In this document: positions 1-55,510 of the stretch, in pieces
How the letters are laid out: each line of letters begins with the position of its first letter
Numbering within the stretch: the first letter of the stretch is position 1
DNA from: a bacterium
Lineage (GTDB): Bacteria > Bdellovibrionota_C > UBA2361 > SZUA-149
DNA: 55,510 nucleotides
Assembly (NCBI GenBank): GCA_030433295.1
Contig: JAUIMJ010000001.1
Location: 1 to 55,510 of the forward strand
Direction: 5' to 3'
The notes under the pieces: generated by a model
The model's input: only the letters and a program-made list of their open reading frames with translations
Database searches by the model: none
What the model was told of the DNA's origin: nothing
Made by a program: the position numbers and the translations under genes

Positions 1-1104
1 CTCTGCGGTGCGAAGGGGATACCCTGGGAAACGGCTCTTGGTATCGTCTTCTGGTCGGGCGTTATCTTCATGCTCATTCTGCCGATCCGTGAAAAGATCG
101 TCAGAGCGATTCCCGACTCTCTGCGGCTTGCCGCTGCGGTGGGGATTGGTTTTTTTCTCGCAGTGATCGGCTTGCAGAAAGGGCAATTACTTGCGCCTCA
201 TGCGGAGACGATGGTCACCAGCGCGAAATTTGGACCTGAGAATGTTCTTTGCCTGATCGGCATTGGCGTCATCCTGATGCTGTATTCATTCCGTTTGAAG
301 GTGAAGGAAAAGAGCCTTGCTGTTTTTCGACCGATTTCCTTTCTCGGAGGAATGGCCGTCGTGACTGGTCTGTCTCTGTACTTTGGTCTGACCAAGGTGC
401 CGGAGACCTTTGTTGCCATGCCAGACGTAACCAGCGTGTTTCTCAAGGTCGATTTCCTTGGTTCGCTGTCCTGGGGCTTTCTCTCTGCGATGATTGCCCT
501 GCTGTTTACCGACTTGTTTGACTCCATGTCGACCTTTGTCGGTGTCGCGCGGGCTGCGAATCTCATGGAAGACGGACAACCAAAAAATCTGGGACGAGGG
601 CTCTTTGTTGATGCGCTCGCCACCCTGGTTGCCGGGCCAATCGGAACCTCTTCACTGACTACCTTTGCCGAGAGTGCAGGGGGCGTCGAAGCGGGGGCAC
701 GGACGGGATGGGCATCAGGCATTACTGCGATCTGCTTTGTGCCCTGCCTCTTTTTCGTACCGGTGCTTGGAATGGTTCCCAACTTTGCTTCGGCGTCGGT
801 GTTGATAGTCGTCGGCGCTCTGATGGTACGCTCGGTGACGCAACTCGACTCCGGAAAGATTGAGGAATTCGTTCCGGCGTTCGTTACTTTTACCCTGATA
901 CCCTGGACCTATTCGATTACGGACGGACTCCTCTGGGGCTTCATCGCTCACAGTGTGATGTTCGTTCTCGTCGGCCGGGGAAAGGATATCCGCTGGCTCA
1001 TGTGGGTACTGACTCTGTTGGCATTCGCTCTGCTGTTTATGAAGCACGGTGAAGTTTACTTCCCCGCCGTCGCTGAATTTCTGCCGGGTTTGAAAGCTAC
1101 CTAG
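1..1104 (+). CDS. NCS2-family nucleobase permease (adenine/guanine/hypoxanthine type), 5'-truncated by the window edge
   Basis: Frame 1 is open from nt 1, with no stop before the ORF-track Met at 70. Polytopic hydrophobic protein with AzgA/PurP-like segments (GIGFFLAVIGL, FAESAGGVEAGARTG, LIVVGALM). Confidence 0.75.
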   Translation, partial: LCGAKGIPWETALGIVFWSGVIFMLILPIREKIVRAIPDSLRLAAAVGIGFFLAVIGLQKGQLLAPHAETMVTSAKFGPENVLCLIGIGVILMLYSFRLKVKEKSLAVFRPISFLGGMAVVTGLSLYFGLTKVPETFVAMPDVTSVFLKVDFLGSLSWGFLSAMIALLFTDLFDSMSTFVGVARAANLMEDGQPKNLGRGLFVDALATLVAGPIGTSSLTTFAESAGGVEAGARTGWASGITAICFVPCLFFVPVLGMVPNFASASVLIVVGALMVRSVTQLDSGKIEEFVPAFVTFTLIPWTYSITDGLLWGFIAHSVMFVLVGRGKDIRWLMWVLTLLAFALLFMKHGEVYFPAVAEFLPGLKAT

Positions 1105-1211
1105 GACTGTAGCCACTGAAGAATCAAGGCGAGGGGTGAATGCGCTACACGGTGCACTCGAGGTTTTCTCACAGGTTACCTGTAGTGCTTCACCCTTCCT
1201 TTGAACGTTTC

Positions 1212-1958
1212 TTAGAGGATAGCAGGACGCTTCTTTCTGTTAAGTCCGCCACCAAGTAAACCCGCGCCAATGAGGATGAGTGTTCCTGGCTCCGGTACTT
1301 CTGTTCCATTTGAACGCCCGTGGATGTCACCTCGTGCCCAAATCGCCTGTGGCCCGAGATCCTGATGCATGGTGATTGCAGAACTGCTTTGGAGCCAGGT
1401 ATCAAAGACATAGCGTCCGTAGAGCTCAGAATCGAAGAGAAACAGGTTGCCATTTCCCAGATGCTCAACTTCTGAGCCATGAAATGTGGTAGCTTTTGCC
1501 ATTACTTCATAGGTGATGAGAAGTCCTGAGTCATCAGAGATAGAAACCGTGCCGGTGCTCTGTACTCCCATAGGTCCGAGTCCGTATATTCCTTCCGGGT
1601 CATTACCTTCCTGAAGTCCCTCAAAGGAAACCGAAAACGTTGCAGTGACGTTTTCACGGACCAGTCCGCCACCTCGAAGCAGGTCGGTGTTGGCGACGAC
1701 ATTTAAGACACCGGCTCCGATGCCGTCATTGTCCGCGTCGCTGAAAGAGAATTGTGCCTGAGCACCAGTGAAATCAATGAGGTAGGCCTTGTTGTAGTCC
1801 GAGGGAATGTTGTCGGTGAACAACCACTGCTTTCCGTTGGTTTCGTTGAAACCAAAATCCTGGCTGGTAGCACTTGCCTGGCCGACCGCACAAAGTGCTA
1901 TCGCACCGCATACGAGTGTGGTTCGGATAAATTGCGTAACTTTTGCTGCTGACATCAT
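1212..1958 (-). CDS. Secreted PEP-CTERM sorting-domain protein
   Basis: N-terminal signal peptide (LVCGAIALCAVGQASA). C-terminus is VPEPGTLILIGAGLLGGGLNRKKR, i.e. PEP motif, hydrophobic helix and basic tail, as in canonical PEP-CTERM. Confidence 0.8.
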   Translation of the reverse strand: MMSAAKVTQFIRTTLVCGAIALCAVGQASATSQDFGFNETNGKQWLFTDNIPSDYNKAYLIDFTGAQAQFSFSDADNDGIGAGVLNVVANTDLLRGGGLVRENVTATFSVSFEGLQEGNDPEGIYGLGPMGVQSTGTVSISDDSGLLITYEVMAKATTFHGSEVEHLGNGNLFLFDSELYGRYVFDTWLQSSSAITMHQDLGPQAIWARGDIHGRSNGTEVPEPGTLILIGAGLLGGGLNRKKRPAIL

Positions 1959-2400
1959 TTTCTCGGTACTCCTGTATCTGATACTCCAATCCGGGTGTTA
2001 CAACCAGGCACCACAGAACGGCTTAACAGAATTCAAAGATCATCGGGCCCTGAGGCTTTGCGGATTGCTTAGGAACCGCATGCCGGACCATTCACGTCTA
2101 CTCATCCAGTGCCGGAACGGGGGTTCTTCATAAAAGATGTAAGTGCCCGAAAACGGGTGAAGTTCGACGGTTTTATGCGTGTCGATATCTGTAAGGACCG
2201 GAATAATGTGCTGTGCGTGTTCGGGCTTTACGAGGCGAGCAATATTGGATACCCCTTAGCCTTGCTACGTACTTGTTGTTTGTTCTTGCCCTCAACAAAT
2301 CAATATAGTTCGCTCACGGAAGGAAGTAACCTAAGCCCAATTGCGATATCGGCTCAGTATCCACCAAAATGTAACCTATGTTCGGTATTTCTCAGACGCC

Positions 2401-4524
2401 ATGAATCGTGCCCTCAATACACTTCTCCCTGCAGCATGGATCATCTCTGGGCTTTGTTTCGTCCTGATAAGCTCACAGCCGCGAGCGAGCTATTTTGGAT
2501 TTACACCTATACAGTGGATTGAGTCGGTTCGCTGTGATGAAAAGATCGCTACTGCGGGTGAGTATCCCCATGTGCGATTCCGCGAAGTGCGTGGTCACGG
2601 CAAAAAACATTTCGGGTATTGTCACGGAGCATTCACCCTTACCGAGGGAGACCGCGCAGTATTGGAGTATCAGGTTCTTCAACTGCGGCGCAGTTCCGAA
2701 GCTGCGGCAGAAGCTTCTGTGGAGCCGTCCGCCATCGGCATGAAGGCAAAGGTCAAGATCGCTATAGATTCTCCGGATGGCGCTCGACTGCATACGGCCT
2801 CACCTGTGAATACCGGTAATTCCTGGCGACGACTTGAGTTTGATGTGCAAACGCAAGGTGAGCACCGCATCCATCTCGTAAATAAAGAAACCGCCCCGGT
2901 CGTGTTGCGCATACGGGATAAAGTTGACAGCTTCAACACTGCCGGGCTGCACGAGAAGGTGAAGATTGTATTCGCAGGTCGCCTGGCCAGGTACGGCGTT
3001 CAGCTTGCCTTTGCCGTTCTCTCCTTTCTTCTCTTGCTTCGCGTCCAGTCACAGGCTGTTGTTGTTCGCTACCTGTTCTTCCTCATGCTTGCGGCATGTT
3101 GTTTTTATCGCGTGCATATGAGCTTTGCGATTGATGAGTGGGACCTCTTAATTCGTCTCTACAGTGAAGGGTCCTCATCTGCGCTCGTTACGCATAATGA
3201 GCATTTTATTCCTGTTTTTGTTCTCTTCTACTATTTGGAGTATCTGCTCTTCTCGGGAACCTATGCCTGGTATGTGCTCGTCTCGCTGATGCTGCACTCG
3301 TGCACGGCAATACTCGTTCAATCATTCGTGCGGAGGCTCCTGGGGGCTGGTGCCGGCGCAGAGAAGACCTCATACTGGGCTTCGGTGGTCTATCTGCTTT
3401 CCTGTCTGCATGCCGAATCCATACAATGGACCATTTGCCAGAGCACGTTGCCATTCATGATGTTTGGAATGCTGTCCCTGATATATTCCTGGGACTTTAT
3501 CATGGAGGGAGGCGGTCGAAGGCTCCTTGTGGCATGCCTGACGCTTCTGTTCGCACTGTTCTCCTTTGGCGCGGCCTTTATCCTATTGCTGCAAATTCCC
3601 ATGTTTATGCTCTACCAGTACTGGCTGCATCGCGAAGCGAAGGATTCGCGCCTTCTCGTGGACAGAGGGGTAAAACTCTTGCTTGGAATCGCAGTAGTCG
3701 GCGCTACTGCAGCAGTGCTGTACTGGCTCAAGCGTGAAGGCTTTGGTATTGGCGTCGACGATCTTAATCCGAACCCCCTGTCCGATATCCTTTCCTTTGC
3801 AGCAGTCGGGGCGCAGTTTGGTACGGTCCTGCGGGGGAGCGGGCTGTATCCTTTCGAGGGCTTCGGTCAGGTCGCAGCGGTCCTGCCCTTTGTTCCATCG
3901 CCGGCTCTTGTGGCTTTTTTGTGTGGCTCTCTGCTGAGTCTGCTGTTGCTGCTTCTTTATCGTAGGCAGTCTGTTGATGGAACCTCAGCACTACTGTTCT
4001 GGCTGTTCGGGCAGAGTTGCATTCTTATGCCCATCGCACTGGTAGCAATCGGCCGCGCGGGCTATGGTCTGCATCATTCGTATGTCCTGCGCTATCAGAG
4101 CCCGGCTGTGTTTGGCCTCTGTCTGCTTTTCATTCCGCTCCTGCATTTCCTTCTTAAGAAGTCAGAGGGCACGCAGGGGAATTGGCTGGGGAAGTGGACA
4201 CTAGCAGTGATTCCCGTACTCTTTCTTTTCTCTCAGCTTCATTTTCTTCGTGCGCATATTCTCTACACGTATAACGGGGCTCTACAGGAAACTTTTGTTG
4301 AGCAGCTTTCTTATTGGAATGCGATCAATGGTCGCCGCCCCCTCGATCCTGAGATTGCATTCGAAGGTGTGGGAACAGAGTATGAAGGTCTTCAACCTCT
4401 GTTTTATTGGGGACATCCCGGGAATACCGGAGCAATTCTTCCATTTGCGCATCCGGATACCATGCTGGATATTTTGGGAAATAATCCCTCACCCACCCTT
4501 GAGCAAATCTCACGCTCGGAGTAA
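2401..4524 (+). CDS. Large polytopic membrane protein of unknown function (N-terminal TM, ~190-aa soluble domain, multi-helix membrane core); possibly GT-C-like
   Basis: Long ORF with many hydrophobic helices. ATG at 2401 (MNRALNTLLPAAWIISGLCFVLI) is a more plausible start than 2341. An acidic DE pair follows early helices (FAIDEWDLLIRL). Confidence 0.6.
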   Translation: MNRALNTLLPAAWIISGLCFVLISSQPRASYFGFTPIQWIESVRCDEKIATAGEYPHVRFREVRGHGKKHFGYCHGAFTLTEGDRAVLEYQVLQLRRSSEAAAEASVEPSAIGMKAKVKIAIDSPDGARLHTASPVNTGNSWRRLEFDVQTQGEHRIHLVNKETAPVVLRIRDKVDSFNTAGLHEKVKIVFAGRLARYGVQLAFAVLSFLLLLRVQSQAVVVRYLFFLMLAACCFYRVHMSFAIDEWDLLIRLYSEGSSSALVTHNEHFIPVFVLFYYLEYLLFSGTYAWYVLVSLMLHSCTAILVQSFVRRLLGAGAGAEKTSYWASVVYLLSCLHAESIQWTICQSTLPFMMFGMLSLIYSWDFIMEGGGRRLLVACLTLLFALFSFGAAFILLLQIPMFMLYQYWLHREAKDSRLLVDRGVKLLLGIAVVGATAAVLYWLKREGFGIGVDDLNPNPLSDILSFAAVGAQFGTVLRGSGLYPFEGFGQVAAVLPFVPSPALVAFLCGSLLSLLLLLLYRRQSVDGTSALLFWLFGQSCILMPIALVAIGRAGYGLHHSYVLRYQSPAVFGLCLLFIPLLHFLLKKSEGTQGNWLGKWTLAVIPVLFLFSQLHFLRAHILYTYNGALQETFVEQLSYWNAINGRRPLDPEIAFEGVGTEYEGLQPLFYWGHPGNTGAILPFAHPDTMLDILGNNPSPTLEQISRSE

Positions 4525-4639
4525 TGTTCCCTGACACTCACTCGAGTGTGTGTGGGTCCCTGTGAAGTGAAAAGATATCGGAAAGAAGCCTTGAAGAATG
4601 AGTGCGTGCTGCAGATAAGCCATGCATTTCGGAGGAGCT

Positions 4640-5248
4640 ATGTCTGGAGCTAATTTTGAGAAGCTGTTACTGGCCTATTCTCAGTCGAGCAGCGAAGAGC
4701 ATGCCAGTGCAATTGAGGATGATATCTGGAAGCATTTCGGGCAGGAACTTGCGATCGTGGTGATCGATATGGCCGGGTTTTCATCGCTCTGTCTGCGCTA
4801 CGGTATAATCCATTATCTGGCGCTTATTCGCGAGCTGCAACAGGAAGTGAAGTTCGCTCTTGAGAGACACAAGGGGCGGCTGTTGAAGTTTGAAGCTGAC
4901 AACGCCTTTGCCAGTTTTGAGCTGCCCCAGGACGCAGTGTCCTTTCTTCTTGAACTGAATGCGATTTTTCGGGAACGAAATGCGGAGCGGGAAGAGCGGT
5001 ATCGTATCTTTCTTGCAAGCGGAATAGATTACGGACAGGTGCTCATACCAGAGCCCGGGGAGTTTTTTGGCAATACGGTGAATCGAGCGAGCAAGCTGGG
5101 TGAAGATTTAGCTCGAGCTGGGGAGATTCTAATCTCTGATGAAGCCTATGCCCATCTCGACGAAACATTACGTCCGGCCGTAGAACCCATAGACTTTCAG
5201 ATTTCCGGTATCTCTCTTAATGCCTGGCGAGTATCACAGGAGACATGA
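4640..5248 (+). CDS. Stand-alone class III adenylate/guanylate cyclase catalytic-domain protein (~202 aa)
   Basis: Motifs VVIDMAGFSSL, FEADNAFASF and GNTVNRASKL. GGAGG lies 4 nt upstream of the ATG at 4640. The stop overlaps the next start (ATGA at 5245-5248). Confidence 0.7.
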   Translation: MSGANFEKLLLAYSQSSSEEHASAIEDDIWKHFGQELAIVVIDMAGFSSLCLRYGIIHYLALIRELQQEVKFALERHKGRLLKFEADNAFASFELPQDAVSFLLELNAIFRERNAEREERYRIFLASGIDYGQVLIPEPGEFFGNTVNRASKLGEDLARAGEILISDEAYAHLDETLRPAVEPIDFQISGISLNAWRVSQET

Positions 5249-8178
5249 TTACCTCTCCTGCCTTCTCCGAAATCTTTGAACTGGCCCGCGATAGCGCCGC
5301 CCCGGGTGATTGGTCCCGCGCGGTATCCTATTCCCGAAGCAATGAGTTCTTTCTCGAGAAAGAGTCCACGGAGGCTATTCGGCTCAGAGTTATTGAACAG
5401 GGTCGGCCTCTGGGAATGACCTTGATGTTGGATCTGGAGGCTGGTGACTGGCAGATCGACTGCAGCTGCGCAGATGATCCCTGCGTGCACGTACTTTCGG
5501 CGGTAATAGCGCTGAAGAATGAGGTTAATCTGAAACGCAGCGGAGAGCAGGCCGGAGAGGGCACCTTGTCCTACCGGCTTGCACTCGATGATGGACGCCT
5601 GAGTATAGAGCGACGCTATCGTCGAGGGGGTTCGCTTACCTCCTTTCCCTACCGTCTCCAGGATTATGTCGGTGGCCTGCAGAGTGGGCGCTATGAGGGG
5701 CCCGCGATTCATCCTGCAAAGGAAGACTTTGACCTTGAGCGTTCCCTGTCTGCTGACGGAAGCCTGCAGCTTGAAAAAGTTGAGCAAGCGCTGCGGGCGC
5801 TGAAAGAGCTGCCTGAAATCGAACTTCCTGCTGAGGTGCAGAGTCTGTCTGCTGAACCTGTGCGCCCGAGAATCCTTGTAGCTGCCGAGGGCTCCGGGTA
5901 TCGGGTGAAGCGAGTTCCCCAGGACGACTGCACTGAATACCGCAATGGTGCAGTACTTCGGGATGGCGTGCTTAGCCCGTCCGGGCTCTTATCTCTTCCA
6001 CAGAAATTTTGGCGTGCCGAAGGCGTTTACTATGGAGCATCCGATGTAGGAGTTCTCTCCACTGAGGACCTACCTCTGCTCAGGCGCTTTGCTGAGGTTC
6101 AGATGACAGTAGACCTTCCCGAGTATCTGTCACTGTCTCCTGAAGTCACCTTTCATCTGGAGCGTCAGGAACGGGATCTGCACGTGACCCCCCACCTGGT
6201 CTATGGCAATCCGGTGGAGGCAAGACTCGTGGGAGAGTCGCTTGAGTATGCTCGTCCACGCGTTTTTGTTCAGCGAAATCTGTCACAGGAAAAAGCGCTG
6301 ATGCTGAAACTTCAGGATGAGCTGCATCTACGGGTAGGGCAGACGACGAGCTTTAGCGGTGAAGCTGCAGTAAAGCTTCGTGAGCAGTTAGAAGGATGGC
6401 AGCTTGAAGGCTCGGCGAAGACGTCATTCAGCAATATTGGTGTGCTCGAGCCTCAGGTAGTGATTTCGGAAGATGAGCTGCGCCTTGATTTCTTAACGCC
6501 GGACGAAGAGACCAAAGCCAGCGGTACGCGCGGCAGCGTCACTTTTGATACGGTCTGGGAGGCCTGGCAAAGCGCGAAACGCCTTGTTCCTCTTGCTAAT
6601 GGGCAATGGGCTGAGGTTCCCGGAGACTGGTTGTCTCGCTTTGCTCCCCAGATTACCCGCTATCTGGCACTGCGCGATGAGAGCTCCAGCGATCGCCTTT
6701 CTCAACGCAGGAAACTCATGCTCATTGAGCTTGGCGAGGAAATGGAAGTTTCTTTGCCTGAGGATTTGCAGGGACTGCGCGATCGCATGCTTTGTCTGAG
6801 CGAGGAGCCTGAGATTGCTCTGCCCGAGGGACTGGAGGCGGACTTGCGGCATTATCAGGTCTCGGGAGTAGCCTGGCTACAAACGCTGCAACGACTGTCG
6901 CTTGGAGCGGTTCTCGCTGATGACATGGGATTGGGGAAGACGCTACAGGCTATATGCGTACTCAAGCCGCGAAGCCTTGTCGTCTGTCCGACTAGTGTCA
7001 TCGATTCATGGATGGAGCAAATCGCAGGGTTTCGACCTGATTTACGGGTCTGTCGTTATCATGGAGGCCAGCGAAGCTTCGATGCGGAAGCTGATGTTGT
7101 GCTCACCAGCTATGCATTAATGCGTCTTGATGCGGAAGTGTTCTCAGAGCACTGGTCCGTTCTCGTCCTTGATGAATCGCAGAACATAAAGAATGCTGGA
7201 AGCGCGACCGCACAGGCAGCCTTTTCTTTGTCTGCCGATTTCAAGCTCGCGATTAGTGGCACGCCAATTGAGAATAACCTTGATGATCTCTGGAGTCAGT
7301 TCCATTTTGTCTTTCCGGAGCTGCTCGGTAAAAAGTCCTCTTTTGATAAGCAGTTTAAGACTCGCGCGACCGAGGAATCGGAAACAGCGAACCGACTGCT
7401 TTCGCGAAGGATTGCTCCCTTCATTCTGCGCCGTCGCAAGCAGGACGTTGAGAAAGAGTTACCGCCGAAGACTGAAGTCGTTCTTGCTTGTGATCTGGAT
7501 GAGCATGAGCGAAATCTGTACCAGGCAATCTATCTTTCATCAAAATCTGCAGTCATCAAAGCTCTTGGTCAAAAGGGGGGTATGGTTAAGGCGCTGGAAG
7601 CCTTGCTACGCCTGCGCCAGGTCTGTTGCCATCCGGCCTTATTGCCTGAGGAGAACGCGGCTACGTCCAGTAAACTGGAGCTATTGATTGAACGACTGCT
7701 GCTCTCCAAAGCCTCGGGCCATAGGTGTCTGGTCTTTTCGCAGTGGACATCCTGCCTTGATTTGATAGAGCAACGCCTGCCTGAACACGGTTTGTCATTT
7801 TTGCGTTTGGATGGTTCGACGAGGAATCGTCAGACGCATATCAATGCGTTTCAGCAAGAAGACGGGCCGGATCTTATGCTTCTGTCCTTGAAGGCCGGGG
7901 GGGTAGGGATTACGCTTACGGCGGCAGATCATGTGTATCTGTTTGATTCCTGGTGGAATCCCTCTGTTGAAGACCAGGCCGCAGACCGGGCTCATCGTAT
8001 CGGTCAGTCCCGGCCGGTGCTCGTACATCGCCTGATTGCCAGGAATTCCATTGAGGAAAATATCCTCGAGTTACAAAAAGCCAAGCGGGAACTGGCAGAG
8101 GACGTCCTTTCCGGCGCCGGTGCCGAGAAGTCGGTTAGTGTAAAAGATATTGAGTTCTTATTCTCCAGCGCGGGGTAG
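5245..8178 (+). CDS. SWIM zinc-finger / SNF2-family DEAD/DEAH-box helicase
   Basis: SWIM motif CSCADDPCVH. Helicase motif I LADDMGLGKTLQ, motif II LDESQNIKN, C-terminal SNF2 block LSLKAGGVGITLTAADHVYLFDSWWNPSVEDQAADRAHRIGQ. AGGAG precedes the ATG. Confidence 0.9.
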   Translation: MITSPAFSEIFELARDSAAPGDWSRAVSYSRSNEFFLEKESTEAIRLRVIEQGRPLGMTLMLDLEAGDWQIDCSCADDPCVHVLSAVIALKNEVNLKRSGEQAGEGTLSYRLALDDGRLSIERRYRRGGSLTSFPYRLQDYVGGLQSGRYEGPAIHPAKEDFDLERSLSADGSLQLEKVEQALRALKELPEIELPAEVQSLSAEPVRPRILVAAEGSGYRVKRVPQDDCTEYRNGAVLRDGVLSPSGLLSLPQKFWRAEGVYYGASDVGVLSTEDLPLLRRFAEVQMTVDLPEYLSLSPEVTFHLERQERDLHVTPHLVYGNPVEARLVGESLEYARPRVFVQRNLSQEKALMLKLQDELHLRVGQTTSFSGEAAVKLREQLEGWQLEGSAKTSFSNIGVLEPQVVISEDELRLDFLTPDEETKASGTRGSVTFDTVWEAWQSAKRLVPLANGQWAEVPGDWLSRFAPQITRYLALRDESSSDRLSQRRKLMLIELGEEMEVSLPEDLQGLRDRMLCLSEEPEIALPEGLEADLRHYQVSGVAWLQTLQRLSLGAVLADDMGLGKTLQAICVLKPRSLVVCPTSVIDSWMEQIAGFRPDLRVCRYHGGQRSFDAEADVVLTSYALMRLDAEVFSEHWSVLVLDESQNIKNAGSATAQAAFSLSADFKLAISGTPIENNLDDLWSQFHFVFPELLGKKSSFDKQFKTRATEESETANRLLSRRIAPFILRRRKQDVEKELPPKTEVVLACDLDEHERNLYQAIYLSSKSAVIKALGQKGGMVKALEALLRLRQVCCHPALLPEENAATSSKLELLIERLLLSKASGHRCLVFSQWTSCLDLIEQRLPEHGLSFLRLDGSTRNRQTHINAFQQEDGPDLMLLSLKAGGVGITLTAADHVYLFDSWWNPSVEDQAADRAHRIGQSRPVLVHRLIARNSIEENILELQKAKRELAEDVLSGAGAEKSVSVKDIEFLFSSAG

Positions 8179-8227
8179 AGCCGTCGTAAGATAAACAAGG
8201 TACGATTTTATCCTACGACGGCTCTAC
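8175..8227 (+). terminator. 14-bp perfect stem-loop overlapping the helicase stop codon (possible terminator or element arm)
   Basis: GTAGAGCCGTCGTA (8175-8188) pairs with TACGACGGCTCTAC (8214-8227), followed by a T-rich run (ttctcttttcc). The 25-nt loop is large for a classic intrinsic terminator. Confidence 0.35.
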
Positions 8228-8409
8228 TTCTCTTTTCCCACGCGGACGTATGTCCGCGCTCGGAAGCATTTTTCGCTTCGCTTTTTGAAAAATGCTCTGG
8301 GCCAGTCGCAGGATAAACAAGATACGATTCTATCCCACGACGGCTCTACTTCTCTTTTCCCGCACGGACGTATGTCCGCACCCGAACGCATTTTTCGCGG
8401 TGCTTTTTA
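8191..8409. repeat. Two ~97-nt direct repeat copies, 122-nt period, ~88% identical by hand alignment, each with internal hairpins
   Basis: Copy 1 is 8191-8287 and copy 2 is 8313-8409 (ataaacaag.tacgatt.tatcc.acgacggctctacttctcttttccc...ggacgtatgtccgc...gcatttttcgc...gcttttt). They lie between convergent genes. Confidence 0.75.
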
Positions 8410-8446
8410 GTACTGCCAGAGCACCTTCTCTACGTGGAATGTTTCG

Positions 8447-10027
8447 CTATAGCCGATACTCGACCAGGCGCTGGGCTGATGAAAACTGCTGGTTGAAGAT
8501 GAGATCTGCTGCCTGTGTTGCCTGCGTGTATTCAAGTTCACTTATTTTTCCCTCACTGAGGAATTGTCGGGCGCGCATAATGACATCGTCCGGTGAGCGA
8601 AAGCCTACCTGGCTATAGAGGGCAAGCATGTTATTTGCGCTTTGCTGGAAGTTAGCGTCGCTGAAATCTCTGCTGTTTTGCGATATCGCAGCATTGGTGA
8701 AATAGCCGCCCATCTGGTCTGCGACAGAGTCATTTTGCGATGAGCTACCGAACAAGAGACGGCTTAGGGTAGTGCCGGCAATACTTATCGTAAAATCCAG
8801 ATTATTGGTGTAATCGATATCAAATGGCTGCATCTTGTCCCGTGCGTAGGGGTTGTCGCCAATCAGACTCTTGTCGAACCACTCGCGGTCGTAGCGATCG
8901 TCAATTCCGATGTCGTATTTGGACCCGTCGGCGAGAGTTAATTGATACTGCTCGTCAATTATCCCCGCCTCCTGTAGTGCCGAACGATAGACATCGCGTT
9001 CCTTCTGTTCCGGATCCTTCCCGGAATTGAACTGGGCAAGTGCAAGTCCGGCGACCGCGCCTACTCCGGCGCCAATGAGGGTTCCGACCGGGGAGAAGGC
9101 ACTTCCGATGGTGGCACCTATAGTTGCCCCGTCAATAGCCCCTTGTTCATTGGAGAGCGACCCGAAGTTGTCGATGATGTCGTATGCAGCGTATGCCGAT
9201 GCAGCGTATGAGGCTACTGCGCCGAGCGGACCGGCTACCTGCCCAAGCGCACTTGAGGTACTGGTGCTTCCGATTTGTGCGGAGGCGTTCTGTCCCAGGC
9301 GAGCGGCAAAGGCGCCCAGTTCGGCTCCGCCAACGACTTGCTGAATGCTGTTCAGATCATCAAAGTTATCTATATATGAGATGCTGGAGACGAGGCCGTT
9401 GACATAGGGTGCAAAAGAGCCAAGTGCCTCGTCAATGTTGTCGGCCAGGGGGTCAACACCTAGTCGATCGAGAATTTGCGTACTCTGTTGAAGTCCGTTT
9501 ACGAGGAATGCCCCCTGCTGTGCCGTGCTCATCGCATCGAAGTTCTGTATGCCGTACAGCAATCCGATACTTTGATTTAGTAACTGGAGGTCAGTCGGCC
9601 TCTGAGTGCCCGGTGCCTGTTGTTGTCCTGTTGAGCCGGAAGCAAGGCGCTCGCTGTTTCTCAGGATTCCACCGACAAGTGAGACGGTTTGCAGGGTGGT
9701 CGACAGCCGTTGGGTATCACTCAGCCTGTCCCATTGTGAGAGCCGTTGTATTTGACCGACGAGGACCCGCTCCAATTTTTGAGCGGTACTCGCCTGTGAG
9801 GGTCTGAAGGAGGCATTTGGTCTGCCAGCCGCGTCTGCGGGCAGGGCCGATCGCTGGTAGACCGAGTTCTGTGCAAAGAGTTGATTGAGTGCCTGAGCCG
9901 GATCGCTGAAGCGGAGCTGTATACCATTACTGGATTTTTGTGCGGTCGCGTTCGAGTCGTTCTGCGCGGAGGGCGCAGCTACGTACTGCGTTGGAATAAA
10001 AAGCTGATTCTGATAGACGTTACTCAT
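8447..10027 (-). CDS. Hypothetical Gln/Ser/Gly/Ala-rich protein with a central glycine-zipper hydrophobic segment
   Basis: 526-aa ORF with no recognisable signal peptide. Glycine-zipper-like stretch GATIGATIGSAFSPVGTLIGAGVGAVAGLALA. No family recognised. Confidence 0.6.
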   Translation of the reverse strand: MSNVYQNQLFIPTQYVAAPSAQNDSNATAQKSSNGIQLRFSDPAQALNQLFAQNSVYQRSALPADAAGRPNASFRPSQASTAQKLERVLVGQIQRLSQWDRLSDTQRLSTTLQTVSLVGGILRNSERLASGSTGQQQAPGTQRPTDLQLLNQSIGLLYGIQNFDAMSTAQQGAFLVNGLQQSTQILDRLGVDPLADNIDEALGSFAPYVNGLVSSISYIDNFDDLNSIQQVVGGAELGAFAARLGQNASAQIGSTSTSSALGQVAGPLGAVASYAASAYAAYDIIDNFGSLSNEQGAIDGATIGATIGSAFSPVGTLIGAGVGAVAGLALAQFNSGKDPEQKERDVYRSALQEAGIIDEQYQLTLADGSKYDIGIDDRYDREWFDKSLIGDNPYARDKMQPFDIDYTNNLDFTISIAGTTLSRLLFGSSSQNDSVADQMGGYFTNAAISQNSRDFSDANFQQSANNMLALYSQVGFRSPDDVIMRARQFLSEGKISELEYTQATQAADLIFNQQFSSAQRLVEYRL

Positions 10028-10347
10028 AGCGAGATTCCTTTTACTTTTGTGCTCCCTGCATCTCTGTCACCTTTTTGTCCTGCGTTTCTGCACCCGACGG
10101 CTTTCTGATTGATGGGCACGGCGAGATACCCGCCGGGGCCTCCGCTGGGGCCAGGCTCCTGGGCGCTGGAGTACTCAAACTATATGGCTGTAGGGTAATC
10201 GCTGAGAACCTCGGAAATGTTGCGCGTTCTGCTGTTTTTTTTTGTTTTCTCAGAGGCGTTCTGCTTTGATATTGACGTTTGCACAGTATCTGCCCATGTC
10301 GGGGGGCAGAGAGAGACGAAGCTGCCTTGCCTCCGGGGGGATGAGAA

Positions 10348-10794
10348 TTGATTGAGTATGTAAATTTTCTGGTGTTTCAAACTATTGCGATGGCGCTTAC
10401 GGCCTTGCTTCTGCCTCGCCTCGAGATTACCAACGTCTTCGGGGCCCTGGGGGCAGTACTGACTCTGGCGCTCATTAACGCAACGCTATGGGATGCGGCT
10501 CTCTTTTTTAGTCTTCCGGATTCGGTATCGCTTAAGATGTTTGTGCTCTTGCTCATCAATGGAGTCTTGTTCTGGATCGTTGCCAAGGTTCTACCGGGAA
10601 TTGAAGTGGAGGGCCTGGCTCCGGCACTTGCGGCTCCGATAGTGTTTACCATTTGCAGCACGCTGATTGATCGCTACGGTCGGAATGTCGACTGGGTCGA
10701 AGTGTACCGCTTTGTGGAAACGGTATTTTCAGGATTGCGCGACTATGTAAGCGAAGCACCGGCTAGCCCCGATACGCCGAGCCCGCCCCCATAG
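10348..10794 (+). CDS. Phage-holin family IV (DUF360/YvlD-like) small membrane protein
   Basis: Four hydrophobic helices with the layout and motifs typical of PF04020 (LLPRLEI.., LLINGVLFWIVAKVLPGIEVEG). The start is a TTG and is uncertain. Confidence 0.55.
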   Translation: MIEYVNFLVFQTIAMALTALLLPRLEITNVFGALGAVLTLALINATLWDAALFFSLPDSVSLKMFVLLLINGVLFWIVAKVLPGIEVEGLAPALAAPIVFTICSTLIDRYGRNVDWVEVYRFVETVFSGLRDYVSEAPASPDTPSPPP

Positions 10795-10875
10795 GCTTCT
10801 GCACGTAGGATATTGTCATCACCGAATCGAAGGAGGGCGCTTCGGGTGTGGCTTCCGTCGGCGAATGTTGGGAAG

Positions 10876-11499
10876 CTAGTCCATTAGCAGAAGCTCGAGA
10901 TGCAGCTTGTATTGCTCCATCTGCTTTGCGGCGAGTTCTGGCTCTTCAAGTACCTTAACCTGCACGAAGGAGCCTTCAAGTATACTTATCAACATATCGG
11001 CGAGAGTTTCCGCTGAAGTTTTTGCTGCGGTGTGTACGCTTCGCGCCTGTGCGTCAAAGGCATCCTGGATCATTTTCCCGACCCGAATCCTCCAGTAGAG
11101 CAAGCCTTCAGCGACAATCGCATTGGCGTCCTCAGGAATTGCCCCTTTCTGGTAAGAGAAGGCAGCAAAGAGGCATCCTGACCAGGGCGTCTCAAGTCCC
11201 TTGAGTTCATCTATCAGACAGTCGACAAGGGCAAGCAGCCGCGCTCTCGGGGTGTCATGCTCCGCCTCTACTCTGGCTATCAGCGTATCCAGATGGTTGC
11301 AGTCTCTCTCACAATAGCGAGAGATAAGCTCCGTGCAGAGCTCTTTCTTATTCGAGAAGTGATGAAAAAAGGAACCCTTAGTAAGTCCCAGCGATGATAC
11401 GATTGCGTCAATTGAGGTTCCGGCCACACCACGATCGAGAAAGAGAAGCTCAGCTTCGTCGAGTATATTGTTCCTTGATTCGTTGACTTTGTTTTGCAT
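10876..11499 (-). CDS. TetR/AcrR-family transcriptional regulator
   Basis: N-terminal HTH ILDEAELLFLDRGVAGTSIDAIVSSLGLTKGSFFHHFSNKKEL. ATG at 11499 is preceded by GAGGG. Confidence 0.9.
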   Translation of the reverse strand: MQNKVNESRNNILDEAELLFLDRGVAGTSIDAIVSSLGLTKGSFFHHFSNKKELCTELISRYCERDCNHLDTLIARVEAEHDTPRARLLALVDCLIDELKGLETPWSGCLFAAFSYQKGAIPEDANAIVAEGLLYWRIRVGKMIQDAFDAQARSVHTAAKTSAETLADMLISILEGSFVQVKVLEEPELAAKQMEQYKLHLELLLMD

Positions 11500-11860
11500 G
11501 AGGAGCCCTCTTTGCTGACATATCAATTGGTATGGTCCCGCCTCCTCTAATTTCTGTCAATTGAAAAAGGGAGGAGCTCATGAGTTGAGCAGAAAAGCTC
11601 TTGTTCTTTTGATCCGATCCTGAGAGTCCCGAATAGGGCCCTACCTTGCCGGACCTTTGGCATCTGTATGAAGCGTCTTCCTTACCGCGCTTGCTAAGAT
11701 CCTGTAATCCTTAGTGACTGTCGGAGGATGCGAATCTTCTGTTTTGCCGCCTGCGCAGAGCCCTTGCGCCTGAGGTGAATTTATTCCAGCATAGCACGTC
11801 ACTCAAGGTAGGAGCCGAAAGTGTCAAAAGGAAACGTAGCACGGCTCAGGTTCTCCGATT

Positions 11861-11921
11861 AGTACCGAAGAGCAGTAGCACCGAAGAGCAGTAGCACCGA
11901 AGAGCAGTAGCATCGAAGAGA
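11861..11921. repeat. 16-nt tandem repeat (agtagcaccgaagagc), about 4 copies, ending at the RBS of the downstream gene
   Basis: Units at 11861-11873 (partial), 11874-11889, 11890-11905 (two perfect copies) and 11906-11921 (degenerate). Confidence 0.85.
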
Positions 11922-11935
11922 AGAGGAGTGCCTCG

Positions 11936-12433
11936 ATGGAAAATTGTACAGAACACAGAGACATGAAGATGGACGATGCAGGCCTTAGCCAAAGGTCTTT
12001 GACCGCCAGGGCATTTTCCGGTGTGGGAATCGGCCTTCTGCTTTTCGCTCTGGGAACTGTCTCAACGACGAGTTCCTCATTTGCAGAACCACAGGATACA
12101 GGGCAGGGGGGATTTGGTAGCTCATCCCGTTCTGAACATCGGGATCAGGAGATCGACGTGGATACCGTAAATAGCGACGCTACTTCGCAAGCCAATCCCC
12201 GGGGTCGCATGGACCACACAAAATGGGGCACCGTGAGTGCCGGAGACAAGTTCGGCTCGGTAAATTTTGATGCCCTGGAGAAGAATGTCGGGGCCGTGGT
12301 GGGAGCAATCGGTGACGAAATTAAACGCTCGACCGCCGGAAGCGCAGACGATGCTGCTGAGCAGGAGGGGAGTCCGTCGGAGGATGCCGGGCATGGCACT
12401 GCGGAAATCGACACCAACTCCGACCTGCCGTAG
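11936..12433 (+). CDS. Hypothetical acidic secreted or membrane-anchored protein
   Basis: AGGAG is upstream of the ATG. One hydrophobic segment (GVGIGLLLFALGTVSTTSSSFA) is followed by a D/E/S/G-rich low-complexity region. Confidence 0.5.
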   Translation: MENCTEHRDMKMDDAGLSQRSLTARAFSGVGIGLLLFALGTVSTTSSSFAEPQDTGQGGFGSSSRSEHRDQEIDVDTVNSDATSQANPRGRMDHTKWGTVSAGDKFGSVNFDALEKNVGAVVGAIGDEIKRSTAGSADDAAEQEGSPSEDAGHGTAEIDTNSDLP

Positions 12434-12508
12434 CTCTCAATACTCCTGATTCTCAAGATATTGGGCAGCCCGTCGGAGGTCGGTAGGCTGCTTCCTGTAT
12501 GCCCTCTC

Positions 12509-14266
12509 TTATATGCGGACCTGGTAGGTATACAACTCGTAGTATCTGCCTTTTTGCTCGATGAGGGTTTCGTGGTTTCCCCGTTCTATTATCTGTCCTT
12601 CTTCGACGACTAGAATCTGATCGGCTTTTTTAATCGTACTCAGGCGATGTGCGATAACCAAGGTCGTTCTGCCCTCCATTAGAGTCGAAAGACTTTTCTG
12701 GATATAGCGTTCACTCTCTGCGTCGAGGTTTGATGTTGCCTCGTCCAGTATAAGTATCTTTGGCTTTGCCAGAAGCGCCCGAGCGATAGCGATTCTCTGG
12801 CGCTGTCCTCCGGAAAGCTTAACGCCGCGTTCTCCAATCATTGTGTCCAGGCCATTTTCAAAACGCTGAGAGAATTCATCAACGTATGCAGAGGACACGG
12901 CCTCGAGGAGTTCTGATTCACCAGCCTCCGGGTTTGCATATTGAATGTTCTCACGAATCGTTCCCTCGAAAAGAAAGTCGTCCTGAAGTACGACGCCAAG
13001 TCTGGAGCGAAAGCTCTCCAGGGTAATCGTTCGCATGTCGGTATCGTCAGCGTATATTTTTCCTGATGTGGGGTTCAGGAAGGAAGCGGCAAGACTGGCC
13101 ATTGTGGTTTTTCCTGAGCCTGAGCTGCCTACGAGCGCGGTTACCGAGCCCGGTTTCGCGTGAAAAGAGATATCTCGTAATACATTGTCACCCTCCTGAT
13201 AGGCGAAGCTCACGTTCTCAAAGCGTAGATCTCCTCTCAGGTTATCAAGCGCACGTACTCGCTGTGGGTCCTCAGTCTCGGGCAGTTTTGAAAGCAGCTC
13301 ATCGGTTCTGTCCAGTCCGGCAAAGGCCTCGGTGATCTGTGTTCCGATATTTGCCATCTGGACAATAGGGCTCACCAGAAAGCCGAGAATCAGGGTGAAG
13401 GAGACGAATTCACCAACGGTGATTGCTCCTGTCTTTATTTGACCTGAGCCAATCGCCATCACCGCAACGCTGGTCAGACCGAGTAGCAGCACCGATGAGC
13501 TCGTAACAAGGCTGGTCGCAACAAGCGTGCGCTTAATGTTGTAGAAGAGCAATTCAACTCCGTCAGAAAATGCCTGGTATTCCTGCTCCTCAGCAAAAAA
13601 TCCCTTCACGACTCGTATTCCCCCCAGACTTTCAGTCAATCGACCGGTAACCTCCGAATGAATCTTTCTGCGTAAGCGGAAAATGGGGCGTATGTAGGCA
13701 AAGGCCTTTGAGGAGACCAGACCGAAGAGCGCAAGGGGCAGGAGGGCTATCGCAGTTAACGATGGACTGATTCCAAGAAGCAGGATAAGGGCAACGCACG
13801 ATTGGAAAACGCCTCCTATCAATTGGACGAGGCCTGTACCGACTAAGTTACGGACTCCCTCAACATCGTCCATTATACGGGAGACCAGGGTGCCCGATTT
13901 GTTTTCATCGAAAAAGCTTAGCGGTAGTACGAGCACGTGCTTTTGAATCTCCTTTCGCAAATCGGCGATGACCCGTTGTGCTTCTACGCTGAGCATCTGC
14001 GTGAGGGCAAAGGAGGATGTCGCATTAATGGTAACCGCAATTCCTAGGACCCAGAGGAGGGTGCTCAATGCGATGTTGTCCTTTAGGATTACGTCATCGA
14101 TGAAAATCTTGGCCGAGTAGGGAAGAATGATGGCACAGAATCGGCTTATTACTATGAGGACGATGCCGAGGATGATCAGCTTCATCCTGGGCAAGACGAG
14201 CTTTCTGAATACCTCACGAATGCTGCTCAGCTTTTTGTCATGCCTGACGGAATCTTGTTCGCTCAC
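12509..14266 (-). CDS. ABC transporter, fused permease/ATP-binding exporter (MsbA-like type)
   Basis: Six-helix TMD followed by Walker A GSSGSGKTT, signature LSGGQRQRIAIARAL and Walker B ILILDEATS. Start re-set to GTG 14266 (AGGAG 5 nt upstream), because the ORF-track TTG at 14383 lies in the T-tract of the upstream terminator. Confidence 0.9.
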   Translation of the reverse strand: MSEQDSVRHDKKLSSIREVFRKLVLPRMKLIILGIVLIVISRFCAIILPYSAKIFIDDVILKDNIALSTLLWVLGIAVTINATSSFALTQMLSVEAQRVIADLRKEIQKHVLVLPLSFFDENKSGTLVSRIMDDVEGVRNLVGTGLVQLIGGVFQSCVALILLLGISPSLTAIALLPLALFGLVSSKAFAYIRPIFRLRRKIHSEVTGRLTESLGGIRVVKGFFAEEQEYQAFSDGVELLFYNIKRTLVATSLVTSSSVLLLGLTSVAVMAIGSGQIKTGAITVGEFVSFTLILGFLVSPIVQMANIGTQITEAFAGLDRTDELLSKLPETEDPQRVRALDNLRGDLRFENVSFAYQEGDNVLRDISFHAKPGSVTALVGSSGSGKTTMASLAASFLNPTSGKIYADDTDMRTITLESFRSRLGVVLQDDFLFEGTIRENIQYANPEAGESELLEAVSSAYVDEFSQRFENGLDTMIGERGVKLSGGQRQRIAIARALLAKPKILILDEATSNLDAESERYIQKSLSTLMEGRTTLVIAHRLSTIKKADQILVVEEGQIIERGNHETLIEQKGRYYELYTYQVRI

Positions 14267-14400
14267 GAAATCTCCTGGAAGCTTGTTTTGCCGCGCTGGA
14301 ACATTCAGATTCGCGCCAGCGGTATTCCCGGCGATATTGTACGTCAGGCAGCGGTATTGGACTAATTCAAATGCCGGAAACAAAAAAACCCGCCAGGCGA

Positions 14401-14434
14401 ATTGCCTGGCGGGTTTAGCGGTGTGACCCGTATC
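14401..14434 (-). terminator. Rho-independent terminator downstream of the OmpA-family gene
   Basis: Perfect 11-bp stem (14408-14418 / 14424-14434) with a 5-nt loop, followed on the minus strand by seven T. Confidence 0.85.
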
Positions 14435-14441
14435 GTATCCC

Positions 14442-15422
14442 TTACTTGGACACGGGGACGCACTCTACACGACGGTTCTTAGCCCAGGCGGCTTCGTCGT
14501 GGCCCGGATCTGCAGGTCGCTCCTCTCCGTAGGATACAATGCGGAGCCGGCTTCCGTCGATACCAAGAGCTCGCAAAAATTCCTTTGCGGATTGCGCTCT
14601 GTTCTCTCCGAGTGCCAGGTTGTATTCGTCCGTACCGCGCTCGTCACAGTGGCCTTCCACAGTGATGGTAACATCAGGGTTGGCTTTCAAATACTCAGCG
14701 TTTTCAGTAAGACGAGCTTTTGACTCTTCTGTGAGAACAGAACGGTCGAAGTCGAAATACACTATGCGCATTGGATTCTCAGCTTTGGCATCAGCGCCTC
14801 CCTGGAAGGCTCCTGTTCCGTCACCGGAAGAGCTTGGCGTGTCGCCGAATCGGTATCCGAGCGAAACCAATACGTGGTGATTGATTTCTGTGTCGTGTCC
14901 GGCAGCTACAAGGCGATAGTCTCCGCGCGCAACCCAGTTGCGATTAATGCTGTAGCCAAGACCAAATCCCAGTCCACCAAAGGGATCAAAATGCTGGTCG
15001 TTCTCAAGAGAGTTAGAGGTGTACAGCACTCCCGCAGTAAGACCCAGTGTAGGATCCCAGGTGCGGCTCTTATCCGGATTCAGGTGGTAGAGCAGATCGA
15101 TTGCTGAGCGAAAGGCCTGTGTCTTGTCGAGATGCCACTCACCAGGATCACTCTGCGTTCTTGAGCGAGCGTCCATGTAAGGCAGATATCCGAGGCTTCC
15201 TTCGATAGTGAAGGATTCTGAGATATCGTAGCCCAGCTTTGTTTCGACAATCAGGCTGCTATTGAACTCCTCATCCGCTTCGAAGAAAAGAACTCCCGCG
15301 CCTAAGCCCGCGGTCCATCCCGAGTATACGTAGTTACTGTCTTCTGAGGCGAGTGCCGGGGTCGCGAACAATGTCGCAAGCAGTATGCACAGCATAGATG
15401 CACGGCCAATAGAACTCTTCAT
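14442..15422 (-). CDS. OmpA-family outer-membrane protein (N-terminal beta-barrel plus C-terminal OmpA/Pal-like peptidoglycan-binding domain)
   Basis: Signal peptide ending ..TPALA. C-terminal block YFDFDRSVL...[33 protein letters not shown]...GEERP. ATG at 15422. Confidence 0.9.
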
Positions 15423-15719
15423 AATTTGCAAACTCCAGTTACTTAATAAAACGTCACAAATATAGACCGCCGGGTTTCGGGTCTCCTGAGCCTCTGCGGT
15501 CGGTGTAATTCGCTGATAGCACGGGGCTAAGTATGTAGAGTTATAATGGCATTCCCGGAAACAGTCCAGTGTTTCCGAGGTATTTATTGCGGGACAGAAG
15601 CGGCCTGAGCGGCCTGCGGGCCGCCCTGAAGTCGATTTTGTGGGGACTGTGGGGTTTTATGGGTCCCCCCTGACGGGTTTTCCTTCCGCTTCAGCTTCCG
15701 GGAGTCGGGGGGCGTCTGC

Positions 15720-16157
15720 TTAATGGGGTGGTGGTGGCGGAGCCTGAAATTCTTCCTGATGACGCTTTTTCCATTGCTCGCGCCGACGATCTCTCCATTG
15801 CTTCCGCCGTTTTTTGTGGCGCTTGATCATCTCCCGAAAGGTTATTTTCTGCTCCTCATTCAGAACGCTGAAAATTTCTTTTTGAGCTTCCTCCTGTATC
15901 GCCTTAAATCTCGGGCGGCTTTCTTTTCGCAGGCGCATTGCTTCGCCATGCTGCTTTTCGAGGATTACCCGAATCTGCTGGCTCTGCTCAGCGCTGAGAT
16001 CTAACTTTTCCTGAAGCTTCTCGATGAATCGAGGGCCCATGGCGTGATGTGGCTTGTGCATACGTCGATGCATCGAGAATCCTCGTACCGCATAGCCCGC
16101 GGCGAAAGCGGATATCAAGAGGACCGCGGGCAGTATGTAGCGAAGCAATGGTTTCAT
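15720..16157 (-). CDS. Periplasmic LTXXQ-motif (Spy/CpxP-family-like) protein
   Basis: Signal/TM MKPLLRYILPAVLLISAFAAG. Repeated L-x-x-x-Q motifs (LDLSAEQSQQI, LNEEQKITF). Basic C-tail. The ATG at 16157 is 1 nt after the upstream stop codon. Confidence 0.65.
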   Translation of the reverse strand: MKPLLRYILPAVLLISAFAAGYAVRGFSMHRRMHKPHHAMGPRFIEKLQEKLDLSAEQSQQIRVILEKQHGEAMRLRKESRPRFKAIQEEAQKEIFSVLNEEQKITFREMIKRHKKRRKQWRDRRREQWKKRHQEEFQAPPPPPH

Positions 16158-16158
16158 G

Positions 16159-16650
16159 TTACCCCTCGGAGTAGTCACTAAACAAAAATGTATCAGAACC
16201 CAGCGATTGAGAGCCGGCGTCGCTTTCAAAAAGCAGGGTTTCAATTGCGCTCGTTTCACTTTCGACGGTCGAAGTGTTCAGGGCAAGCTCGGTAGTGGAT
16301 TGAGAATCCGGGAAAATGAAGTCGGCCCCGGGTGCTACTACTGAGGTGAAGGCAATAACGAGCGCAGCCGTACAGGCGCCACTCAACCAATGCGCCTGGG
16401 AAAAGAGCTCTCCGAAGGAAAAGCCTTTTGCTCTCTCTCCTTCCTGCTCGTGAATTTTCTGCATGACGTCCGAGACGAAACGCTCCGACGGCTCGGGTGA
16501 GCTTTGCGCCAGGGTCAACTGCAGGGAGGCGAGGGAATCGACTTTGTGCGAGGAACTCTGGTCCTCGGCAATACGCTCCTCGATGATACGGCTCTCGGCC
16601 TCTGATAGTTCGCTATCACCGCGAAGAAATATATCGTCGTTCCTGCTCAT
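16159..16650 (-). CDS. Putative single-pass anti-sigma factor
   Basis: Immediately downstream of the ECF sigma gene. About 95-aa cytoplasmic N-domain, one TM (LSGACTAALVIAFTSVVAPG) and an acidic periplasmic tail. No zf-HC2 motif seen. Confidence 0.5.
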   Translation of the reverse strand: MSRNDDIFLRGDSELSEAESRIIEERIAEDQSSSHKVDSLASLQLTLAQSSPEPSERFVSDVMQKIHEQEGERAKGFSFGELFSQAHWLSGACTAALVIAFTSVVAPGADFIFPDSQSTTELALNTSTVESETSAIETLLFESDAGSQSLGSDTFLFSDYSEG

Positions 16651-16667
16651 GTCTTGTCGACTTCTTT

Positions 16668-17228
16668 CTATGTTGTTCCAAGTAAACGTTCTCGTACTTC
16701 AACCGCCTTTTTTCGGGCTCTCTTCAGCTTTGCTCGCACTGACTCAAGTGAGCAACCAAGCGTTTCGGCCAGTTCTGCGTAGCTAAGGCCCTGAGACTCT
16801 CGCAAAAGCAAAACGGAGCGGTATTCATCTGACATCCCGGATAAAATCTGCACAAGCTGTTGCCTGGTCTCAAGCGTTTCGCTGTCAGAAACTTCGTCCG
16901 CGATCTCCGGTATGGTGTCGAGGCCAAAAAACGAGCGCCTCTTTTGCTTCCTGCATTCGTCAATGCATCTGTTTGTCGCGATGCGATACAGCCAGGTTGA
17001 AAAGCTGGAGTCACTGCGAAACCCGGATAGCTTGACGTAAGCTTTGAGAAAAGTCTCCTGGGCAATGTCCTCTGCGAGACTGGGGTTTCGCAGCATCTGT
17101 GCACAGTAGCCTCGAATACGGGTTTCATATCTCCGAACCAGTTCCGCAAAAGCCTGATTTTTTCCCTCAAGACTAGCTGCAACAAGCTCCTCGTCGCTCT
17201 GGTCTTTGAAAAACAATGCCTGCGCCAT
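16668..17228 (-). CDS. ECF-subfamily RNA polymerase sigma-70 factor
   Basis: Region 2 (AEDIAQETFLKAYVKLSGFRSDSSFSTWLYRIATNRCID) and region 4 HTH (LSYAELAETLGCSLESVRAKLKRARKK). Confidence 0.9.
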   Translation of the reverse strand: MAQALFFKDQSDEELVAASLEGKNQAFAELVRRYETRIRGYCAQMLRNPSLAEDIAQETFLKAYVKLSGFRSDSSFSTWLYRIATNRCIDECRKQKRRSFFGLDTIPEIADEVSDSETLETRQQLVQILSGMSDEYRSVLLLRESQGLSYAELAETLGCSLESVRAKLKRARKKAVEVRERLLGTT

Positions 17229-17521
17229 CAGGGTACTATCCCAGGTAAACCTCTGTTTTGAGGTTCTCGCTTTTCTCCTGGGTTTTGACTCTCCGCAAGG
17301 TGTTTCATGTTGTGCTGTATCCTTGTCAGAGAGTCGCTACCCTCGATTAGCCATGGTGCATACTGCTCGCAGTATACTTGTTGTTTGCTCGCATCTTCGA
17401 TGCTCCAATATACCCATCCCTATGAAAGACTTTTCGACAACCTGGAAAGCATACTGGGATGAGTATATACCGCTGAGGCAGTCACTGTCATAGGTATCAT
17501 CGCGCTTTTTCTGCCTTGTTC

Positions 17522-17944
17522 CTAATCGTGATGATGCCCGCGATGCCCGCGCTTGCCGCGCTTCTTCCGACGTTCCTCGCGCTTCTCTTTCATCTTCTCA
17601 AGCTTTTCCCGTTGCTCGGGTGAGAGTAAAGCCGAAATCTCGGCGTGAACAGCGGCTCTGCGTTCTACCCGGCAGCGCTTCTTTTCAGAAAACTTTTCAC
17701 CCTTACATTTTGGTCCGGACTTGGCCTTCTTCAATATGTCATACACGGCGTCCGCCTGCTTGTCGCTGAGATCCAGCTTCTCCTGCATGCGATGAACGCG
17801 CATTTCAAGCCGGTGACCGTGCATCTTACCGGGTCCACCCTTGTCCCCCCCGGGCTCATCGTGAGCCAGGGCGATACCGGGAATGCCTAATGCTGCCACG
17901 AGTGCCAGGGTTAAAGTCGTTTTGATTAGACGTTTTTTGCTCAT
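17522..17944 (-). CDS. Periplasmic LTXXQ-motif (Spy/CpxP-like) protein with a basic, His-rich C-terminus
   Basis: Signal peptide MSKKRLIKTTLTLALVAALGIPGIALA. LDLSDKQADAV and LLSPEQREKL motifs. Tail ends RGHRGHHHD. GGAGAAAGAA precedes the ATG at 17944. Confidence 0.6.
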   Translation of the reverse strand: MSKKRLIKTTLTLALVAALGIPGIALAHDEPGGDKGGPGKMHGHRLEMRVHRMQEKLDLSDKQADAVYDILKKAKSGPKCKGEKFSEKKRCRVERRAAVHAEISALLSPEQREKLEKMKEKREERRKKRGKRGHRGHHHD

Positions 17945-18119
17945 TTCTTTCTCCAAATCTGTGAAAATTGTGATGCTGCCTTGCATTCTATAGAGGTCAG
18001 ACGCCAGCCTTCCAGAAAAGTGGCGCAAGGGAGAAAAAAATTATGCCTCTGGAGAAAGTATTTCCAGTCGTAATCCAGATTCCGGGCTGGAAGGCTGTTG
18101 GAAGCCATGCGCGATGAGA

Positions 18120-18617
18120 CTAAAGGCCGCAGCAGCGTTTGTATTTCTTTCCGCTTCCGCAGGGGCAGGGGCCATTTCTCGAGGGCGCCATAGAAGCCGA
18201 ATCCTCATCCTCAGCTTCGGTTTCTGTGGGCAGGACTCTACCGTCCACGTAAAACCAGCGATCGCCGACGCGATCGAAGCGCGCAATCTCATGATGGGTG
18301 TAATCGTTGCCGTTTTGGCTGAAGGAGGCGATGAACTCTACCGATGCTTTCTTTCCACCGGCATTATCCTTGGCTGAAACGATTTCAAGCCCTGTCCACT
18401 CAGAGGACCTCGACCATTCTGCAGAGCCCTTTTTGTCGAATCCCTTGCGATCCAGAAGCGGTATTGTTCTCACGAGGTAGTCAATCTCCCCCCTGGCAAA
18501 GGCAGCGTATCGTGAGCGCATCAGCGCCTCGGCAGTTGGGGCATGTCGCTCACCGGCGTGAAAGGGGCCACAACAGTCTTCATAGGCCTTTTCGCTACAA
18601 CAGGGGCAGGTGCTCAT
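18120..18617 (-). CDS. ychJ: YchJ-family (UPF0225) protein with N- and C-terminal SEC-C metal-binding motifs
   Basis: CPCCSEKAYEDCCGPFH at the N-terminus and CPCGSGKKYKRCCG at the C-terminus. The central NTF2-like region has the RSRYAAF motif. Confidence 0.85.
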   Translation of the reverse strand: MSTCPCCSEKAYEDCCGPFHAGERHAPTAEALMRSRYAAFARGEIDYLVRTIPLLDRKGFDKKGSAEWSRSSEWTGLEIVSAKDNAGGKKASVEFIASFSQNGNDYTHHEIARFDRVGDRWFYVDGRVLPTETEAEDEDSASMAPSRNGPCPCGSGKKYKRCCGL

Positions 18618-19061
18618 TTCTTTCTCCAAGTTCGTAATGAGGCCTCGAAACCTCGGGTTCTGATGAGCCCATAGAGTTACTCACTACGGGTCTCCTCCGC
18701 AAGACTTCTGATCGCCGCCTCTAGCGAGCGACAGGCGGCCTGTTTAGCTTCGTCAGGCTAACTCATTGCGTATGCTGGTGAAATTCACACCCCTTGTGCC
18801 GCGCAAAGTCCCGGAGATGCTAGTATCCCTTAATACAGGGATAATTTGAGTTTCGCAGCGCTCCCTGCGATACTCGTCTGCCACAATGTAGTTCCTTGTA
18901 TATACCTGCCACGGGAAGTGGACTTATCCATTTTTTCGGTTTTAACGCCCACCTCGTGGACCATGCGGCTAGGCCGGATGATCCTGCGAGTTGCCCCTGA
19001 TCGTGTTTGCGTGTGCAGACCGTCTGAATACCCAATCACCTTACATGAAAAGGAAGTTTGT

Positions 19062-20423
19062 ATGCTGCGTCTAATTAGTGCGCTGGGAATCGTCGTTTTC
19101 ATTCTTTTTGCCTATTACTTCTCTCGAAATCGAGGAAAGGTACCCTGGCGACTCGTCGTCGTCGCTTTGCTTCTTCAGTTTACCTTCGCCGCCCTGGTCA
19201 CCCAGACCGTGCCCGGCGAGTGGGTATTTACCAAGCTGAACGAAGGCCTGGGCCGGGTCACCGGGTACAGTGAACAGGGCGCGAGCTTTGTCTTTGGTAA
19301 TCTGAGCGGCCACAATGTTCCTGTGGGCACACTTCCGGAGGGCATGTCCCCGGAAGATGGCCCCGTGCCGCCGGATGGCATCACCTTTGCCTGGACCGGT
19401 GCGATCCTCGCCTTCAAGGCCATGCCGATCGTGATATTCTTTGGCGCCCTGTCTGCGCTGCTCTATCACTTCGGTATACTGCAGCGAATTGTCGGAGTTC
19501 TTGCCTTTGTGATGGAGAAGACCTTGAAAGTGAGCGGGGCTGAATCGCTCTCTGCTGCAGCCAACGTCTTCCTCGGGCATGTGGAAGCGCCGCTCGTGGT
19601 TCGACCATACCTGGCCGATATGACCCGCTCAGAGCTGATGTGCGTGATGACTGGCGGTATGGCAACCATTGCCGGCTCCGTCTTTGTTGTCTACGTCTCA
19701 ATGCTCAACAGGATGATTCCCGATATCGGGGGGCTCCTGCTTGCGGCTTCGGTGATTTCGGCGCCGGCGGCGATCATGTTTGCCAAGATATTTGAGCCAG
19801 AGACCGCCGTGCCTGAGACGCTCGGTGATTCTGCGATTCAGATTGATGGTGAACGAGACGCGAACTTGTTCGCTGCGATTACCAGAGGGGCAGGCGATGG
19901 ACTGAAGATGGCGCTTACGATTATCTCCATTCTCATCGTGTTCGTCGCTCTGGTCGCCATGCTGAACGATATCTGGGGCGGCTGTTGCCATCTCCTCACA
20001 TCGCTTACCAGCATTGACCTTGCTGCGATTGATACCTTGCCCAAAGCCCTGTCGTACCTGTTTGCACCCTTTGCATTTTTGATGGGCATCGAGTCGAAAG
20101 ACTGTCTGCCCGCGGCTCAACTTCTTGCCGAGCGTATGTGCCTGAACGAGTTCATCGCCTATCAGGATTTTGCCAATCATTTGCAGGGAAAGCAGCTCTC
20201 GACCGGAGAATCGCCACACGAATTCAGTGAACGAACGCAGACCATTTTGAGCTATGCGCTCTGCGGCTTTGCTAATTTCGGCAGTATCGGTGTGGTCGTT
20301 GCGGGTCTGGGGGCAATCATTCCTGATCGCAGAACCGACCTGGCCAAACTGGGCCTCAAAGCGATGTTTGCGGCTACGCTTGCTACGCTGACGACTGGTT
20401 GTATCGCGGGGATTCTTCTCTAG
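19062..20423 (+). CDS. nupC: NupC/CNT-family concentrative nucleoside transporter
   Basis: MLRLISALGIVVFILFAYYFSRNRGKVPWRLVV start and polytopic CNT-like blocks (GASFVFG, ESLSAAANVFLGHVEAPL, MTGGMATIAGSV, CGFANFGSIG). ATG at 19062 follows AAGGAAG. The ORF-track extension to 18846 is rejected. Confidence 0.9.
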   Translation: MLRLISALGIVVFILFAYYFSRNRGKVPWRLVVVALLLQFTFAALVTQTVPGEWVFTKLNEGLGRVTGYSEQGASFVFGNLSGHNVPVGTLPEGMSPEDGPVPPDGITFAWTGAILAFKAMPIVIFFGALSALLYHFGILQRIVGVLAFVMEKTLKVSGAESLSAAANVFLGHVEAPLVVRPYLADMTRSELMCVMTGGMATIAGSVFVVYVSMLNRMIPDIGGLLLAASVISAPAAIMFAKIFEPETAVPETLGDSAIQIDGERDANLFAAITRGAGDGLKMALTIISILIVFVALVAMLNDIWGGCCHLLTSLTSIDLAAIDTLPKALSYLFAPFAFLMGIESKDCLPAAQLLAERMCLNEFIAYQDFANHLQGKQLSTGESPHEFSERTQTILSYALCGFANFGSIGVVVAGLGAIIPDRRTDLAKLGLKAMFAATLATLTTGCIAGILL

Positions 20424-20865
20424 AAGGCGCCCCGTCTGTCCGTGTATCTATCCTCAACAGGAGTAAAATTCTGAGAAGGTGCGGAAGGTTCTTTTTAAGT
20501 TCACTCCCGCCTTTATTCTGCACTCGCCGGTGCCGCAAAAAAGCCTTGTTCTTCGATGCTCCCTTTCTTGTTCTCATTGACTCCGTTTCATCGGGCGTAT
20601 CAACTGCTGCACTGTGATGGGTCGGCCCACCCTCAGGTTTAGACGCACTTCTCGAAGTTTCGTTGTTGGGCGCCTCAGAGAAAAGACGTCCGATTCTAAC
20701 GTCTTAGCTCCGAATAATTGACAAGTGTTCTCCTAAGTAATTTACTGGGGGTCCGCACCTTTTCATTCTTTTTCGTGTAGCGCGTTCCTTGCGTGTGACG
20801 TGTGAACCACCCGGTTCCTACGTCACAGGTTTCCATTCCCAGGTGGTTTCGACTCAGGAGGTTAT

Positions 20866-21279
20866 ATGAGTACAGCCAACGATTCAGCATCCGACAAACA
20901 ACCCAAGAAAAGAAAGGCGACGGAGTTTGATGAAGCGCTCGGGGTGTTCTTCACCGGCGGCCCTGAGTTCCTCGGTAAGATGAGCATTGTTGCCGGCCTG
21001 ATCTTCTTTGGGGTCATTGCGCTGGTGATACTTGCAACCGGAGGAATCGCCTACCTCGTCTACATGATCTTCTTCGCAAAAGACGAGCATGTGTGGGAGA
21101 ACGGCATTTTCGCCGGATGCAAACGCATCCTCTACCTCTGGTGTCGCGGGCTCGTTCGCGCCACCTTCACGGTACTCGATTGTTGCACCTTCGGGTTTAC
21201 CCGCTGGTGGCTCACCCGATGGCTGAAGAAGCGAAGGGCTGAGCGACAACGCCTCAAAATCCCCAATGTTCACGTCTGA
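20866..21279 (+). CDS. Hypothetical small membrane protein
   Basis: AGGAGG is 5 nt upstream of the ATG. One long hydrophobic segment (MSIVAGLIFFGVIALVILATGGIAYLVYMIFF). Basic C-terminus. Confidence 0.5.
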   Translation: MSTANDSASDKQPKKRKATEFDEALGVFFTGGPEFLGKMSIVAGLIFFGVIALVILATGGIAYLVYMIFFAKDEHVWENGIFAGCKRILYLWCRGLVRATFTVLDCCTFGFTRWWLTRWLKKRRAERQRLKIPNVHV

Positions 21280-21502
21280 GTGAATCGCGTGGATTAATTG
21301 GCGATGTTCGTTCGTCTTTTTCTCTCGTGCACAGATCCCCGGAAGTCCGTATAGACTTCCCGGCTGGCTTCGACGTCATCCGAGGTTTATCTTGAGGATT
21401 TCCGGATTCCTGTGCACTCAATTTCAGACCCCAAAAATAGCTAAAGAATAGTGCTACTTGCGTCGATACTTAATGCGGAAAAGGATTCCGAGGTACATTC
21501 GA

Positions 21503-21700
21503 ATGGAAGCAATTGTTGGTGAATACATGGCGCAGAAGGCGGCAAACACCAAATCTGCTGCCCAGGTGAAAGTTTTTAAGGGCGCGCTTGAGCAGGGTGG
21601 TGAAGTCGCAATGAAGCTTATCGAAAGCGCTACAACAGAGGCGGTAGCAGCCCCTCGCTCGTCCTTTGGCACCGGAACCGTGCTCAATATCCAGGCCTAG
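21503..21700 (+). CDS. YjfB-family ('putative motility protein')-like small protein
   Basis: 65 aa. The pattern AAQVKVFKGALEQGGEVAMKLIESA ... GTGTVLNIQA resembles the YjfB family core and C-terminal G..(I/L)(D/N)(I/V).A ending. Confidence 0.5.
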   Translation: MEAIVGEYMAQKAANTKSAAQVKVFKGALEQGGEVAMKLIESATTEAVAAPRSSFGTGTVLNIQA

Positions 21701-21741
21701 ACCGTAGCCCGCGGGCTCCCTCATTCCTACTTGTTACCGTA

Positions 21742-22590
21742 TTAGAGGGCAAACTCATCAAAACATAGGGCGTTATCCAGCCAGTCCGCTTTTACGAAAC
21801 GCTGCTGTATTCCGATTCCATCGAGACGCGCCACGTCTTCTTCAGATAGCGCGACGTCCTGAGCCTTGTAATTCTCAATAAGCCGAGGCGCGCTGGCCGT
21901 TTTCGGAATAACGGCTACGCCATGAAACAGAAGCCAGGCCAGCGCAAGCTGCGCCGGTGTGCAGGAATGCCTGGACGCAATCTCTTTTATTTCCGGTGTC
22001 TCAAAAATATTCGCTCTTCCCAGCGGTGCGTAGGCCGTTACAGAGATGCCGTGCTTTTTGCATTCCGCTCTCAGCCGTTCCTGAGGTAAATGCAGATGGC
22101 ACTCTATCTGTATGTTTGAAATGGGGACGGGACTCTTTTCAATCGTCTTGCGAAGCAAGGGGGTCGAGAAGTTGCTCACCCCGATCTGCCGCACTTTATT
22201 TTGCGCAATGAGGTTCGCCAGAGTTTCCAGTACCGACCTAAGGCACATGGTGTCACTGGGCCAATGCACCAGAAAAAGGTCAAGGTAATCCGTATTGAGC
22301 TCACGTAATGCCTTTTCACAGGTGGCTACAATCGCCTGCGGTTCAAGGGACTGATAGGGCACTTTTGAGGTGATGTAGAGTTGCTCTCGGGGAAAGGAGC
22401 CAATTCCGCGAGCAACCTCCGGCTGGTTTCCATACAGCTCAGCGGTATCGATGTGGCGGTAGCCGACATCGATTGCGGCTGCGACTAATTCTGTGCACTC
22501 TTTGCCTTTCAGTCTCCATGTTCCAAAACCAAAGAGAGGCATTTCCAGAGTGGAATCGGCAGCCTTGGATTGAAGAGAATCCGTCATCAT
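21742..22590 (-). CDS. Aldo/keto reductase (2,5-diketo-D-gluconate reductase-like subfamily)
   Basis: FGFGTWRL..., GYRHIDTAELYGNQ, ITSKV, LDLFLVHWP, QIECHL blocks. Confidence 0.9.
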   Translation of the reverse strand: MMTDSLQSKAADSTLEMPLFGFGTWRLKGKECTELVAAAIDVGYRHIDTAELYGNQPEVARGIGSFPREQLYITSKVPYQSLEPQAIVATCEKALRELNTDYLDLFLVHWPSDTMCLRSVLETLANLIAQNKVRQIGVSNFSTPLLRKTIEKSPVPISNIQIECHLHLPQERLRAECKKHGISVTAYAPLGRANIFETPEIKEIASRHSCTPAQLALAWLLFHGVAVIPKTASAPRLIENYKAQDVALSEEDVARLDGIGIQQRFVKADWLDNALCFDEFAL

Positions 22591-22810
22591 ATTGGGTCCT
22601 GAGCAATTTCGTTTCTACGTCCGTACACCACTGTCCGTATTCTCTCAACATTTGGCAAGGGGAGTTGCGATTTGCCGGGGGATGGAGCCTTCCGGAAGTA
22701 GTAGCTGAATTCGTGTATCGAATTATCCCCGGAAAGAATACGCTTTCTGAAAGTTCGACGCTCGAGTAATGTCATAGAGTTAACGTCAGGTAGATTACGA
22801 GGATTACGCC

Positions 22811-23182
22811 ATGGAAGATTCTGTTAATGTACTGGGTGGTCCCTTGCAGCTTTGCTGTTCCGATCCCGAAACCGGCTTTTATCGTGACGGGTATTGCAAC
22901 ACTTCAGAAGAAGATCGAGGCTCACACACTGTTTGCGTAGAAGTTACTGCGGAGTTTTTGGAGTTTTCCAGGTCTCGGGGCAATGACCTGAGCACGCCCA
23001 TTCCGGAATATGGCTTTCCCGGTTTGCAAGAAGGGGACCGCTGGTGTCTCTGTGCCCAGCGATGGCAGGAGGCACTTGAGGCCGGCAAAGCGCCGATGAT
23101 CAAACTGGCGTCCAGTCACTATAAGGCACTAGAGCATGTGGATCTTGAGGACCTCAAGAAATACGCACTTGATTTGAGTTAA
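22811..23182 (+). CDS. DUF2237-family protein
   Basis: NVLGGPLQLCCSDPETGFYRDGYC...GSHTVC...GDRWCLCAQRW is the characteristic Cys pattern of DUF2237. Confidence 0.8.
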   Translation: MEDSVNVLGGPLQLCCSDPETGFYRDGYCNTSEEDRGSHTVCVEVTAEFLEFSRSRGNDLSTPIPEYGFPGLQEGDRWCLCAQRWQEALEAGKAPMIKLASSHYKALEHVDLEDLKKYALDLS

Positions 23183-23263
23183 GCTCTTTTGATGTCGGCA
23201 TTGGTGTGTAGAAGCGACTCGCCAGCCCCTCATGTTGCTGACGAGTCCCCCCTTATTGTGACC

Positions 23264-24223
23264 TTACTTATACGTATTCACCGCCACACTCGGTGCCTTA
23301 TCATTACCAGGAGTCGTGTCAGCAGCAGAAACAATGGGCGTATCGTCCCGATTTCCATACTCATGCCAGCTACCATCATAGGTGTGCACATTGGTGTAGC
23401 CAAGCTCCTTAAGAGCGAGAGCAGGCAGGCTGGTACGGGTAGCAGTCTGGCAATAAAGAAGTATCGTCTTGTCTTTGGTTATGCCGCGGGCTTTAAGCAG
23501 GGCGCGTACATCGGCTTTTGACTTAATTTCTTTATTTGCGTCGAGCAAGTCACTGTAGTTTAGCAACAGTGCACCGGGGATGTGCCCTGGTCGTCTGTTT
23601 CCACGAGTTTCTACACCGTCGAATTCAGCTTTGCTGCGGGTGTCCCAGAAGACTACATTTTCATTTTTGACGTTCTTGATTACCTCATCGAGGTTCCAGA
23701 TTGCGTCTTTTGCCGCCTTTAGCACTCGGTCCTCCGTCGACAGGGTCCCACCGGCTTTGGTGTAAGAAGAAACACCGATCCCGTCGAGGAAGTATACCTT
23801 TTCGTTACCAAGCCAGCTGAGAATGAAGGCGGCTACGGTGCCATCGGTCTTTCCTCCGTGGTTGCCATACACAATAACCGGGGTGTCCCGCGTAATGCCC
23901 GCCTTACCGAGTATGCCTTCGTATTTGGCTACGTCAGGGGTGCCATCCGTGCGGCGGAAAATATATTGGCTTAATCCGCTACCTGGTTTTGCCTTCGGTG
24001 TTCGCAGGGAAGAACCAGGTAGGCTGATCGCGCCCGGAATGTGCCCGAGCCGATATTCCTCAGCGGAACGAGCATCGAGGAGCACGGCGCCCTGTGCCTG
24101 AAGCTCGGGAAGCTGTTCCGCCTTGATAAACGTGGTCCATTGATTCGTGTCAGCGAAGGACTGCCCCGTCGTGAGTAACAACAACAGGATCGGAAGTAAT
24201 AATGGGTATTTTAATTTCAACAT
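23264..24223 (-). CDS. Periplasmic tandem-rhodanese sulfurtransferase (thiosulfate/3-mercaptopyruvate sulfurtransferase-like)
   Basis: Signal peptide MLKLKYPLLLPILLLLLTTGQSFA. Two rhodanese-like halves (DARSAEEYRLGHIPGA; GHIPGALLL). Candidate active-site loop YCQTATRTS. Confidence 0.8.
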   Translation of the reverse strand: MLKLKYPLLLPILLLLLTTGQSFADTNQWTTFIKAEQLPELQAQGAVLLDARSAEEYRLGHIPGAISLPGSSLRTPKAKPGSGLSQYIFRRTDGTPDVAKYEGILGKAGITRDTPVIVYGNHGGKTDGTVAAFILSWLGNEKVYFLDGIGVSSYTKAGGTLSTEDRVLKAAKDAIWNLDEVIKNVKNENVVFWDTRSKAEFDGVETRGNRRPGHIPGALLLNYSDLLDANKEIKSKADVRALLKARGITKDKTILLYCQTATRTSLPALALKELGYTNVHTYDGSWHEYGNRDDTPIVSAADTTPGNDKAPSVAVNTYK

Positions 24224-24747
24224 GTTTCATTCCTCTACGTTACGCCTTGTCCCGCACTTCTTCCTGGGAGTGAGAACTTTGTAAAAGCGTTTGAGTTATT
24301 GAATGTAGAAGAACTCTGCTTCGACGCTGCCTGTTTCCCAAAATAGAAGCTTGGGAATTCTAGGCAGGTTATTGGTTTTTTAGACTAGAGCCCCGAGCTT
24401 ACATACAGATGCAACACATACAGCAGGCAGAGCTGGGGGTGTGGTTTGCAGAGAACACAGCGAGGCCAGCCCCGTACTTTGGGCGCCCGAGAATTGGGTT
24501 CCGAATGGAATCTGGCGATGTGTTTTGTTCGCTGACCATTAGTCAACAGTAAACGCAAAGGCGTCCACTGTCAACGCTGCCTTGCCTTAGTCGTGTCTTT
24601 TCTCACAGGCGGTAAGAAGCTGCGCCCCGGCTCGTCTATCAGGCAAGCAGGTAATACTGCCTGCGGTTTCCGGGGGATTGATGGGACATCCTTCCGGTAA
24701 AAGCAAAAGGATTTTAGGAACTAAAGTCTCTTCGGAGCGAGGGTATC

Positions 24748-24852
24748 ATGGACGACGTGCGAGCATCAGTAATGATAGCGGTGGTGTTAAGCCTTTCACT
24801 GGCGATTAGCTACACGAGCAGTGTGGCGGGACTACCGTTAGCCGGATACTAG
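24748..24852 (+). CDS. Candidate 34-aa hydrophobic small ORF (MDDVRASVMIAVVLSLSLAISYTSSVAGLPLAGY)
   Basis: Read by hand, since it is below the ORF-track cutoff. GAGGG is 5-6 nt upstream of the ATG. It ends just before the hairpin at 24871-24894. Support is purely structural. Confidence 0.2.
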   Translation: MDDVRASVMIAVVLSLSLAISYTSSVAGLPLAGY

Positions 24853-24863
24853 GAATTCGGTCA

Positions 24864-24894
24864 CAAAAAAAGCCGAATCCCGGAGGAATCGGCT
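24864..24894 (-). terminator. Rho-independent terminator of the FKBP isomerase gene
   Basis: 10-bp stem with one A.A mismatch (24871-24880 / 24885-24894) and a 4-nt loop, followed on the minus strand by seven T. Confidence 0.75.
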
Positions 24895-24931
24895 TTCTAA
24901 ATTCTCAATTTCGTATTTTATGCGAGACTGA

Positions 24932-25657
24932 CTACTTTATTTCAAGTAATTCCACATCAAACACCAAAACTGAGTTAGGCGGAATACCCGGACGACCCGC
25001 CTCACCGTAGGCAAGTGCGCTGGGGACGAAAAGCGTAGCCTTACCACCGGTTTTCATCAGCGGAATCCCCTCGGTCCATCCTGGAATGACACCATTGAGA
25101 GGAAACTCAGCGGGAGCGTTTCTCTTGTAAGAGCTATCAAACTCGGTTCCGTCAATCAGGCTTCCTTTGTAGTGAACCTTGACCGTGTCAGTTGGCTTCG
25201 GGCTTTTCCCGCTTCCTTCTTTAGTGATGGTATACTGCAGGCCCGACTTGGTAGTTTTAACTCCCTTCTTTGACTTGTTGGCCTTCAGGAAATCCTCGCC
25301 GGCTTTTTTATTCTTTGTAGCAAGGGCTTTCTGCTTCTCCTGCATCTGAGACTGCAGACTGAGCATCGCCTTCTGCATCTCCTGAGGAGTTAGAGCGGAC
25401 TCCTTGCCATTGAGACCATCAACAAGTGATGTCTTGAGTGTTTCCACATCAACATCTACTCCCTGACGTTTGATGCCTGCGGCGATTTGCTGGCCGATGG
25501 CGTAACTGGCTTTCTGCATGTCAGTTTTCAGCTCAAGCTTTTCAGCGAGGGCGAGGGTAGAGATCGAGAGCATTGCAGTGGCGAGTCCAAGACGGACTCC
25601 TGCGGTACGAATTGTTGTATTCAAAAGACTGTTCCTCGTGATGGTTAACAACATCAT
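24932..25657 (-). CDS. fkpA: FKBP-type peptidyl-prolyl cis-trans isomerase with N-terminal dimerisation helix domain (FkpA/Mip-like), secreted
   Basis: Signal-like N-terminus. C-terminal FKBP block VKVHYKGSLIDGTEFDSSY...GVIPGWTEGIPLMKTGGKATLFVPSALAYG...IPPNSVLVFDVELLEI. Confidence 0.9.
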   Translation of the reverse strand: MMLLTITRNSLLNTTIRTAGVRLGLATAMLSISTLALAEKLELKTDMQKASYAIGQQIAAGIKRQGVDVDVETLKTSLVDGLNGKESALTPQEMQKAMLSLQSQMQEKQKALATKNKKAGEDFLKANKSKKGVKTTKSGLQYTITKEGSGKSPKPTDTVKVHYKGSLIDGTEFDSSYKRNAPAEFPLNGVIPGWTEGIPLMKTGGKATLFVPSALAYGEAGRPGIPPNSVLVFDVELLEIK

Positions 25658-25943
25658 TCAACAAAGATTTCAGGTGGTTTCACTAGCATAGTGAACCACG
25701 AATTGAAACGATTTTAGGGTTTGACGTGCATTAGCCGGAAAGATGCACGTACTGGGCGAAATCTGCGATAACGTAATGTCGCTGGAACCCGCTTCGCTTT
25801 TCCTGCTAATTGAGTGTTAGCCGGAATATTATTCTACTGTTTTTTAATGGGTGATTGTGTGGTGCCTTGTTCCGGATAGCGTACTGTAGAAGACTGACTG
25901 CTGATAGTAACCGCTTCGTAGACAGCGAACGCGATAACGTAAG

Positions 25944-26981
25944 GTGAAAATGGAGACGAGACGATTAGGGTGCAGTGACCTCGACATCAGTGTGATTGGT
26001 TTGGGAACCTGGGCCATCGGTGGAGACTGGTTTGTTGGCTGGGGTCCCCAGGACGAACGAGATTCGGTGCAGACTATTATTCGCGCTCTGGAGTGTGGAA
26101 TAAACTGGATAGATACCGCTGCTGTTTATGGCTGGGGAGAATCTGAGCGCGTTGTTGGTAAGGCAGTAAAAGAATTTGGTGGTCCGGTTATTCTTGCCAC
26201 CAAGTGCGGACTCATCAACGAAGGCAATGGTCGCCCTCCATTGAAGTGCCTGACCGCTGAGAGTATCAGGACGGAGGTCGAGGATTCTCTGCGTCGACTC
26301 CAGGCTGAAACCATAGACTTGTATCAGATCCATTGGCCGCTCGATAAGGAATCAAACGAGGGGATCGAAGAGGCCTACGCTACCCTGTTGTCGCTTAAGG
26401 AGGAAGGTAAGATCCGTTGGGCGGCTGTTTCGAACTTTTCCAAAGAGCAGATGCAGTGCATCTCGAAACTGGGCTCAGTTACCTCATTACAGCCTCCGTA
26501 TAGCATGCTCGACCGACGCATAGAGAGTGGCGTTCTCGATTGGTGTGATGCAAACAACGTCGGTGTGATTTGTTACAGCCCGATGGAGTGCGGACTCCTT
26601 ACTGGCAAGCTCTCCCATGAGTGGGTGGATTCTCTTGCCGACACGGATTGGCGAAAAGAACGCTGGGGGAGGGTGAAGCAGATTAATTACTTCAAGGATC
26701 CCGAGCTAAGCGCACTGGTTGCCTGGCTTGAGGAAGTATCTGCGATTGTTCCCGGTAAGCCCCTGAGTCAGATAGCAATCAATTGGGTTTTGGCTCGTCA
26801 GGGCGTCACCTCGGCAATCGTGGGTGCGCGCAGACCGGAACAAATAGAGGAAACCGTCAAAGCGGCGGAGTGGGCGCTCAGCGCGGAGCACATGGAGGCT
26901 ATTGAGACCTCCTATGCTTCCTATCAGAAGCGGATGGGGCGAGCGCCCAGTAAGGCTTCGGCGGAGGCATGCGGTGCCTGA
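25944..26981 (+). CDS. Aldo/keto reductase (Tas/YajO-like subfamily)
   Basis: [59 protein letters not shown] blocks. Confidence 0.9.
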
Positions 26982-28779
26982 TCCCTCGAGCGTTTTAAAA
27001 CAGGTCTTCGGGTATTCGACGTTTCGCGCTGAGCAGGAGAATATCATTAATCACCTCGTCCAGGGTGGGGATGCGCTGGTGCTCATGCCCACTGGCGGAG
27101 GTAAGTCTCTCTGTTACCAGGTACCTGCCTTACTGCGTTCAGGGGTCGCCATTGTCGTTTCTCCCCTGATAGCACTGATGAACGATCAGGTTACCTCGCT
27201 GAAACAGCTCGGGGTGAAGGCCGAGCAGCTCAATTCCAGTCTCAGCTCCGAGGAATCTGCCGCAGTGTGGAGAGCGCTCAAACAAGGGCAGCTCGATGTC
27301 CTCTATGTTGCGCCGGAGCGATTGCTCAGTGATTCCTTTCTGGCCTTGATGGAAGAACTTGAGATCGCGCTGTTTGCAATTGATGAAGCCCATTGCGTAA
27401 GTCAGTGGGGGCATGACTTTCGTCCCGAGTATATGGCGCTGGGTGTTCTGCACGAGCGCTTTCCCGCGGTTCCCCGTGTGGCGCTTACCGCAACCGCGGA
27501 TGTTCCCACGCGCAATGAAATAGTAAAGCAGTTAGACCTGGGGGAAGCCCGACAGTTTGTCGGGGGATTTGATCGACCGAATATCGGCATCGAAATTGTT
27601 TTGAAAGACAGTGTCAAGAAACAGCTTTTGGCATTCCTTGAAACGCAGAGCAAAGAGGAATCGGGAATTGTCTACTGCCTTTCTCGAAAGAAAGTCGATG
27701 AGTACGCCTCTTTCTTATGCGGTGAGGGCTATAATGCCTTGCCCTACCATGCCGGTATGCCCGCCGAAGAGCGGCAGCAACATCAACAGCACTTTATCGA
27801 AGAGGAAGCCTGTATCATGGTTGCGACGGTCGCCTTTGGCATGGGGATCGACAAGCCAAATGTGCGTTTTGTTGCTCACGTAGATCTGCCTTCCAGTGTG
27901 GAATCCTACTATCAGGAAATCGGTCGGGGAGGCAGAGATGGTCTGGCAGCGCAGGCCTGGATGGCCTACGGTTTGAGCGATGTGGTGATGCGTCGACAAA
28001 TGATAGAGGGCTCTGATGCGGATGTGTCGAGAAAGCGCACCGAGCATCAAAAGCTCAATGCACTCCTCGGAATCGCTGAGACGGTTAGCTGTCGCAGACA
28101 GGTCCTTCTTCGCTATTTTGGACAGGACCACGAGGGTGCCTGTGGAAACTGTGATACCTGCCTGTCTCCCGTTGACACCTGGGATGGAACGACCGCGGCA
28201 CAGCAGGCATTGTCCGCCGTGTATCGCACCGGCCAGCGTTTTGGAACCTCATACCTCAGTGATGTGCTCATTGGGAAAAGCAACGAAAGGATTCAGCGCT
28301 TCGGCCACGATGCTCTGGGGGTGTTTGGCGTAGGTAAAGAATTCAGCGCACGTGAGTGGGCCAGTGTATTTCGGCAACTTGTCGCTGCTGGATTTTTGGC
28401 GGTGGATGTAGAGGGCTATGGTGGTTTGCAGCTCACGCAAGAGAGCAGGGCGGTGCTTAAAGGAGAGCGCGAAGTAATATTGCGTCGGGATCCGGTGAGG
28501 CAAAAGAAGAGAACGAAGAAATCCGGCGCAAGTGCCCATCGAGCAGAGTTGAACGCTGAGCAGGAAGCGGTCTTTGAGGAGCTTAGAAAAATCCGTTTGG
28601 AACTTGCGCGTTCCCAGAATGTACCGCCGTATGTGATTTTCCACGATCGCACCCTGCTGGAAATGGCGCAAAGCATGCCTGCGGATCGCGATGCCCTCGC
28701 GCAGGTCAGCGGCGTGGGTGAGAAGAAGCTTGAGAGATACGGAGATTCCTTTCTCGCTGCCATAGCTAAGCAGCCGTAA
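26974..28779 (+). CDS. recQ: ATP-dependent DNA helicase RecQ
   Basis: [55 protein letters not shown] Zn cluster CRRQ..CGNCDTC, C-terminal HRDC ([16 protein letters not shown]). Start set to in-frame GTG 26974 (GGAGG 6 nt upstream), which overlaps the upstream stop. Confidence 0.95.
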
Positions 28780-29047
28780 AAACAGCCTATTTACGACTAT
28801 TCACCCGAGGTGACTAAAACCTATCAAAATGCTAGGGTTATGGCCCTGCTCTTTGCTGTCCCCCGGCTCCATCCGTTTAGAGGCGTAAAGATTTCCGCTT
28901 GTTCAAAACTGAGCAAGCGGAAGCCGTCAGTACTGGTTTTTGCATCTGCCTGTCTCTGAGGAGTCGGCAGAACTATCCCCGTCAATCTTACGACATTCGA
29001 AGCCTTCGAATCTCGTCCCCATATAGCTCTTCGGAAAGGAACAACAC

Positions 29048-29896
29048 ATGAAAAATGCAACTCGCGATCTGAAGCAGATCGGGCGGCGACAGCAGGCACA
29101 AATACGGTACCTGCTTCAATTGATTCGAAGCCTTCAGTCTCCGATTGAAAGCGTTCGAACGAGAACAATACATAATTTTGACAGTGATTCTCTCGCCGAG
29201 GCGCTGGCATTACCCGTATGCGTTCGAAACGGTCACGACCGGAAAAGAAAGCGTATCATTCATCATTTTGTTGCGGCTGTGGTTTCTATGGATCTTTTGG
29301 CACACTCGTCGAAAGACCTGAAAACCCTGGGCCGCGTCCTCAGACTGGTTTTCTGGAAGCTTCCGGAAGGTCGAGGATTCATGCGACGAAAGCTCCTGGT
29401 GATGCGCACCTTCAAGCTCGTGGATGCCGCTCGTTCCAGGCAGAAGAATGCTGAACGGGAGCTTAAAAAGCAGCAGGATGGGACTAAGGAGAATCTCGAG
29501 GCCCGTGACAAACAGTGGCAGAGCCTGCAAGACAGCAATCCCGATGAATGTCTCAGGGTAGTCGCTGATTTTGCTGCGGAACCTTCTGAGCATCCAAAGG
29601 TGCGTGCCAATGCGATTCTCTTTATCCTTCGCGGATCGGAAGAACTGCTCTCGAGCAGTGAAAATCGCGCGTACTTCTATGTGGGGCTCACGGAAATCCC
29701 GCTGGAGGAGCGCGATGCATGTGAACTGTCAGTGATTGCTTCGGCAATGGTGCAGATTCTAATCTCCACCCCACAGGAAGAACGCATTCCTGACTGGGCC
29801 GCGGAGATGCTTCCCGTCTCCGATTCCCTTGCGCAAATGACAGAGGCTAAGACCTGCAAGCAGGCGCTCGACTACCTGAGGACTTTGCTCGAGTGA
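29048..29896 (+). CDS. Hypothetical protein (helical, no family recognised)
   Basis: 282-aa ORF with normal amino-acid composition. The overlapping minus-strand ORFs look like shadows. Confidence 0.45.
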   Translation: MKNATRDLKQIGRRQQAQIRYLLQLIRSLQSPIESVRTRTIHNFDSDSLAEALALPVCVRNGHDRKRKRIIHHFVAAVVSMDLLAHSSKDLKTLGRVLRLVFWKLPEGRGFMRRKLLVMRTFKLVDAARSRQKNAERELKKQQDGTKENLEARDKQWQSLQDSNPDECLRVVADFAAEPSEHPKVRANAILFILRGSEELLSSSENRAYFYVGLTEIPLEERDACELSVIASAMVQILISTPQEERIPDWAAEMLPVSDSLAQMTEAKTCKQALDYLRTLLE

Positions 29897-30082
29897 TACC
29901 TCGACTGAGAAAATCACCTACGTTTCGCGTGCCGTCAGCTCCACACCCCGTGGTTTTACTACGAATGTTTTTGCCGACGGCTACGCGAAATTCACTCCTG
30001 ATTGTACTGATGAGGATGCCAACTCTGAACGTAGGGAATGATTTGGGTAAGGGAAAACGCGAATCCGGGGCAGCACGACGCT

Positions 30083-30607
30083 TCATTGTTTGTCGATACA
30101 GTATTGCTCCGCAGTTTTGTCCTCAATGTAGAAATTCGTAACCATGGCATTTCCCTGTTCGGGTACCGCGACTTCAATTCGCGAATTCGCTGGCGCCACG
30201 GCAAGTGGACCCTTGCAGCTCTCCGGAATATAGTAGCGTTCAATATTGGCGATAAACATCCCGCCGTATCTGCACACGCCTCGAATGGACAGCTCACAGT
30301 CTGCTGGTTTGGAATCGCAGGCACCAAACCAATCCGCTTCAGCAATCCCCGTCTTTGGGTCGCTTCGCAGGCATACGCATTGATTCTGGGAGCTTCCTCT
30401 GTGCCCCTTGCGTTCGCAGCGGGCTCTGTTGCCATAGTCGACCTGGTAGCGGATGTAGTGGCCCGAAAGTAAGTCTCTCGGATCGCCGCCCTGAACCGCC
30501 AGCAGTATTTGAGGAGCGGTAGCCCGAACGTAATACTGCTGGCCAATCCAGATCAGCATCAGAAGAAAGGAGGCACACATGGCCGCTCTTTTAACGCCCA
30601 TACTCAT
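30083..30607 (-). CDS. GDYXXLXY-domain protein
   Basis: N-terminal TM, then GGDPRDLLSGHYIRYQVDYG, a variant of the GDYxxLxY signature. 4-nt ATGA overlap with the upstream DUF2157 gene, which is the usual partner. Confidence 0.7.
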   Translation of the reverse strand: MSMGVKRAAMCASFLLMLIWIGQQYYVRATAPQILLAVQGGDPRDLLSGHYIRYQVDYGNRARCERKGHRGSSQNQCVCLRSDPKTGIAEADWFGACDSKPADCELSIRGVCRYGGMFIANIERYYIPESCKGPLAVAPANSRIEVAVPEQGNAMVTNFYIEDKTAEQYCIDKQ

Positions 30608-31764
30608 GCTGTGTCCTCCGCAAGTTCACTGAGCAGCGGTTTGCTTCGGTGCCAGAAATACACGACGGAAAGAATAAAAACACCCGAAACGATTAATCCG
30701 ATACCCGTCGTCGTGAGGCTGCCAAAAACCTCAAAGTAGACGACGATGATGCGAGCCGCGATACAGAGTGAGGCAAGGTCAAAGAGCCGCTTATGTTTGC
30801 TGCTCGCCGCGGCCAGGGCGATATTCAACCAAACGGCAAGAAAGCCTAAGCAGCCGACAATTTGTTTAACAATTTTCGGCAGGAGCTGAGGGTCTATGAA
30901 CAAGGGGAGGGTGGCAAATATACCGAGAAGCAGGTATGTGGTGACGAAATATTGCCGGGTTTTAGTATTTCTTGCGGGGTTCAGTGCGACGAAGAAAATC
31001 AACAGCGCCAGGGGCAGCCAGGGAATCAAAAGGTAGATTCGGGCCAGTTCGTCATAGGTCCTGTGTCGCAGATCGACCCAAAGAACGTTGGCAATGATAG
31101 AACCGATGGTAACCAGAAAGAATAAACTCGTTCGGTAGCCTACGGCAAAAAAATGTCGTACTCGGGGAAAGAGTGACTGCCCCAGATCGCCGACCACAGT
31201 TACCCAAATCAGTAGCGCGCACATCACCAGAAACTTAACGTACTGATCCGGCGCCATCGTATAGTTGTTCGCATACCAGAGGAATGCGGCAATAGCGTAT
31301 CCAATATACCAGATACGACTGATGACAGCGGTATGTGCAAGAAGTACGCAGGGCAGCATAAGAACGAGCCAGAAAAGAATACCCTGCCATCCTTCACTGT
31401 GCAGATTGAAAATCTGTGCAGTAAGCCCTATGCCGGCCAGATAAAAGAGTCCGGAGAATGCAAGCAGAGCCTCTCGAACAAGACCTTCCCGCGGTAGCCA
31501 GCGTATCGCAAAGAGCGTCGCAAGAAGTTGTAGTAGGAGATAGGTGGGGATTTTAACTCCCTTAGGAATAGACATCCAGTTCGCAGCTACCAGGCTAATA
31601 ATCCCGACAACTATCGCAAGTATACCGATGCCGTAAAAGCCGTACATAACCCAGGGACGGGAGGGAGCGGAATTCTCATATTTGAGAATGGCCTCGCCCT
31701 GCTCTTCGCTTATGAGGTTCTGCTCAATCCATTGAGCGATTTTATTGGGGTGAACCCTGCTCAT
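30604..31764 (-). CDS. DUF2157/DUF4401-like polytopic membrane protein
   Basis: Soluble N-terminus (IAQWIEQNLISEEQGEAILKYE) followed by at least 10 hydrophobic helices. Operon partner of the GDYXXLXY gene. Confidence 0.65.
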   Translation of the reverse strand: MSRVHPNKIAQWIEQNLISEEQGEAILKYENSAPSRPWVMYGFYGIGILAIVVGIISLVAANWMSIPKGVKIPTYLLLQLLATLFAIRWLPREGLVREALLAFSGLFYLAGIGLTAQIFNLHSEGWQGILFWLVLMLPCVLLAHTAVISRIWYIGYAIAAFLWYANNYTMAPDQYVKFLVMCALLIWVTVVGDLGQSLFPRVRHFFAVGYRTSLFFLVTIGSIIANVLWVDLRHRTYDELARIYLLIPWLPLALLIFFVALNPARNTKTRQYFVTTYLLLGIFATLPLFIDPQLLPKIVKQIVGCLGFLAVWLNIALAAASSKHKRLFDLASLCIAARIIVVYFEVFGSLTTTGIGLIVSGVFILSVVYFWHRSKPLLSELAEDTA

Positions 31765-32228
31765 TGACGCCCTGCTTATTGGAGACCTGAGCCCCTTTGC
31801 TCACCTTGACTCAAGTGCCGGAAACATCCTGTTGCCTGCCCCATTATTCGCTATTGGCTCTACACTGGCAATGTAAAGCGGGAATCGCTGTCGGGCTGGT
31901 CCCTACGGGCGAATATACTGAGCGCACTATAAACTTCGGTTTTTCTTAATACCCTTGTTAGCGAAGTATATGTTCTGCCGTAGGCAGAACCAAGCAACAA
32001 GTATACCCCTAATCTATTGCCCCTAATCTATTACAAGGAACGGCTGACGCCGTACTTTAAATCGTTAGGGGTATATACTCCGGCTAATACATATAAGTAT
32101 GCAGTGGGAATACTGGCTGGTGACTTTTGACACCGGCGGTAAGGATGCGCCGCCTGGGGGGTCTCACGTTATGTATACGCGATGCCGAGACATCGGCTTA
32201 GCGTTGGAGTGCGTTAACAGGTTTTTTT

Positions 32229-32264
32229 GCCCTGTGGTCTGTACGCTGCCACAGGGCTTTTTCT
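32229..32264 (+). terminator. Strong plus-strand intrinsic terminator with no annotated plus-strand gene upstream
   Basis: Perfect 9-bp stem GCCCTGTGG (32229-32237) / CCACAGGGC (32249-32257) followed by TTTTT. The minus-strand orientation would be followed by A, so it is not the terminator of the convergent GNAT gene. Confidence 0.7.
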
Positions 32265-32280
32265 ATATTTCAGGGAAGTG

Positions 32281-32784
32281 CTAGAGCCTCAGCTCGTATT
32301 TCACAAAAGCTGCGGTGGATCCGTCCGGCCAGCTGATGTCGTCTTTGCTTATCAGTTCGAAGCCAAATGCCTGATTGGCTCGCTCGGATGCAAGATTACC
32401 TTCACGGTGACCCACGGTGATGACATCAAATTTCTTCTGTTCTTTTGCCCAGCCAATTCTTGCTTCGTAGAACAACTTCGAAAGACCCTTACCCCGATAC
32501 GCTTTGTTTATGTAACTCATTACGAGCAGGGCAGTCTTCCCGCTTGGGTCATCGCGGTCTTTGGTTATGCCGGTCACACCGATTACCCTTTCCGCATCAA
32601 AAAGCGCAAAGATGCACATATCTTCATTGTGAAGGAATGTTTTCCATTCTTCGGGGCTTCGTTTCCGCTCATCGGTGCTCGGGCAAAAGAGATCCGGGTG
32701 CGTCTCCAGTGCTTCCAGGCGAATGCTGCGTAAGACTTCCCAGTCCTCGGAGCTAAGCTGTCGCAGGTGAATTGAGGATTCCAT
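32281..32784 (-). CDS. GNAT-family N-acetyltransferase
   Basis: IHLRQLSSEDWEVLRSIRLEAL..., acetyl-CoA loop YRGKGLSKLFYEARIGWAKE. ATG at 32784. Confidence 0.85.
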   Translation of the reverse strand: MESSIHLRQLSSEDWEVLRSIRLEALETHPDLFCPSTDERKRSPEEWKTFLHNEDMCIFALFDAERVIGVTGITKDRDDPSGKTALLVMSYINKAYRGKGLSKLFYEARIGWAKEQKKFDVITVGHREGNLASERANQAFGFELISKDDISWPDGSTAAFVKYELRL

Positions 32785-32995
32785 TAAACGTTTTGAGTCT
32801 CCGGGTAATACGATAAACACGCTCTACGCAAAGTCTACCCGTCTTTTTGTTCCAGAGCGAGCTATCTTCGCCGAAAATCAGCAGGTGTTGTTCACAAGCA
32901 CCGGAGTCATGTGTACCTATACGTGAGCGGAGCCCTGATTTGCATTCTCCTTAGCTCACAGTTTACTCTCCGGTTACATTATGAACACGGAGTAG

Positions 32996-33547
32996 ATGGG
33001 AATTCCCCACAAAACAGGTTCGATTTCTTTTCGTTTTTTGAGGATGTTCGAAATGCATACGCGTATCGTTCTGTATTCCAGGGTGTCGCTGATTTCTGCA
33101 GGTCTCTGTGCCGCGGGAATGACTACTCTCGCTGAGTTTTTGTTCGGTCTGATCGTTTGGACGCCGGCTCTGGTTCTTGGTCTTATCCTTACTCTGCTGG
33201 GTCTTGCTATCTATGCGAGGGCGTTTCTCGCAATACAGCGCAGTGAACTCAGCGAGCCCGAGGAGGAGGTGCTCTGGAAGATTTCCTGTCGGAGATATCT
33301 GCCCGCCCTCGGCGTCGCATCGCTCGGGGTGCTTGGCATGTTGGGAGCGGCTGTTCTCCTTGGCTTTGGTCTAATCGACGCCGGTGGCAGTGTGTCTATT
33401 GCGGAGCCCTATCGATGGCTTGCATGTTTCGCTGTCGTCTGGTTTTTCTTCATCGCGCTGTTTGCCTGGCCGGATTTTGTAACCCTGGCGACAAGCATTC
33501 CTGCTCGACGAAAAATGCAGCAAAGCGTTTCGCAAGATGTTGGCTAG
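32996..33547 (+). CDS. Hypothetical four-helix membrane protein
   Basis: Four hydrophobic segments. The start is uncertain, with several in-frame Met between 32996 and 33056. Confidence 0.45.
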   Translation: MGIPHKTGSISFRFLRMFEMHTRIVLYSRVSLISAGLCAAGMTTLAEFLFGLIVWTPALVLGLILTLLGLAIYARAFLAIQRSELSEPEEEVLWKISCRRYLPALGVASLGVLGMLGAAVLLGFGLIDAGGSVSIAEPYRWLACFAVVWFFFIALFAWPDFVTLATSIPARRKMQQSVSQDVG

Positions 33548-33702
33548 TGATGAATTGCGTCCCCGTATGAGCGGTAGTGTGGATTCAGCAAAGCACTGCC
33601 GGATGTTGCGTAAGTAACCACGGTTGTGTTTTGTGGGAGTCCCCGCCATTGGAGTTTCCAAGGTAATCCGCGATGCGGTCATAAACAGATGAGAGTGAAA
33701 CA

Positions 33703-34287
33703 ATGGTAGAAGATCAAAAAAAACGTGCCTTGCTTGTGCTGGCGGAAGGCTGTGAAGAAATTGAAACGGTTGCGCCTATCGACGTTCTGACGCGTGTGGG
33801 CGTGGATGTCCTTGTTGCGTCTCTGAAACCTGGGCCGGTAAAGGCTGCTTACGGGACCACGCTTGTGCCCGATTGTACCCTTTCTGAGGTGGAGGGAGAT
33901 TTTGACGGTATTATCTGCCCGGGTGGAAAGGCGAATGCGCGGGCGCTGGCCGCGGATGAACTCGTCCGAAGCAAAATACAGGAATTTGCGCAGTCCGGAG
34001 CCCTTGTCGCGGCAATCTGCGCGGCACCAAGCCACGTGCTGGGAGAGAGTGCGGGAATTCTTCGTGGTCGACGTGCCTGCGGAGATCCGGGATTTCTCGA
34101 CAAGCTTCGCGACTCGGGGGCCCTGGTGCAGGATGTTCCGGTTTGTATTGATGACAATATCATTACCGCTACGGGACCTGGCACTGCGCTGCCCTTTGCG
34201 CTGAGTATTGCGGCATATCTTGTCGGCGATGAAGCGGTCGAACCTTTTTCGAAAAAGTGGGGGATCGACTACTGTAGACGAGGCTAG
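33703..34287 (+). CDS. DJ-1/PfpI-family protein (YajL/DJ-1 subgroup)
   Basis: ALLVLAEGCEEIETVAPIDVLTR, GG..N, and nucleophile elbow VAAICAAPS. Confidence 0.9.
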   Translation: MVEDQKKRALLVLAEGCEEIETVAPIDVLTRVGVDVLVASLKPGPVKAAYGTTLVPDCTLSEVEGDFDGIICPGGKANARALAADELVRSKIQEFAQSGALVAAICAAPSHVLGESAGILRGRRACGDPGFLDKLRDSGALVQDVPVCIDDNIITATGPGTALPFALSIAAYLVGDEAVEPFSKKWGIDYCRRG

Positions 34288-35333
34288 CCCCCTGAGCGCA
34301 TTTGATGGAGCAGGCGCAGGACTGGTCCTGCTTCCTGCTCGGGAAGTGAAACGAATGCTTCCATCATTGCAATCGACGGCGCGCAGCCGTCCTCTTCAGT
34401 GAAGGTTTCGTTATCAATTTTCTTCTGGGTTTCCTCTGGCAGCGTGGAAATCGCCTGATTCATCAGTGTCTCGATTCGTGTCCTGTCATCGTCGAGAATG
34501 GGGCTTTCCAGCGCCGACGCAACGGCTTTTGCGCTTAGTTCTTTTGAGGCAACTCTTGTGGTCTTCCAGCCTTCAGACGACTTGAGCTGCTGCATCTCTT
34601 CCGGGCTAAGTGCTTTCTTAATAACAAAGACCTTTGAACAAAGTTGTGGCGAAATCTTCTCGACCACCTTTCTTCTGTCAATGTGATTCTTGTAGTACGC
34701 GACGATGTCAGCGTCACTGCTCTTTGCAATCGTGCGGCCCTCGAGCATGAGAAGCTGGGTGTAGTGTTTACTAAACTCGCTCTGATTCTGTTCTCTGATG
34801 GCCTTCTCTATGCCATCGAACATGGCCTTCAGTTCGGGCAGGGCGTCGTGCAGCAGGCGAGCGCTGGGGTTGTCTGAGAAAAAGGCCTCGAGCGGCTTCA
34901 TGTTTGGCTTTTTACCGAGGGTTTTTTCTGTAGCTTTAGCGCACTCGTCAGAGGTAACCGCAAGGTTTTTGAATTTGTCGTGGAATTTTCCTCCAATACA
35001 TCCCCCGATTTTGCGTCCCCAGGTGCTACCTTCCTCAGGCAGCTTTATGAAGAATGGCAAGTCCGCTGCGACCTCGTCGACGCAGGAATCAAACAACTCG
35101 CCGCTCACTGCGGTAGAGCATTCTTCAGCGTCGAGGGAAAAACAGGAGGTAAACATCTGTCCTTCCCCGCAGACGGTCGTTGAGAATCTCTTCTTGAATC
35201 CGCTTTTCCAGAATGGCTTCAGGCTGAAGTCAGAGAAGGACTTGTCGCCACCGCAAGCGCTCAATGGAAGCAGCACCGTAAAAAGAACTAATGTGAGCAA
35301 AGAAAATCGGTTTTTAGCTGCAGTATGTTTCAT
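34284..35333 (-). CDS. Hypothetical lipoprotein
   Basis: MKHTAAKNRFSLLTLVLFTVLLPLSAC-GG has a lipobox (LSAC). ATG at 35333. No family recognised. Confidence 0.6.
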   Translation of the reverse strand: MKHTAAKNRFSLLTLVLFTVLLPLSACGGDKSFSDFSLKPFWKSGFKKRFSTTVCGEGQMFTSCFSLDAEECSTAVSGELFDSCVDEVAADLPFFIKLPEEGSTWGRKIGGCIGGKFHDKFKNLAVTSDECAKATEKTLGKKPNMKPLEAFFSDNPSARLLHDALPELKAMFDGIEKAIREQNQSEFSKHYTQLLMLEGRTIAKSSDADIVAYYKNHIDRRKVVEKISPQLCSKVFVIKKALSPEEMQQLKSSEGWKTTRVASKELSAKAVASALESPILDDDRTRIETLMNQAISTLPEETQKKIDNETFTEEDGCAPSIAMMEAFVSLPEQEAGPVLRLLHQMRSGG

Positions 35334-35417
35334 TTGCCTGGCCTTTAGGTATCCGGGAGTATCGAAGGGTAGAATAAACGGACTTGTGTAGTATTCCAAG
35401 AGGTATCTTTTGCACCG

Positions 35418-36236
35418 CTATCGCAGTCTGTAGCGCACCGCGGCACTAAACAGCCGATCTCCCATGATGTTTTTCAACACGGGAAGAAGCTTCGCGTCGA
35501 TTGTGGTCCGATAGCGTATCTTTGGCGAATTTGTCTCAATCGCTCGCACAATTTCCTTAACAGTAGTCTCAGGCCCGGGGCAGCTGGCATAGGTCCGGCG
35601 TATCATTGCACTGAAGGCCTTAACCAATGTCGTGTATTCCGTGGGGTATTCCTGTTTGCCGAGCGCATCAAGGGCAACTTCGTCAAATCCTGTTTTCACC
35701 GCGCCCGGCTCGATTAACACCACGTCAATTCCGCAGCTGTGGACTTCCATTCTCAGGGCTTCCGTCGAAGCTCGCAGGGCATGTTTACTGGCGGCATACC
35801 ATCCGAGAATGGGGGTGGAAATATGTCCGACCACTGAGGAGGCGTTCACGATGCGGCCATTTCCGGCAGCGCGCATATGGGGTAATACAGCCTGAGTGAT
35901 TCTGGCGACACCAAACACATTTACGTCAAATTGCCTTTGGATTTCTTCGAGCGGGACGTTCTCAATTGTGCCAAAGCTGCCGTAGCCCGCATTATTAAAA
36001 AGCACATCAATTCTACCCTGTTCCTCAATAAGCGTCCGAACGACCCCTCTGACTGCTTCACTGCTGCACACGTCGACTTGATGCACATGAGCGCCCGCTT
36101 CTTTCAGGTCGTCCATGAGAGAGAGGCGTCTGGCCGTGGCATACACCGTATGTCCTCTGGTAAGAAGCGCCCTGGCAGTTTCATGTCCGAAACCCGAGGA
36201 GGCTCCGGTGATTAGTACGACTTTTTGTTTAGACAT
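35418..36236 (-). CDS. Short-chain dehydrogenase/reductase (SDR) family oxidoreductase
   Basis: TGASSGFG cofactor motif, NNAG, catalytic YAASK. Confidence 0.9.
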   Translation of the reverse strand: MSKQKVVLITGASSGFGHETARALLTRGHTVYATARRLSLMDDLKEAGAHVHQVDVCSSEAVRGVVRTLIEEQGRIDVLFNNAGYGSFGTIENVPLEEIQRQFDVNVFGVARITQAVLPHMRAAGNGRIVNASSVVGHISTPILGWYAASKHALRASTEALRMEVHSCGIDVVLIEPGAVKTGFDEVALDALGKQEYPTEYTTLVKAFSAMIRRTYASCPGPETTVKEIVRAIETNSPKIRYRTTIDAKLLPVLKNIMGDRLFSAAVRYRLR

Positions 36237-36644
36237 AGAAATCTCCCTGATGATGTGTCCGCACTATGCAGCAGGGAGCCGAGATTGTCTCGATGAAGAT
36301 GCTCCTGCCTTAGAAATCCTGAATTTCTGATTTTCTGGCGGTAAATAGCACGTTCCCTGCCCTCAGTGGTAAAACCCTAGTGTCGAATCAATAGGGTCCG
36401 TGCAACTCTGTGGATGCCGAAATGCAGCTACGTAATCAGGATATCGCCCGGAACCCTTATTTTTTTCGACTTTAAGTGAATAAAACTACTGAAATACTTT
36501 CTTTAAATGGATAGGTTTGGTAGGGAATAACGAAAGTTCGCTCTGTGCTTGTGATTCCATAGCGTGGATTCTTTTGGCGCAGGGCATAGCATATTACATA
36601 AGGCAGGCTAGAAATCTGTTTGCCTTACATACAAGAGAAAAAAA

Positions 36645-36836
36645 ATGGCATCAGGAAAAGTAAAGTGGTTCGACGAGCAGAAAGGATTTGGTTTCATCGA
36701 GCAAGAAAGTGGCGATGACCTTTTCGTCCACCATTCCGAAGTAAATGGCAGAACTTTGGAAGAAGGCCAACAAGTCGAGTTCGAAATCGGCGAAGGCAAA
36801 AAAGGACCCTGCGCTGTTCAAGTACGAGCGGTGTAG
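36645..36836 (+). CDS. cspA: Cold-shock protein, CspA family
   Basis: [15 protein letters not shown] (RNP1) and DLFVHHS (RNP2). 63 aa. Preceded by a ~400-nt AT-rich non-coding leader. Confidence 0.95.
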
Positions 36837-36853
36837 TGTCACTTCGGAGTTCC

Positions 36854-36901
36854 TCGGTGCTTTTGCGCCTCGGTGTTTTTGCGCCTAGGTGTTTTTGAGC
36901 C
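36854..36901. repeat. Three tandem 16-nt units (tcggtgcttttgcgcc / tcggtgtttttgcgcc / taggtgtttttgagcc) just after the csp stop
   Basis: Units at 36854-36869, 36870-36885 and 36886-36901, read directly from the sequence. Confidence 0.8.
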
Positions 36902-36923
36902 GGGGAACTCCGGCTAGAAAAAA

Positions 36924-36953
36924 GGCGTCTTCTTCGGAAGGCGCTTTTTTTTT
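36924..36953 (+). terminator. Intrinsic terminator (UUCG tetraloop hairpin plus T9), bidirectional in design
   Basis: Stem 36924-36932 / 36937-36945 (one G.U pair) with a TTCG loop. T9 follows on plus, and A6 before the stem gives a T-tract on minus. It lies between the convergent csp and dehydratase genes. Confidence 0.8.
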
Positions 36954-37087
36954 GTGGTTTTACCGAGAAGCGAATGGTTAAGGGGAGGTCCAGATAAGCC
37001 GATGCCATATACGCATCTGATTACCTGGCCTGCCCCCTGAGCTCCTGTTGAGCTAACCCTATTGAGCAAAGCAAACCCTATAGAGAA

Positions 37088-38080
37088 TTATCCCTCCGTT
37101 GCCGAGGTGATAAGTCGTTCGAAATCTTCAGTGCTGATATTTCCCCCTGAGAGCAGCACTCCAAGCCGCTTGCCGGAGATATCCAGTTTTTGCGAAAGCA
37201 GGGCGGCAAGACATATAGCCCCCGAAGGCTCAAGCCTGAGCCCCATGTGCTCATACGCAAAACGCATAGCTCTGACTATCGCCGCGTCGTCTACAGTTAC
37301 GATATCGTCGACGAGCGCCCTGATTACGGAGAAGGTTTTGTCTCCGAGATTACCGCGCAGGCCGTCCGCTATAGTTTCCACTTGAGCATTCCGTGTGAGA
37401 GTGCCCGTCCGGAGGGATCGCAGGGCGTCGTCAGCTCCAAGCGGTTCTACACCGATGACAGCTGTGGACGCGCCAAGCCCTCGGCTTGTGATTGCCGCAC
37501 CCGAAATCAAACCGCCACCACCCACCGGGCAGAGCAAGATATCAAAGGGTCCTGCATCCTCGAGGAATTCCAGTGTCGCCGTTCCCTGACCCGCAATAAT
37601 CGCCCAATCATTGTAGGGGGGAACAAAGACATAGGAATGCTCGGCAATCATTTCGTCGACTGTGCTTTGTCGCGCTTCTGCTGTCGGTTCACAAAAGTAA
37701 ACCTGGCCACCGTACTCTCTGGTTTTACGGACTTTCAAGGCGGGGGCGTTTGCGGGAATGACAATATGAGATTCTATCTCGAGTCCGCTTGCGGCCAGAG
37801 CAAGTGCCTGAGCGTGGTTCCCCGAAGAATGGGTGACCACGCCTCGTGCTGCTTCCTCCGTGGATAGAGACAAGAGCTTATTTGTGGCGCCTCGAATCTT
37901 AAAGGCGCCCATGCTCTGCTCATTCTCACATTTGAAGTAGACTTGTGCATTAAGTAGTCTGTCGAGTGCTTCACAGCTTATGTGCCGTGTGTGCTCGACC
38001 CTGCTGCTCAGCCTGTTTGCTGCTTCGCGAATATGCTCGAGCGAGATTGGAATAGAAAGATGTTCAATACTCATCTTCAT
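37088..38080 (-). CDS. PLP-dependent threonine/serine dehydratase (threonine ammonia-lyase / serine racemase-like, fold type II)
   Basis: PLP-lysine motif ENEQSMGAFKIRGA, SSGNHAQALA, glycine loop CPVGGGGLISG. 330 aa with no ACT regulatory domain. Confidence 0.85.
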   Translation of the reverse strand: MKMSIEHLSIPISLEHIREAANRLSSRVEHTRHISCEALDRLLNAQVYFKCENEQSMGAFKIRGATNKLLSLSTEEAARGVVTHSSGNHAQALALAASGLEIESHIVIPANAPALKVRKTREYGGQVYFCEPTAEARQSTVDEMIAEHSYVFVPPYNDWAIIAGQGTATLEFLEDAGPFDILLCPVGGGGLISGAAITSRGLGASTAVIGVEPLGADDALRSLRTGTLTRNAQVETIADGLRGNLGDKTFSVIRALVDDIVTVDDAAIVRAMRFAYEHMGLRLEPSGAICLAALLSQKLDISGKRLGVLLSGGNISTEDFERLITSATEG

Positions 38081-38198
38081 ACCTCGTGTTTTGGAGTAGA
38101 CGAACGATAAAATAGATTGGTGGGGAAGGAAAGATACACAGTCCCCACCTCCAAAAAACCTTTCCCAGGAGCCCTTTCATGGTCCGGGACAGGTGAAT

Positions 38199-38882
38199 TT
38201 AATTCCTTTCGCTGTAGTGGTCGCTTCCTGGTAGCTCAAACAGCTCACTTACCTGCAGAAGAGCGCTTCCATAGCCGATAAGGTTTCTGGCCGATGCGGA
38301 GAACAATGAGGATTCTTCGGTAGAATTCGCAATATCTCGCAGCAAAGCGGGAAGCTGTTCAATCATCTGAGCTTCGAGTATGTCGGGAGACTCCGGTGTG
38401 ATCAGCCTTGCCCGTGAATTGCAATAATAGCACGCATGGCTGAGTCCCAGATGAAAGGCTACGAGAAATTGTTTTTGCCTCGCCCCTTCTACTTCCGATT
38501 GCTGCTGCCGGACAATCTGCCGAAGCTCTGCTTCGGCAGACTCCAGGACCTTGTCGAGGTAGCCGGGGTAGAAGCGGCTCCAGATTTCCAGAGCTTCAAA
38601 CAGGGCAGCATACGCGATACTGCATTCGGCCATAGCCTTGTATCGAGTCTTCCATGGTGCATCGACTGTACGGATCAACCGCAGCGATGATTTGAGCATG
38701 GATGCAATCCTTCGTCCGCAACGGCGACGTTCCCCGGAGCTCCTGCCGGAGACGGGGCTTGTGTGTTCAGTGATCTCAGCGCGCACGAAGCGCGCAGAGA
38801 GTTCCTTTGCAATATGAATCACCAGCGGCGAGTCCGCGTGCCTTGTGAAAAAGACACCTTCATCAAAATACTTCGTCATCAT
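38199..38882 (-). CDS. Hypothetical protein
   Basis: 227-aa ORF with ordinary composition and no recognised motif. Co-directional with the dehydratase gene and divergent from the YheO-like regulator gene. Confidence 0.5.
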   Translation of the reverse strand: MMTKYFDEGVFFTRHADSPLVIHIAKELSARFVRAEITEHTSPVSGRSSGERRRCGRRIASMLKSSLRLIRTVDAPWKTRYKAMAECSIAYAALFEALEIWSRFYPGYLDKVLESAEAELRQIVRQQQSEVEGARQKQFLVAFHLGLSHACYYCNSRARLITPESPDILEAQMIEQLPALLRDIANSTEESSLFSASARNLIGYGSALLQVSELFELPGSDHYSERN

Positions 38883-39157
38883 CTTCTCCTCGAGTAGAGT
38901 GAAACTCCAGTGTAAAAACCCAGTGAAAAAACCAGTGAAAAAACATGCACTACCTGCCTGGGGAGCAGCTTGTGCTTCACCTGTCCCTTCCCTAGTGGGC
39001 GCAAAGGGAAAGGGCGACAGGGAGATTGCTTCATCCCCCTGACATCGCTTGCGTCTACCCGAATAAAACTGTAAAATAGTAAACTTAATGACTGCTTACA
39101 GAGTGTTAAAAAACTTACACAAAGTCAAGCGAGACCTTGTCTCTTCGGGGGATTTTT

Positions 39158-39787
39158 ATGACAGATCATGAATTACTTAGCCATTACACACGCTTAGCTA
39201 GAGTAGTCGCCGAAATGTTTTCTCCGGTCCTGGAGGTCCTGGTGCATGATCTACGTAAGCCGGAGCAGTCGATTATCGCAATTTACAATGCACATGTGAC
39301 GGGGCGGGAAGTAGGTGACGGTGCTACTGACCTCGGCTTGCGTCGACTGGCCGATTCCAGTGTGCCGGATGTTCTTGTTAACTACGCCAATGCTGCACCT
39401 GACGGTCGACCGCTGAAATCCTCAACTATCGCCATCAGGAATTCTGATGGCGTGCTCCTTGGTTCTATTTGCTTTAATCTCGATACCTCCTATTTTTCTG
39501 AGTTTTCTGCCTTCATTCAGCAGTTTATCGCGGCAGAAATGACAGCAGTGGTTTCCGGGGGAGAGGATTTTAACCCGAGGACGCCCAAGCAGGAGATACA
39601 CGAAGAAATCAGTCGATTGCTGCTTGAACGCAACTGGCAGAACAAACGTCTATCCAAGGAGGACAAGAAGCACATTGTTTCTGAACTCAAGCGTCAGGGG
39701 ATTTTCAATAAACGGGCCGCGGTATCAACGGTAGCGAAGGAATTGCAGCTCACTCGTCCGACGATTTATAGCTACCTAAAGTCATAG
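39158..39787 (+). CDS. YheO/DauR-like transcriptional regulator (PAS-like YheO domain plus C-terminal HTH)
   Basis: N-terminal LLSHYTRLARVVAEMFSPVLEVLVHDL..SIIAIYNAHVTGREVGD. C-terminal HTH AVSTVAKELQLTRPTIYSYLK. ATG at 39158. Confidence 0.75.
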   Translation: MTDHELLSHYTRLARVVAEMFSPVLEVLVHDLRKPEQSIIAIYNAHVTGREVGDGATDLGLRRLADSSVPDVLVNYANAAPDGRPLKSSTIAIRNSDGVLLGSICFNLDTSYFSEFSAFIQQFIAAEMTAVVSGGEDFNPRTPKQEIHEEISRLLLERNWQNKRLSKEDKKHIVSELKRQGIFNKRAAVSTVAKELQLTRPTIYSYLKS

Positions 39788-39865
39788 TGCTATTTTATCC
39801 TCCTTTTTGAGGAATTTTGTGTTCTTGTCATCAGTGTTCTTATTATCAGTGGTGAGGTTTCAGTA

Positions 39866-40423
39866 ATGAGCATTCTGAAAAGGTGTATCGCAGTGTTTGT
39901 TATGTCTGTGCTCCCAACCGTGTGTATTGCGCATGCTGAATCTGCAGATCAAGCGATTGCGAGGTTTGTAAAAGAGATTGGGCTTAGAGCAAAACTGCTC
40001 AAGGAGTTTGACCGAACGGTAGAGCGGGTCGCAAATCAGACGCTGATGGAGGTGACCCGTGGGGGCGCGGCGGCAGCAACGGATGAGAAGTGGTTGGAGC
40101 GCGTTAACGCGGTACGTCCGATAGCTAATCGGGCCTTTGATGCGGCTGCGATTATCAAAGAGCTGCATTTTCCTTACTATCGGCAGTATTACACTGAGGA
40201 AGAAATGCGTCAGCTGAGCGAGTATCACAAAATGATAAAAGCTGCGGTTGAGCAGGGCACGGCGCGAAGTATATTGGAGGCGCGGGCTGCTGATTTCGCC
40301 GGAACATCGGCAGGTAAGAAGTATCTTGAGCTGCGGCAACAGGAGATTATGCTCTGGGATGTGACGAGAGAACGGATTGAGAAAATCGCTCGGGACAGTG
40401 CGGCGAAAGCCTTTTCCGAATAA
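39866..40423 (+). CDS. Secreted DUF2059-like protein
   Basis: Signal peptide MSILKRCIAVFVMSVLPTVCIAHA. YYTEEEMRQLSEY...TSAGKKYLEL resembles the DUF2059 core. Confidence 0.5.
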   Translation: MSILKRCIAVFVMSVLPTVCIAHAESADQAIARFVKEIGLRAKLLKEFDRTVERVANQTLMEVTRGGAAAATDEKWLERVNAVRPIANRAFDAAAIIKELHFPYYRQYYTEEEMRQLSEYHKMIKAAVEQGTARSILEARAADFAGTSAGKKYLELRQQEIMLWDVTRERIEKIARDSAAKAFSE

Positions 40424-40450
40424 ACGTATGTTGCCCGAAGGGAGGGCCTG

Positions 40451-41236
40451 ATGATTACGAAATCTGAAGTCGAAGATCTGGAAACGCCGAGCGGCACCAT
40501 GCGCTGTTACGTGTACCGACCGCTTGCGGCGGGTAGATATCCGGCGGTGATGTTCTTCTCCGAAATTTTTCAACAGACGGAGCCGATACAACGAGCTGCG
40601 ACCTTTCTCGCCGGACATGGGTTTTTGGTAGTTGTGCCTGAGATATTCCATGAACTTAATCCTATCGGAACCGTACTCGGCTATGATGACGAGGGCAAAG
40701 AAAAGGGTAATGCGGATAAGATTACCAAAAAGCTGGCACACTATGACAGCGATGTGGAAGCCCTGGTTACGTTTATGGAAAAGCATCCCGCCTCAACCGG
40801 TAAAATTGGTTCTATGGGGATCTGCATCGGTGGTCATTTGTCATTTCGTGCAGCCATGCACCCCCGCGTCCTTGCCGCGAGCTGCCTATACGCCACGGAT
40901 ATACATTCATCAAGCCTTGGCGAGGGAAAGAACGATGATTCACTTGCAAGAGCGGGAGACATCAATGCCGAGTTACAAATGATCTGGGGTCGGCAGGATC
41001 CGCATGTGCCGGCTGAGGGAAGATTAGCTATCTACCAGAGACTCACGGAGGCGGAGTGCCATTTTACCTGGCATGAGTTCAATGCTCCTCACGCTTTTCT
41101 TCGGGATGAGGGGCACCGCTATGATCCGGAGTTATCGCTGATTTGTTACCAGCTTGCTATTGGCTTGTTTAACCGCAAGCTGTCGCAGGGCGATATACCC
41201 GATACTACTGAGGTGTCGCCGGATCAGGATTGTTAA
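40451..41236 (+). CDS. Dienelactone hydrolase family protein
   Basis: YPAVMFFSEIFQ, GFLVVVPEIFHE, nucleophile motif GSMGICIGGH, C-terminal ..HAF.. His region. Confidence 0.85.
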   Translation: MITKSEVEDLETPSGTMRCYVYRPLAAGRYPAVMFFSEIFQQTEPIQRAATFLAGHGFLVVVPEIFHELNPIGTVLGYDDEGKEKGNADKITKKLAHYDSDVEALVTFMEKHPASTGKIGSMGICIGGHLSFRAAMHPRVLAASCLYATDIHSSSLGEGKNDDSLARAGDINAELQMIWGRQDPHVPAEGRLAIYQRLTEAECHFTWHEFNAPHAFLRDEGHRYDPELSLICYQLAIGLFNRKLSQGDIPDTTEVSPDQDC

Positions 41237-41286
41237 CCCCCCTGGTTGGCGCCCGGACTATTACCTGGCGCGAGAGTAGTGCACGT

Positions 41287-41601
41287 ATGAGATTTTTTCT
41301 AACGACAATCTTTCTGCTGATCCTTGGGGCCTTCATCCTGGACCTGGCCTCCGAGGATTATATGATCAGTAGCTACGTCTTTTTCGTTTCTATAATCCTG
41401 GCAAGTGCCGCGGTTCTCAAGGTCTGCATCGACCTGGTTTTGCACATTCGGCGCAAGGAGGATGTGACGCAAACATTTCTCGACGAGCCAGAGGGGCAAA
41501 CCTTCTATGAGATTGAGGACTTTGCGCGCGCTGTTGATAAGAGGGAGCGTGAAAAGGTCGCCCGACGGATGCGCTTCGGATCAGATAAGAAGCCGAAGTA
41601 G
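41287..41601 (+). CDS. Hypothetical two-helix membrane protein
   Basis: MRFFLTTIFLLILGAFILDL and SSYVFFVSIILASAAVLKVCIDLVL helices, with a charged C-terminus. ATG at 41287. Confidence 0.4.
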   Translation: MRFFLTTIFLLILGAFILDLASEDYMISSYVFFVSIILASAAVLKVCIDLVLHIRRKEDVTQTFLDEPEGQTFYEIEDFARAVDKREREKVARRMRFGSDKKPK

Positions 41602-41836
41602 TTTTTCGCAATACCCGCATAGAAGTTTGTGCCAATCCTAGGCCTGACGAGCAGTTCTGCTGCGCCTCCTGCTTTTTGCCACCCATAAGCTACCAGAGTC
41701 GCTGAGTCTTTTTCCCTTCATTCAGGCCCGGAATCATTTCATGCCTCAGCGCATCATAGAAGAATGCCCCCATTTTCCTTTGCAGAGGGTTTCTATTGTG
41801 CAATCGACGGCATATTAACCGGGTCATACGCCCTGA

Positions 41837-42523
41837 GTGGAATACGGAACAATGAACAATTCAAGCGGAGTCGCTCCATCACCCGAAGTCGCGCGTTTTC
41901 TTCGAGAGAACTGTGCAATCGCGAGAAAGAAGGGTGAGGCCATAAACCTGGATGACTGTTGTTACGGCAAGATACATAGGGGAGGTGGCTTCGCTGAACA
42001 ACCATCGAACTATTACTACTTTCTCGCCGGTATTGTTAATCACTTTGAGTTAAAACGCGTGTTCGAGGTTGGGACGCACTATGGCGGTTCTATTCGCTCG
42101 ATGATTCGCGGTCTTACGGACCAGAAAAGCAGGGATGAATCGCTCTACGCGACCGCTGATGTCACCTTCTACAACGCCGAAGCCTTCGGGCACTATCCGG
42201 ATACGCTCATTCGTCGTTTCCACGGGGATGCAGGGGCAGCCGAGGAGGTAGAAAAAGTAAAGAAGCTTTTCGGTGGTGAGCCCATTGATATGCTCTATGT
42301 GGATGCGATTCACAGTTACGATGGAACGGCCTTGCACGTTAATCTCTATGCAAATGCATTGAGGCCAAGGTTTCTCGTGCTTGACGATATTCACCTCAAT
42401 CATGAGATGGAGCGTCTCTGGAACGACATGGTGAAGATCTTTGGCGATCAGGCCTATGACGCGACGGAAATATCGGGTCGAGGCGAGTCCGGCTTCGGGG
42501 TTATTCTTATGAGGAACAGCTAA
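41837..42523 (+). CDS. Probable class I SAM-dependent methyltransferase (Methyltransf_24/CmcI-like)
   Basis: VFEVGTHYGGSIRSM (G-rich motif I-like), LYVDAIHSY and FLVLDDI blocks. Assignment is by motif resemblance only. Confidence 0.5.
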   Translation: MEYGTMNNSSGVAPSPEVARFLRENCAIARKKGEAINLDDCCYGKIHRGGGFAEQPSNYYYFLAGIVNHFELKRVFEVGTHYGGSIRSMIRGLTDQKSRDESLYATADVTFYNAEAFGHYPDTLIRRFHGDAGAAEEVEKVKKLFGGEPIDMLYVDAIHSYDGTALHVNLYANALRPRFLVLDDIHLNHEMERLWNDMVKIFGDQAYDATEISGRGESGFGVILMRNS

Positions 42524-42581
42524 AGCGGTCGCAGGATAAAATCGCGCTTTGTTTATCCGAAGACTGCTCCAATCGCCAGTC

Positions 42582-43073
42582 TTAGTCCCGTATAAAATGA
42601 CAATTGTATCCGCCGGGATTCTTCTTCAAGTAGTCCTGATGGTATTCCTCGGCAGGGTAGTAGACCTTTCCTCGTTCAATTGTGGTGACGATCTTTGAGC
42701 CCCAGCGCGTTCCCTTCTTCTCCTTTTCAATAGCCGCCGCCGCACAGGCCTCCTGCTCCGGGGATGATGTGAAAATCGCGGAGCGATACTGTGTTCCGCG
42801 ATCATTTCCCTGTTGATTGAGCGTGGTCGGATCGTGAATCTTAAAGAAAAAATCGAGAATGCTTTCGAGAGAGGTCTGCGCAGGGTCATAGACGATGTTG
42901 ACCGCTTCAGCGTGTCCGCTTGTTCCGGTCTTAACGTGTTCGTAGGTCGCGGTCTCTTCGGAGCCCCCGATGTAGCCAACACTCGTATTAACAACGCCGG
43001 GCAGGTCTGCGAAGAGATGTTCTACTCCCCAGAAGCATCCGCCGGCCAGAACGATAGAAGAAGTTTCACTCAT
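42582..43073 (-). CDS. msrA: Peptide-methionine (S)-S-oxide reductase MsrA
   Basis: LAGGCFWGVEHLF active-site motif, GHAEAV, DPTTLNQQGNDRGTQYRSAIF, YHQDYL. Confidence 0.95.
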   Translation of the reverse strand: MSETSSIVLAGGCFWGVEHLFADLPGVVNTSVGYIGGSEETATYEHVKTGTSGHAEAVNIVYDPAQTSLESILDFFFKIHDPTTLNQQGNDRGTQYRSAIFTSSPEQEACAAAAIEKEKKGTRWGSKIVTTIERGKVYYPAEEYHQDYLKKNPGGYNCHFIRD

Positions 43074-43314
43074 AATTTTTCTTAATAAATATGTTTGTAT
43101 CGTGGTATACTAGCCTAACCTCAAGATGCGATTTTGCCTAGGCTGTTCGGTGGCTATTACGCTAAATCTGCATATATGCGTATGAATAAGAAAAAGGGTG
43201 GTGGCCCCATGCTCCGCCCATATGGCACCATGAACCTCTGAACTCGGCGCGGCGATGTCCGTGACGAGTGGGATTTTTGTCGTTCTCGTCCGTCCATACT
43301 GATGAGAACGATCT

Positions 43315-44505
43315 GTGAGAGGAATTGATGCACGTCAGCGCTTATGGAGAGGACGTTTGAATCGCAGGTCTAAAATCATTGCTGCACTGGTGATTTGTGT
43401 CGCCGCAGGGCTGTTTGCGGTCTTTTCCAGTGGTGTGTTCAGCGCGCCGGAGCGGGTACCACTGTCAGTAGTACGCGCGGAAGCGTTTGAGTTCACCGAT
43501 CTTATGCGTCGAAAGGGCAACCTTGGAATTTCCTGTGGGCTTAATAATGCGTGTCGGGAGGTACCGGGGCAGCACCTCACCAACAGTGCCTGGCAGATTC
43601 TCGGACTTTCCCGAATGCATACGGTTGACTCCAGGCGCTCATACCTTCCTGAACTAAAGACCAGTCTGAAGGCGTACTTCGATCCCAAAGGTCCATTTCA
43701 GGATCAGGCGTATTCATTTCATCAATTGTACGAAGCGTATCAGTTGACAGGGGAGAAAGAGTTTCTCATCTGGTTTGTTGATCGCATCGGAATCATGGTG
43801 CCCCACGCTAATGCTATCCTAAAGAGTGCCCCGGAAAAATTCGATCCCATGCTGGTTGCCACTCTGGCCCGGCAGTTGGGGCAGGCGGCAGCTCTGTTTT
43901 CAGACGCTTCTATGGAGAGCTTTCTTCAGGAACGACGGCGTTTACCTAAAGATGCTTCGCGCGCGAAGCTGGAGGCAAGGCGTAAGGCTGACTCATATCT
44001 GGCGCTCGCAAATGCACTGCTTGATTTCTCACGCTCTGATGAACGATTTTCTGAACCTGACGTTATTGAAGGTTTTGATGAAGCGGACCAGCGCTCATGT
44101 TTCAGATTCTGGGCACGGAGTGCGATGTATCTTGCCTCGGATAAACCCAAGGACTTCGCTCGGCTGCGGGCCTTTATGAAAGGTGCTGACTTTTTGTCGA
44201 AGAGTCGTGAGCAACTTCGTTTTTCTAACCTTCAGACCGTACTGCCCTGTATTCACGCGTTTCAGGAGCTTGGCGAGAAAGACAGCAAATTCAAGAAGAC
44301 CGCCTTGCATCTTCTGAAAGAGGTGGTTGTTCCGAACTGGGATGGCTCACGGAGAGACTTGTGCCGTGGGGACGGAGGATTCTTCGCTGATGTCCGGCCG
44401 AAGGAGCGTCTCTGCGATCAGAATACCAAATCGGTCTCTGATAATGCCTGGGTTATATTTTTGCTAAGCAATGAGGTCGCTTCTGTTGAAGTTGAAATTA
44501 ACTAG
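43315..44505 (+). CDS. Hypothetical N-terminally membrane-anchored protein, first gene of the 43.3-49.8 kb cluster
   Basis: [24 protein letters not shown], then a ~340-aa helical soluble domain. The real start may be TTG 43357, which is preceded by GGAGAGGA. Confidence 0.55.
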
Positions 44506-46450
44506 ACGTATTGTTTATCCGTTTCTTTTTGCAACGGCAGTATTGCTCTCGTTCCCTTTGGCGAGCATGGCGCAGAGATCCTGCCCGCAAGGACCTTCAT
44601 CCTGTCCGGCATGCGCGGAGGGCGAAATTTGTCGCTGTCCTGAACCCATACCCGGTTGTCCCCGTGTGTGTTCCTGTGCAGAGAATGAATGCAACGACAT
44701 CGACTGCGGAGATCAATGTTGTTACGATAATTCCAGTTCCGGGCCTCATTGTAACCCGTGTAATAGCGATTGCCCGGAGCCTAATCCCTGCGAGCAGGAA
44801 ACGACCTGCGAAGACTCCTCCCAGGCCTGTTCTACGGTAAGTGTTCCCTGTCCGGGCTGTGGAAATGTGACCTCACCGCAGTGTGAGTGTGAGCCCTGTC
44901 CGACGCCGACACCGGAGCCCACTGCTGAACCGACCCTGGAGCCAACGCCGGAACCAACGGCAACTCCTGAGCCAACTGCGGAACCTACGGAAACACCGGA
45001 ACCTACGGCTACACCGGAACCAACCGCTGAGCCTACAGAAACGCCGGAACCTACATCGACTCCGGAACCGACCGCCACACCAGAGCCTACGCCTACACCG
45101 GAGCCAACTCCAACGCCTCGACCTACGTCGACTCCTCGACCTACGCCGACGCCGCGGCCGACTCCTCCGCCTACACCGCGTCCGACACCATCAATTACGC
45201 CACTACCTACGCCGCCTCCTACGCCGGAGCCGACGATCTGGTGGACGCCCGAACCGACCTGGACACCTCCGCCCACGCCGGAACCAACCGTATGGTGGAC
45301 GCCTGAACCAACGTGGACACCTTCTTCAAGTAGCAGCTCGTCAGCGAGTTCTGCGTCCTCAAGTAGTGCGTCCTCTGCGAGCTCAACCTCTTCGTCGACG
45401 TCATCCTCGACCTCGTCTACGAGTTCTTCGACGTCCAGTTCAAGCTCGGCAAGTTCCTCGAGCGCAAGCTCGGCCAGTTCAACGAGCGCAAGCTCGGCAA
45501 GTTCATCAAGTGCCAGCTCGACGAGTTCATCTACCAGTAGTTCGACGTCCTCCGCCTCGAGTGCGAGTTCCAGTACGACTTCATCTGCGTCCAGTAGTAC
45601 CTCGTCAACGTCCAGTACTTCGAGTGCCAGCAGCACGAGTTCCTCGACCTCGAGTAGTGCCTCTTCGACGTCCAGTGCTTCAAGCGCCTCCTCGGCGAGT
45701 AGTTCGACGTCCAGCTCTACCTCTTCGTCGACCTCCTCAGCGAGTTCGTCTACTAGTTCAGCGAGTTCCTCGACAAGTTCATCTGCAAGCTCATCCACCA
45801 GCTCGTCGACGAGCAGCTCAACGTCATCTGCTTCGAGTACGAGTTCAAGTACCAGCTCCTCTACCTCAAGCAGTGCGTCCTCGACCTCTTCCTCAGCGTC
45901 GAGTGCAAGTTCGTCGACTTCGAGTGCCAGTTCCAGCACTTCCTCGTCAACATCTAGCAGTACGTCTTCGAGCACCTCTTCTGCCAGTTCGTCGACCAGT
46001 TCCTCAACATCGAGTGCAAGTTCGTCGACCTCGAGCGCCAGTTCAAGTAGTACGTCCTCTGCGAGTTCGACGTCATCGTCCACTTCTTCCGCGAGTTCGT
46101 CGACCAGCAGTTCAACCTCATCGAGTACCTCAAGCGCCAGCTCGACCAGCTCCTCGACGAGTTCGTCCACGAGCTCATCGACGAGTAGCTCTACCTCCTC
46201 TGCTTCAAGTACGAGTTCTTCAACCTCTTCTTCTACGAGCTCGACCGCGTCATCATCGACCTCTAGTGCATCGAGTTCAAGTTCCTCGAGTTCGAGCAGT
46301 AGTTCGTCGAGTGCTTCCAGTTCAACGTCGAGCTCAACCTCGAGTAGCACGTCGAGTTCGAGTTCGTCGACGTCGTCAGCGTCCAGCGCGACCTCGAGTA
46401 GTTCTACTTCGTCAGGTGGGGCTCCGAAGATTCCAATGCTGATTCGCTAG
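44471..46450 (+). CDS. Secreted mucin-like protein: signal peptide, ~110-aa Cys-rich domain (~23 Cys), ~140-aa Pro/Thr/Glu linker, then a 364-aa tract of only Ser/Thr/Ala
   Basis: Signal peptide [26 protein letters not shown]. Cys-rich CPxC-type region. (EPTxTP)n repeats and duplicated PPPTPEPT(I/V)[13 protein letters not shown]-only codons from 45323 to 46414. Co-directional with and overlapping its neighbours. The start (ATG 44471 or TTG 44486) is uncertain. Confidence 0.7.
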
Positions 46451-46491
46451 CAGGTTCCGGTAGATACACTTGGGTTTATGGAAGAGGTGCG

Positions 46492-46938
46492 ATGACAGAA
46501 AAGAGAAGATGTGAGTCAGGAGTGGCAATTACGGAATTCGCCATATCTGCTCCGCTGATTATATTGCTGCTTGTTGGTCTGATAAATCTGGGTTCCATGT
46601 TGTGGCAGGTTCATGTGTTTTCTGATGCTGCCCGCGAGGGGGCCCGGGTGGCAGCAAATCGATCAAACTTTGATAATGCCTGTGCTAATCTGGTGACAGA
46701 CGCGGGTAGTGCTACCGCAGAGTATATGAATAATGCGGGCAGTAATTATACGGCCAGTTGGGAAATGGTTGACGTGCAGCTCGCAAATGCCACCTGGGAT
46801 GGACTTTCGATGGACTTCGTGCGCGTCAGTACCAAGACAAATTCGAGCGACAACTGTCTACTCTGCTTTGATGGCATCCTTACGTATATAGACGTAGAAC
46901 TATGGAGCAGTTTCGCACTTGAAAAGCCTTGTACGTAA
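46492..46938 (+). CDS. TadE-like (Flp-pilus pseudopilin-type) protein
   Basis: N-terminal signature GVAITEFAISAPLIILLLVGLINLG, then FSDAAREGARVAA. Confidence 0.8.
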   Translation: MTEKRRCESGVAITEFAISAPLIILLLVGLINLGSMLWQVHVFSDAAREGARVAANRSNFDNACANLVTDAGSATAEYMNNAGSNYTASWEMVDVQLANATWDGLSMDFVRVSTKTNSSDNCLLCFDGILTYIDVELWSSFALEKPCT

Positions 46939-47368
46939 ATCTAACAGTGTCGCCGAAGAAAAGGGGGCGACTCTCGTAGAATTTGTGCTGGTGCTCATCG
47001 TCACGCTTGGGGTCATTGGTTTTATGATTGACTCAGCCGTCGCGTATTTTCACTATCACCTTCTCGTGCATGCAAATGCCGCTACGGTGCGGCGTCTTGC
47101 GGTGAATGTTCAGGGAGCGACAAGTGAACCGGACCTCGCCAATCTGGCTGAGACCATGGTTGATCAGCGCTATCGGAATGCCTATGGAGTGCAGATGCCC
47201 TCTGCGGACTTTGCCGCGAGGATTGAACGTACGCCAGATGCTGCGTGTCTTCTGCGAGTTCGCGCTGAGATGCCATTTCGTTGTTTCTTCTGTGTGTATT
47301 TTGATGGCCCCTTTAATTTGATTACTGAAGCAGAAGCTCTGATAGAGGATGAGTGTTTCACTTGTTAA
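46919..47368 (+). CDS. TadE-like protein (second copy)
   Basis: GATLVEFVLVLIVTLGVIGFMIDSAV signature. TTG start overlaps the previous gene by 20 nt. Confidence 0.7.
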   Translation: MKSLVRKSNSVAEEKGATLVEFVLVLIVTLGVIGFMIDSAVAYFHYHLLVHANAATVRRLAVNVQGATSEPDLANLAETMVDQRYRNAYGVQMPSADFAARIERTPDAACLLRVRAEMPFRCFFCVYFDGPFNLITEAEALIEDECFTC

Positions 47369-48222
47369 GAGAACCTGTGGCTTTGGAAAAGCAATTGTCT
47401 GAATACCTGAGTAGCGCTTGCACTAAACAGCAGTCTGAGCAGCAGACTGAGCGGCAGGATGAGCAGGAGACTGAGCGGCAGGATGAGCAGGAGACTGAGC
47501 GGCAGGATGAGCAGGAGAGGGGCGCCATTCTGATCTTCGTGGTCTTATTGGTCGTGGTGCTCATCGCCCTGACTGGTCTGGTGGTAGACCTTGCGCGCCT
47601 TCAATATACGGTGATTCGAGCACAGCAATCTGCTGACGCGGCAGCGCTTGCTGCTGTGATCCACCTCGATGACCCGAGCGATATCGATAACTGGAGAAAG
47701 ACAAAGAAAGCGGTTCTGGCTTCGCTTTCTCAGAGTCAGTTATACGCTTTGGACGATGATGCTGCGGAGTCACTCAAAGCGGCGAACAGCGACTACCCGA
47801 TGAGGACCATGCGATTTCTCGAGGGAGAAACTACCCCACACGATTACACCTGGTATGCGAAACATGCGGGATCTGCAGGCAATCTTGGCGTTGAAGTCGT
47901 TCGGGGTGTATTCTGCTATGTGCAGACCTCCCTTGTGCCTCCCAGCTTTGAGCGTCGATGGTATGCGCTCGAGAGAACTAATCACTATTGCAAGGCAAAC
48001 AGTGTGCAGGTCGATATTACGGTACGTGAGGTGCCGACTACCTTTGCCACGATTTTCGGCGTTCGGGAAATGAATGACGTACGTGTTTCCGCTCAGGCAC
48101 ATCTTAATCCCGCCCCCTATACCTGTGGACATGAGCTTTGTGACGATTTGGGAATTGTTGGTGAAATTAGCAGTCCCTATGAATATCCCTACGCACAATT
48201 CAATCCTGACCCGCCCTGTTAG
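47353..48222 (+). CDS. TadG-like (Tad/PF13400-type N-terminus) protein without an obvious vWA domain
   Basis: GAILIFVVLLVVVLIALTGLVVDLARLQYTVIRAQQSADAAALAA. GTG start overlaps the previous gene by 16 nt. The N-terminal extension carries a TERQDEQE x3 repeat. Confidence 0.7.
   Translation: MFHLLREPVALEKQLSEYLSSACTKQQSEQQTERQDEQETERQDEQETERQDEQERGAILIFVVLLVVVLIALTGLVVDLARLQYTVIRAQQSADAAALAAVIHLDDPSDIDNWRKTKKAVLASLSQSQLYALDDDAAESLKAANSDYPMRTMRFLEGETTPHDYTWYAKHAGSAGNLGVEVVRGVFCYVQTSLVPPSFERRWYALERTNHYCKANSVQVDITVREVPTTFATIFGVREMNDVRVSAQAHLNPAPYTCGHELCDDLGIVGEISSPYEYPYAQFNPDPPC
47446..47517 (+). repeat. Perfect 24-nt x3 in-frame tandem repeat (actgagcggcaggatgagcaggag, encoding TERQDEQE)
   Basis: Units at 47446-47469, 47470-47493 and 47494-47517 are identical base for base. 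Confidence 0.95.
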
Positions 48223-48281
48223 AGCGATGTGGCCCTGGCGTTCAGCAATATTCATGCTGTCTATTTTCCGAGGAGAGTGAG

Positions 48282-49787
48282 GTGCGCTTGAATCGCAGAG
48301 GACTGTATCCGGCTCTGTTCCTCCTTGGCTTTGCCTGCTCAAGTCTGGTCGCCTTTCTGCTTTTCGATGCGATACCACATGTTGAGGATGAGCATGCGAT
48401 ATTGCGTCAGGCAAAAATCTTTAGCTCGGGGGCATTCAGTGCTGAGCTCCCGGCGGTGCCTTCCGCATTTTCAATTCCCTTCATGGTGGAATATGAGGGC
48501 AGGCAGTTTAGTAAGTATCACCCGGGTTTTTCCTTACTGTTGGTGCCGGGAGTTCTGCTCGATGCCCCCTGGTTGATCAATGCCTGCTTAAGCGGATTGA
48601 ATCTGTGTCTAGTGTTTCGTCTAGTCGGAAGGAACTGGAATCGACAGATTGCCGCCCTGACCATTTTCTTGCTGCTTTGCTCTCCTATGTTTCTTGCTAT
48701 CTCAGGGTCACTGTTTTCTCACACGGCTCTTTTGAGCTGCCTGCTCAGTTTTCTGCACTTCTTTTTCCGGCTGCGTTCCGATACCTCTGTGCGACCCGCC
48801 ATATTTGCGGGATGTGCTCTTGGCTTTGCCGCATGCATTCGACCATTTTCTGCGGCCCTGCTCGCGCTGCCTTGTGTCCTGACCGCCGTGTGGCACATTT
48901 GTGCTACGCGTGACTCTGCACGGGAGCGGTATGTTCGGAGCTATGTGATACTGGGCAGCCTCACTCTTTTATTGTGTGGCGTACTGCCCCTTTACAACTA
49001 CATGACAAGCGGATCTGCGATGACTAACGCCTATACCTTGATCTGGCCCTACGATACTCTGGGTTTTGGGCCGGAGAGCGGACGCGGGGTTGGGGGGCAC
49101 ACCTTTGCAAAAGGTCTGCTCAATCTCAAATTGGATATGAGACAGTATGCGAGTCTTTCATTGGGATGGCCCTCGCTTGCCGGTGTTCCGTTGATCGTTC
49201 TTCCGATACTTGCCGGACTTTTACTTAAACCACGCCGTGCACAGGATCTTCTATTATTGCTTCCGCTGCTGATTCTTGCGCTTGGCTATACCTTCTACTG
49301 GGCCCGGGGAGGTAGTCTTTTCGGTGCGCGATACTACTTCGAATCCATCCCTTTTATTTGTGCGCTTGTCGCTGTGGGCATTTACAAGCTCGCCCTGCTT
49401 AGCAAAGCGACCTCTCTGACGTATCTTCTGGTAATTCTTACTGCGTGCTGGGGTGCGCAATCTGAGTCTCTGCCTATGCTGGCAAAACTGAAAGACCTGT
49501 ATGGCATAGATGCTAGTGACTCTGAGGTAGTTGACCGCGCAGGGATATCAAATGCCCTGGTTTTTGTATCAGTACGACATTGGACTGACTATGGTCGACT
49601 GTCCTGGAGGAATGAAGCCGATCTTCAGGGAGATATAGTATTCGCGATGGATGGCGGCACCGTGCGCAATAAAGCCGTTCGTGCATTACATCCACACCGA
49701 GAGGTGTTTTCCTTTGATCGACGCAGAGAACCAAAACTCCTTAGCGTTGAAGAACCACTCGATAAGAGAGAAGTTATCCGGAAGTAA
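48282..49787 (+). CDS. Polytopic GT-C-fold-like glycosyltransferase (PMT_2/ArnT-like)
   Basis: At least 10 hydrophobic helices by eye. An acidic DE pair sits in the first extracytoplasmic loop right after TM1 (LLFDAIPHVEDEHAILRQAKIF). A C-terminal ~100-aa soluble domain is present. The assignment rests on architecture and motif, not on a search. Confidence 0.6.
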   Translation: MRLNRRGLYPALFLLGFACSSLVAFLLFDAIPHVEDEHAILRQAKIFSSGAFSAELPAVPSAFSIPFMVEYEGRQFSKYHPGFSLLLVPGVLLDAPWLINACLSGLNLCLVFRLVGRNWNRQIAALTIFLLLCSPMFLAISGSLFSHTALLSCLLSFLHFFFRLRSDTSVRPAIFAGCALGFAACIRPFSAALLALPCVLTAVWHICATRDSARERYVRSYVILGSLTLLLCGVLPLYNYMTSGSAMTNAYTLIWPYDTLGFGPESGRGVGGHTFAKGLLNLKLDMRQYASLSLGWPSLAGVPLIVLPILAGLLLKPRRAQDLLLLLPLLILALGYTFYWARGGSLFGARYYFESIPFICALVAVGIYKLALLSKATSLTYLLVILTACWGAQSESLPMLAKLKDLYGIDASDSEVVDRAGISNALVFVSVRHWTDYGRLSWRNEADLQGDIVFAMDGGTVRNKAVRALHPHREVFSFDRRREPKLLSVEEPLDKREVIRK

Positions 49788-49788
49788 A

Positions 49789-51255
49789 TCAGGTTCCGCA
49801 GAAGGTATGCTGCACGACTTCGTGCTCCTCGGGTGGAGCCATAAACCTCTCGTGTTCTCCCTGATCGACAAAGGGCCGGGAAAGAATTCCGCTGAGTAAC
49901 TTCGCCGGCTCAAAGTTTCTATCTTCCACCGCAGCTTGTATGACTTCCTCAACGCGATGATTTCGGGGAATGAATGCAGGGTTCGACAGTCTCATGGTTT
50001 CAGCGACTGCTGCATGCGAACCCGATTCTTGCTCCAGCCGTTTTCGCCAGCGCGGAAGCCAGGGTTCCAGGCTTTTACGCATAGGTTCGCTAAAGCAATC
50101 ACTGATGCTTCGCTCGAGTAACAGCCCATGTAAACTTCGGAAACTATTCGTGTAGTCCGCTTCGTTTTCGAGCAGGATGTTCAGGAACTCTTCGATCAAG
50201 CTAAAATCATCGTCCACCGCAGTGCTAAGCCCCAGTTTACTTCCCATTGCCTGCAGCCAGGCACTCCGAAATATATCTCCGAACGTCTGAACAGCGTTGT
50301 TGGCAAGACTTACTGCTTCCTTTTGTTCCTCGGCAAGAATAGGAAGTAGGGATTCGGCAAAACGTGCAAGGTTCCACTGAGCAATAGGACCCTGGTTTGC
50401 GTAGGCGTAGCGACCATTTCGATCGATATAGCTATAGACTGTTGCGGGATCGAATGCGTCCATAAAGGCGCAGGGTCCGTAGTCTATTGTTTCACCCGAG
50501 ATGCTCATATTATCCGTGTTCATTACGCCGTGGATAAAGCCGACCGCCATCCACTGAGCAACGAGATGCGCCTGGACGCCTATTACCGTATGAAGAAGGG
50601 CGACATAGGGATTTTCCTCCCGGCGAAGTTCCGGGTAATGTCGATCTATAGTGTATTCTGCGAGAAGCTGCAGTCCCTCTATGTCTTTTCGGACGGCGAA
50701 GTATTCGAAGGTTCCAATTCGTATGTGACTGGAAGCAACTCTTGTAAAAACACCTCCGGGTAGCCTGCTCTCTCGACGCACCGTCTCACCGCTCGTAACC
50801 GCGGCAAGCGCCCTCGTCGTCGGGATGCCGAGATGATGCATCGCTTCACTCAGGACGTATTCTCGAATAACGGGTCCCAGGGCCGAGCGTCCGTCGCCAC
50901 GTCGGGAGTACGGTGTTCTTCCGGCACCTTTGAGCTGAATGTCTCGCCGTATTCCATCAGTATCCACGAGTTCTCCGAGGAGAATTGCCCGACCGTCGCC
51001 AAGCTGTGGCACGAAATTACCAAACTGATGTCCGGCATAGGCAAGCGCGATAGTATGTTCGTCCTCACTAAAGGCGTTGCCAGAGAACAAAGACTCCGGA
51101 TGGGACGAGAGCAATTCGTCCGGGGAAAGGCCGAGACTCAGCGCAAGCTCCGCGTTAAATAGGGCGAGCTCAGGTTCCTTAGAGCTGATTGGCGCAATCC
51201 GCGAATAGAATCGTTCCGGCAACGTTTGGTAGGTATACTCGAAAGGAATGTGCAT
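49789..51255 (-). CDS. selO: Protein adenylyltransferase SelO (YdiU/UPF0061)
   Basis: YAGHQFGNFVPQLGDGRAILLGE, QLKGAGRTPYSRRGDGRSALGPVIREYVLSEAMHHLGIPTTRALA, HGVMNTDNMSI. Confidence 0.95.
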   Translation of the reverse strand: MHIPFEYTYQTLPERFYSRIAPISSKEPELALFNAELALSLGLSPDELLSSHPESLFSGNAFSEDEHTIALAYAGHQFGNFVPQLGDGRAILLGELVDTDGIRRDIQLKGAGRTPYSRRGDGRSALGPVIREYVLSEAMHHLGIPTTRALAAVTSGETVRRESRLPGGVFTRVASSHIRIGTFEYFAVRKDIEGLQLLAEYTIDRHYPELRREENPYVALLHTVIGVQAHLVAQWMAVGFIHGVMNTDNMSISGETIDYGPCAFMDAFDPATVYSYIDRNGRYAYANQGPIAQWNLARFAESLLPILAEEQKEAVSLANNAVQTFGDIFRSAWLQAMGSKLGLSTAVDDDFSLIEEFLNILLENEADYTNSFRSLHGLLLERSISDCFSEPMRKSLEPWLPRWRKRLEQESGSHAAVAETMRLSNPAFIPRNHRVEEVIQAAVEDRNFEPAKLLSGILSRPFVDQGEHERFMAPPEEHEVVQHTFCGT

Positions 51256-51275
51256 AGAGACGGTCTATAAACAAA

Positions 51276-51367
51276 ACGTAGTGCGAACTACGTAAATGAA
51301 ACACTACGAAAATAATACAAGGCGTAGTTGGGACTACGTAACTATAAAAGGCGTAGTGCGAACCACG
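51276..51367. promoter_or_regulatory. Array of three related palindromes CGTAGT-N4-ACTACG in a divergent intergenic region (candidate operators or RNA hairpins)
   Basis: 51276-51293 acgtagt-gcga-actacgt. 51323-51338 cgtagt-tggg-actacg. 51352-51367 cgtagt-gcga-accacg. There is also a half-site cactacg at 51302-51308. Confidence 0.45.
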
Positions 51368-51645
51368 TTAATGCGTTCGGATGTTTGCGAAAATACTTCT
51401 CTTCTTCTTAGCATGTTTATCGAATGTTAAGAAGAAATAGAGCAGCAAATGAACCCTGAGTGAAGCGCCAGCCTCGCGAAATTTGGCTTTGCGAAAAGTC
51501 GTGCTAGGCTGCGGGCCACAATATGAGAAGAGCAACTAGATCTATTCGCGTCCTCCGAGTCAATTGCAGGTGGAAGCGAATAGGGGAAGTGATAGGTTTT
51601 TACCCGCCCCGTTTTCATCATCCTTCTAAACAACCGGAGTATAGT

Positions 51646-52680
51646 ATGGCAGCAAAGCGCCCCTACCCACCGGTTGCGGTGGTGGATCTCGTCGTTGCCG
51701 GGGTTCAGGCACATATTGCGGACCCCGATAATCCAAAGTTCGATTCTGAAACCGGAGCAAATATCCTCAGGCACTGGCGTCTTTTTTGTGAGTATCTCCT
51801 CGAGCGGGAAGCGATGCAGCTCTCCTGCGAAGACGAGGTTCCTGTTCTTTCCTGGAAGCCCGGATCCAGAAAACGTAAATCCCCAGAGGCACACTTTACG
51901 CGTCTTCTTGTCGATTCCAAAGGGCAGGCGTTTTCTGAGTATCTCAGCAAGAGATTTACGGAAGTTAAACCAGCGACGGTTCGGACTGAGACATCCTCCT
52001 TGCGAGCATGTATCAGAATTCTCCAGGCGGCTGGTGAGACAGAGTTCAGGGCCGAAGATTTGCTCAATCCGAGCGTGGCAGCCGATCCGCGGACAGTAGT
52101 CCCCTTCACGGAGGAGATGGTCGCTCAGGCCTTTGGTCTGCAATCGCTACAGCTGGCCACCCGGCGGGATATCGGCGTATATGTCGCCTTCATTCGTGAG
52201 CATGTATCGCCCACGCCGAGCTGGAAGCAGGAGGTGGCGGCAAGCAAGCGACTTCGCAGAGTCAAACGTAGAGAAACTCGAGAGCGATTAGCTAAGGAGG
52301 CAGTAGTAATCGAGACTGTCACCGGCCAGATGATTTTCTGCGCAGCGGAGTGGACTCAAGCGTTCCTTGAGTATGTGCAGCCCAATCGCCAACTCAAACA
52401 GGTGATTGTGGCGATACAAAAGTATTATCGTTGGCTGGCAGAAGAGGGGCTCTGTGACTTTGATGCTGCCGCACTCGGGCAGCCGCTTCGTTTGCGAGAT
52501 CAGGGGATTTTCAAGAAACCCTTGCGATTTCGCTCGGGCTGTCCGGTAAAGCAATTTACCGGGGATGAATCGGCTCCTCAGGATCCGGAGGCAGCTGCGA
52601 CAGATGCTCATGTCTCGCGTGCGAAGATGAAGAAGAAGACGAGGAAGAAGTTGAGCCGAAGAGGTAGAGATACTGGATGA
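51646..52680 (+). CDS. Hypothetical protein with a very basic C-terminal tail
   Basis: GGAG is 6 nt upstream of the ATG at 51646. 344 aa. Tail is RAKMKKKTRKKLSRRGRD. No catalytic motif recognised. Confidence 0.5.
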   Translation: MAAKRPYPPVAVVDLVVAGVQAHIADPDNPKFDSETGANILRHWRLFCEYLLEREAMQLSCEDEVPVLSWKPGSRKRKSPEAHFTRLLVDSKGQAFSEYLSKRFTEVKPATVRTETSSLRACIRILQAAGETEFRAEDLLNPSVAADPRTVVPFTEEMVAQAFGLQSLQLATRRDIGVYVAFIREHVSPTPSWKQEVAASKRLRRVKRRETRERLAKEAVVIETVTGQMIFCAAEWTQAFLEYVQPNRQLKQVIVAIQKYYRWLAEEGLCDFDAAALGQPLRLRDQGIFKKPLRFRSGCPVKQFTGDESAPQDPEAAATDAHVSRAKMKKKTRKKLSRRGRDTG

Positions 52681-52709
52681 TTGCCGTAGTGGAAGGAGCT
52701 ACGAACTCT

Positions 52710-52769
52710 GATATTCGAAGCTGGGATATTCGAAGTTGGGATAATCGAAGAGGGGGGAATTGAAGAGGT
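52710..52769. repeat. 15-nt tandem repeat (gatattcgaagctgg), 3 good copies plus 1 degenerate copy
   Basis: Units at 52710-52724, 52725-52739 and 52740-52754, with a degenerate unit at 52755-52769. Located between convergent genes. Confidence 0.8.
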
Positions 52770-52884
52770 TTTGAGCAAAGGACTTCTGTCCTTGCACTGT
52801 TTCTGAGCTTCTTCTATTCCCCAAGTCACATTCTCTCTGGTGTCTGATGCCGCACGCCGGGTGTGCGCAATGGCAGGGCTGCAT

Positions 52885-54033
52885 CTATGCGATGAGAATA
52901 ATCAGAGCAGTGAGAGCAGCGATTGTCCCAAGTAGGTACATGCCGCTGCGTCTTCTGCTGATTCCGCGGTTTCGCAGATACGTGCAGAGCACCCCGTTTG
53001 GCTTGATGAAATGAATGCCCTGTGCCACCAGGTTCTTCTCGGCGTCAGCCTCGATGCGCTTGAGCTTTAACACAGCGGAAAACTCAGCCGCCGTCTGATA
53101 ACGCGCTTCGGGGGCTTTCGCTCCCGCTTTCTTGATGAATGCCTCGAACCAGCATGGGACTCCTGCATCCTTTACTGCAAGCTCCGGCAGGGGGTCGGCA
53201 CAATGGCTTTTGGCCAGCTCGAACCAATTATCCTCTTCATACGGGCGGTGACCCATTACGATTTCATAGGCGAGGACGCTGAGGGAGTAGATATCGCTTG
53301 CCAGAGACACCGGCTCGCAGCGCACCTGCTCCGGCGACATATAATACGGAGTCCCAAGGCACATGCCGGTTTTTGTCAGTGAGAAGTCTTCGTTTACCGA
53401 ACGAGCAAGGCCCAGATCGGTAACTTTCGGTGTGCCATCCTCGTCAAAGATAATGTTTCCCGGCTTGATATCTCTGTGAATGATTCCCTTCTCATGGAGT
53501 GCTGCAATGCCTTCTGAAATCTGAAGCAGCATTTCTACCGCCTCACGAAAGGGGATCTGCTTGTCAGGCGCAAGAAGAAGCATCTCCTTGAGATTGCCGC
53601 CTTCGAGCAGCTCCATGACCACAAATGGTACGCCATTCTGAGTCACTCCGCTGTCGATTATGTCGATCACGTTTGGGTGAGAGATACTACGGGTGTATTC
53701 TATTTCTCGTTCGAAGCGAGTAACGCTTTCTTCATCATTAAAGGCTTCATTCGTGAGGACCTTTAGCGCAACAAAGCGTTGCGTTTCATTGTCGTAGCAG
53801 CGAAACACCCAGCCACTTGAGCCCTCACCGATGCGCTCGTGCACCACGTAGCGAGGCGAGAGTTCTTCACTGATTTTTTCAGCATTGATAATGTGAGAAT
53901 GATCCTGCATGTCATTTGCCGATGTCTGGCTCAATAATCGCTTTCCGTCTCCGACCTGAGTATCCCCGGGACTACGCATTAAATAATCGATATAAACAGG
54001 CGAAAGCTTTAGGTTTTTGAGCGGGTAGCTCAA
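52885..54033 (-). CDS. Hanks-type serine/threonine protein kinase with a C-terminal membrane anchor
   Basis: GEGSSGWVF (G-loop), VALKVL, HRDIKPGNIIF, VTDLGLAR, GTPYYMSPEQ. Terminal TM MYLLGTIAALTALIILIA. Confidence 0.9.
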   Translation of the reverse strand: MSYPLKNLKLSPVYIDYLMRSPGDTQVGDGKRLLSQTSANDMQDHSHIINAEKISEELSPRYVVHERIGEGSSGWVFRCYDNETQRFVALKVLTNEAFNDEESVTRFEREIEYTRSISHPNVIDIIDSGVTQNGVPFVVMELLEGGNLKEMLLLAPDKQIPFREAVEMLLQISEGIAALHEKGIIHRDIKPGNIIFDEDGTPKVTDLGLARSVNEDFSLTKTGMCLGTPYYMSPEQVRCEPVSLASDIYSLSVLAYEIVMGHRPYEEDNWFELAKSHCADPLPELAVKDAGVPCWFEAFIKKAGAKAPEARYQTAAEFSAVLKLKRIEADAEKNLVAQGIHFIKPNGVLCTYLRNRGISRRRSGMYLLGTIAALTALIILIA

Positions 54034-54384
54034 CGTGATTTGTTTACTCAGTGATTGTGGAATATTAGCCGGATACTCGCTTCGAGGGGATCTTGTGATT
54101 GCAGATACTCTGCAGGCTGATTGGATTAGAAATTAGCAGAATGCTACGTGATTTTTGTTACGAAAAGGTATGAGGGATGAAGGATCCCGGGATGTGAATT
54201 TGTCTTACTCATCTTCCTTTCCACTGGCGTACAGATTTATAGTGTGCTTTCCTCTCGAGGAGGACAATGTAAATTCTTACCCGGTTAATTCGTTTGTCCT
54301 CTTTTTTTCCTCGATTTTCCATGGGCCTTGAAAAGCCGAATAGAATTGGCCCAGCAATTTTAACCCTTAACTACTTTAGCCGCT

Positions 54385-55167
54385 ATGAAATGTCATGAAA
54401 TAGAGTATCAGATTGTCGGAGATGATTTGCAGTTTGTCGAGGTTATCCTCGATGAAGGAGAGACGGTTGTCGCTGAGGCTGGTGCGATGATGTACATCGA
54501 AGATGGTATAGAATTTGAAGCCAAAATGGGTGACGGCTCTAAGCCGGCCACGAGTTTCTTTGATACCCTGGTGAAAGCTGGAAGCAGAGTCTTTACCGGT
54601 GAGTCTCTTTTTATGACGCATTTTACGCATCACGGGAAAGGGAAGGGGCACGTGGCTTTCGGGGCGCCGTATCCGGGCAAGATCGTCTCAGTCGATATGG
54701 CTGAACATGGTTCTCTTACCTGTCAGAAAGATTCTTTTCTATGTGCTGCCCTCGGTACAAGCATTGATATCGCCTTCAATAAAAAATTAGGCGCAGGGCT
54801 CTTCGGTGGTGAGGGTTTCATTTTGCAGAAGCTTACCGGAGACGGTATGGCCTTTCTGCATGCTGGTGGCACCATAATCCGGAAACGGCTTAACAATCAG
54901 AAGATTCGACTGGATACCGGATGTCTCGTTGCCTTCTCGCCGGGGATTGACTACTCCATCGAAAGAGCGGGAAATCTGAAGTCCATGTTCTTTGGTGGGG
55001 AGGGTATGTTCCTCGCAACGCTTGAAGGTACCGGAGATGTCTGGCTGCAGTCGCTACCCTTCAGTCGTCTGGCGAATCGAATTCTTGCGAATGCACCCAG
55101 TGCGGGTGGCTCCCAACGCGGAGAGGGTTCGGTGCTCGGCGGCCTGTCCCGCTTTATGGAAAGCTAA
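54385..55167 (+). CDS. AIM24/TIGR00266-family (DUF124) protein
   Basis: Typical start ...[74 protein letters not shown]. Confidence 0.85.
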
Positions 55168-55241
55168 GTCGTTAGGGCGAAACCGGGTTCCTTCGCATGA
55201 GCTGGGCTGAATCATCATCATCGTGCAGGTAGGGGGCAGTC

Positions 55242-55510
55242 TTGTCGAAAAACGTACTCATAGGAATTGTCGCCCTTCTCCTGCTGACGGTTTGTGGGCT
55301 TGGAGCAGCCCTGTTTCTCATGCTTAATCAGGAAAAGCCGGTCGTTCGTAAGCCTCTTCCTCGCTATAGCGATCTGATTAAGGCATCAAAAGATACCGCT
55401 ACAAACAGAGAGGGGGCCCCGGCAAGCGCGGTACCCGGCCGCTATACTCGAGAAATTCTCTCTAAACTAGAGCTTGGGATGAGTCCTGCTGAAGTTCAGG
55501 CCATCCTGCG
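55242..55510 (+). CDS. Hypothetical membrane-anchored protein, 3'-truncated by the window edge
   Basis: Frame is open from TTG 55242 to the window end. N-terminal TM (LIGIVALLLLTVCGLGAALFLML). A G-rich Shine-Dalgarno-like run lies upstream. The ..LELGMSPAEVQAIL ending faintly recalls SmpA/BamE-like domains. Confidence 0.3.
   Translation, partial: MSKNVLIGIVALLLLTVCGLGAALFLMLNQEKPVVRKPLPRYSDLIKASKDTATNREGAPASAVPGRYTREILSKLELGMSPAEVQAIL

Follow-up and report, generated by a model that had tools for sequence, protein, structure and literature searches.

The closest described counterparts of the locus analysed here are minor-pilin sets of Tad (type IVc) systems. TadE/TadF/TadG of Aggregatibacter and CpaJ/CpaK/CpaL of Caulobacter are encoded by overlapping genes and have Pfam TadE and Tad N-terminal domains, with the cleavage consensus G/xxxxE[FY] in the TadE types and G/A-X4-F/E in the TadG type (PMC12607857, PMC13533445). 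TadG/CpaL is the apical subunit and has an adhesin domain (PMC12607857). Tip proteins dock by a C-terminal strand of 6-10 residues, and synteny has been used to find new tip subunits; PilC/PilY1 of type IVa pili is a large non-pilin adhesin tethered via its last 6-10 residues to a PilK-type apical minor pilin (PMC13533445). In Myxococcus xanthus, three-gene TadE/TadF/TadG-like sets (KilL/KilM/KilN, the Kil Tips) form dispersed clusters that can be separate from the main tad/kil loci. These disulfide-rich Tips, whose tip1-4 genes are restricted to Myxococcota, are predicted to be heterotrimeric tip complexes; they depend on a prepilin peptidase from another locus, and one genome has several alternative sets (PMC12075869).

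ArnT (GT83), PMT/Pmt (GT39), STT3/PglB/AglB, ALG9/ALG12, AftB/Emb and TfpW have in common the GT-C fold and, immediately behind TM1, an acidic motif in the first extracytoplasmic loop. Enzymes of this fold use polyprenyl-phosphate-linked donors at the periplasmic face, and TfpW, a pilin arabinosyltransferase, is encoded beside pilin genes. Very long Ser-rich tracts with S/A/T periodicity and heavy O-glycosylation are known from the serine-rich repeat adhesins Fap1, GspB and SraP of Gram-positive bacteria, which are glycosylated in the cytoplasm by GtfA/B, exported through the accessory Sec system (SecA2/SecY2) and LPXTG-anchored.

The stretch of DNA analysed here (55,510 nucleotides in all, hereafter the window) belongs to a diderm organism, as seen from an OmpA-type outer membrane protein and a PEP-CTERM protein that it encodes. 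Six co-directional plus-strand ORFs lie exactly where the initial annotation placed them, at coordinates that reproduce its overlaps (35, 20 and 16 nt) and gaps (41 and 59 nt). The bracketing minus-strand genes msrA and selO are both matched by Pfam, and the peptide strings quoted in that annotation occur in the translated products. The features are as follows.

42582-43073, minus strand: msrA (PMSR, E=2.9e-63)
43082-43111, plus strand: candidate sigma-70-like promoter, TTAATA-18-TATACT with extended -10 TG (consensus scan)
43315-44505, plus strand: gene 1, N-terminal membrane anchor and predicted periplasmic (alpha/alpha)6-barrel domain (AF2, Foldseek, phmmer)
44471-46450, plus strand: gene 2, secreted mucin-like protein (sequence architecture)
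46492-46938, plus strand: TadE-type minor prepilin 1, cleavage motif ESG/VAITEF (PF07811 E=2.8e-12, motif scan)
46919-47368, plus strand: TadE-type minor prepilin 2, cleavage motif EKG/ATLVEF (sub-threshold PF07811, motif scan)
47353-48222, plus strand: small TadG-type minor-pilin-like protein, ERG/AILIF (PF13400 E=1.5e-8)
48282-49787, plus strand: GT-C fold membrane glycosyltransferase of a rare family (Pfam, AF2, Foldseek)
49789-51255, minus strand: selO (SelO, E=4e-122)

The promoter candidate lies in the divergent intergenic region between msrA and gene 1, where the count of sigma-70-like sites does not exceed that in shuffled sequence, so that the match is weak evidence. Two shadow ORFs, 44746-46350 on the minus strand and 44883-46442 on the plus strand, were rejected as artefacts of the gene 2 repeat.

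The TadE/TadE/TadG assignments proposed initially agree with both Pfam and the cleavage motifs. Prepilin 1, whose gene is preceded by an SD-like GGAAGAGG, scores 47 bits against the PF07811 cut-off of 22.9; prepilin 2 falls below that cut-off (18.9 bits) and carries the cleavage motif. The TadG-like protein reaches 35.3 bits with PF13400 (Tad; cut-off 22.3), and its Tad_C match is sub-threshold. The prepilin-peptidase motif G/xxxxE is present in both TadE proteins; the TadG-like protein fits the CpaA consensus G/A-X4-F/E (PMC12607857) and has no Glu at +5. Its cytoplasmic leader contains three ETERQDEQ repeats (a 24-nt repeat, 47436-47518). The collection's gene call is 281 aa long, which would match an in-frame GTG at 47377; with that start the 16-nt overlap becomes an 8-nt gap. 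Domains, cleavage motifs and overlapping genes are thus those of the Aggregatibacter and Caulobacter sets. In contrast to canonical TadG/CpaL, which has about 600 aa, a vWA adhesin domain and its own C-terminal strand, the window protein is left with some 235 aa once the leader is removed and lacks a vWA domain or any other large one. The three-gene set appears comparable to the Kil Tips, but there the distal domain is within the large KilN/TadG subunit, and the window cluster encodes in addition a separate mucin-like protein rich in Cys and a membrane protein resembling CAZymes.

Canonical trios are found in or near a tad locus (flp, tadV, tadA-C, rcpA), whereas none is present within the 55 kb here. 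Pfam searches covering a further 30 ORFs of the window, among them all of at least 370 aa, gave no Flp pilin, peptidase, secretin, ATPase or platform protein, and a six-frame scan for G/xxxxE[FY...] with a hydrophobic helix behind it matched just the two TadE genes; the absence of tad machinery reported earlier therefore holds as far as tested. Prepilin-peptidase sites occur in each of the three pilin-like proteins, which must therefore rely on a peptidase and assembly machinery from outside the cluster, so that the module cannot be called self-contained, as it had been.

The protein encoded by gene 2 starts with a predicted signal peptide (aa 1-34, ending ...ASMA and followed by Q). Behind it come a head rich in Cys (aa 35-143; the full-length protein has 23 Cys), a linker of PT/PE repeats (aa 144-284), an S/T/A tract and a short hydrophobic C-terminal tail. 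The tract had been given as 364 residues, and the longest run made up of S, T and A only is exactly that (aa 285-648, nt 45323-46414). It is encoded with all six Ser codons, which speaks for maintenance at the protein level and against a simple DNA repeat. The tract is putatively an ideal O-glycosylation substrate, and the protein is probably glycosylated. It resembles Fap1, GspB and SraP in its long Ser-rich tract with S/A/T periodicity, but no GtfA/B, SecA2/SecY2 or LPXTG features are found here and the host is a diderm. Conceptually it may be likened to PilC/PilY1, being encoded beside minor pilins and closing, past a long disordered tract, with a short hydrophobic tail, although PilY1 is a folded beta-propeller/vWA protein and not mucin-like.

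Gene 1 was left undescribed in the initial annotation, yet it is the most consistent partner of the mucin-like gene (six of six loci). Its product, anchored by its sole hydrophobic segment (residues ~21-39), has no Pfam or NCBIfam match, and a word-based search found no relatives. Exhaustive phmmer searches recovered 82 representatives at E<=1e-3, 46 of them at E<=1e-10, and by these sequence comparisons gene 1 is the founding member of a family for which Pfam and NCBIfam hold no model. An AF2 model built on a 30-sequence alignment (pLDDT 92.9, pTM 0.88) matched in the PDB, among the Foldseek matches listed, glycoside hydrolases, polysaccharide lyases and sugar epimerases only: GH88, BT_3782, GH76, GH105 and cellobiose 2-epimerase, with GH9-type endoglucanases further down (best TM ~0.5, E 6e-5). 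The product is thus predicted to resemble carbohydrate-active enzymes, the fold being like that of GH88/GH105 unsaturated glycuronyl hydrolases, GH76 alpha-1,6-mannanases and cellobiose 2-epimerases (TM ~0.45-0.55), and weak profile matches point to the same (alpha/alpha)6-barrel families. Unlike them in sequence, to the extent that no similarity is significant, it has features of its own: the N-terminal anchor, HQL, GDGG, and the family's invariant residues W93, D343 and four Cys (C262, C312, C350, C367).

In all six loci examined, the ORF after gene 1 encodes a signal peptide, a Cys-rich head and a repeat tract rich in P/T/S; the two genes usually overlap or lie at most 15 nt apart. This architecture directly follows the gene 1 homologue in 5/5 other loci, against 1/2530 control ORFs, the single control being the window's gene 2 itself; in three gene 1 loci the contig ends inside the gene 2 repeats. 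Sequence homology is not detectable between the heads across loci, and the composition of the tail differs at every locus. The three complete proteins end in KIPMLIR, DVPRLLW and RAPLIAQ, all hydrophobic and of the type P-x-L-[IL]-x.

The initial annotation had linked the mucin-like gene functionally with the Tad-like trio, and this link is supported by L097, an independent metagenome contig from a distantly related uncultured bacterium. Homologues of gene 1, of the TadG gene and of the two TadE genes (28-39% identity to those of the window) occur there together with a gene-2-like ORF; all five share a strand, with 5-7 nt spacers or overlaps. The order is E1-E2-G-g1-g2, as against g1-g2-E1-E2-G in the window. 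Prepilin 1 and its homologue share 31.5% identity (tblastn, E=8.5e-22; 32.2% in a MAFFT alignment with 4 conserved Cys columns); prepilin 2 shows 34% identity (E=4.5e-21), 4 conserved Cys columns and a common C-terminal ALIEDECFT; the TadG-like protein shows 39% (E=3e-39) and 5 such columns. The prepilin motifs are likewise kept in the two genomes, and the shared Cys recall what is reported for the disulfide-rich Myxococcus Tips (PMC12075869). Other relatives of the TadG-like protein are only P0022 and the more distant L098, which with the L097 copy make three. That the five genes stay together through a rearranged order argues for selection on linkage, on a sample of two loci for the trio-pair link. 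The two halves can also exist apart: in L096, where both flanks are visible, the pair occurs without the trio and is directly followed by an IS30-type transposase, and around the P0022 trio no gene-1-sized (~400-aa) gene call is present in the 4 kb upstream or among the downstream calls. No tad machinery and no GT-C gene were found within the 18.5 kb of L097; the five genes recur there without the GT-C, and the conserved unit is accordingly of five genes.

The GT-C fold anticipated for the last product was borne out by an AF2 model (pLDDT 84, pTM 0.87), for which all Foldseek matches are GT-C enzymes (ALG12, ArnT, STT3/PglB/AglB, ALG9, AftB and Pmt4; TM ~0.5, E ~1e-6). In profile searches it matches PMT_2 (PF13231) at 30.2 bits (cut-off 26.1), Glyco_transf_22 at 25.6 bits and the LA_3751/LA_3752-family putative glycosyltransferase at 51 bits, below the cut-off of 200; no match to PF02366 (PMT) or to an ArnT NCBIfam model was obtained. 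The DE pair noticed after TM1 is real and forms part of P-H-V-E-D-E in the first periplasmic loop, an instance of the family-conserved motif P-H-x-(E/D)-D-(E/S). Despite the common fold, this is a rare separate family, with only 20 homologues among 5.8e9 proteins, a marginal PMT_2 match and a different, small C-terminal alpha/beta domain. No Tad-like genes lie near its closest relatives (38-39% identity) or in four further contexts; one homologue is beside LPG-synthase and fatty-acid-hydroxylase genes (P0012) and another beside a Bac_transf priming transferase gene (P0005). A GT-C gene beside the L093 pair was rejected as a counterpart, being an unrelated ArnT-type enzyme in an opposite-strand operon. 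The neighbourhood is thus conserved for the other genes and not for the GT-C, and conservation gives no support for counting the latter in the module.

These results bear on the original proposal of a six-gene machine that exports, O-glycosylates by the GT-C and displays its product with no tad locus. Its basis is the lack of tad genes in the window and in L097, together with the confirmed fold of an enzyme whose gene has the same direction, starts 59 nt after the TadG-like gene and is preceded by its own GAGGAG SD. We consider it very improbable: the pilin-like proteins have conserved cleavage motifs, we know of no minor pilins that are cleaved or assembled without the prepilin peptidase, ATPase and platform of type IV filaments, and the GT-C is absent from the sole other full module, its relatives never being beside Tad-like genes. 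Whether the GT-C acts on the mucin-like protein at all is a separate matter. That it modifies a lipid or polysaccharide, either lipid A/LPS (as ArnT) or, like Aft/Emb and ALG enzymes, a glycan of the cell envelope, with gene 2 glycosylated, if at all, by enzymes encoded elsewhere, is a serious prospect only a little short of even odds. ALG12 and ArnT rank above protein O-mannosyltransferases as structural matches, PF02366 is not matched, the P0012 and P0005 neighbours are of lipid and priming-transferase type, and the gene is not conserved with the module; against this, protein glycosyltransferases of OST and PMT type follow closely in the fold search, and in this genome the gene shares the strand of the cluster that encodes the S/T/A tract and lies just 59 nt away.

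The genes could also be neighbours with no shared function, namely spare or alternative Tad minor pilins, an independent surface-glycoprotein unit of genes 1 and 2, and an unrelated GT-C. Pair and trio each occur alone (L096, P0022), the gene 1 family has 82 representatives while the TadG type has only three relatives, and orphan TadE-TadE-TadG trios are common (L098; Myxococcus Tips, PMC12075869). We regard this as unlikely, since the adjacency of all five co-directional genes, reordered, in two genomes at 28-39% identity is hard to explain without selection on linkage, and at the gene 2/TadE and TadG/gene 1 junctions the genes overlap or lie close together. A type II-secretion-like pseudopilus piston, in which the trio expels the gene 2 protein through a secretin instead of displaying it at a tip, draws on the same genomic evidence as the preferred explanation. 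GspK, the apical T2SS pseudopilin, lacks Glu+5, as does the TadG-like protein. Substrate loading by T2SS tip pseudopilins is summarised in PMC12075869. The piston would still require machinery encoded elsewhere, and the data fit tip display equally; we hold it to be rather doubtful.

The reading we prefer, at roughly even odds (about 0.5), is a conserved five-gene module, consisting of a Tad tip-type minor-pilin set and a mucin-like partner, that is served by Tad machinery encoded elsewhere and is followed in this genome by a GT-C gene. The trio, which by sequence has class III-type leader peptides and prepilin-peptidase sites, would be cleaved by a TadV/CpaA-type peptidase encoded at another locus and, by analogy with the Kil Tips and CpaJKL, would assemble as a heterotrimer on a Tad machine, as its tip or initiation complex. 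Because its TadG-type protein is without the large adhesin domain of canonical TadG/CpaL, a functional head may be supplied in trans by the gene 2 protein, in this reading exported by Sec and built of a disulfide-rich head and an extended mucin-like tail. That protein would either sit at the pilus tip or be expelled by a pseudopilus. Its hydrophobic extreme C-terminus might serve for docking through beta-strand addition, as in PilC/PilY1. Judging from its fold, the gene 1 product may act on a glycan that the gene 2 protein either bears or binds, and sugars may in this genome be transferred to the P/T/S-rich tract by the GT-C, on the periplasmic side; the two predicted folds and the acidic loop motif point to glycan chemistry around a P/T/S-rich secreted protein. 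Overall, the recurrence of the five genes points to an undescribed pilus-tip or secretion accessory module.

Six plus-strand genes lie between msrA (PMSR, E = 2.9e-63) and selO (E = 4e-122), both on the minus strand, and are joined by overlaps of 35, 20 and 16 nt and gaps of 41 and 59 nt, exactly as the initial annotation had placed them. The features of the window are as follows.

1212-1958, minus strand, PEP-CTERM-sorted protein
2341-4524, plus strand, 727-aa ORF with no Pfam match
34284-35399, minus strand, protein with an NttA domain (Legionella T2SS substrate)
41837-42523, plus strand, Methyltransf_24/CmcI-like gene (sugar O-methyltransferase type), just past msrA
43315-44505, plus strand, gene 1
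44471-46450, plus strand, gene 2, mucin-like protein of 659 aa
44746-46350, minus strand, and 44883-46442, plus strand, shadow frames over the gene 2 repeat
46492-46938, plus strand, TadE1
46919-47368, plus strand, TadE2
47353-48222, plus strand, TadG-like protein
47436-47518, 24-nt tandem repeat inside the TadG-like gene, 3.5 copies, near-perfect (98%)
48282-49787, plus strand, GT-C enzyme
51277-51367, 16-bp palindrome CGTAGT-N4-ACTACG, three times in 90 bp, immediately before the start of selO (minus strand)
51523-52680, plus strand, 385-aa ORF with no Pfam match, overlapping a 238-aa minus-strand ORF and a candidate gene only
52885-54033, minus strand, eukaryotic-type Ser/Thr kinase, 3 kb from the first five cluster genes

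There is good evidence from sequence comparison that the first five genes, namely gene 1 and gene 2 (the pair) and the TadE1-TadE2-TadG trio, are a functional module, because they have been kept together through rearrangement at the divergence of L097, an ENA contig of 21 kb that belongs to another organism (its tetranucleotide r to the window is about 0.7); the link between trio and pair is seen at these two loci. On L097, homologues of TadE1 (31.5% identity, E = 8.5e-22), TadE2 (34%, 4.5e-21) and the TadG-like protein (39%, 3e-39) precede a gene 1 homologue (28%, 9e-31), after which comes a gene-2-like protein of 589 aa; the five genes share one strand, lie close together and run E1-E2-G-g1-g2, as against g1-g2-E1-E2-G in the window. 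Four cysteine columns are conserved between window and L097 in TadE1, four in TadE2 and five in the TadG-like protein, and the cleavage motifs are kept too. Of the six-gene neighbourhood initially described, the first five genes are thus linked in two genomes and the GT-C gene is not conserved with them, judging from the 18.5 kb of L097, which hold no GT-C. The genes downstream of the L097 module (13299-18557) are of the NTP_transf_5, methyltransferase-like and GT2 types; with the Methyltransf_24/CmcI-like gene of the window, they place glycan-modification genes near both modules.

The trio belongs to the TadE and TadG families by profile and motif. TadE1 scores 47 bits against Pfam TadE (PF07811, cut-off 22.9) and the TadG-like protein 35.3 bits against PF13400 (cut-off 22.3), which bears out the types first proposed for them; TadE2, also proposed as a TadE protein, falls below the profile cut-off (18.9 against 22.9 bits) and is assigned by its motif and by homology to TadE2 of L097. 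The predicted cleavage sites follow short charged leaders in TadE1 (G↓VAITEF) and TadE2 (G↓ATLVEF), the only two places in six frames of the window where G/xxxxE[FY] precedes a hydrophobic helix, and the L097 counterparts keep them (G↓SAMAEL and G↓ASMVEA). The TadG-like sites are ERG↓AILIF in the window, where Glu at +5 is absent, and ERG↓VTLPF in L097; both fit the CpaA cleavage consensus for CpaL, G/A-X4-F/E (PMC12607857). Whereas canonical TadG/CpaL has about 600 aa with a vWA/MIDAS adhesin module, the window protein has 289 aa, about 235 after the leader, and lacks this module: a vWA domain gave no Pfam match, and Tad_C reached 18.3 bits, under the cut-off of 22.1. The trio therefore departs from its class in two respects, the tad-locus setting (within available sequence) and the large adhesin-bearing TadG. 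The tandem repeat in the TadG-like gene gives three ETERQDEQ copies in the cytoplasmic leader, ahead of the predicted cleavage site; since it is in frame, a change of copy number would alter the leader only.

As the initial annotation had observed, tad components are absent from the window. No flp, TadV/CpaA peptidase, TadA/CpaF ATPase, TadB/C platform or RcpA/CpaC secretin gene was found in its 55.5 kb, either by the six-frame prepilin scan or among 30 other ORFs, which included every ORF of at least 370 aa. No tad machinery was found in 18.5 kb of L097, and small ORFs upstream of its trio were rejected as Flp pilins for want of a prepilin motif. A TadG alignment scan of metagenomes returned one generic TadE-TadE-TadG trio only, on the high-GC contig L098 (986-3766); its genes overlap, the last encoding a TadG of 533 aa, and lie between aminotransferase and secreted-protein genes, with no tad machinery in 5 kb. 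Viral contig and plasmid scans gave no match. Going by sequence, orphan-looking TadE-TadE-TadG trios are probably common.

Gene 1, left uncharacterised before, can now be assigned a family and a predicted fold. A word-indexed search made it appear an orphan, wrongly, as exhaustive phmmer yielded 82 relatives, counted as representatives of the family, 46 of them at E<=1e-10. The AF2 model (pLDDT 92.9) shows an (alpha/alpha)6 barrel preceded by an N-terminal transmembrane helix, and every Foldseek match listed is a carbohydrate-active enzyme (TM 0.45-0.55, E as low as 6e-5), namely GH88 unsaturated glucuronyl hydrolases, BT_3782, GH76 alpha-1,6-mannanases, GH105 and cellobiose 2-epimerase; a profile search against the PDB gave GH76, GH9 and epimerase matches, all at E>=0.13. 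The invariant residues of the family are W93, D343 and four Cys, which fits a periplasmic domain that is disulfide-bonded or metal-binding. The named relatives come from SAR324 only, where at least one MAG carries several copies (paralogues GYA55_04135 and GYA55_04570). Broader gene 1 alignments had diverged too far to yield a search pattern for metagenomes, and a scan with a three-sequence alignment found nothing.

The contexts of five gene 1 homologues were read (L093, L094, L095, L096 and L097). Directly downstream, in all five, lies a same-strand ORF, overlapping or within 15 nt, whose product begins with a signal peptide and continues with a head of about 110-140 residues, 21-26 of them Cys, and then P/T/S/D-rich repeats. 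This architecture holds for 5/5 partner ORFs and for one of 2530 controls (>=180 aa), which is gene 2 of the window itself. By this comparison the Cys-rich, P/T/S-repeat secreted partner is obligate. The gene 1 family and its partner are new, as neither Pfam nor NCBIfam has a model that covers them. A common sample (SRR21359052) and a genome-like tetranucleotide r of 0.89 suggest that L093 and L095 come from one organism, in which the pair is probably multi-copy. Three of the homologue contigs end within the repeats, and many gene 1-family contigs are only 1-5 kb long and end likewise. Gene calls over PT, S or TG repeats are mis-framed or on the wrong strand (L095 6574-7080; L097 11694-12005 and 12363-12857; L093 11666-12112), with products such as "VGVGVG" (opposite strand), "PVLVPV" and "DSDTEPD". 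Short-read assemblies systematically break such loci up and put them in the wrong frame, which leaves them under-annotated.

Gene 2 of the window encodes a signal for Sec export, a Cys-rich head and a mucin-like tail. The 364-residue Ser/Thr/Ala tract reported for it is exact (residues 285-648) and is 73% Ser; all six Ser codons are in use, which points to selection on composition and not to slippage of one triplet. The low-complexity tail differs in each locus, and an HMM of the five other heads misses the window head even with --max, so that position and architecture, not sequence, are the conserved feature. The protein ends in [11 protein letters not shown] and lacks LPXTG, and the three complete gene 2 proteins close on KIPMLIR, DVPRLLW and RAPLIAQ after hundreds of disordered residues. 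A serine-rich repeat adhesin with accessory Sec was considered and rejected, there being no SecA2/SecY2 or GtfA/GtfB among the window ORFs scanned and no LPXTG.

The last gene is, from its modelled fold, a bona fide GT-C enzyme, as had been supposed. In Pfam it matches only PMT_2 (PF13231, 30.2 bits) and Glyco_transf_22 (PF03901); of the two families first suggested for it, PF13231 was recovered and PF02366 was not. In NCBIfam only the LA_3751/LA_3752 putative glycosyltransferase appears, sub-threshold. The AF2 model on 15 family members (pLDDT 84, pTM 0.87) finds GT-C enzymes in about its top 47 Foldseek PDB matches, including all 24 at E<=0.001, and the first others at E>0.5; the confident matches are ALG12, ArnT, STT3/PglB/AglB, ALG9, AftB and Pmt4 (TM about 0.5, E about 1e-6). 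The DE pair noted after TM1 is part of a family-conserved motif, P-H-x-(E/D)-D-(E/S), in the first loop, here P-H-V-E-D-E; across the 15 members H33 is nearly invariant and (E/D)-D-(E/S) conserved. No acceptor class stands out. Membership of GT39 (PMT/Pmt) was rejected, with no PF02366 match and with Pmt4 ranking 23rd and Pmt1/2 33rd or lower in the fold search, as was that of ArnT (GT83), with no NCBIfam ArnT match and with STT3A (E about 0.01) as the only PDB profile hit; ArnT is the second-best structural match (TM 0.54). The family is rare (20 homologues in 5.8 billion proteins, all <=39% identical). Its closest relatives (P0002 and P0003, 38-39%) have a two-component pair on one side and ferredoxin/2-oxoacid oxidoreductase genes on the other, and more distant ones adjoin LPG-synthase and fatty-acid-hydroxylase genes, a Bac_transf gene or beta-propeller proteins; none of the relatives examined has TadE/TadG neighbours, motif scan included. 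The L093 GT-C gene was discarded as support for a link to the module, being ArnT-type (E = 8.7e-15 to 5EZM) with no similarity to the window enzyme; it heads an opposite-strand ABC-transporter operon. Equal GC, and the origin of L005 in the same project as L097, prompted the idea that L097 and the contigs with the closest GT-C homologue (L001-L005) are one organism, which would have proved the GT-C unlinked there; it was rejected, as tetranucleotide r is 0.08-0.30, against 0.85-0.93 within contigs. Co-expression with the module in this genome is possible, since the gene is co-directional, 59 nt downstream and has a good SD. Terminator and promoter site counts in the cluster region are no higher than in shuffles and do not establish a single transcript.

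Regarding the surroundings, the palindrome upstream of selO is expected 0.05 times by chance, and three copies occurred in 0/100 shuffles; it looks like a set of operators through which a dimeric protein would regulate selO. SelO, used as a synteny probe in 185,579 species genomes, had best identities of 57-60% in mixed phyla (<=60% to anything in GTDB), and none of 80 loci so probed carries a cluster gene. The host would thus have no close sequenced relative, and there is no reference against which to recognise the msrA-selO interval as an insertion. Three Gammaproteobacteria MAGs (L017, L022 and L057, about 10000-15200) have selO, a DsbD/thioredoxin-like gene, msrB and msrA on the same strand, with an HdeD-like gene on the opposite one; as msrA and selO also lie beside the module, this suggests that the module breaks up a recurrent redox-repair neighbourhood. 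Two Pkinase genes lie directly upstream of the L096 gene 1 homologue (L096 7348-9878) and a PP2C phosphatase gene lies upstream in L095 (3265-4137); together with the window kinase they may be a recurring regulatory neighbour, or a mere mark of kinase-rich genomes. The PEP-CTERM-sorted and NttA-domain proteins make exosortase and type II secretion systems likely in the host. No tRNA or Rfam element occurs in the window.

The elements that bear on a mechanism are the prepilin-peptidase sites of three pilin-like proteins, the small, adhesin-less type of TadG, the Sec-exported gene 2 protein, the CAZyme fold of the periplasmic membrane protein from gene 1, the GT-C enzyme, and the linkage of the five module genes in two genomes. 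KilLMN has been modelled as a tip complex (PMC12075869), and CpaJKL likewise (PMC12607857). By analogy, the trio would assemble into a tip or initiation complex of a Tad machine whose genes lie elsewhere, with the gene 2 protein as a partner that is either borne at the tip or expelled, and with gene 1, here perhaps together with the GT-C enzyme, handling the glycan of that protein. Tip proteins of the PilC/PilY1 type attach to the apical minor pilin, to which they donate a beta-strand made of their final 6-10 residues, and new tip subunits can be predicted from their synteny with minor pilins (PMC13533445). We hypothesise that gene 2 docks on the trio by a C-terminal strand in the same manner. 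A bolder and unlikely reading, with a probability of roughly 0.18, is that the module builds a Tad filament with a mucin tip. The gene 2 strand would be taken up in trans by the adhesin-less TadG-type protein, as PilK does with PilC/PilY1, so that a long O-glycosylated S/T/P stalk at the tip would bear a disulfide-knotted head. A GT-C enzyme would add glycan at the periplasmic face, the membrane-anchored (alpha/alpha)6 enzyme would remodel or transfer it, and fast-diverging heads and tails, with several paralogous pairs per genome, would provide exchangeable tip specificities.

Trio, pair and GT-C might instead be unrelated neighbours. The halves do occur apart: in L096 the pair is followed by an IS30-type transposase gene with no trio within 10 kb, and P0022, the only other close TadG relative, ends an overlapping trio (195, 160 and 204 aa) with no gene-1-sized call in 4 kb of contig upstream or among the downstream calls. 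The L097 result argues against pure coincidence, and we consider such an explanation unlikely. The self-contained six-gene machine of the initial annotation, exporting, glycosylating and displaying the tract by itself, conflicts with the conserved cleavage sites and with the absence of the GT-C from L097, and appears highly improbable. A trio working as a secretion piston, instead of displaying gene 2 at a tip, fits the present data equally and is rather doubtful on our estimate. As for the GT-C enzyme, it may act on lipid or polysaccharide about as likely as on gene 2.

Tad pili are widespread organelles of adhesion and predation, and TadE/F/G trios have reportedly become clear as exchangeable tip complexes that set pilus function only since 2025-2026. 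The nearest described system is that of the dispersed Myxococcus Tip clusters, and it is in architecture that these Kil Tips can be compared with the trio, both being TadE/F/G-like sets of three genes that lie apart from the machinery; the position of the window GT-C beside pilin-like genes is analogous to that of TfpW. What sets the present locus apart from described systems, by gene content, is that the trio is joined by a conserved membrane protein of CAZyme-like type and by a mucin-like protein with a Cys-rich cap, and no Tad trio with a serine-rich, mucin or glycosyltransferase module is described in the literature searched. A practical lesson is that loci of this type are under-annotated through assembly breaks and mis-framing. 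Independently of the tip model, the 82 representatives define a new family of predicted membrane-anchored (alpha/alpha)6 barrels in uncultured bacteria, including SAR324. If the trio does work with a separate mucin-like glycoprotein and a dedicated glycan enzyme, the diversification of tips would also take in cargo provided in trans, and Tad tips would for the first time be linked to periplasmic protein glycosylation.

Follow-up and report, generated by a model that had tools for sequence, protein, structure and literature searches.

The window analysed here, the whole 55.5-kb stretch of the contig, contains a cluster of six plus-strand genes (43315 to 49787) that encode, in order, a protein designated orfX, the target protein described below, a TadE-family pilin, a second TadE-like pilin, a TadG-like protein, and a GT-C glycosyltransferase. 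The cluster is bounded by msrA and selO on the opposite strand, and its successive intergenic distances are -35, +41, -20, -16, and +59 nt. Such tight overlaps and short gaps among six same-strand genes argue for their co-transcription. The first gene, orfX (43315..44505, plus strand; 396 aa), overlaps the start of the target gene by 35 nt. Its product is anchored in the membrane at its N-terminus and is otherwise helical (all-helical in the AF2 model, pLDDT 48). No Pfam or NCBIfam match to orfX was obtained even at E<=10, a fold search with this model returned no usable match, and the only relative found among 5.8 billion proteins was orfX itself, with none in the genome contigs.

The three genes that follow the target encode a trio of Tad minor-pilin-like proteins. 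The first (46492..46938, plus strand; 148 aa) matches PF07811 above the cut-off (E=2.8e-12), and the second (46919..47368, plus strand; 149 aa), whose gene overlaps its neighbours on either side, matches the same family below the cut-off (E=1.7e-3). Both carry the class-III pilin signal G/xxxxE[FY] followed by a hydrophobic N-terminal helix, in the forms G/VAITEF and G/ATLVEF, respectively. The third, TadG-like protein (47353..48222, plus strand; 289 aa) matches PF13400 (Tad) above the cut-off (E=1.5e-8) and Tad_C weakly, and no relatives were found in metagenome contigs. Its long N-terminal leader contains a 24-nt repeat (47436-47518, 3.5 copies, 98%). The Tad-like context proposed in the first-pass annotation is limited to this minor-pilin trio, and no Tad machinery (ATPase, platform, secretin, prepilin peptidase, or Flp) is encoded in the 55.5-kb contig.

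The last gene of the cluster (48282..49787, plus strand) encodes a membrane glycosyltransferase of the GT-C fold, which exceeds the Pfam cut-offs for both PMT_2 and Glyco_transf_22 and whose fold is confirmed by an AF2 model (pLDDT 84, pTM 0.87). GT-C enzymes act on the periplasmic or luminal face of the membrane and use lipid-linked donors. Foldseek matched the model with a probability of 1.0 to ALG12, ArnT, STT3/PglB/AglB, AftB, and Pmt4, a range that spans protein-, lipid-, and glycan-modifying enzymes, so that the fold does not discriminate between acceptors. The closest relatives (38-39% identity) adjoin two-component and ferredoxin-oxidoreductase genes rather than Tad or Ser-rich genes. 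Neither a lipid-sugar synthase nor a flippase is encoded in the 55.5-kb contig. The bacterium is a diderm, judging by other products of the window: an OmpA-type beta-barrel, a Mip/FkpA-type FKBP, and a PEP-CTERM protein. The window also contains a gene of a type II secretion system (T2SS) substrate family (NttA-like) and a eukaryote-like kinase gene. A Hanks-type Ser/Thr kinase and SelO are encoded less than 7 kb from the target gene, on the opposite strand and outside the cluster.

The target gene (44471..46450 including the stop codon, plus strand) starts with ATG and encodes a protein of 659 aa consisting of five parts: a signal peptide, a Cys-rich head, a linker, a run of Ser, Thr, and Ala, and a short tail. 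The first-pass annotation had described a secreted multi-part protein with 364 consecutive Ser/Thr/Ala residues, in which a signal peptide is followed by ~110 aa with ~23 Cys, a linker of ~140 aa, and a duplicated aromatic motif at about 45211-45322. All of these parts were recovered, and the limits of the Ser/Thr/Ala run (45323-46414) were reproduced exactly. The signal peptide (aa 1-34; 44471..44572, plus strand), recognized by direct reading and hydropathy, is of the Sec type, with a basic n-region (two Lys and two Arg), a hydrophobic core (Kyte-Doolittle hydropathy of ~2 across residues 14-24), and the end sequence ASMA followed by QRS; direct reading revealed no lipobox in it. Judged from this signal peptide, secretion of the protein is likely, in line with the earlier claim. 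There is no clear Shine-Dalgarno sequence ahead of the ATG at 44471. A TTG at 44486, which is preceded by GAGG, is an alternative start candidate and would retain the signal peptide.

The head (aa 35-146, 112 aa; 44573..44908, plus strand) contains exactly 23 Cys residues, all within aa 38-143, in the spacings CP (seven times), CxxC (four times), CxC (three times), and CC (once). It also contains 18 Pro but only one aromatic and seven aliphatic residues in its 112 aa. Because it lacks a hydrophobic core, the head is best read from its composition as being held together by its cysteines, through either disulfides or metal-thiolate clusters. An exhaustive search with the head against 1.84 billion proteins from public genomes and metagenomes detected no homologue in any organism, and the target protein, including its head, had no Pfam match even at E<=10. 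Overall, no relatives of the head or of orfX were found across the 5.8 billion and 1.84 billion proteins, the PDB, Pfam, and three contig collections. The Cys content (20.5%), the CxC/CxxC/CC spacings, the single aromatic residue, and the net charge of about -14 would also suit a metallothionein-like secreted thiolate head that sequesters metal or templates minerals, with the Ser tract binding cations once phosphorylated, in the manner of phosphophoryn or silaffins. The nearby Hanks-type kinase and SelO could be brought into such a scheme, but they show no evidence of an export signal in addition to lying outside the cluster on the other strand. Furthermore, no metallothionein family was matched at E<=10, and export would bring the head into oxidizing conditions that favour disulfides. 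We therefore regard this explanation as very unlikely.

The linker (aa 147-284, 138 aa; 44909..45322, plus strand), delimited by its composition and Tandem Repeats Finder (TRF), is rich in Pro (54), Thr (41), and Glu (19). As had been noticed previously, it starts with EPTxTP-type units and shifts to RPTPTP units, changing from a Pro/Thr/Glu to an Arg/Pro/Thr composition; decayed units of 48 nt (16 aa) and of 18 or 24 nt can be traced in it. Towards its end lies an 18-aa Trp motif, PPPTPEPT[I/V]WWTPEPTWT, in two copies (45212-45265 and 45266-45319, plus strand). The two copies differ at 11 nucleotides, 10 of which are at codon position 3, resulting in nine synonymous codon changes and a single I/V replacement. 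This concentration at third positions indicates purifying selection on the peptide.

The tract that follows (45323..46414, plus strand) consists of 364 uninterrupted residues of Ser (267, or 73%), Thr (59), and Ala (38) and obeys the simple grammar (S2-3[T/A])n, in which SSST occurs 40 times, SSA 26 times, and SST 14 times. All six Ser codons are interleaved, as the first-pass annotation had pointed out, with counts of 67 (AGT), 65 (TCG), 39 (TCA), 34 (AGC), 32 (TCC), and 30 (TCT). That annotation had also found no simple perfect nucleotide repeat in the tract, in contrast to the 24-nt repeat downstream, and had proposed that composition rather than slippage is being maintained. Our analyses agree on each point. 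The longest exact repeat in the tract is 20 nt, which is within the range of synonymous-codon shuffles (16.7 +/- 2.1; at least 20 nt in 25 of 200 shuffles), and TRF detected only decayed arrays, with periods of 24 (85%), 21 (75-87%), and 111 (77%). The tract is thus not a recent simple tandem repeat, whereas the 24-nt repeat in the TadG-like gene is nearly perfect. The probability that two identical residues share the same codon is close to the random expectation at any lag. A refinement is that codon choice retains some order: the same codon recurs less often than expected at lags 3 and 4 (z = -3.0 and -2.0, respectively), and repeated 9- and 12-mers are slightly enriched (P ~0.013). These departures are caused by a position-specific unit, AGT-TCN-TCG-ACC.

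None of the 364 codons falls outside the Ser/Thr/Ala set, although a random single-base change has only a 47% chance of staying within it. Similarly, the copies of a 111-nt internal duplicate differ at 39 positions, and all of the differences preserve Ser, Thr, or Ala. The scrambled synonymous sites, together with the absence of any codon outside the set, point to selection on composition and not to slippage. Judged from these nucleotide-level patterns, the tract is an old expansion, of which only decayed units of 12, 21, 24, and 111 nt are left, and it is now kept by selection on composition. No [STA] run of at least 25 aa was found in six-frame translations of other bacterial loci totalling 1.3 Mb, and the 55.5-kb window contains no other S/T/P-rich stretch.

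Three reading frames are open across the target region, including an antisense ORF rich in Leu, Glu, Asp, Val, and Ala (44746-46350, minus strand) with a G-non-G-N appearance. The target ORF might therefore be suspected of being the shadow of this antisense ORF, low-complexity DNA without coding function, or an error of assembly. However, derivation from the codon table shows that any Ser/Thr/Ala sequence necessarily leaves the other two frames open, because T never occupies the second codon position and the shifted triplets take the forms NTC, NAG, NAC, and NGC. The tract contains 101 AGY codons and no AGR codon (log10 P ~ -39; purines occupy position 3 in 59% of the other codons). This skew is required by the plus frame only, which identifies the plus frame as the constrained one. 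In addition, the tract is preceded in frame by the signal peptide, the head, and the selected Trp motif. As for the assembly, the longest k-mer that the tract shares with other parts of the contig measures 13 nt, which, together with the longest internal repeat of 20 nt, would make an assembly with k>=21 unambiguous. That no real protein is encoded is therefore extremely unlikely, and the target gene is best read, on these coding signatures, as genuine and translated, its product being a modular protein exported by Sec.

For Ser, codon choice in the tract departs from that of 21 other genes in the window (chi-square p = 1e-7), a bias that could suggest a foreign origin. An arrangement in which a Cys-rich module precedes long Ser/Thr tracts is typical of eukaryotic extracellular proteins, such as Dictyostelium spore-coat proteins and mucins. 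A mucin- or spore-coat-like gene might have been acquired horizontally from a protist host and might now serve a host-associated bacterium in binding or mimicking the surfaces of its host, a scenario in which the eukaryote-like kinase and NttA-like genes of the window would not be out of place. However, the shift in codon usage is accounted for by the position-specific repeat unit, the head has no homologue in any organism among the 1.84 billion proteins, no Pfam family is matched, and the target gene overlaps a bacterial neighbour inside a bacterial operon-like cluster. An origin of this kind is accordingly improbable.

The tract is followed by an 11-aa tail (46415..46447, plus strand; direct reading) comprising a Gly-Gly hinge and a short stretch of alternating hydrophobic residues (I-P-M-L-I). 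As reported earlier, there is no LPXTG motif at the C-terminus, nor is there one anywhere in the target protein. By analogy to PilC/PilY1, which is held at the pilus tip by its last ~10 residues, through which a PilK-type pilin gains a beta-strand (PMC13533445), this tail is a candidate docking strand.

Comparison with known systems revealed several partial likenesses. Gram-positive serine-rich repeat glycoproteins (SRRPs; Fap1, GspB, SraP, and Srr) likewise have a very long Ser-dominated stalk with a binding region and a dedicated glycosyltransferase encoded nearby. SRRPs are characterized by a specialized signal peptide of ~90 aa, an LPXTG anchor, a SecA2/SecY2/Asp plus GtfA/GtfB locus, and two Ser-rich regions. 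In contrast, the target has an ordinary 34-aa Sec-type signal peptide, no LPXTG motif, and a single tract of tri- and tetrapeptides instead of two regions of S-[A/V/T/E] dipeptides flanking the binding region. Pfam scans of window ORFs of at least 140 aa identified no SecA2/SecY2/Asp or GtfA/GtfB, and the candidate glycosyltransferase of the cluster is a periplasm-facing GT-C enzyme rather than a cytoplasmic GT-B pair. The target also resembles mucin-like (PTS) proteins, in that its aa 147-648 form a region of 502 residues, Pro/Thr/Glu-rich and then Ser/Thr/Ala-only, with decayed tandem units and no predicted fold.

The first-pass view of Ser-rich stretches as an established Gram-positive trait proved too narrow, because the secreted carbohydrases of the Gram-negative bacteria Saccharophagus degradans, Teredinibacter turnerae, and Cellvibrio japonicus commonly contain polyserine linkers, which average 39-44 aa with 80-83% Ser and connect recognized carbohydrate-binding and catalytic modules (PMC2699552, PMC2386152). 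These are likewise Sec-exported diderm proteins with a long, nearly pure Ser stretch serving as an unstructured spacer beside a small binding module. A less probable alternative is that the tract is an unglycosylated spacer of this type in extreme form, a flexible hydrated tether for a Cys-rich binding module exported by a general route (e.g. T2SS), and that the adjacency of the Tad and GT-C genes has no functional meaning. The NttA-like T2SS substrate family in the window and the lack of a conserved link between the GT-C relatives and Ser-rich or Tad genes are in keeping with this explanation. However, the target tract is 364 aa long with 73% Ser and a regular S2-3[T/A] pattern, it is C-terminal with only 11 residues after it, and there is no known Pfam module on either side. 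Moreover, no other protein in the window has such a linker, and the tight six-gene spacing, which argues for co-transcription, speaks against a fortuitous adjacency.

Resemblances to type IV filament systems were also found. Like PilC/PilY1 (and MshQ), the target is Sec-exported and encoded with minor pilins, the TadE gene starting 41 nt downstream on the same strand, and it has a distinct C-terminal tail after a featureless stalk. Unlike PilC/PilY1, it has no beta-propeller, its C-terminal 375 aa consist of the tract and the tail without a domain match, and its gene precedes the pilin genes instead of following them. In the Tad systems studied so far, to our knowledge, the corresponding strand is supplied in cis by TadG/CpaL. 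Stand-alone clusters of TadE/F/G-like tip proteins are known in Myxococcus (KilL/M/N) and other bacteria; in those described, the distal variable domain resides within a large TadG/KilN (PMC12075869), and in Bdellovibrio the Tad genes are dispersed, with one lone tadG. The present cluster shares with these the TadE/TadE/TadG-like trio away from Tad machinery genes and the Cys-rich nature of the proteins. However, its TadG-like protein, at 289 aa, is short, and the stalked protein, encoded by a gene of its own, and a GT-C enzyme come in addition. TfpW of Pseudomonas aeruginosa group IV, which glycosylates pilins, is a precedent for a GT-C enzyme whose gene lies among pilin genes (bioRxiv 10.1101/2020.04.19.049825). 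By analogy, the acceptors here might also be Ser/Thr hydroxyls on the periplasmic side; compared by description, however, TfpW is a much larger enzyme and acts on the major pilin with D-Araf oligomers.

Considering these findings together, the explanation we favour, with a probability of about 0.5, is that the target is an exported, probably O-glycosylated stalk protein tied to a stand-alone Tad "tip" module, and that it may be a sugar-coated adhesin; the O-glycosylation of the stalk and its attachment to the tip are both inferred. The tract arose by an ancient expansion of a 12/21-nt unit (SSST/SSA), after which only changes keeping small hydroxyl or Ala residues were tolerated, and the DNA has ceased to be prone to slippage. 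After export, the hydroxyl-rich stalk would be O-glycosylated in the periplasm by the GT-C enzyme of the cluster, with a polyprenyl-phosphate sugar as the donor, to become a stiff, hydrated, protease-resistant bottle-brush of ~100 nm or more. The target would act with the three minor-pilin-like proteins encoded between its gene and the glycosyltransferase gene, a trio that would form a stand-alone tip module, as in Myxococcus Kil/Tad pili. The small, acidic, Cys-held head, carried distally on a stalk of ~500 residues (138 + 364 aa) without a predicted fold, would be displayed at a distance from the cell to act as an adhesin or a binding module.

The presence of a PMT_2-family GT-C gene in the same cluster strengthens the O-glycosylated mucin-like stalk suggested by the first-pass annotation, although the enzyme could instead act on pilins, lipid A, or polysaccharide. 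Counted against the favoured explanation are the lack of comparative support, since the searches detected no relatives of the head, of orfX, or of the TadG-like protein; the location of the GT-C relatives away from Tad and Ser-rich genes; a contig devoid of lipid-sugar synthase, flippase, and Tad machinery; and the lack of a clear Shine-Dalgarno sequence in front of the target gene. Beyond the evidence internal to the sequence, all of these readings are inferences about a singleton from an apparently uncultured lineage.

A more specific and rather doubtful version is that the target represents a new kind of Tad filament tip adhesin, in which a mucin-like stalk of >100 nm, glycosylated by the GT-C enzyme, would be fastened to the TadE/TadE/TadG tip solely through beta-strand addition in trans by its last ~10 residues (PKIPMLIR) and extruded through the secretin by the extending pilus, displaying the disulfide-rich head far out. 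This would explain how the protein reaches the surface without a known anchor or outer-membrane targeting signal. If this version is true, the docking principle of PilC/PilY1 would extend to Tad pili and to cargo without a folded domain. Such docking by a terminal beta-strand has been described only recently, and a foldless cargo held in this way would widen the display range of pili. If our interpretation of the stalk is correct, it would rank among the longest diderm stalks made of nothing but Ser, Thr, and Ala and would provide a clean natural case of selection on composition during the decay of a DNA repeat, with 364 codons, none outside the set, and randomized synonymous sites. The six-gene cluster would then offer a compact, testable module for studying the periplasmic O-glycosylation of long Ser/Thr polymers, and the interpretation would join the biology of bacterial mucin-like glycoproteins with that of type IV filament tips, two subjects that are usually studied apart.

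The gene at 44471-46450 (+ strand) begins with an ATG codon and encodes a protein of 659 aa that is divided into five parts; the coordinates, the parts and the serine-rich tract described for it in the first-pass annotation were all borne out by direct re-reading. Residues 1-34 form a signal peptide with a basic n-region, a hydrophobic core (Kyte-Doolittle value of ~2 over residues 14-24) and an ASMA↓QRS cleavage context, and no lipobox was found on reading this peptide. The signal peptide supports the view that the product is an exported modular protein, and the secretion proposed in the first-pass annotation, whose interpretation as a whole is only partly supported, thus gains support. The Cys-rich head (aa 35-146) contains 23 Cys residues, with CP occurring seven times, CxxC four times, CxC three times and CC once, and 18 Pro residues. 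Its composition (17 acidic versus 3 basic residues, and only one aromatic and seven aliphatic residues) leaves no possible hydrophobic core. Therefore, judged by composition, the head is predicted to be one that must be stabilised by disulfides or metal-thiolate clusters.

The linker (aa 147-284; 54 Pro, 41 Thr and 19 Glu) consists of decayed 48-nt units, of the EPT type at first and of the RPT type later, and internal comparison identified two copies of a Trp motif, PPPTPEPT[I/V]WWTPEPTWT, at 45212-45265 and 45266-45319. It is followed by the Ser/Thr/Ala tract (45323-46414), in which 364 uninterrupted residues (267 Ser, 59 Thr and 38 Ala) are encoded with the use of all six Ser codons. The C-terminal tail comprises 11 residues, a Gly-Gly hinge and then an alternating-hydrophobic stretch, KIPMLIR. 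The tract is a rare feature; when 1.3 Mb of DNA from other bacterial loci was read in all frames, no run of at least 25 Ser, Thr or Ala residues appeared, and no S/T/P-rich stretch was found in the other ORFs of the window.

Three reading frames are open over the tract, including a 534-aa antisense Leu/Glu/Asp/Val/Ala ORF. As derived from the codon table, Ser, Thr and Ala codons always carry C or G at position 2, which makes a T-initiated stop impossible in the +2 frame. TTA, CTA and TCA are likewise unreadable on the antisense side, because the offset triplets can only be NTC, NAG, NAC or NGC. The open alternative frames are thus forced by the codon set and are uninformative. The base following AG discriminates between the frames, since the + frame requires a pyrimidine (Ser) at this position and the antisense frame is indifferent to it. 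All 101 AG codons of the tract are AGY and none is AGR, against 59% purine at position 3 of the remaining codons (log10 P ~ -39). We therefore rejected the antisense and +2 ORFs as the true gene. Independently, 10 of the 11 differences between the two 54-nt copies of the Trp motif are at third positions, corresponding to nine synonymous codon changes and one I/V replacement. Both lines of evidence indicate that the + frame is translated and is under purifying selection.

The central proposal of the first-pass annotation was that composition, not slippage, is maintained in the tract, and this proved correct. Codon choice is approximately random once the amino acids are fixed, and the probability that the same residue is encoded by the same codon is close to the expectation (0.19-0.21) at every lag. 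Exact nucleotide repeats reach 20 nt at most, compared with 16.7 ± 2.1 nt in synonymous shuffles, 25 of 200 of which reached at least 20 nt. Identical codons are depleted at lag 3 (z = -3.0) and lag 4 (z = -2.0). A recent simple tandem repeat, which the annotation itself had named as evidence against its reading, was not detected by these shuffle tests, and an origin of the tract as a recent slippage array was rejected. Traces of an older repeat history are present: repeated 9- and 12-mers are slightly enriched (P ~0.013), the sequence follows a grammar of SSST (40 times), SSA (26 times) and SST (14 times) with position-specific codons (AGT-TCN-TCG-ACC), and TRF identified decayed arrays with periods of 24 (85%), 21 (75-87%) and 111 nt (77%). 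Between the two 111-nt copies there are 39 differences, all of which preserve Ser, Thr or Ala. A random single-base change in the tract has only a 47% chance of leaving the codon within this set, and none of the 364 codons lies outside it. The decayed repeats, the near-random codons and the absence of codons outside the set together show that the tract arose by an old tandem expansion; its DNA repeat has since decayed, and its composition is held by selection. The stalk of ~500 residues, formed by the linker and the tract, is thus maintained for a small, hydroxyl-rich composition.

Exact repeats of at most 20 nt, together with the finding that k-mers shared between the tract and the rest of the contig do not exceed 13 nt, make a repeat-collapse misassembly unlikely. 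A perfect 24-nt tandem repeat (47436-47518; 3.5 copies, 98% matches) encodes QETERQDE units in the ORF of a TadG-like protein located downstream, and this repeat is young and slippage-prone, unlike the decayed tract. It lies in an unusually long N-terminal leader (~56 aa), upstream of the hydrophobic segment, and prepilin-like processing of the protein, if it occurs, would cleave this leader off.

The gene for the Ser-rich protein belongs to an operon-like cluster that also contains three Tad minor-pilin-type genes and a gene for a GT-C glycosyltransferase. The six + strand genes of the cluster (43315-49787) are separated by successive gaps of -35, +41, -20, -16 and +59 nt, and msrA and selO, both on the opposite strand, flank the cluster. 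The first gene (43315-44505), referred to as orfX, encodes a membrane-anchored, predicted all-helical protein that belongs to no family; its single-sequence AF2 model has a pLDDT of 48, and a fold search with it was meaningless. Downstream of the gene for the Ser-rich protein are those for a TadE protein (46492-46938; PF07811, E=2.8e-12; motif G↓VAITEF), a second TadE-like protein (46919-47368; motif G↓ATLVEF), the TadG-like protein (47353-48222; PF13400, E=1.5e-8) and the GT-C enzyme (48282-49787; a PMT_2/Glyco_transf_22 membrane glycosyltransferase), which has a DE motif (H-V-E-D-E-H) near its residues 33-38. The AF2 model of the GT-C enzyme, built with 15 homologues, has a pLDDT of 84 and a pTM of 0.87, and a fold search with this model matched the GT-C enzymes ALG12, ArnT, STT3/PglB/AglB, AftB and Pmt4. 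PDB sequence searches with the GT-C enzyme and the TadG-like protein gave no match, and with the GT-C profile STT3 was the sole match, a marginal one. No gene for a Tad ATPase, platform, secretin, peptidase or Flp pilin is present within the window, and the Tad context is therefore a stand-alone trio of minor pilins. Promoter and terminator scans yielded counts at shuffle expectation, and the single relevant site, upstream of orfX at 43082-43111, resembles a promoter only weakly. All three pilin-like ORFs (46492-48222) have Cys in their final four residues (KPCT, CFTC and DPPC), and intermolecular disulfides between these proteins and the head, with its odd number of Cys residues (23), are conceivable.

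That the organism is diderm follows from three products encoded elsewhere in the window: an OmpA beta-barrel, a PEP-CTERM protein and an FKBP of the Mip/FkpA type. In the PEP-CTERM protein (248 aa; 1212-1958, - strand) the sorting signal scores E=2e-6, on which basis the organism probably carries an exosortase system; the Ser-rich protein does not use it. The FKBP gene (24932-25657, - strand), whose product has an N-terminal dimerisation domain, and a gene for an NttA-like domain protein (34284-35399, - strand) hint at a Gammaproteobacteria-like, possibly host-associated lifestyle; NttA is a T2SS substrate family known from Legionella. A membrane protein of the Phage_holin_4_2 family (E=4e-12; 10348-10794, + strand) adjoins a TetR regulator in a neighbourhood otherwise free of phage genes. 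The gene for the SelO/YdiU protein adenylyltransferase (49789-51255, - strand) and the GT-C gene are convergent, their stops lying 1 nt apart, and a Hanks-type Ser/Thr kinase gene (52885-54033, - strand) is located 1.6 kb beyond selO. Both enzymes modify Ser/Thr; they are encoded on the strand opposite to the cluster and show no sign of export. Sizeable ORFs to which no Pfam family was assigned are those at 43315-44505, 51523-52680, 2341-4524 (727 aa, with only a weak CBM6-like match), 29048-29896, 38199-38882 and 39860-40786. No Rfam families or tRNAs were found in a scan of the entire 55,510-bp contig.

The homologue search with the Cys-rich head alone, as suggested in the first-pass annotation, yielded no relatives in any collection searched: neither a word-indexed set of 5.8 billion proteins nor an exhaustive HMMER search of 1.84 billion cluster representatives gave a match, and none was found in PDB sequences, in Pfam at E<=10, or in metagenome or viral contigs. 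The orfX product matched only itself among the 5.8 billion proteins and had no match in GTDB genomes, and the TadG-like protein had no close relative in metagenome contigs. Exact-sequence look-ups of four proteins of the window retrieved no record. Relatives of the GT-C enzyme were found at 38-39% identity, with unrelated neighbouring genes. Even the conserved SelO is only 51-60% identical to its best matches among 185,579 species-representative genomes, indicating a lineage with no close sequenced relative; these matches are spread over Alpha-, Beta- and Gammaproteobacteria, Bdellovibrionota, Verrucomicrobiota, Firmicutes and Actinomycetota, so that SelO does not place the organism. No synteny with the window was detected at the SelO loci, and 80 SelO loci and five GT-C loci are all devoid of Ser/Thr/Ala runs. 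The Ser-rich protein is thus a singleton, for which all functional evidence is internal to the sequence or contextual.

GT-C enzymes transfer sugars from polyprenyl-phosphate donors at the periplasmic face, and an unfolded Ser/Thr polymer leaving Sec would be an ideal acceptor for such an enzyme. Mucin-type chains extend by ~0.25 nm per residue, and by our estimate a glycosylated stalk of ~500 residues would extend ~100 nm or more. TfpW, a GT-C enzyme whose gene lies in a pilin cluster, glycosylates pilins (bioRxiv 10.1101/2020.04.19.049825). The GT-C neighbour makes glycosylation of the stalk more plausible. Stand-alone TadE/F/G-like clusters of Myxococcus form pilus 'Tips' that can be exchanged for one another, and complexes of this kind are predicted to be widespread (PMC12075869); in Bdellovibrio, Tad genes are dispersed and include a lone tadG. 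In type IV pili, the last ~10 residues of PilC/PilY1 tip adhesins add a beta-strand to a PilK-type pilin, and in Caulobacter Tad pili, CpaL (a TadG homologue) provides that strand in cis (PMC13533445). The Ser-rich protein has no known anchor and terminates in the Gly-Gly hinge and KIPMLIR, and with its head distal and its tail proximal it would have the polarity that a tip-tethered adhesin needs. That its tail docks to the pilin tip in this manner is speculative, and we consider it rather improbable.

Membership of the Gram-positive serine-rich repeat glycoproteins was rejected, because none of the four defining features tested was found. The protein is similar to the polyserine linkers found in carbohydrases of Gram-negative bacteria (PMC2699552, PMC2386152); however, its tract is ~9 times as long as theirs are on average, lies terminally and connects no known modules. 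In descriptive terms it also matches a mucin-like PTS domain, with putative glycosylation, and it shares its operon logic with PilC/PilY1, whose propeller domain it lacks. The protein is thus a bacterial Ser-rich stalk protein that occurs in a new genetic setting and carries an orphan head, and it is a striking, clean example that offers a mechanistic idea open to experiment.
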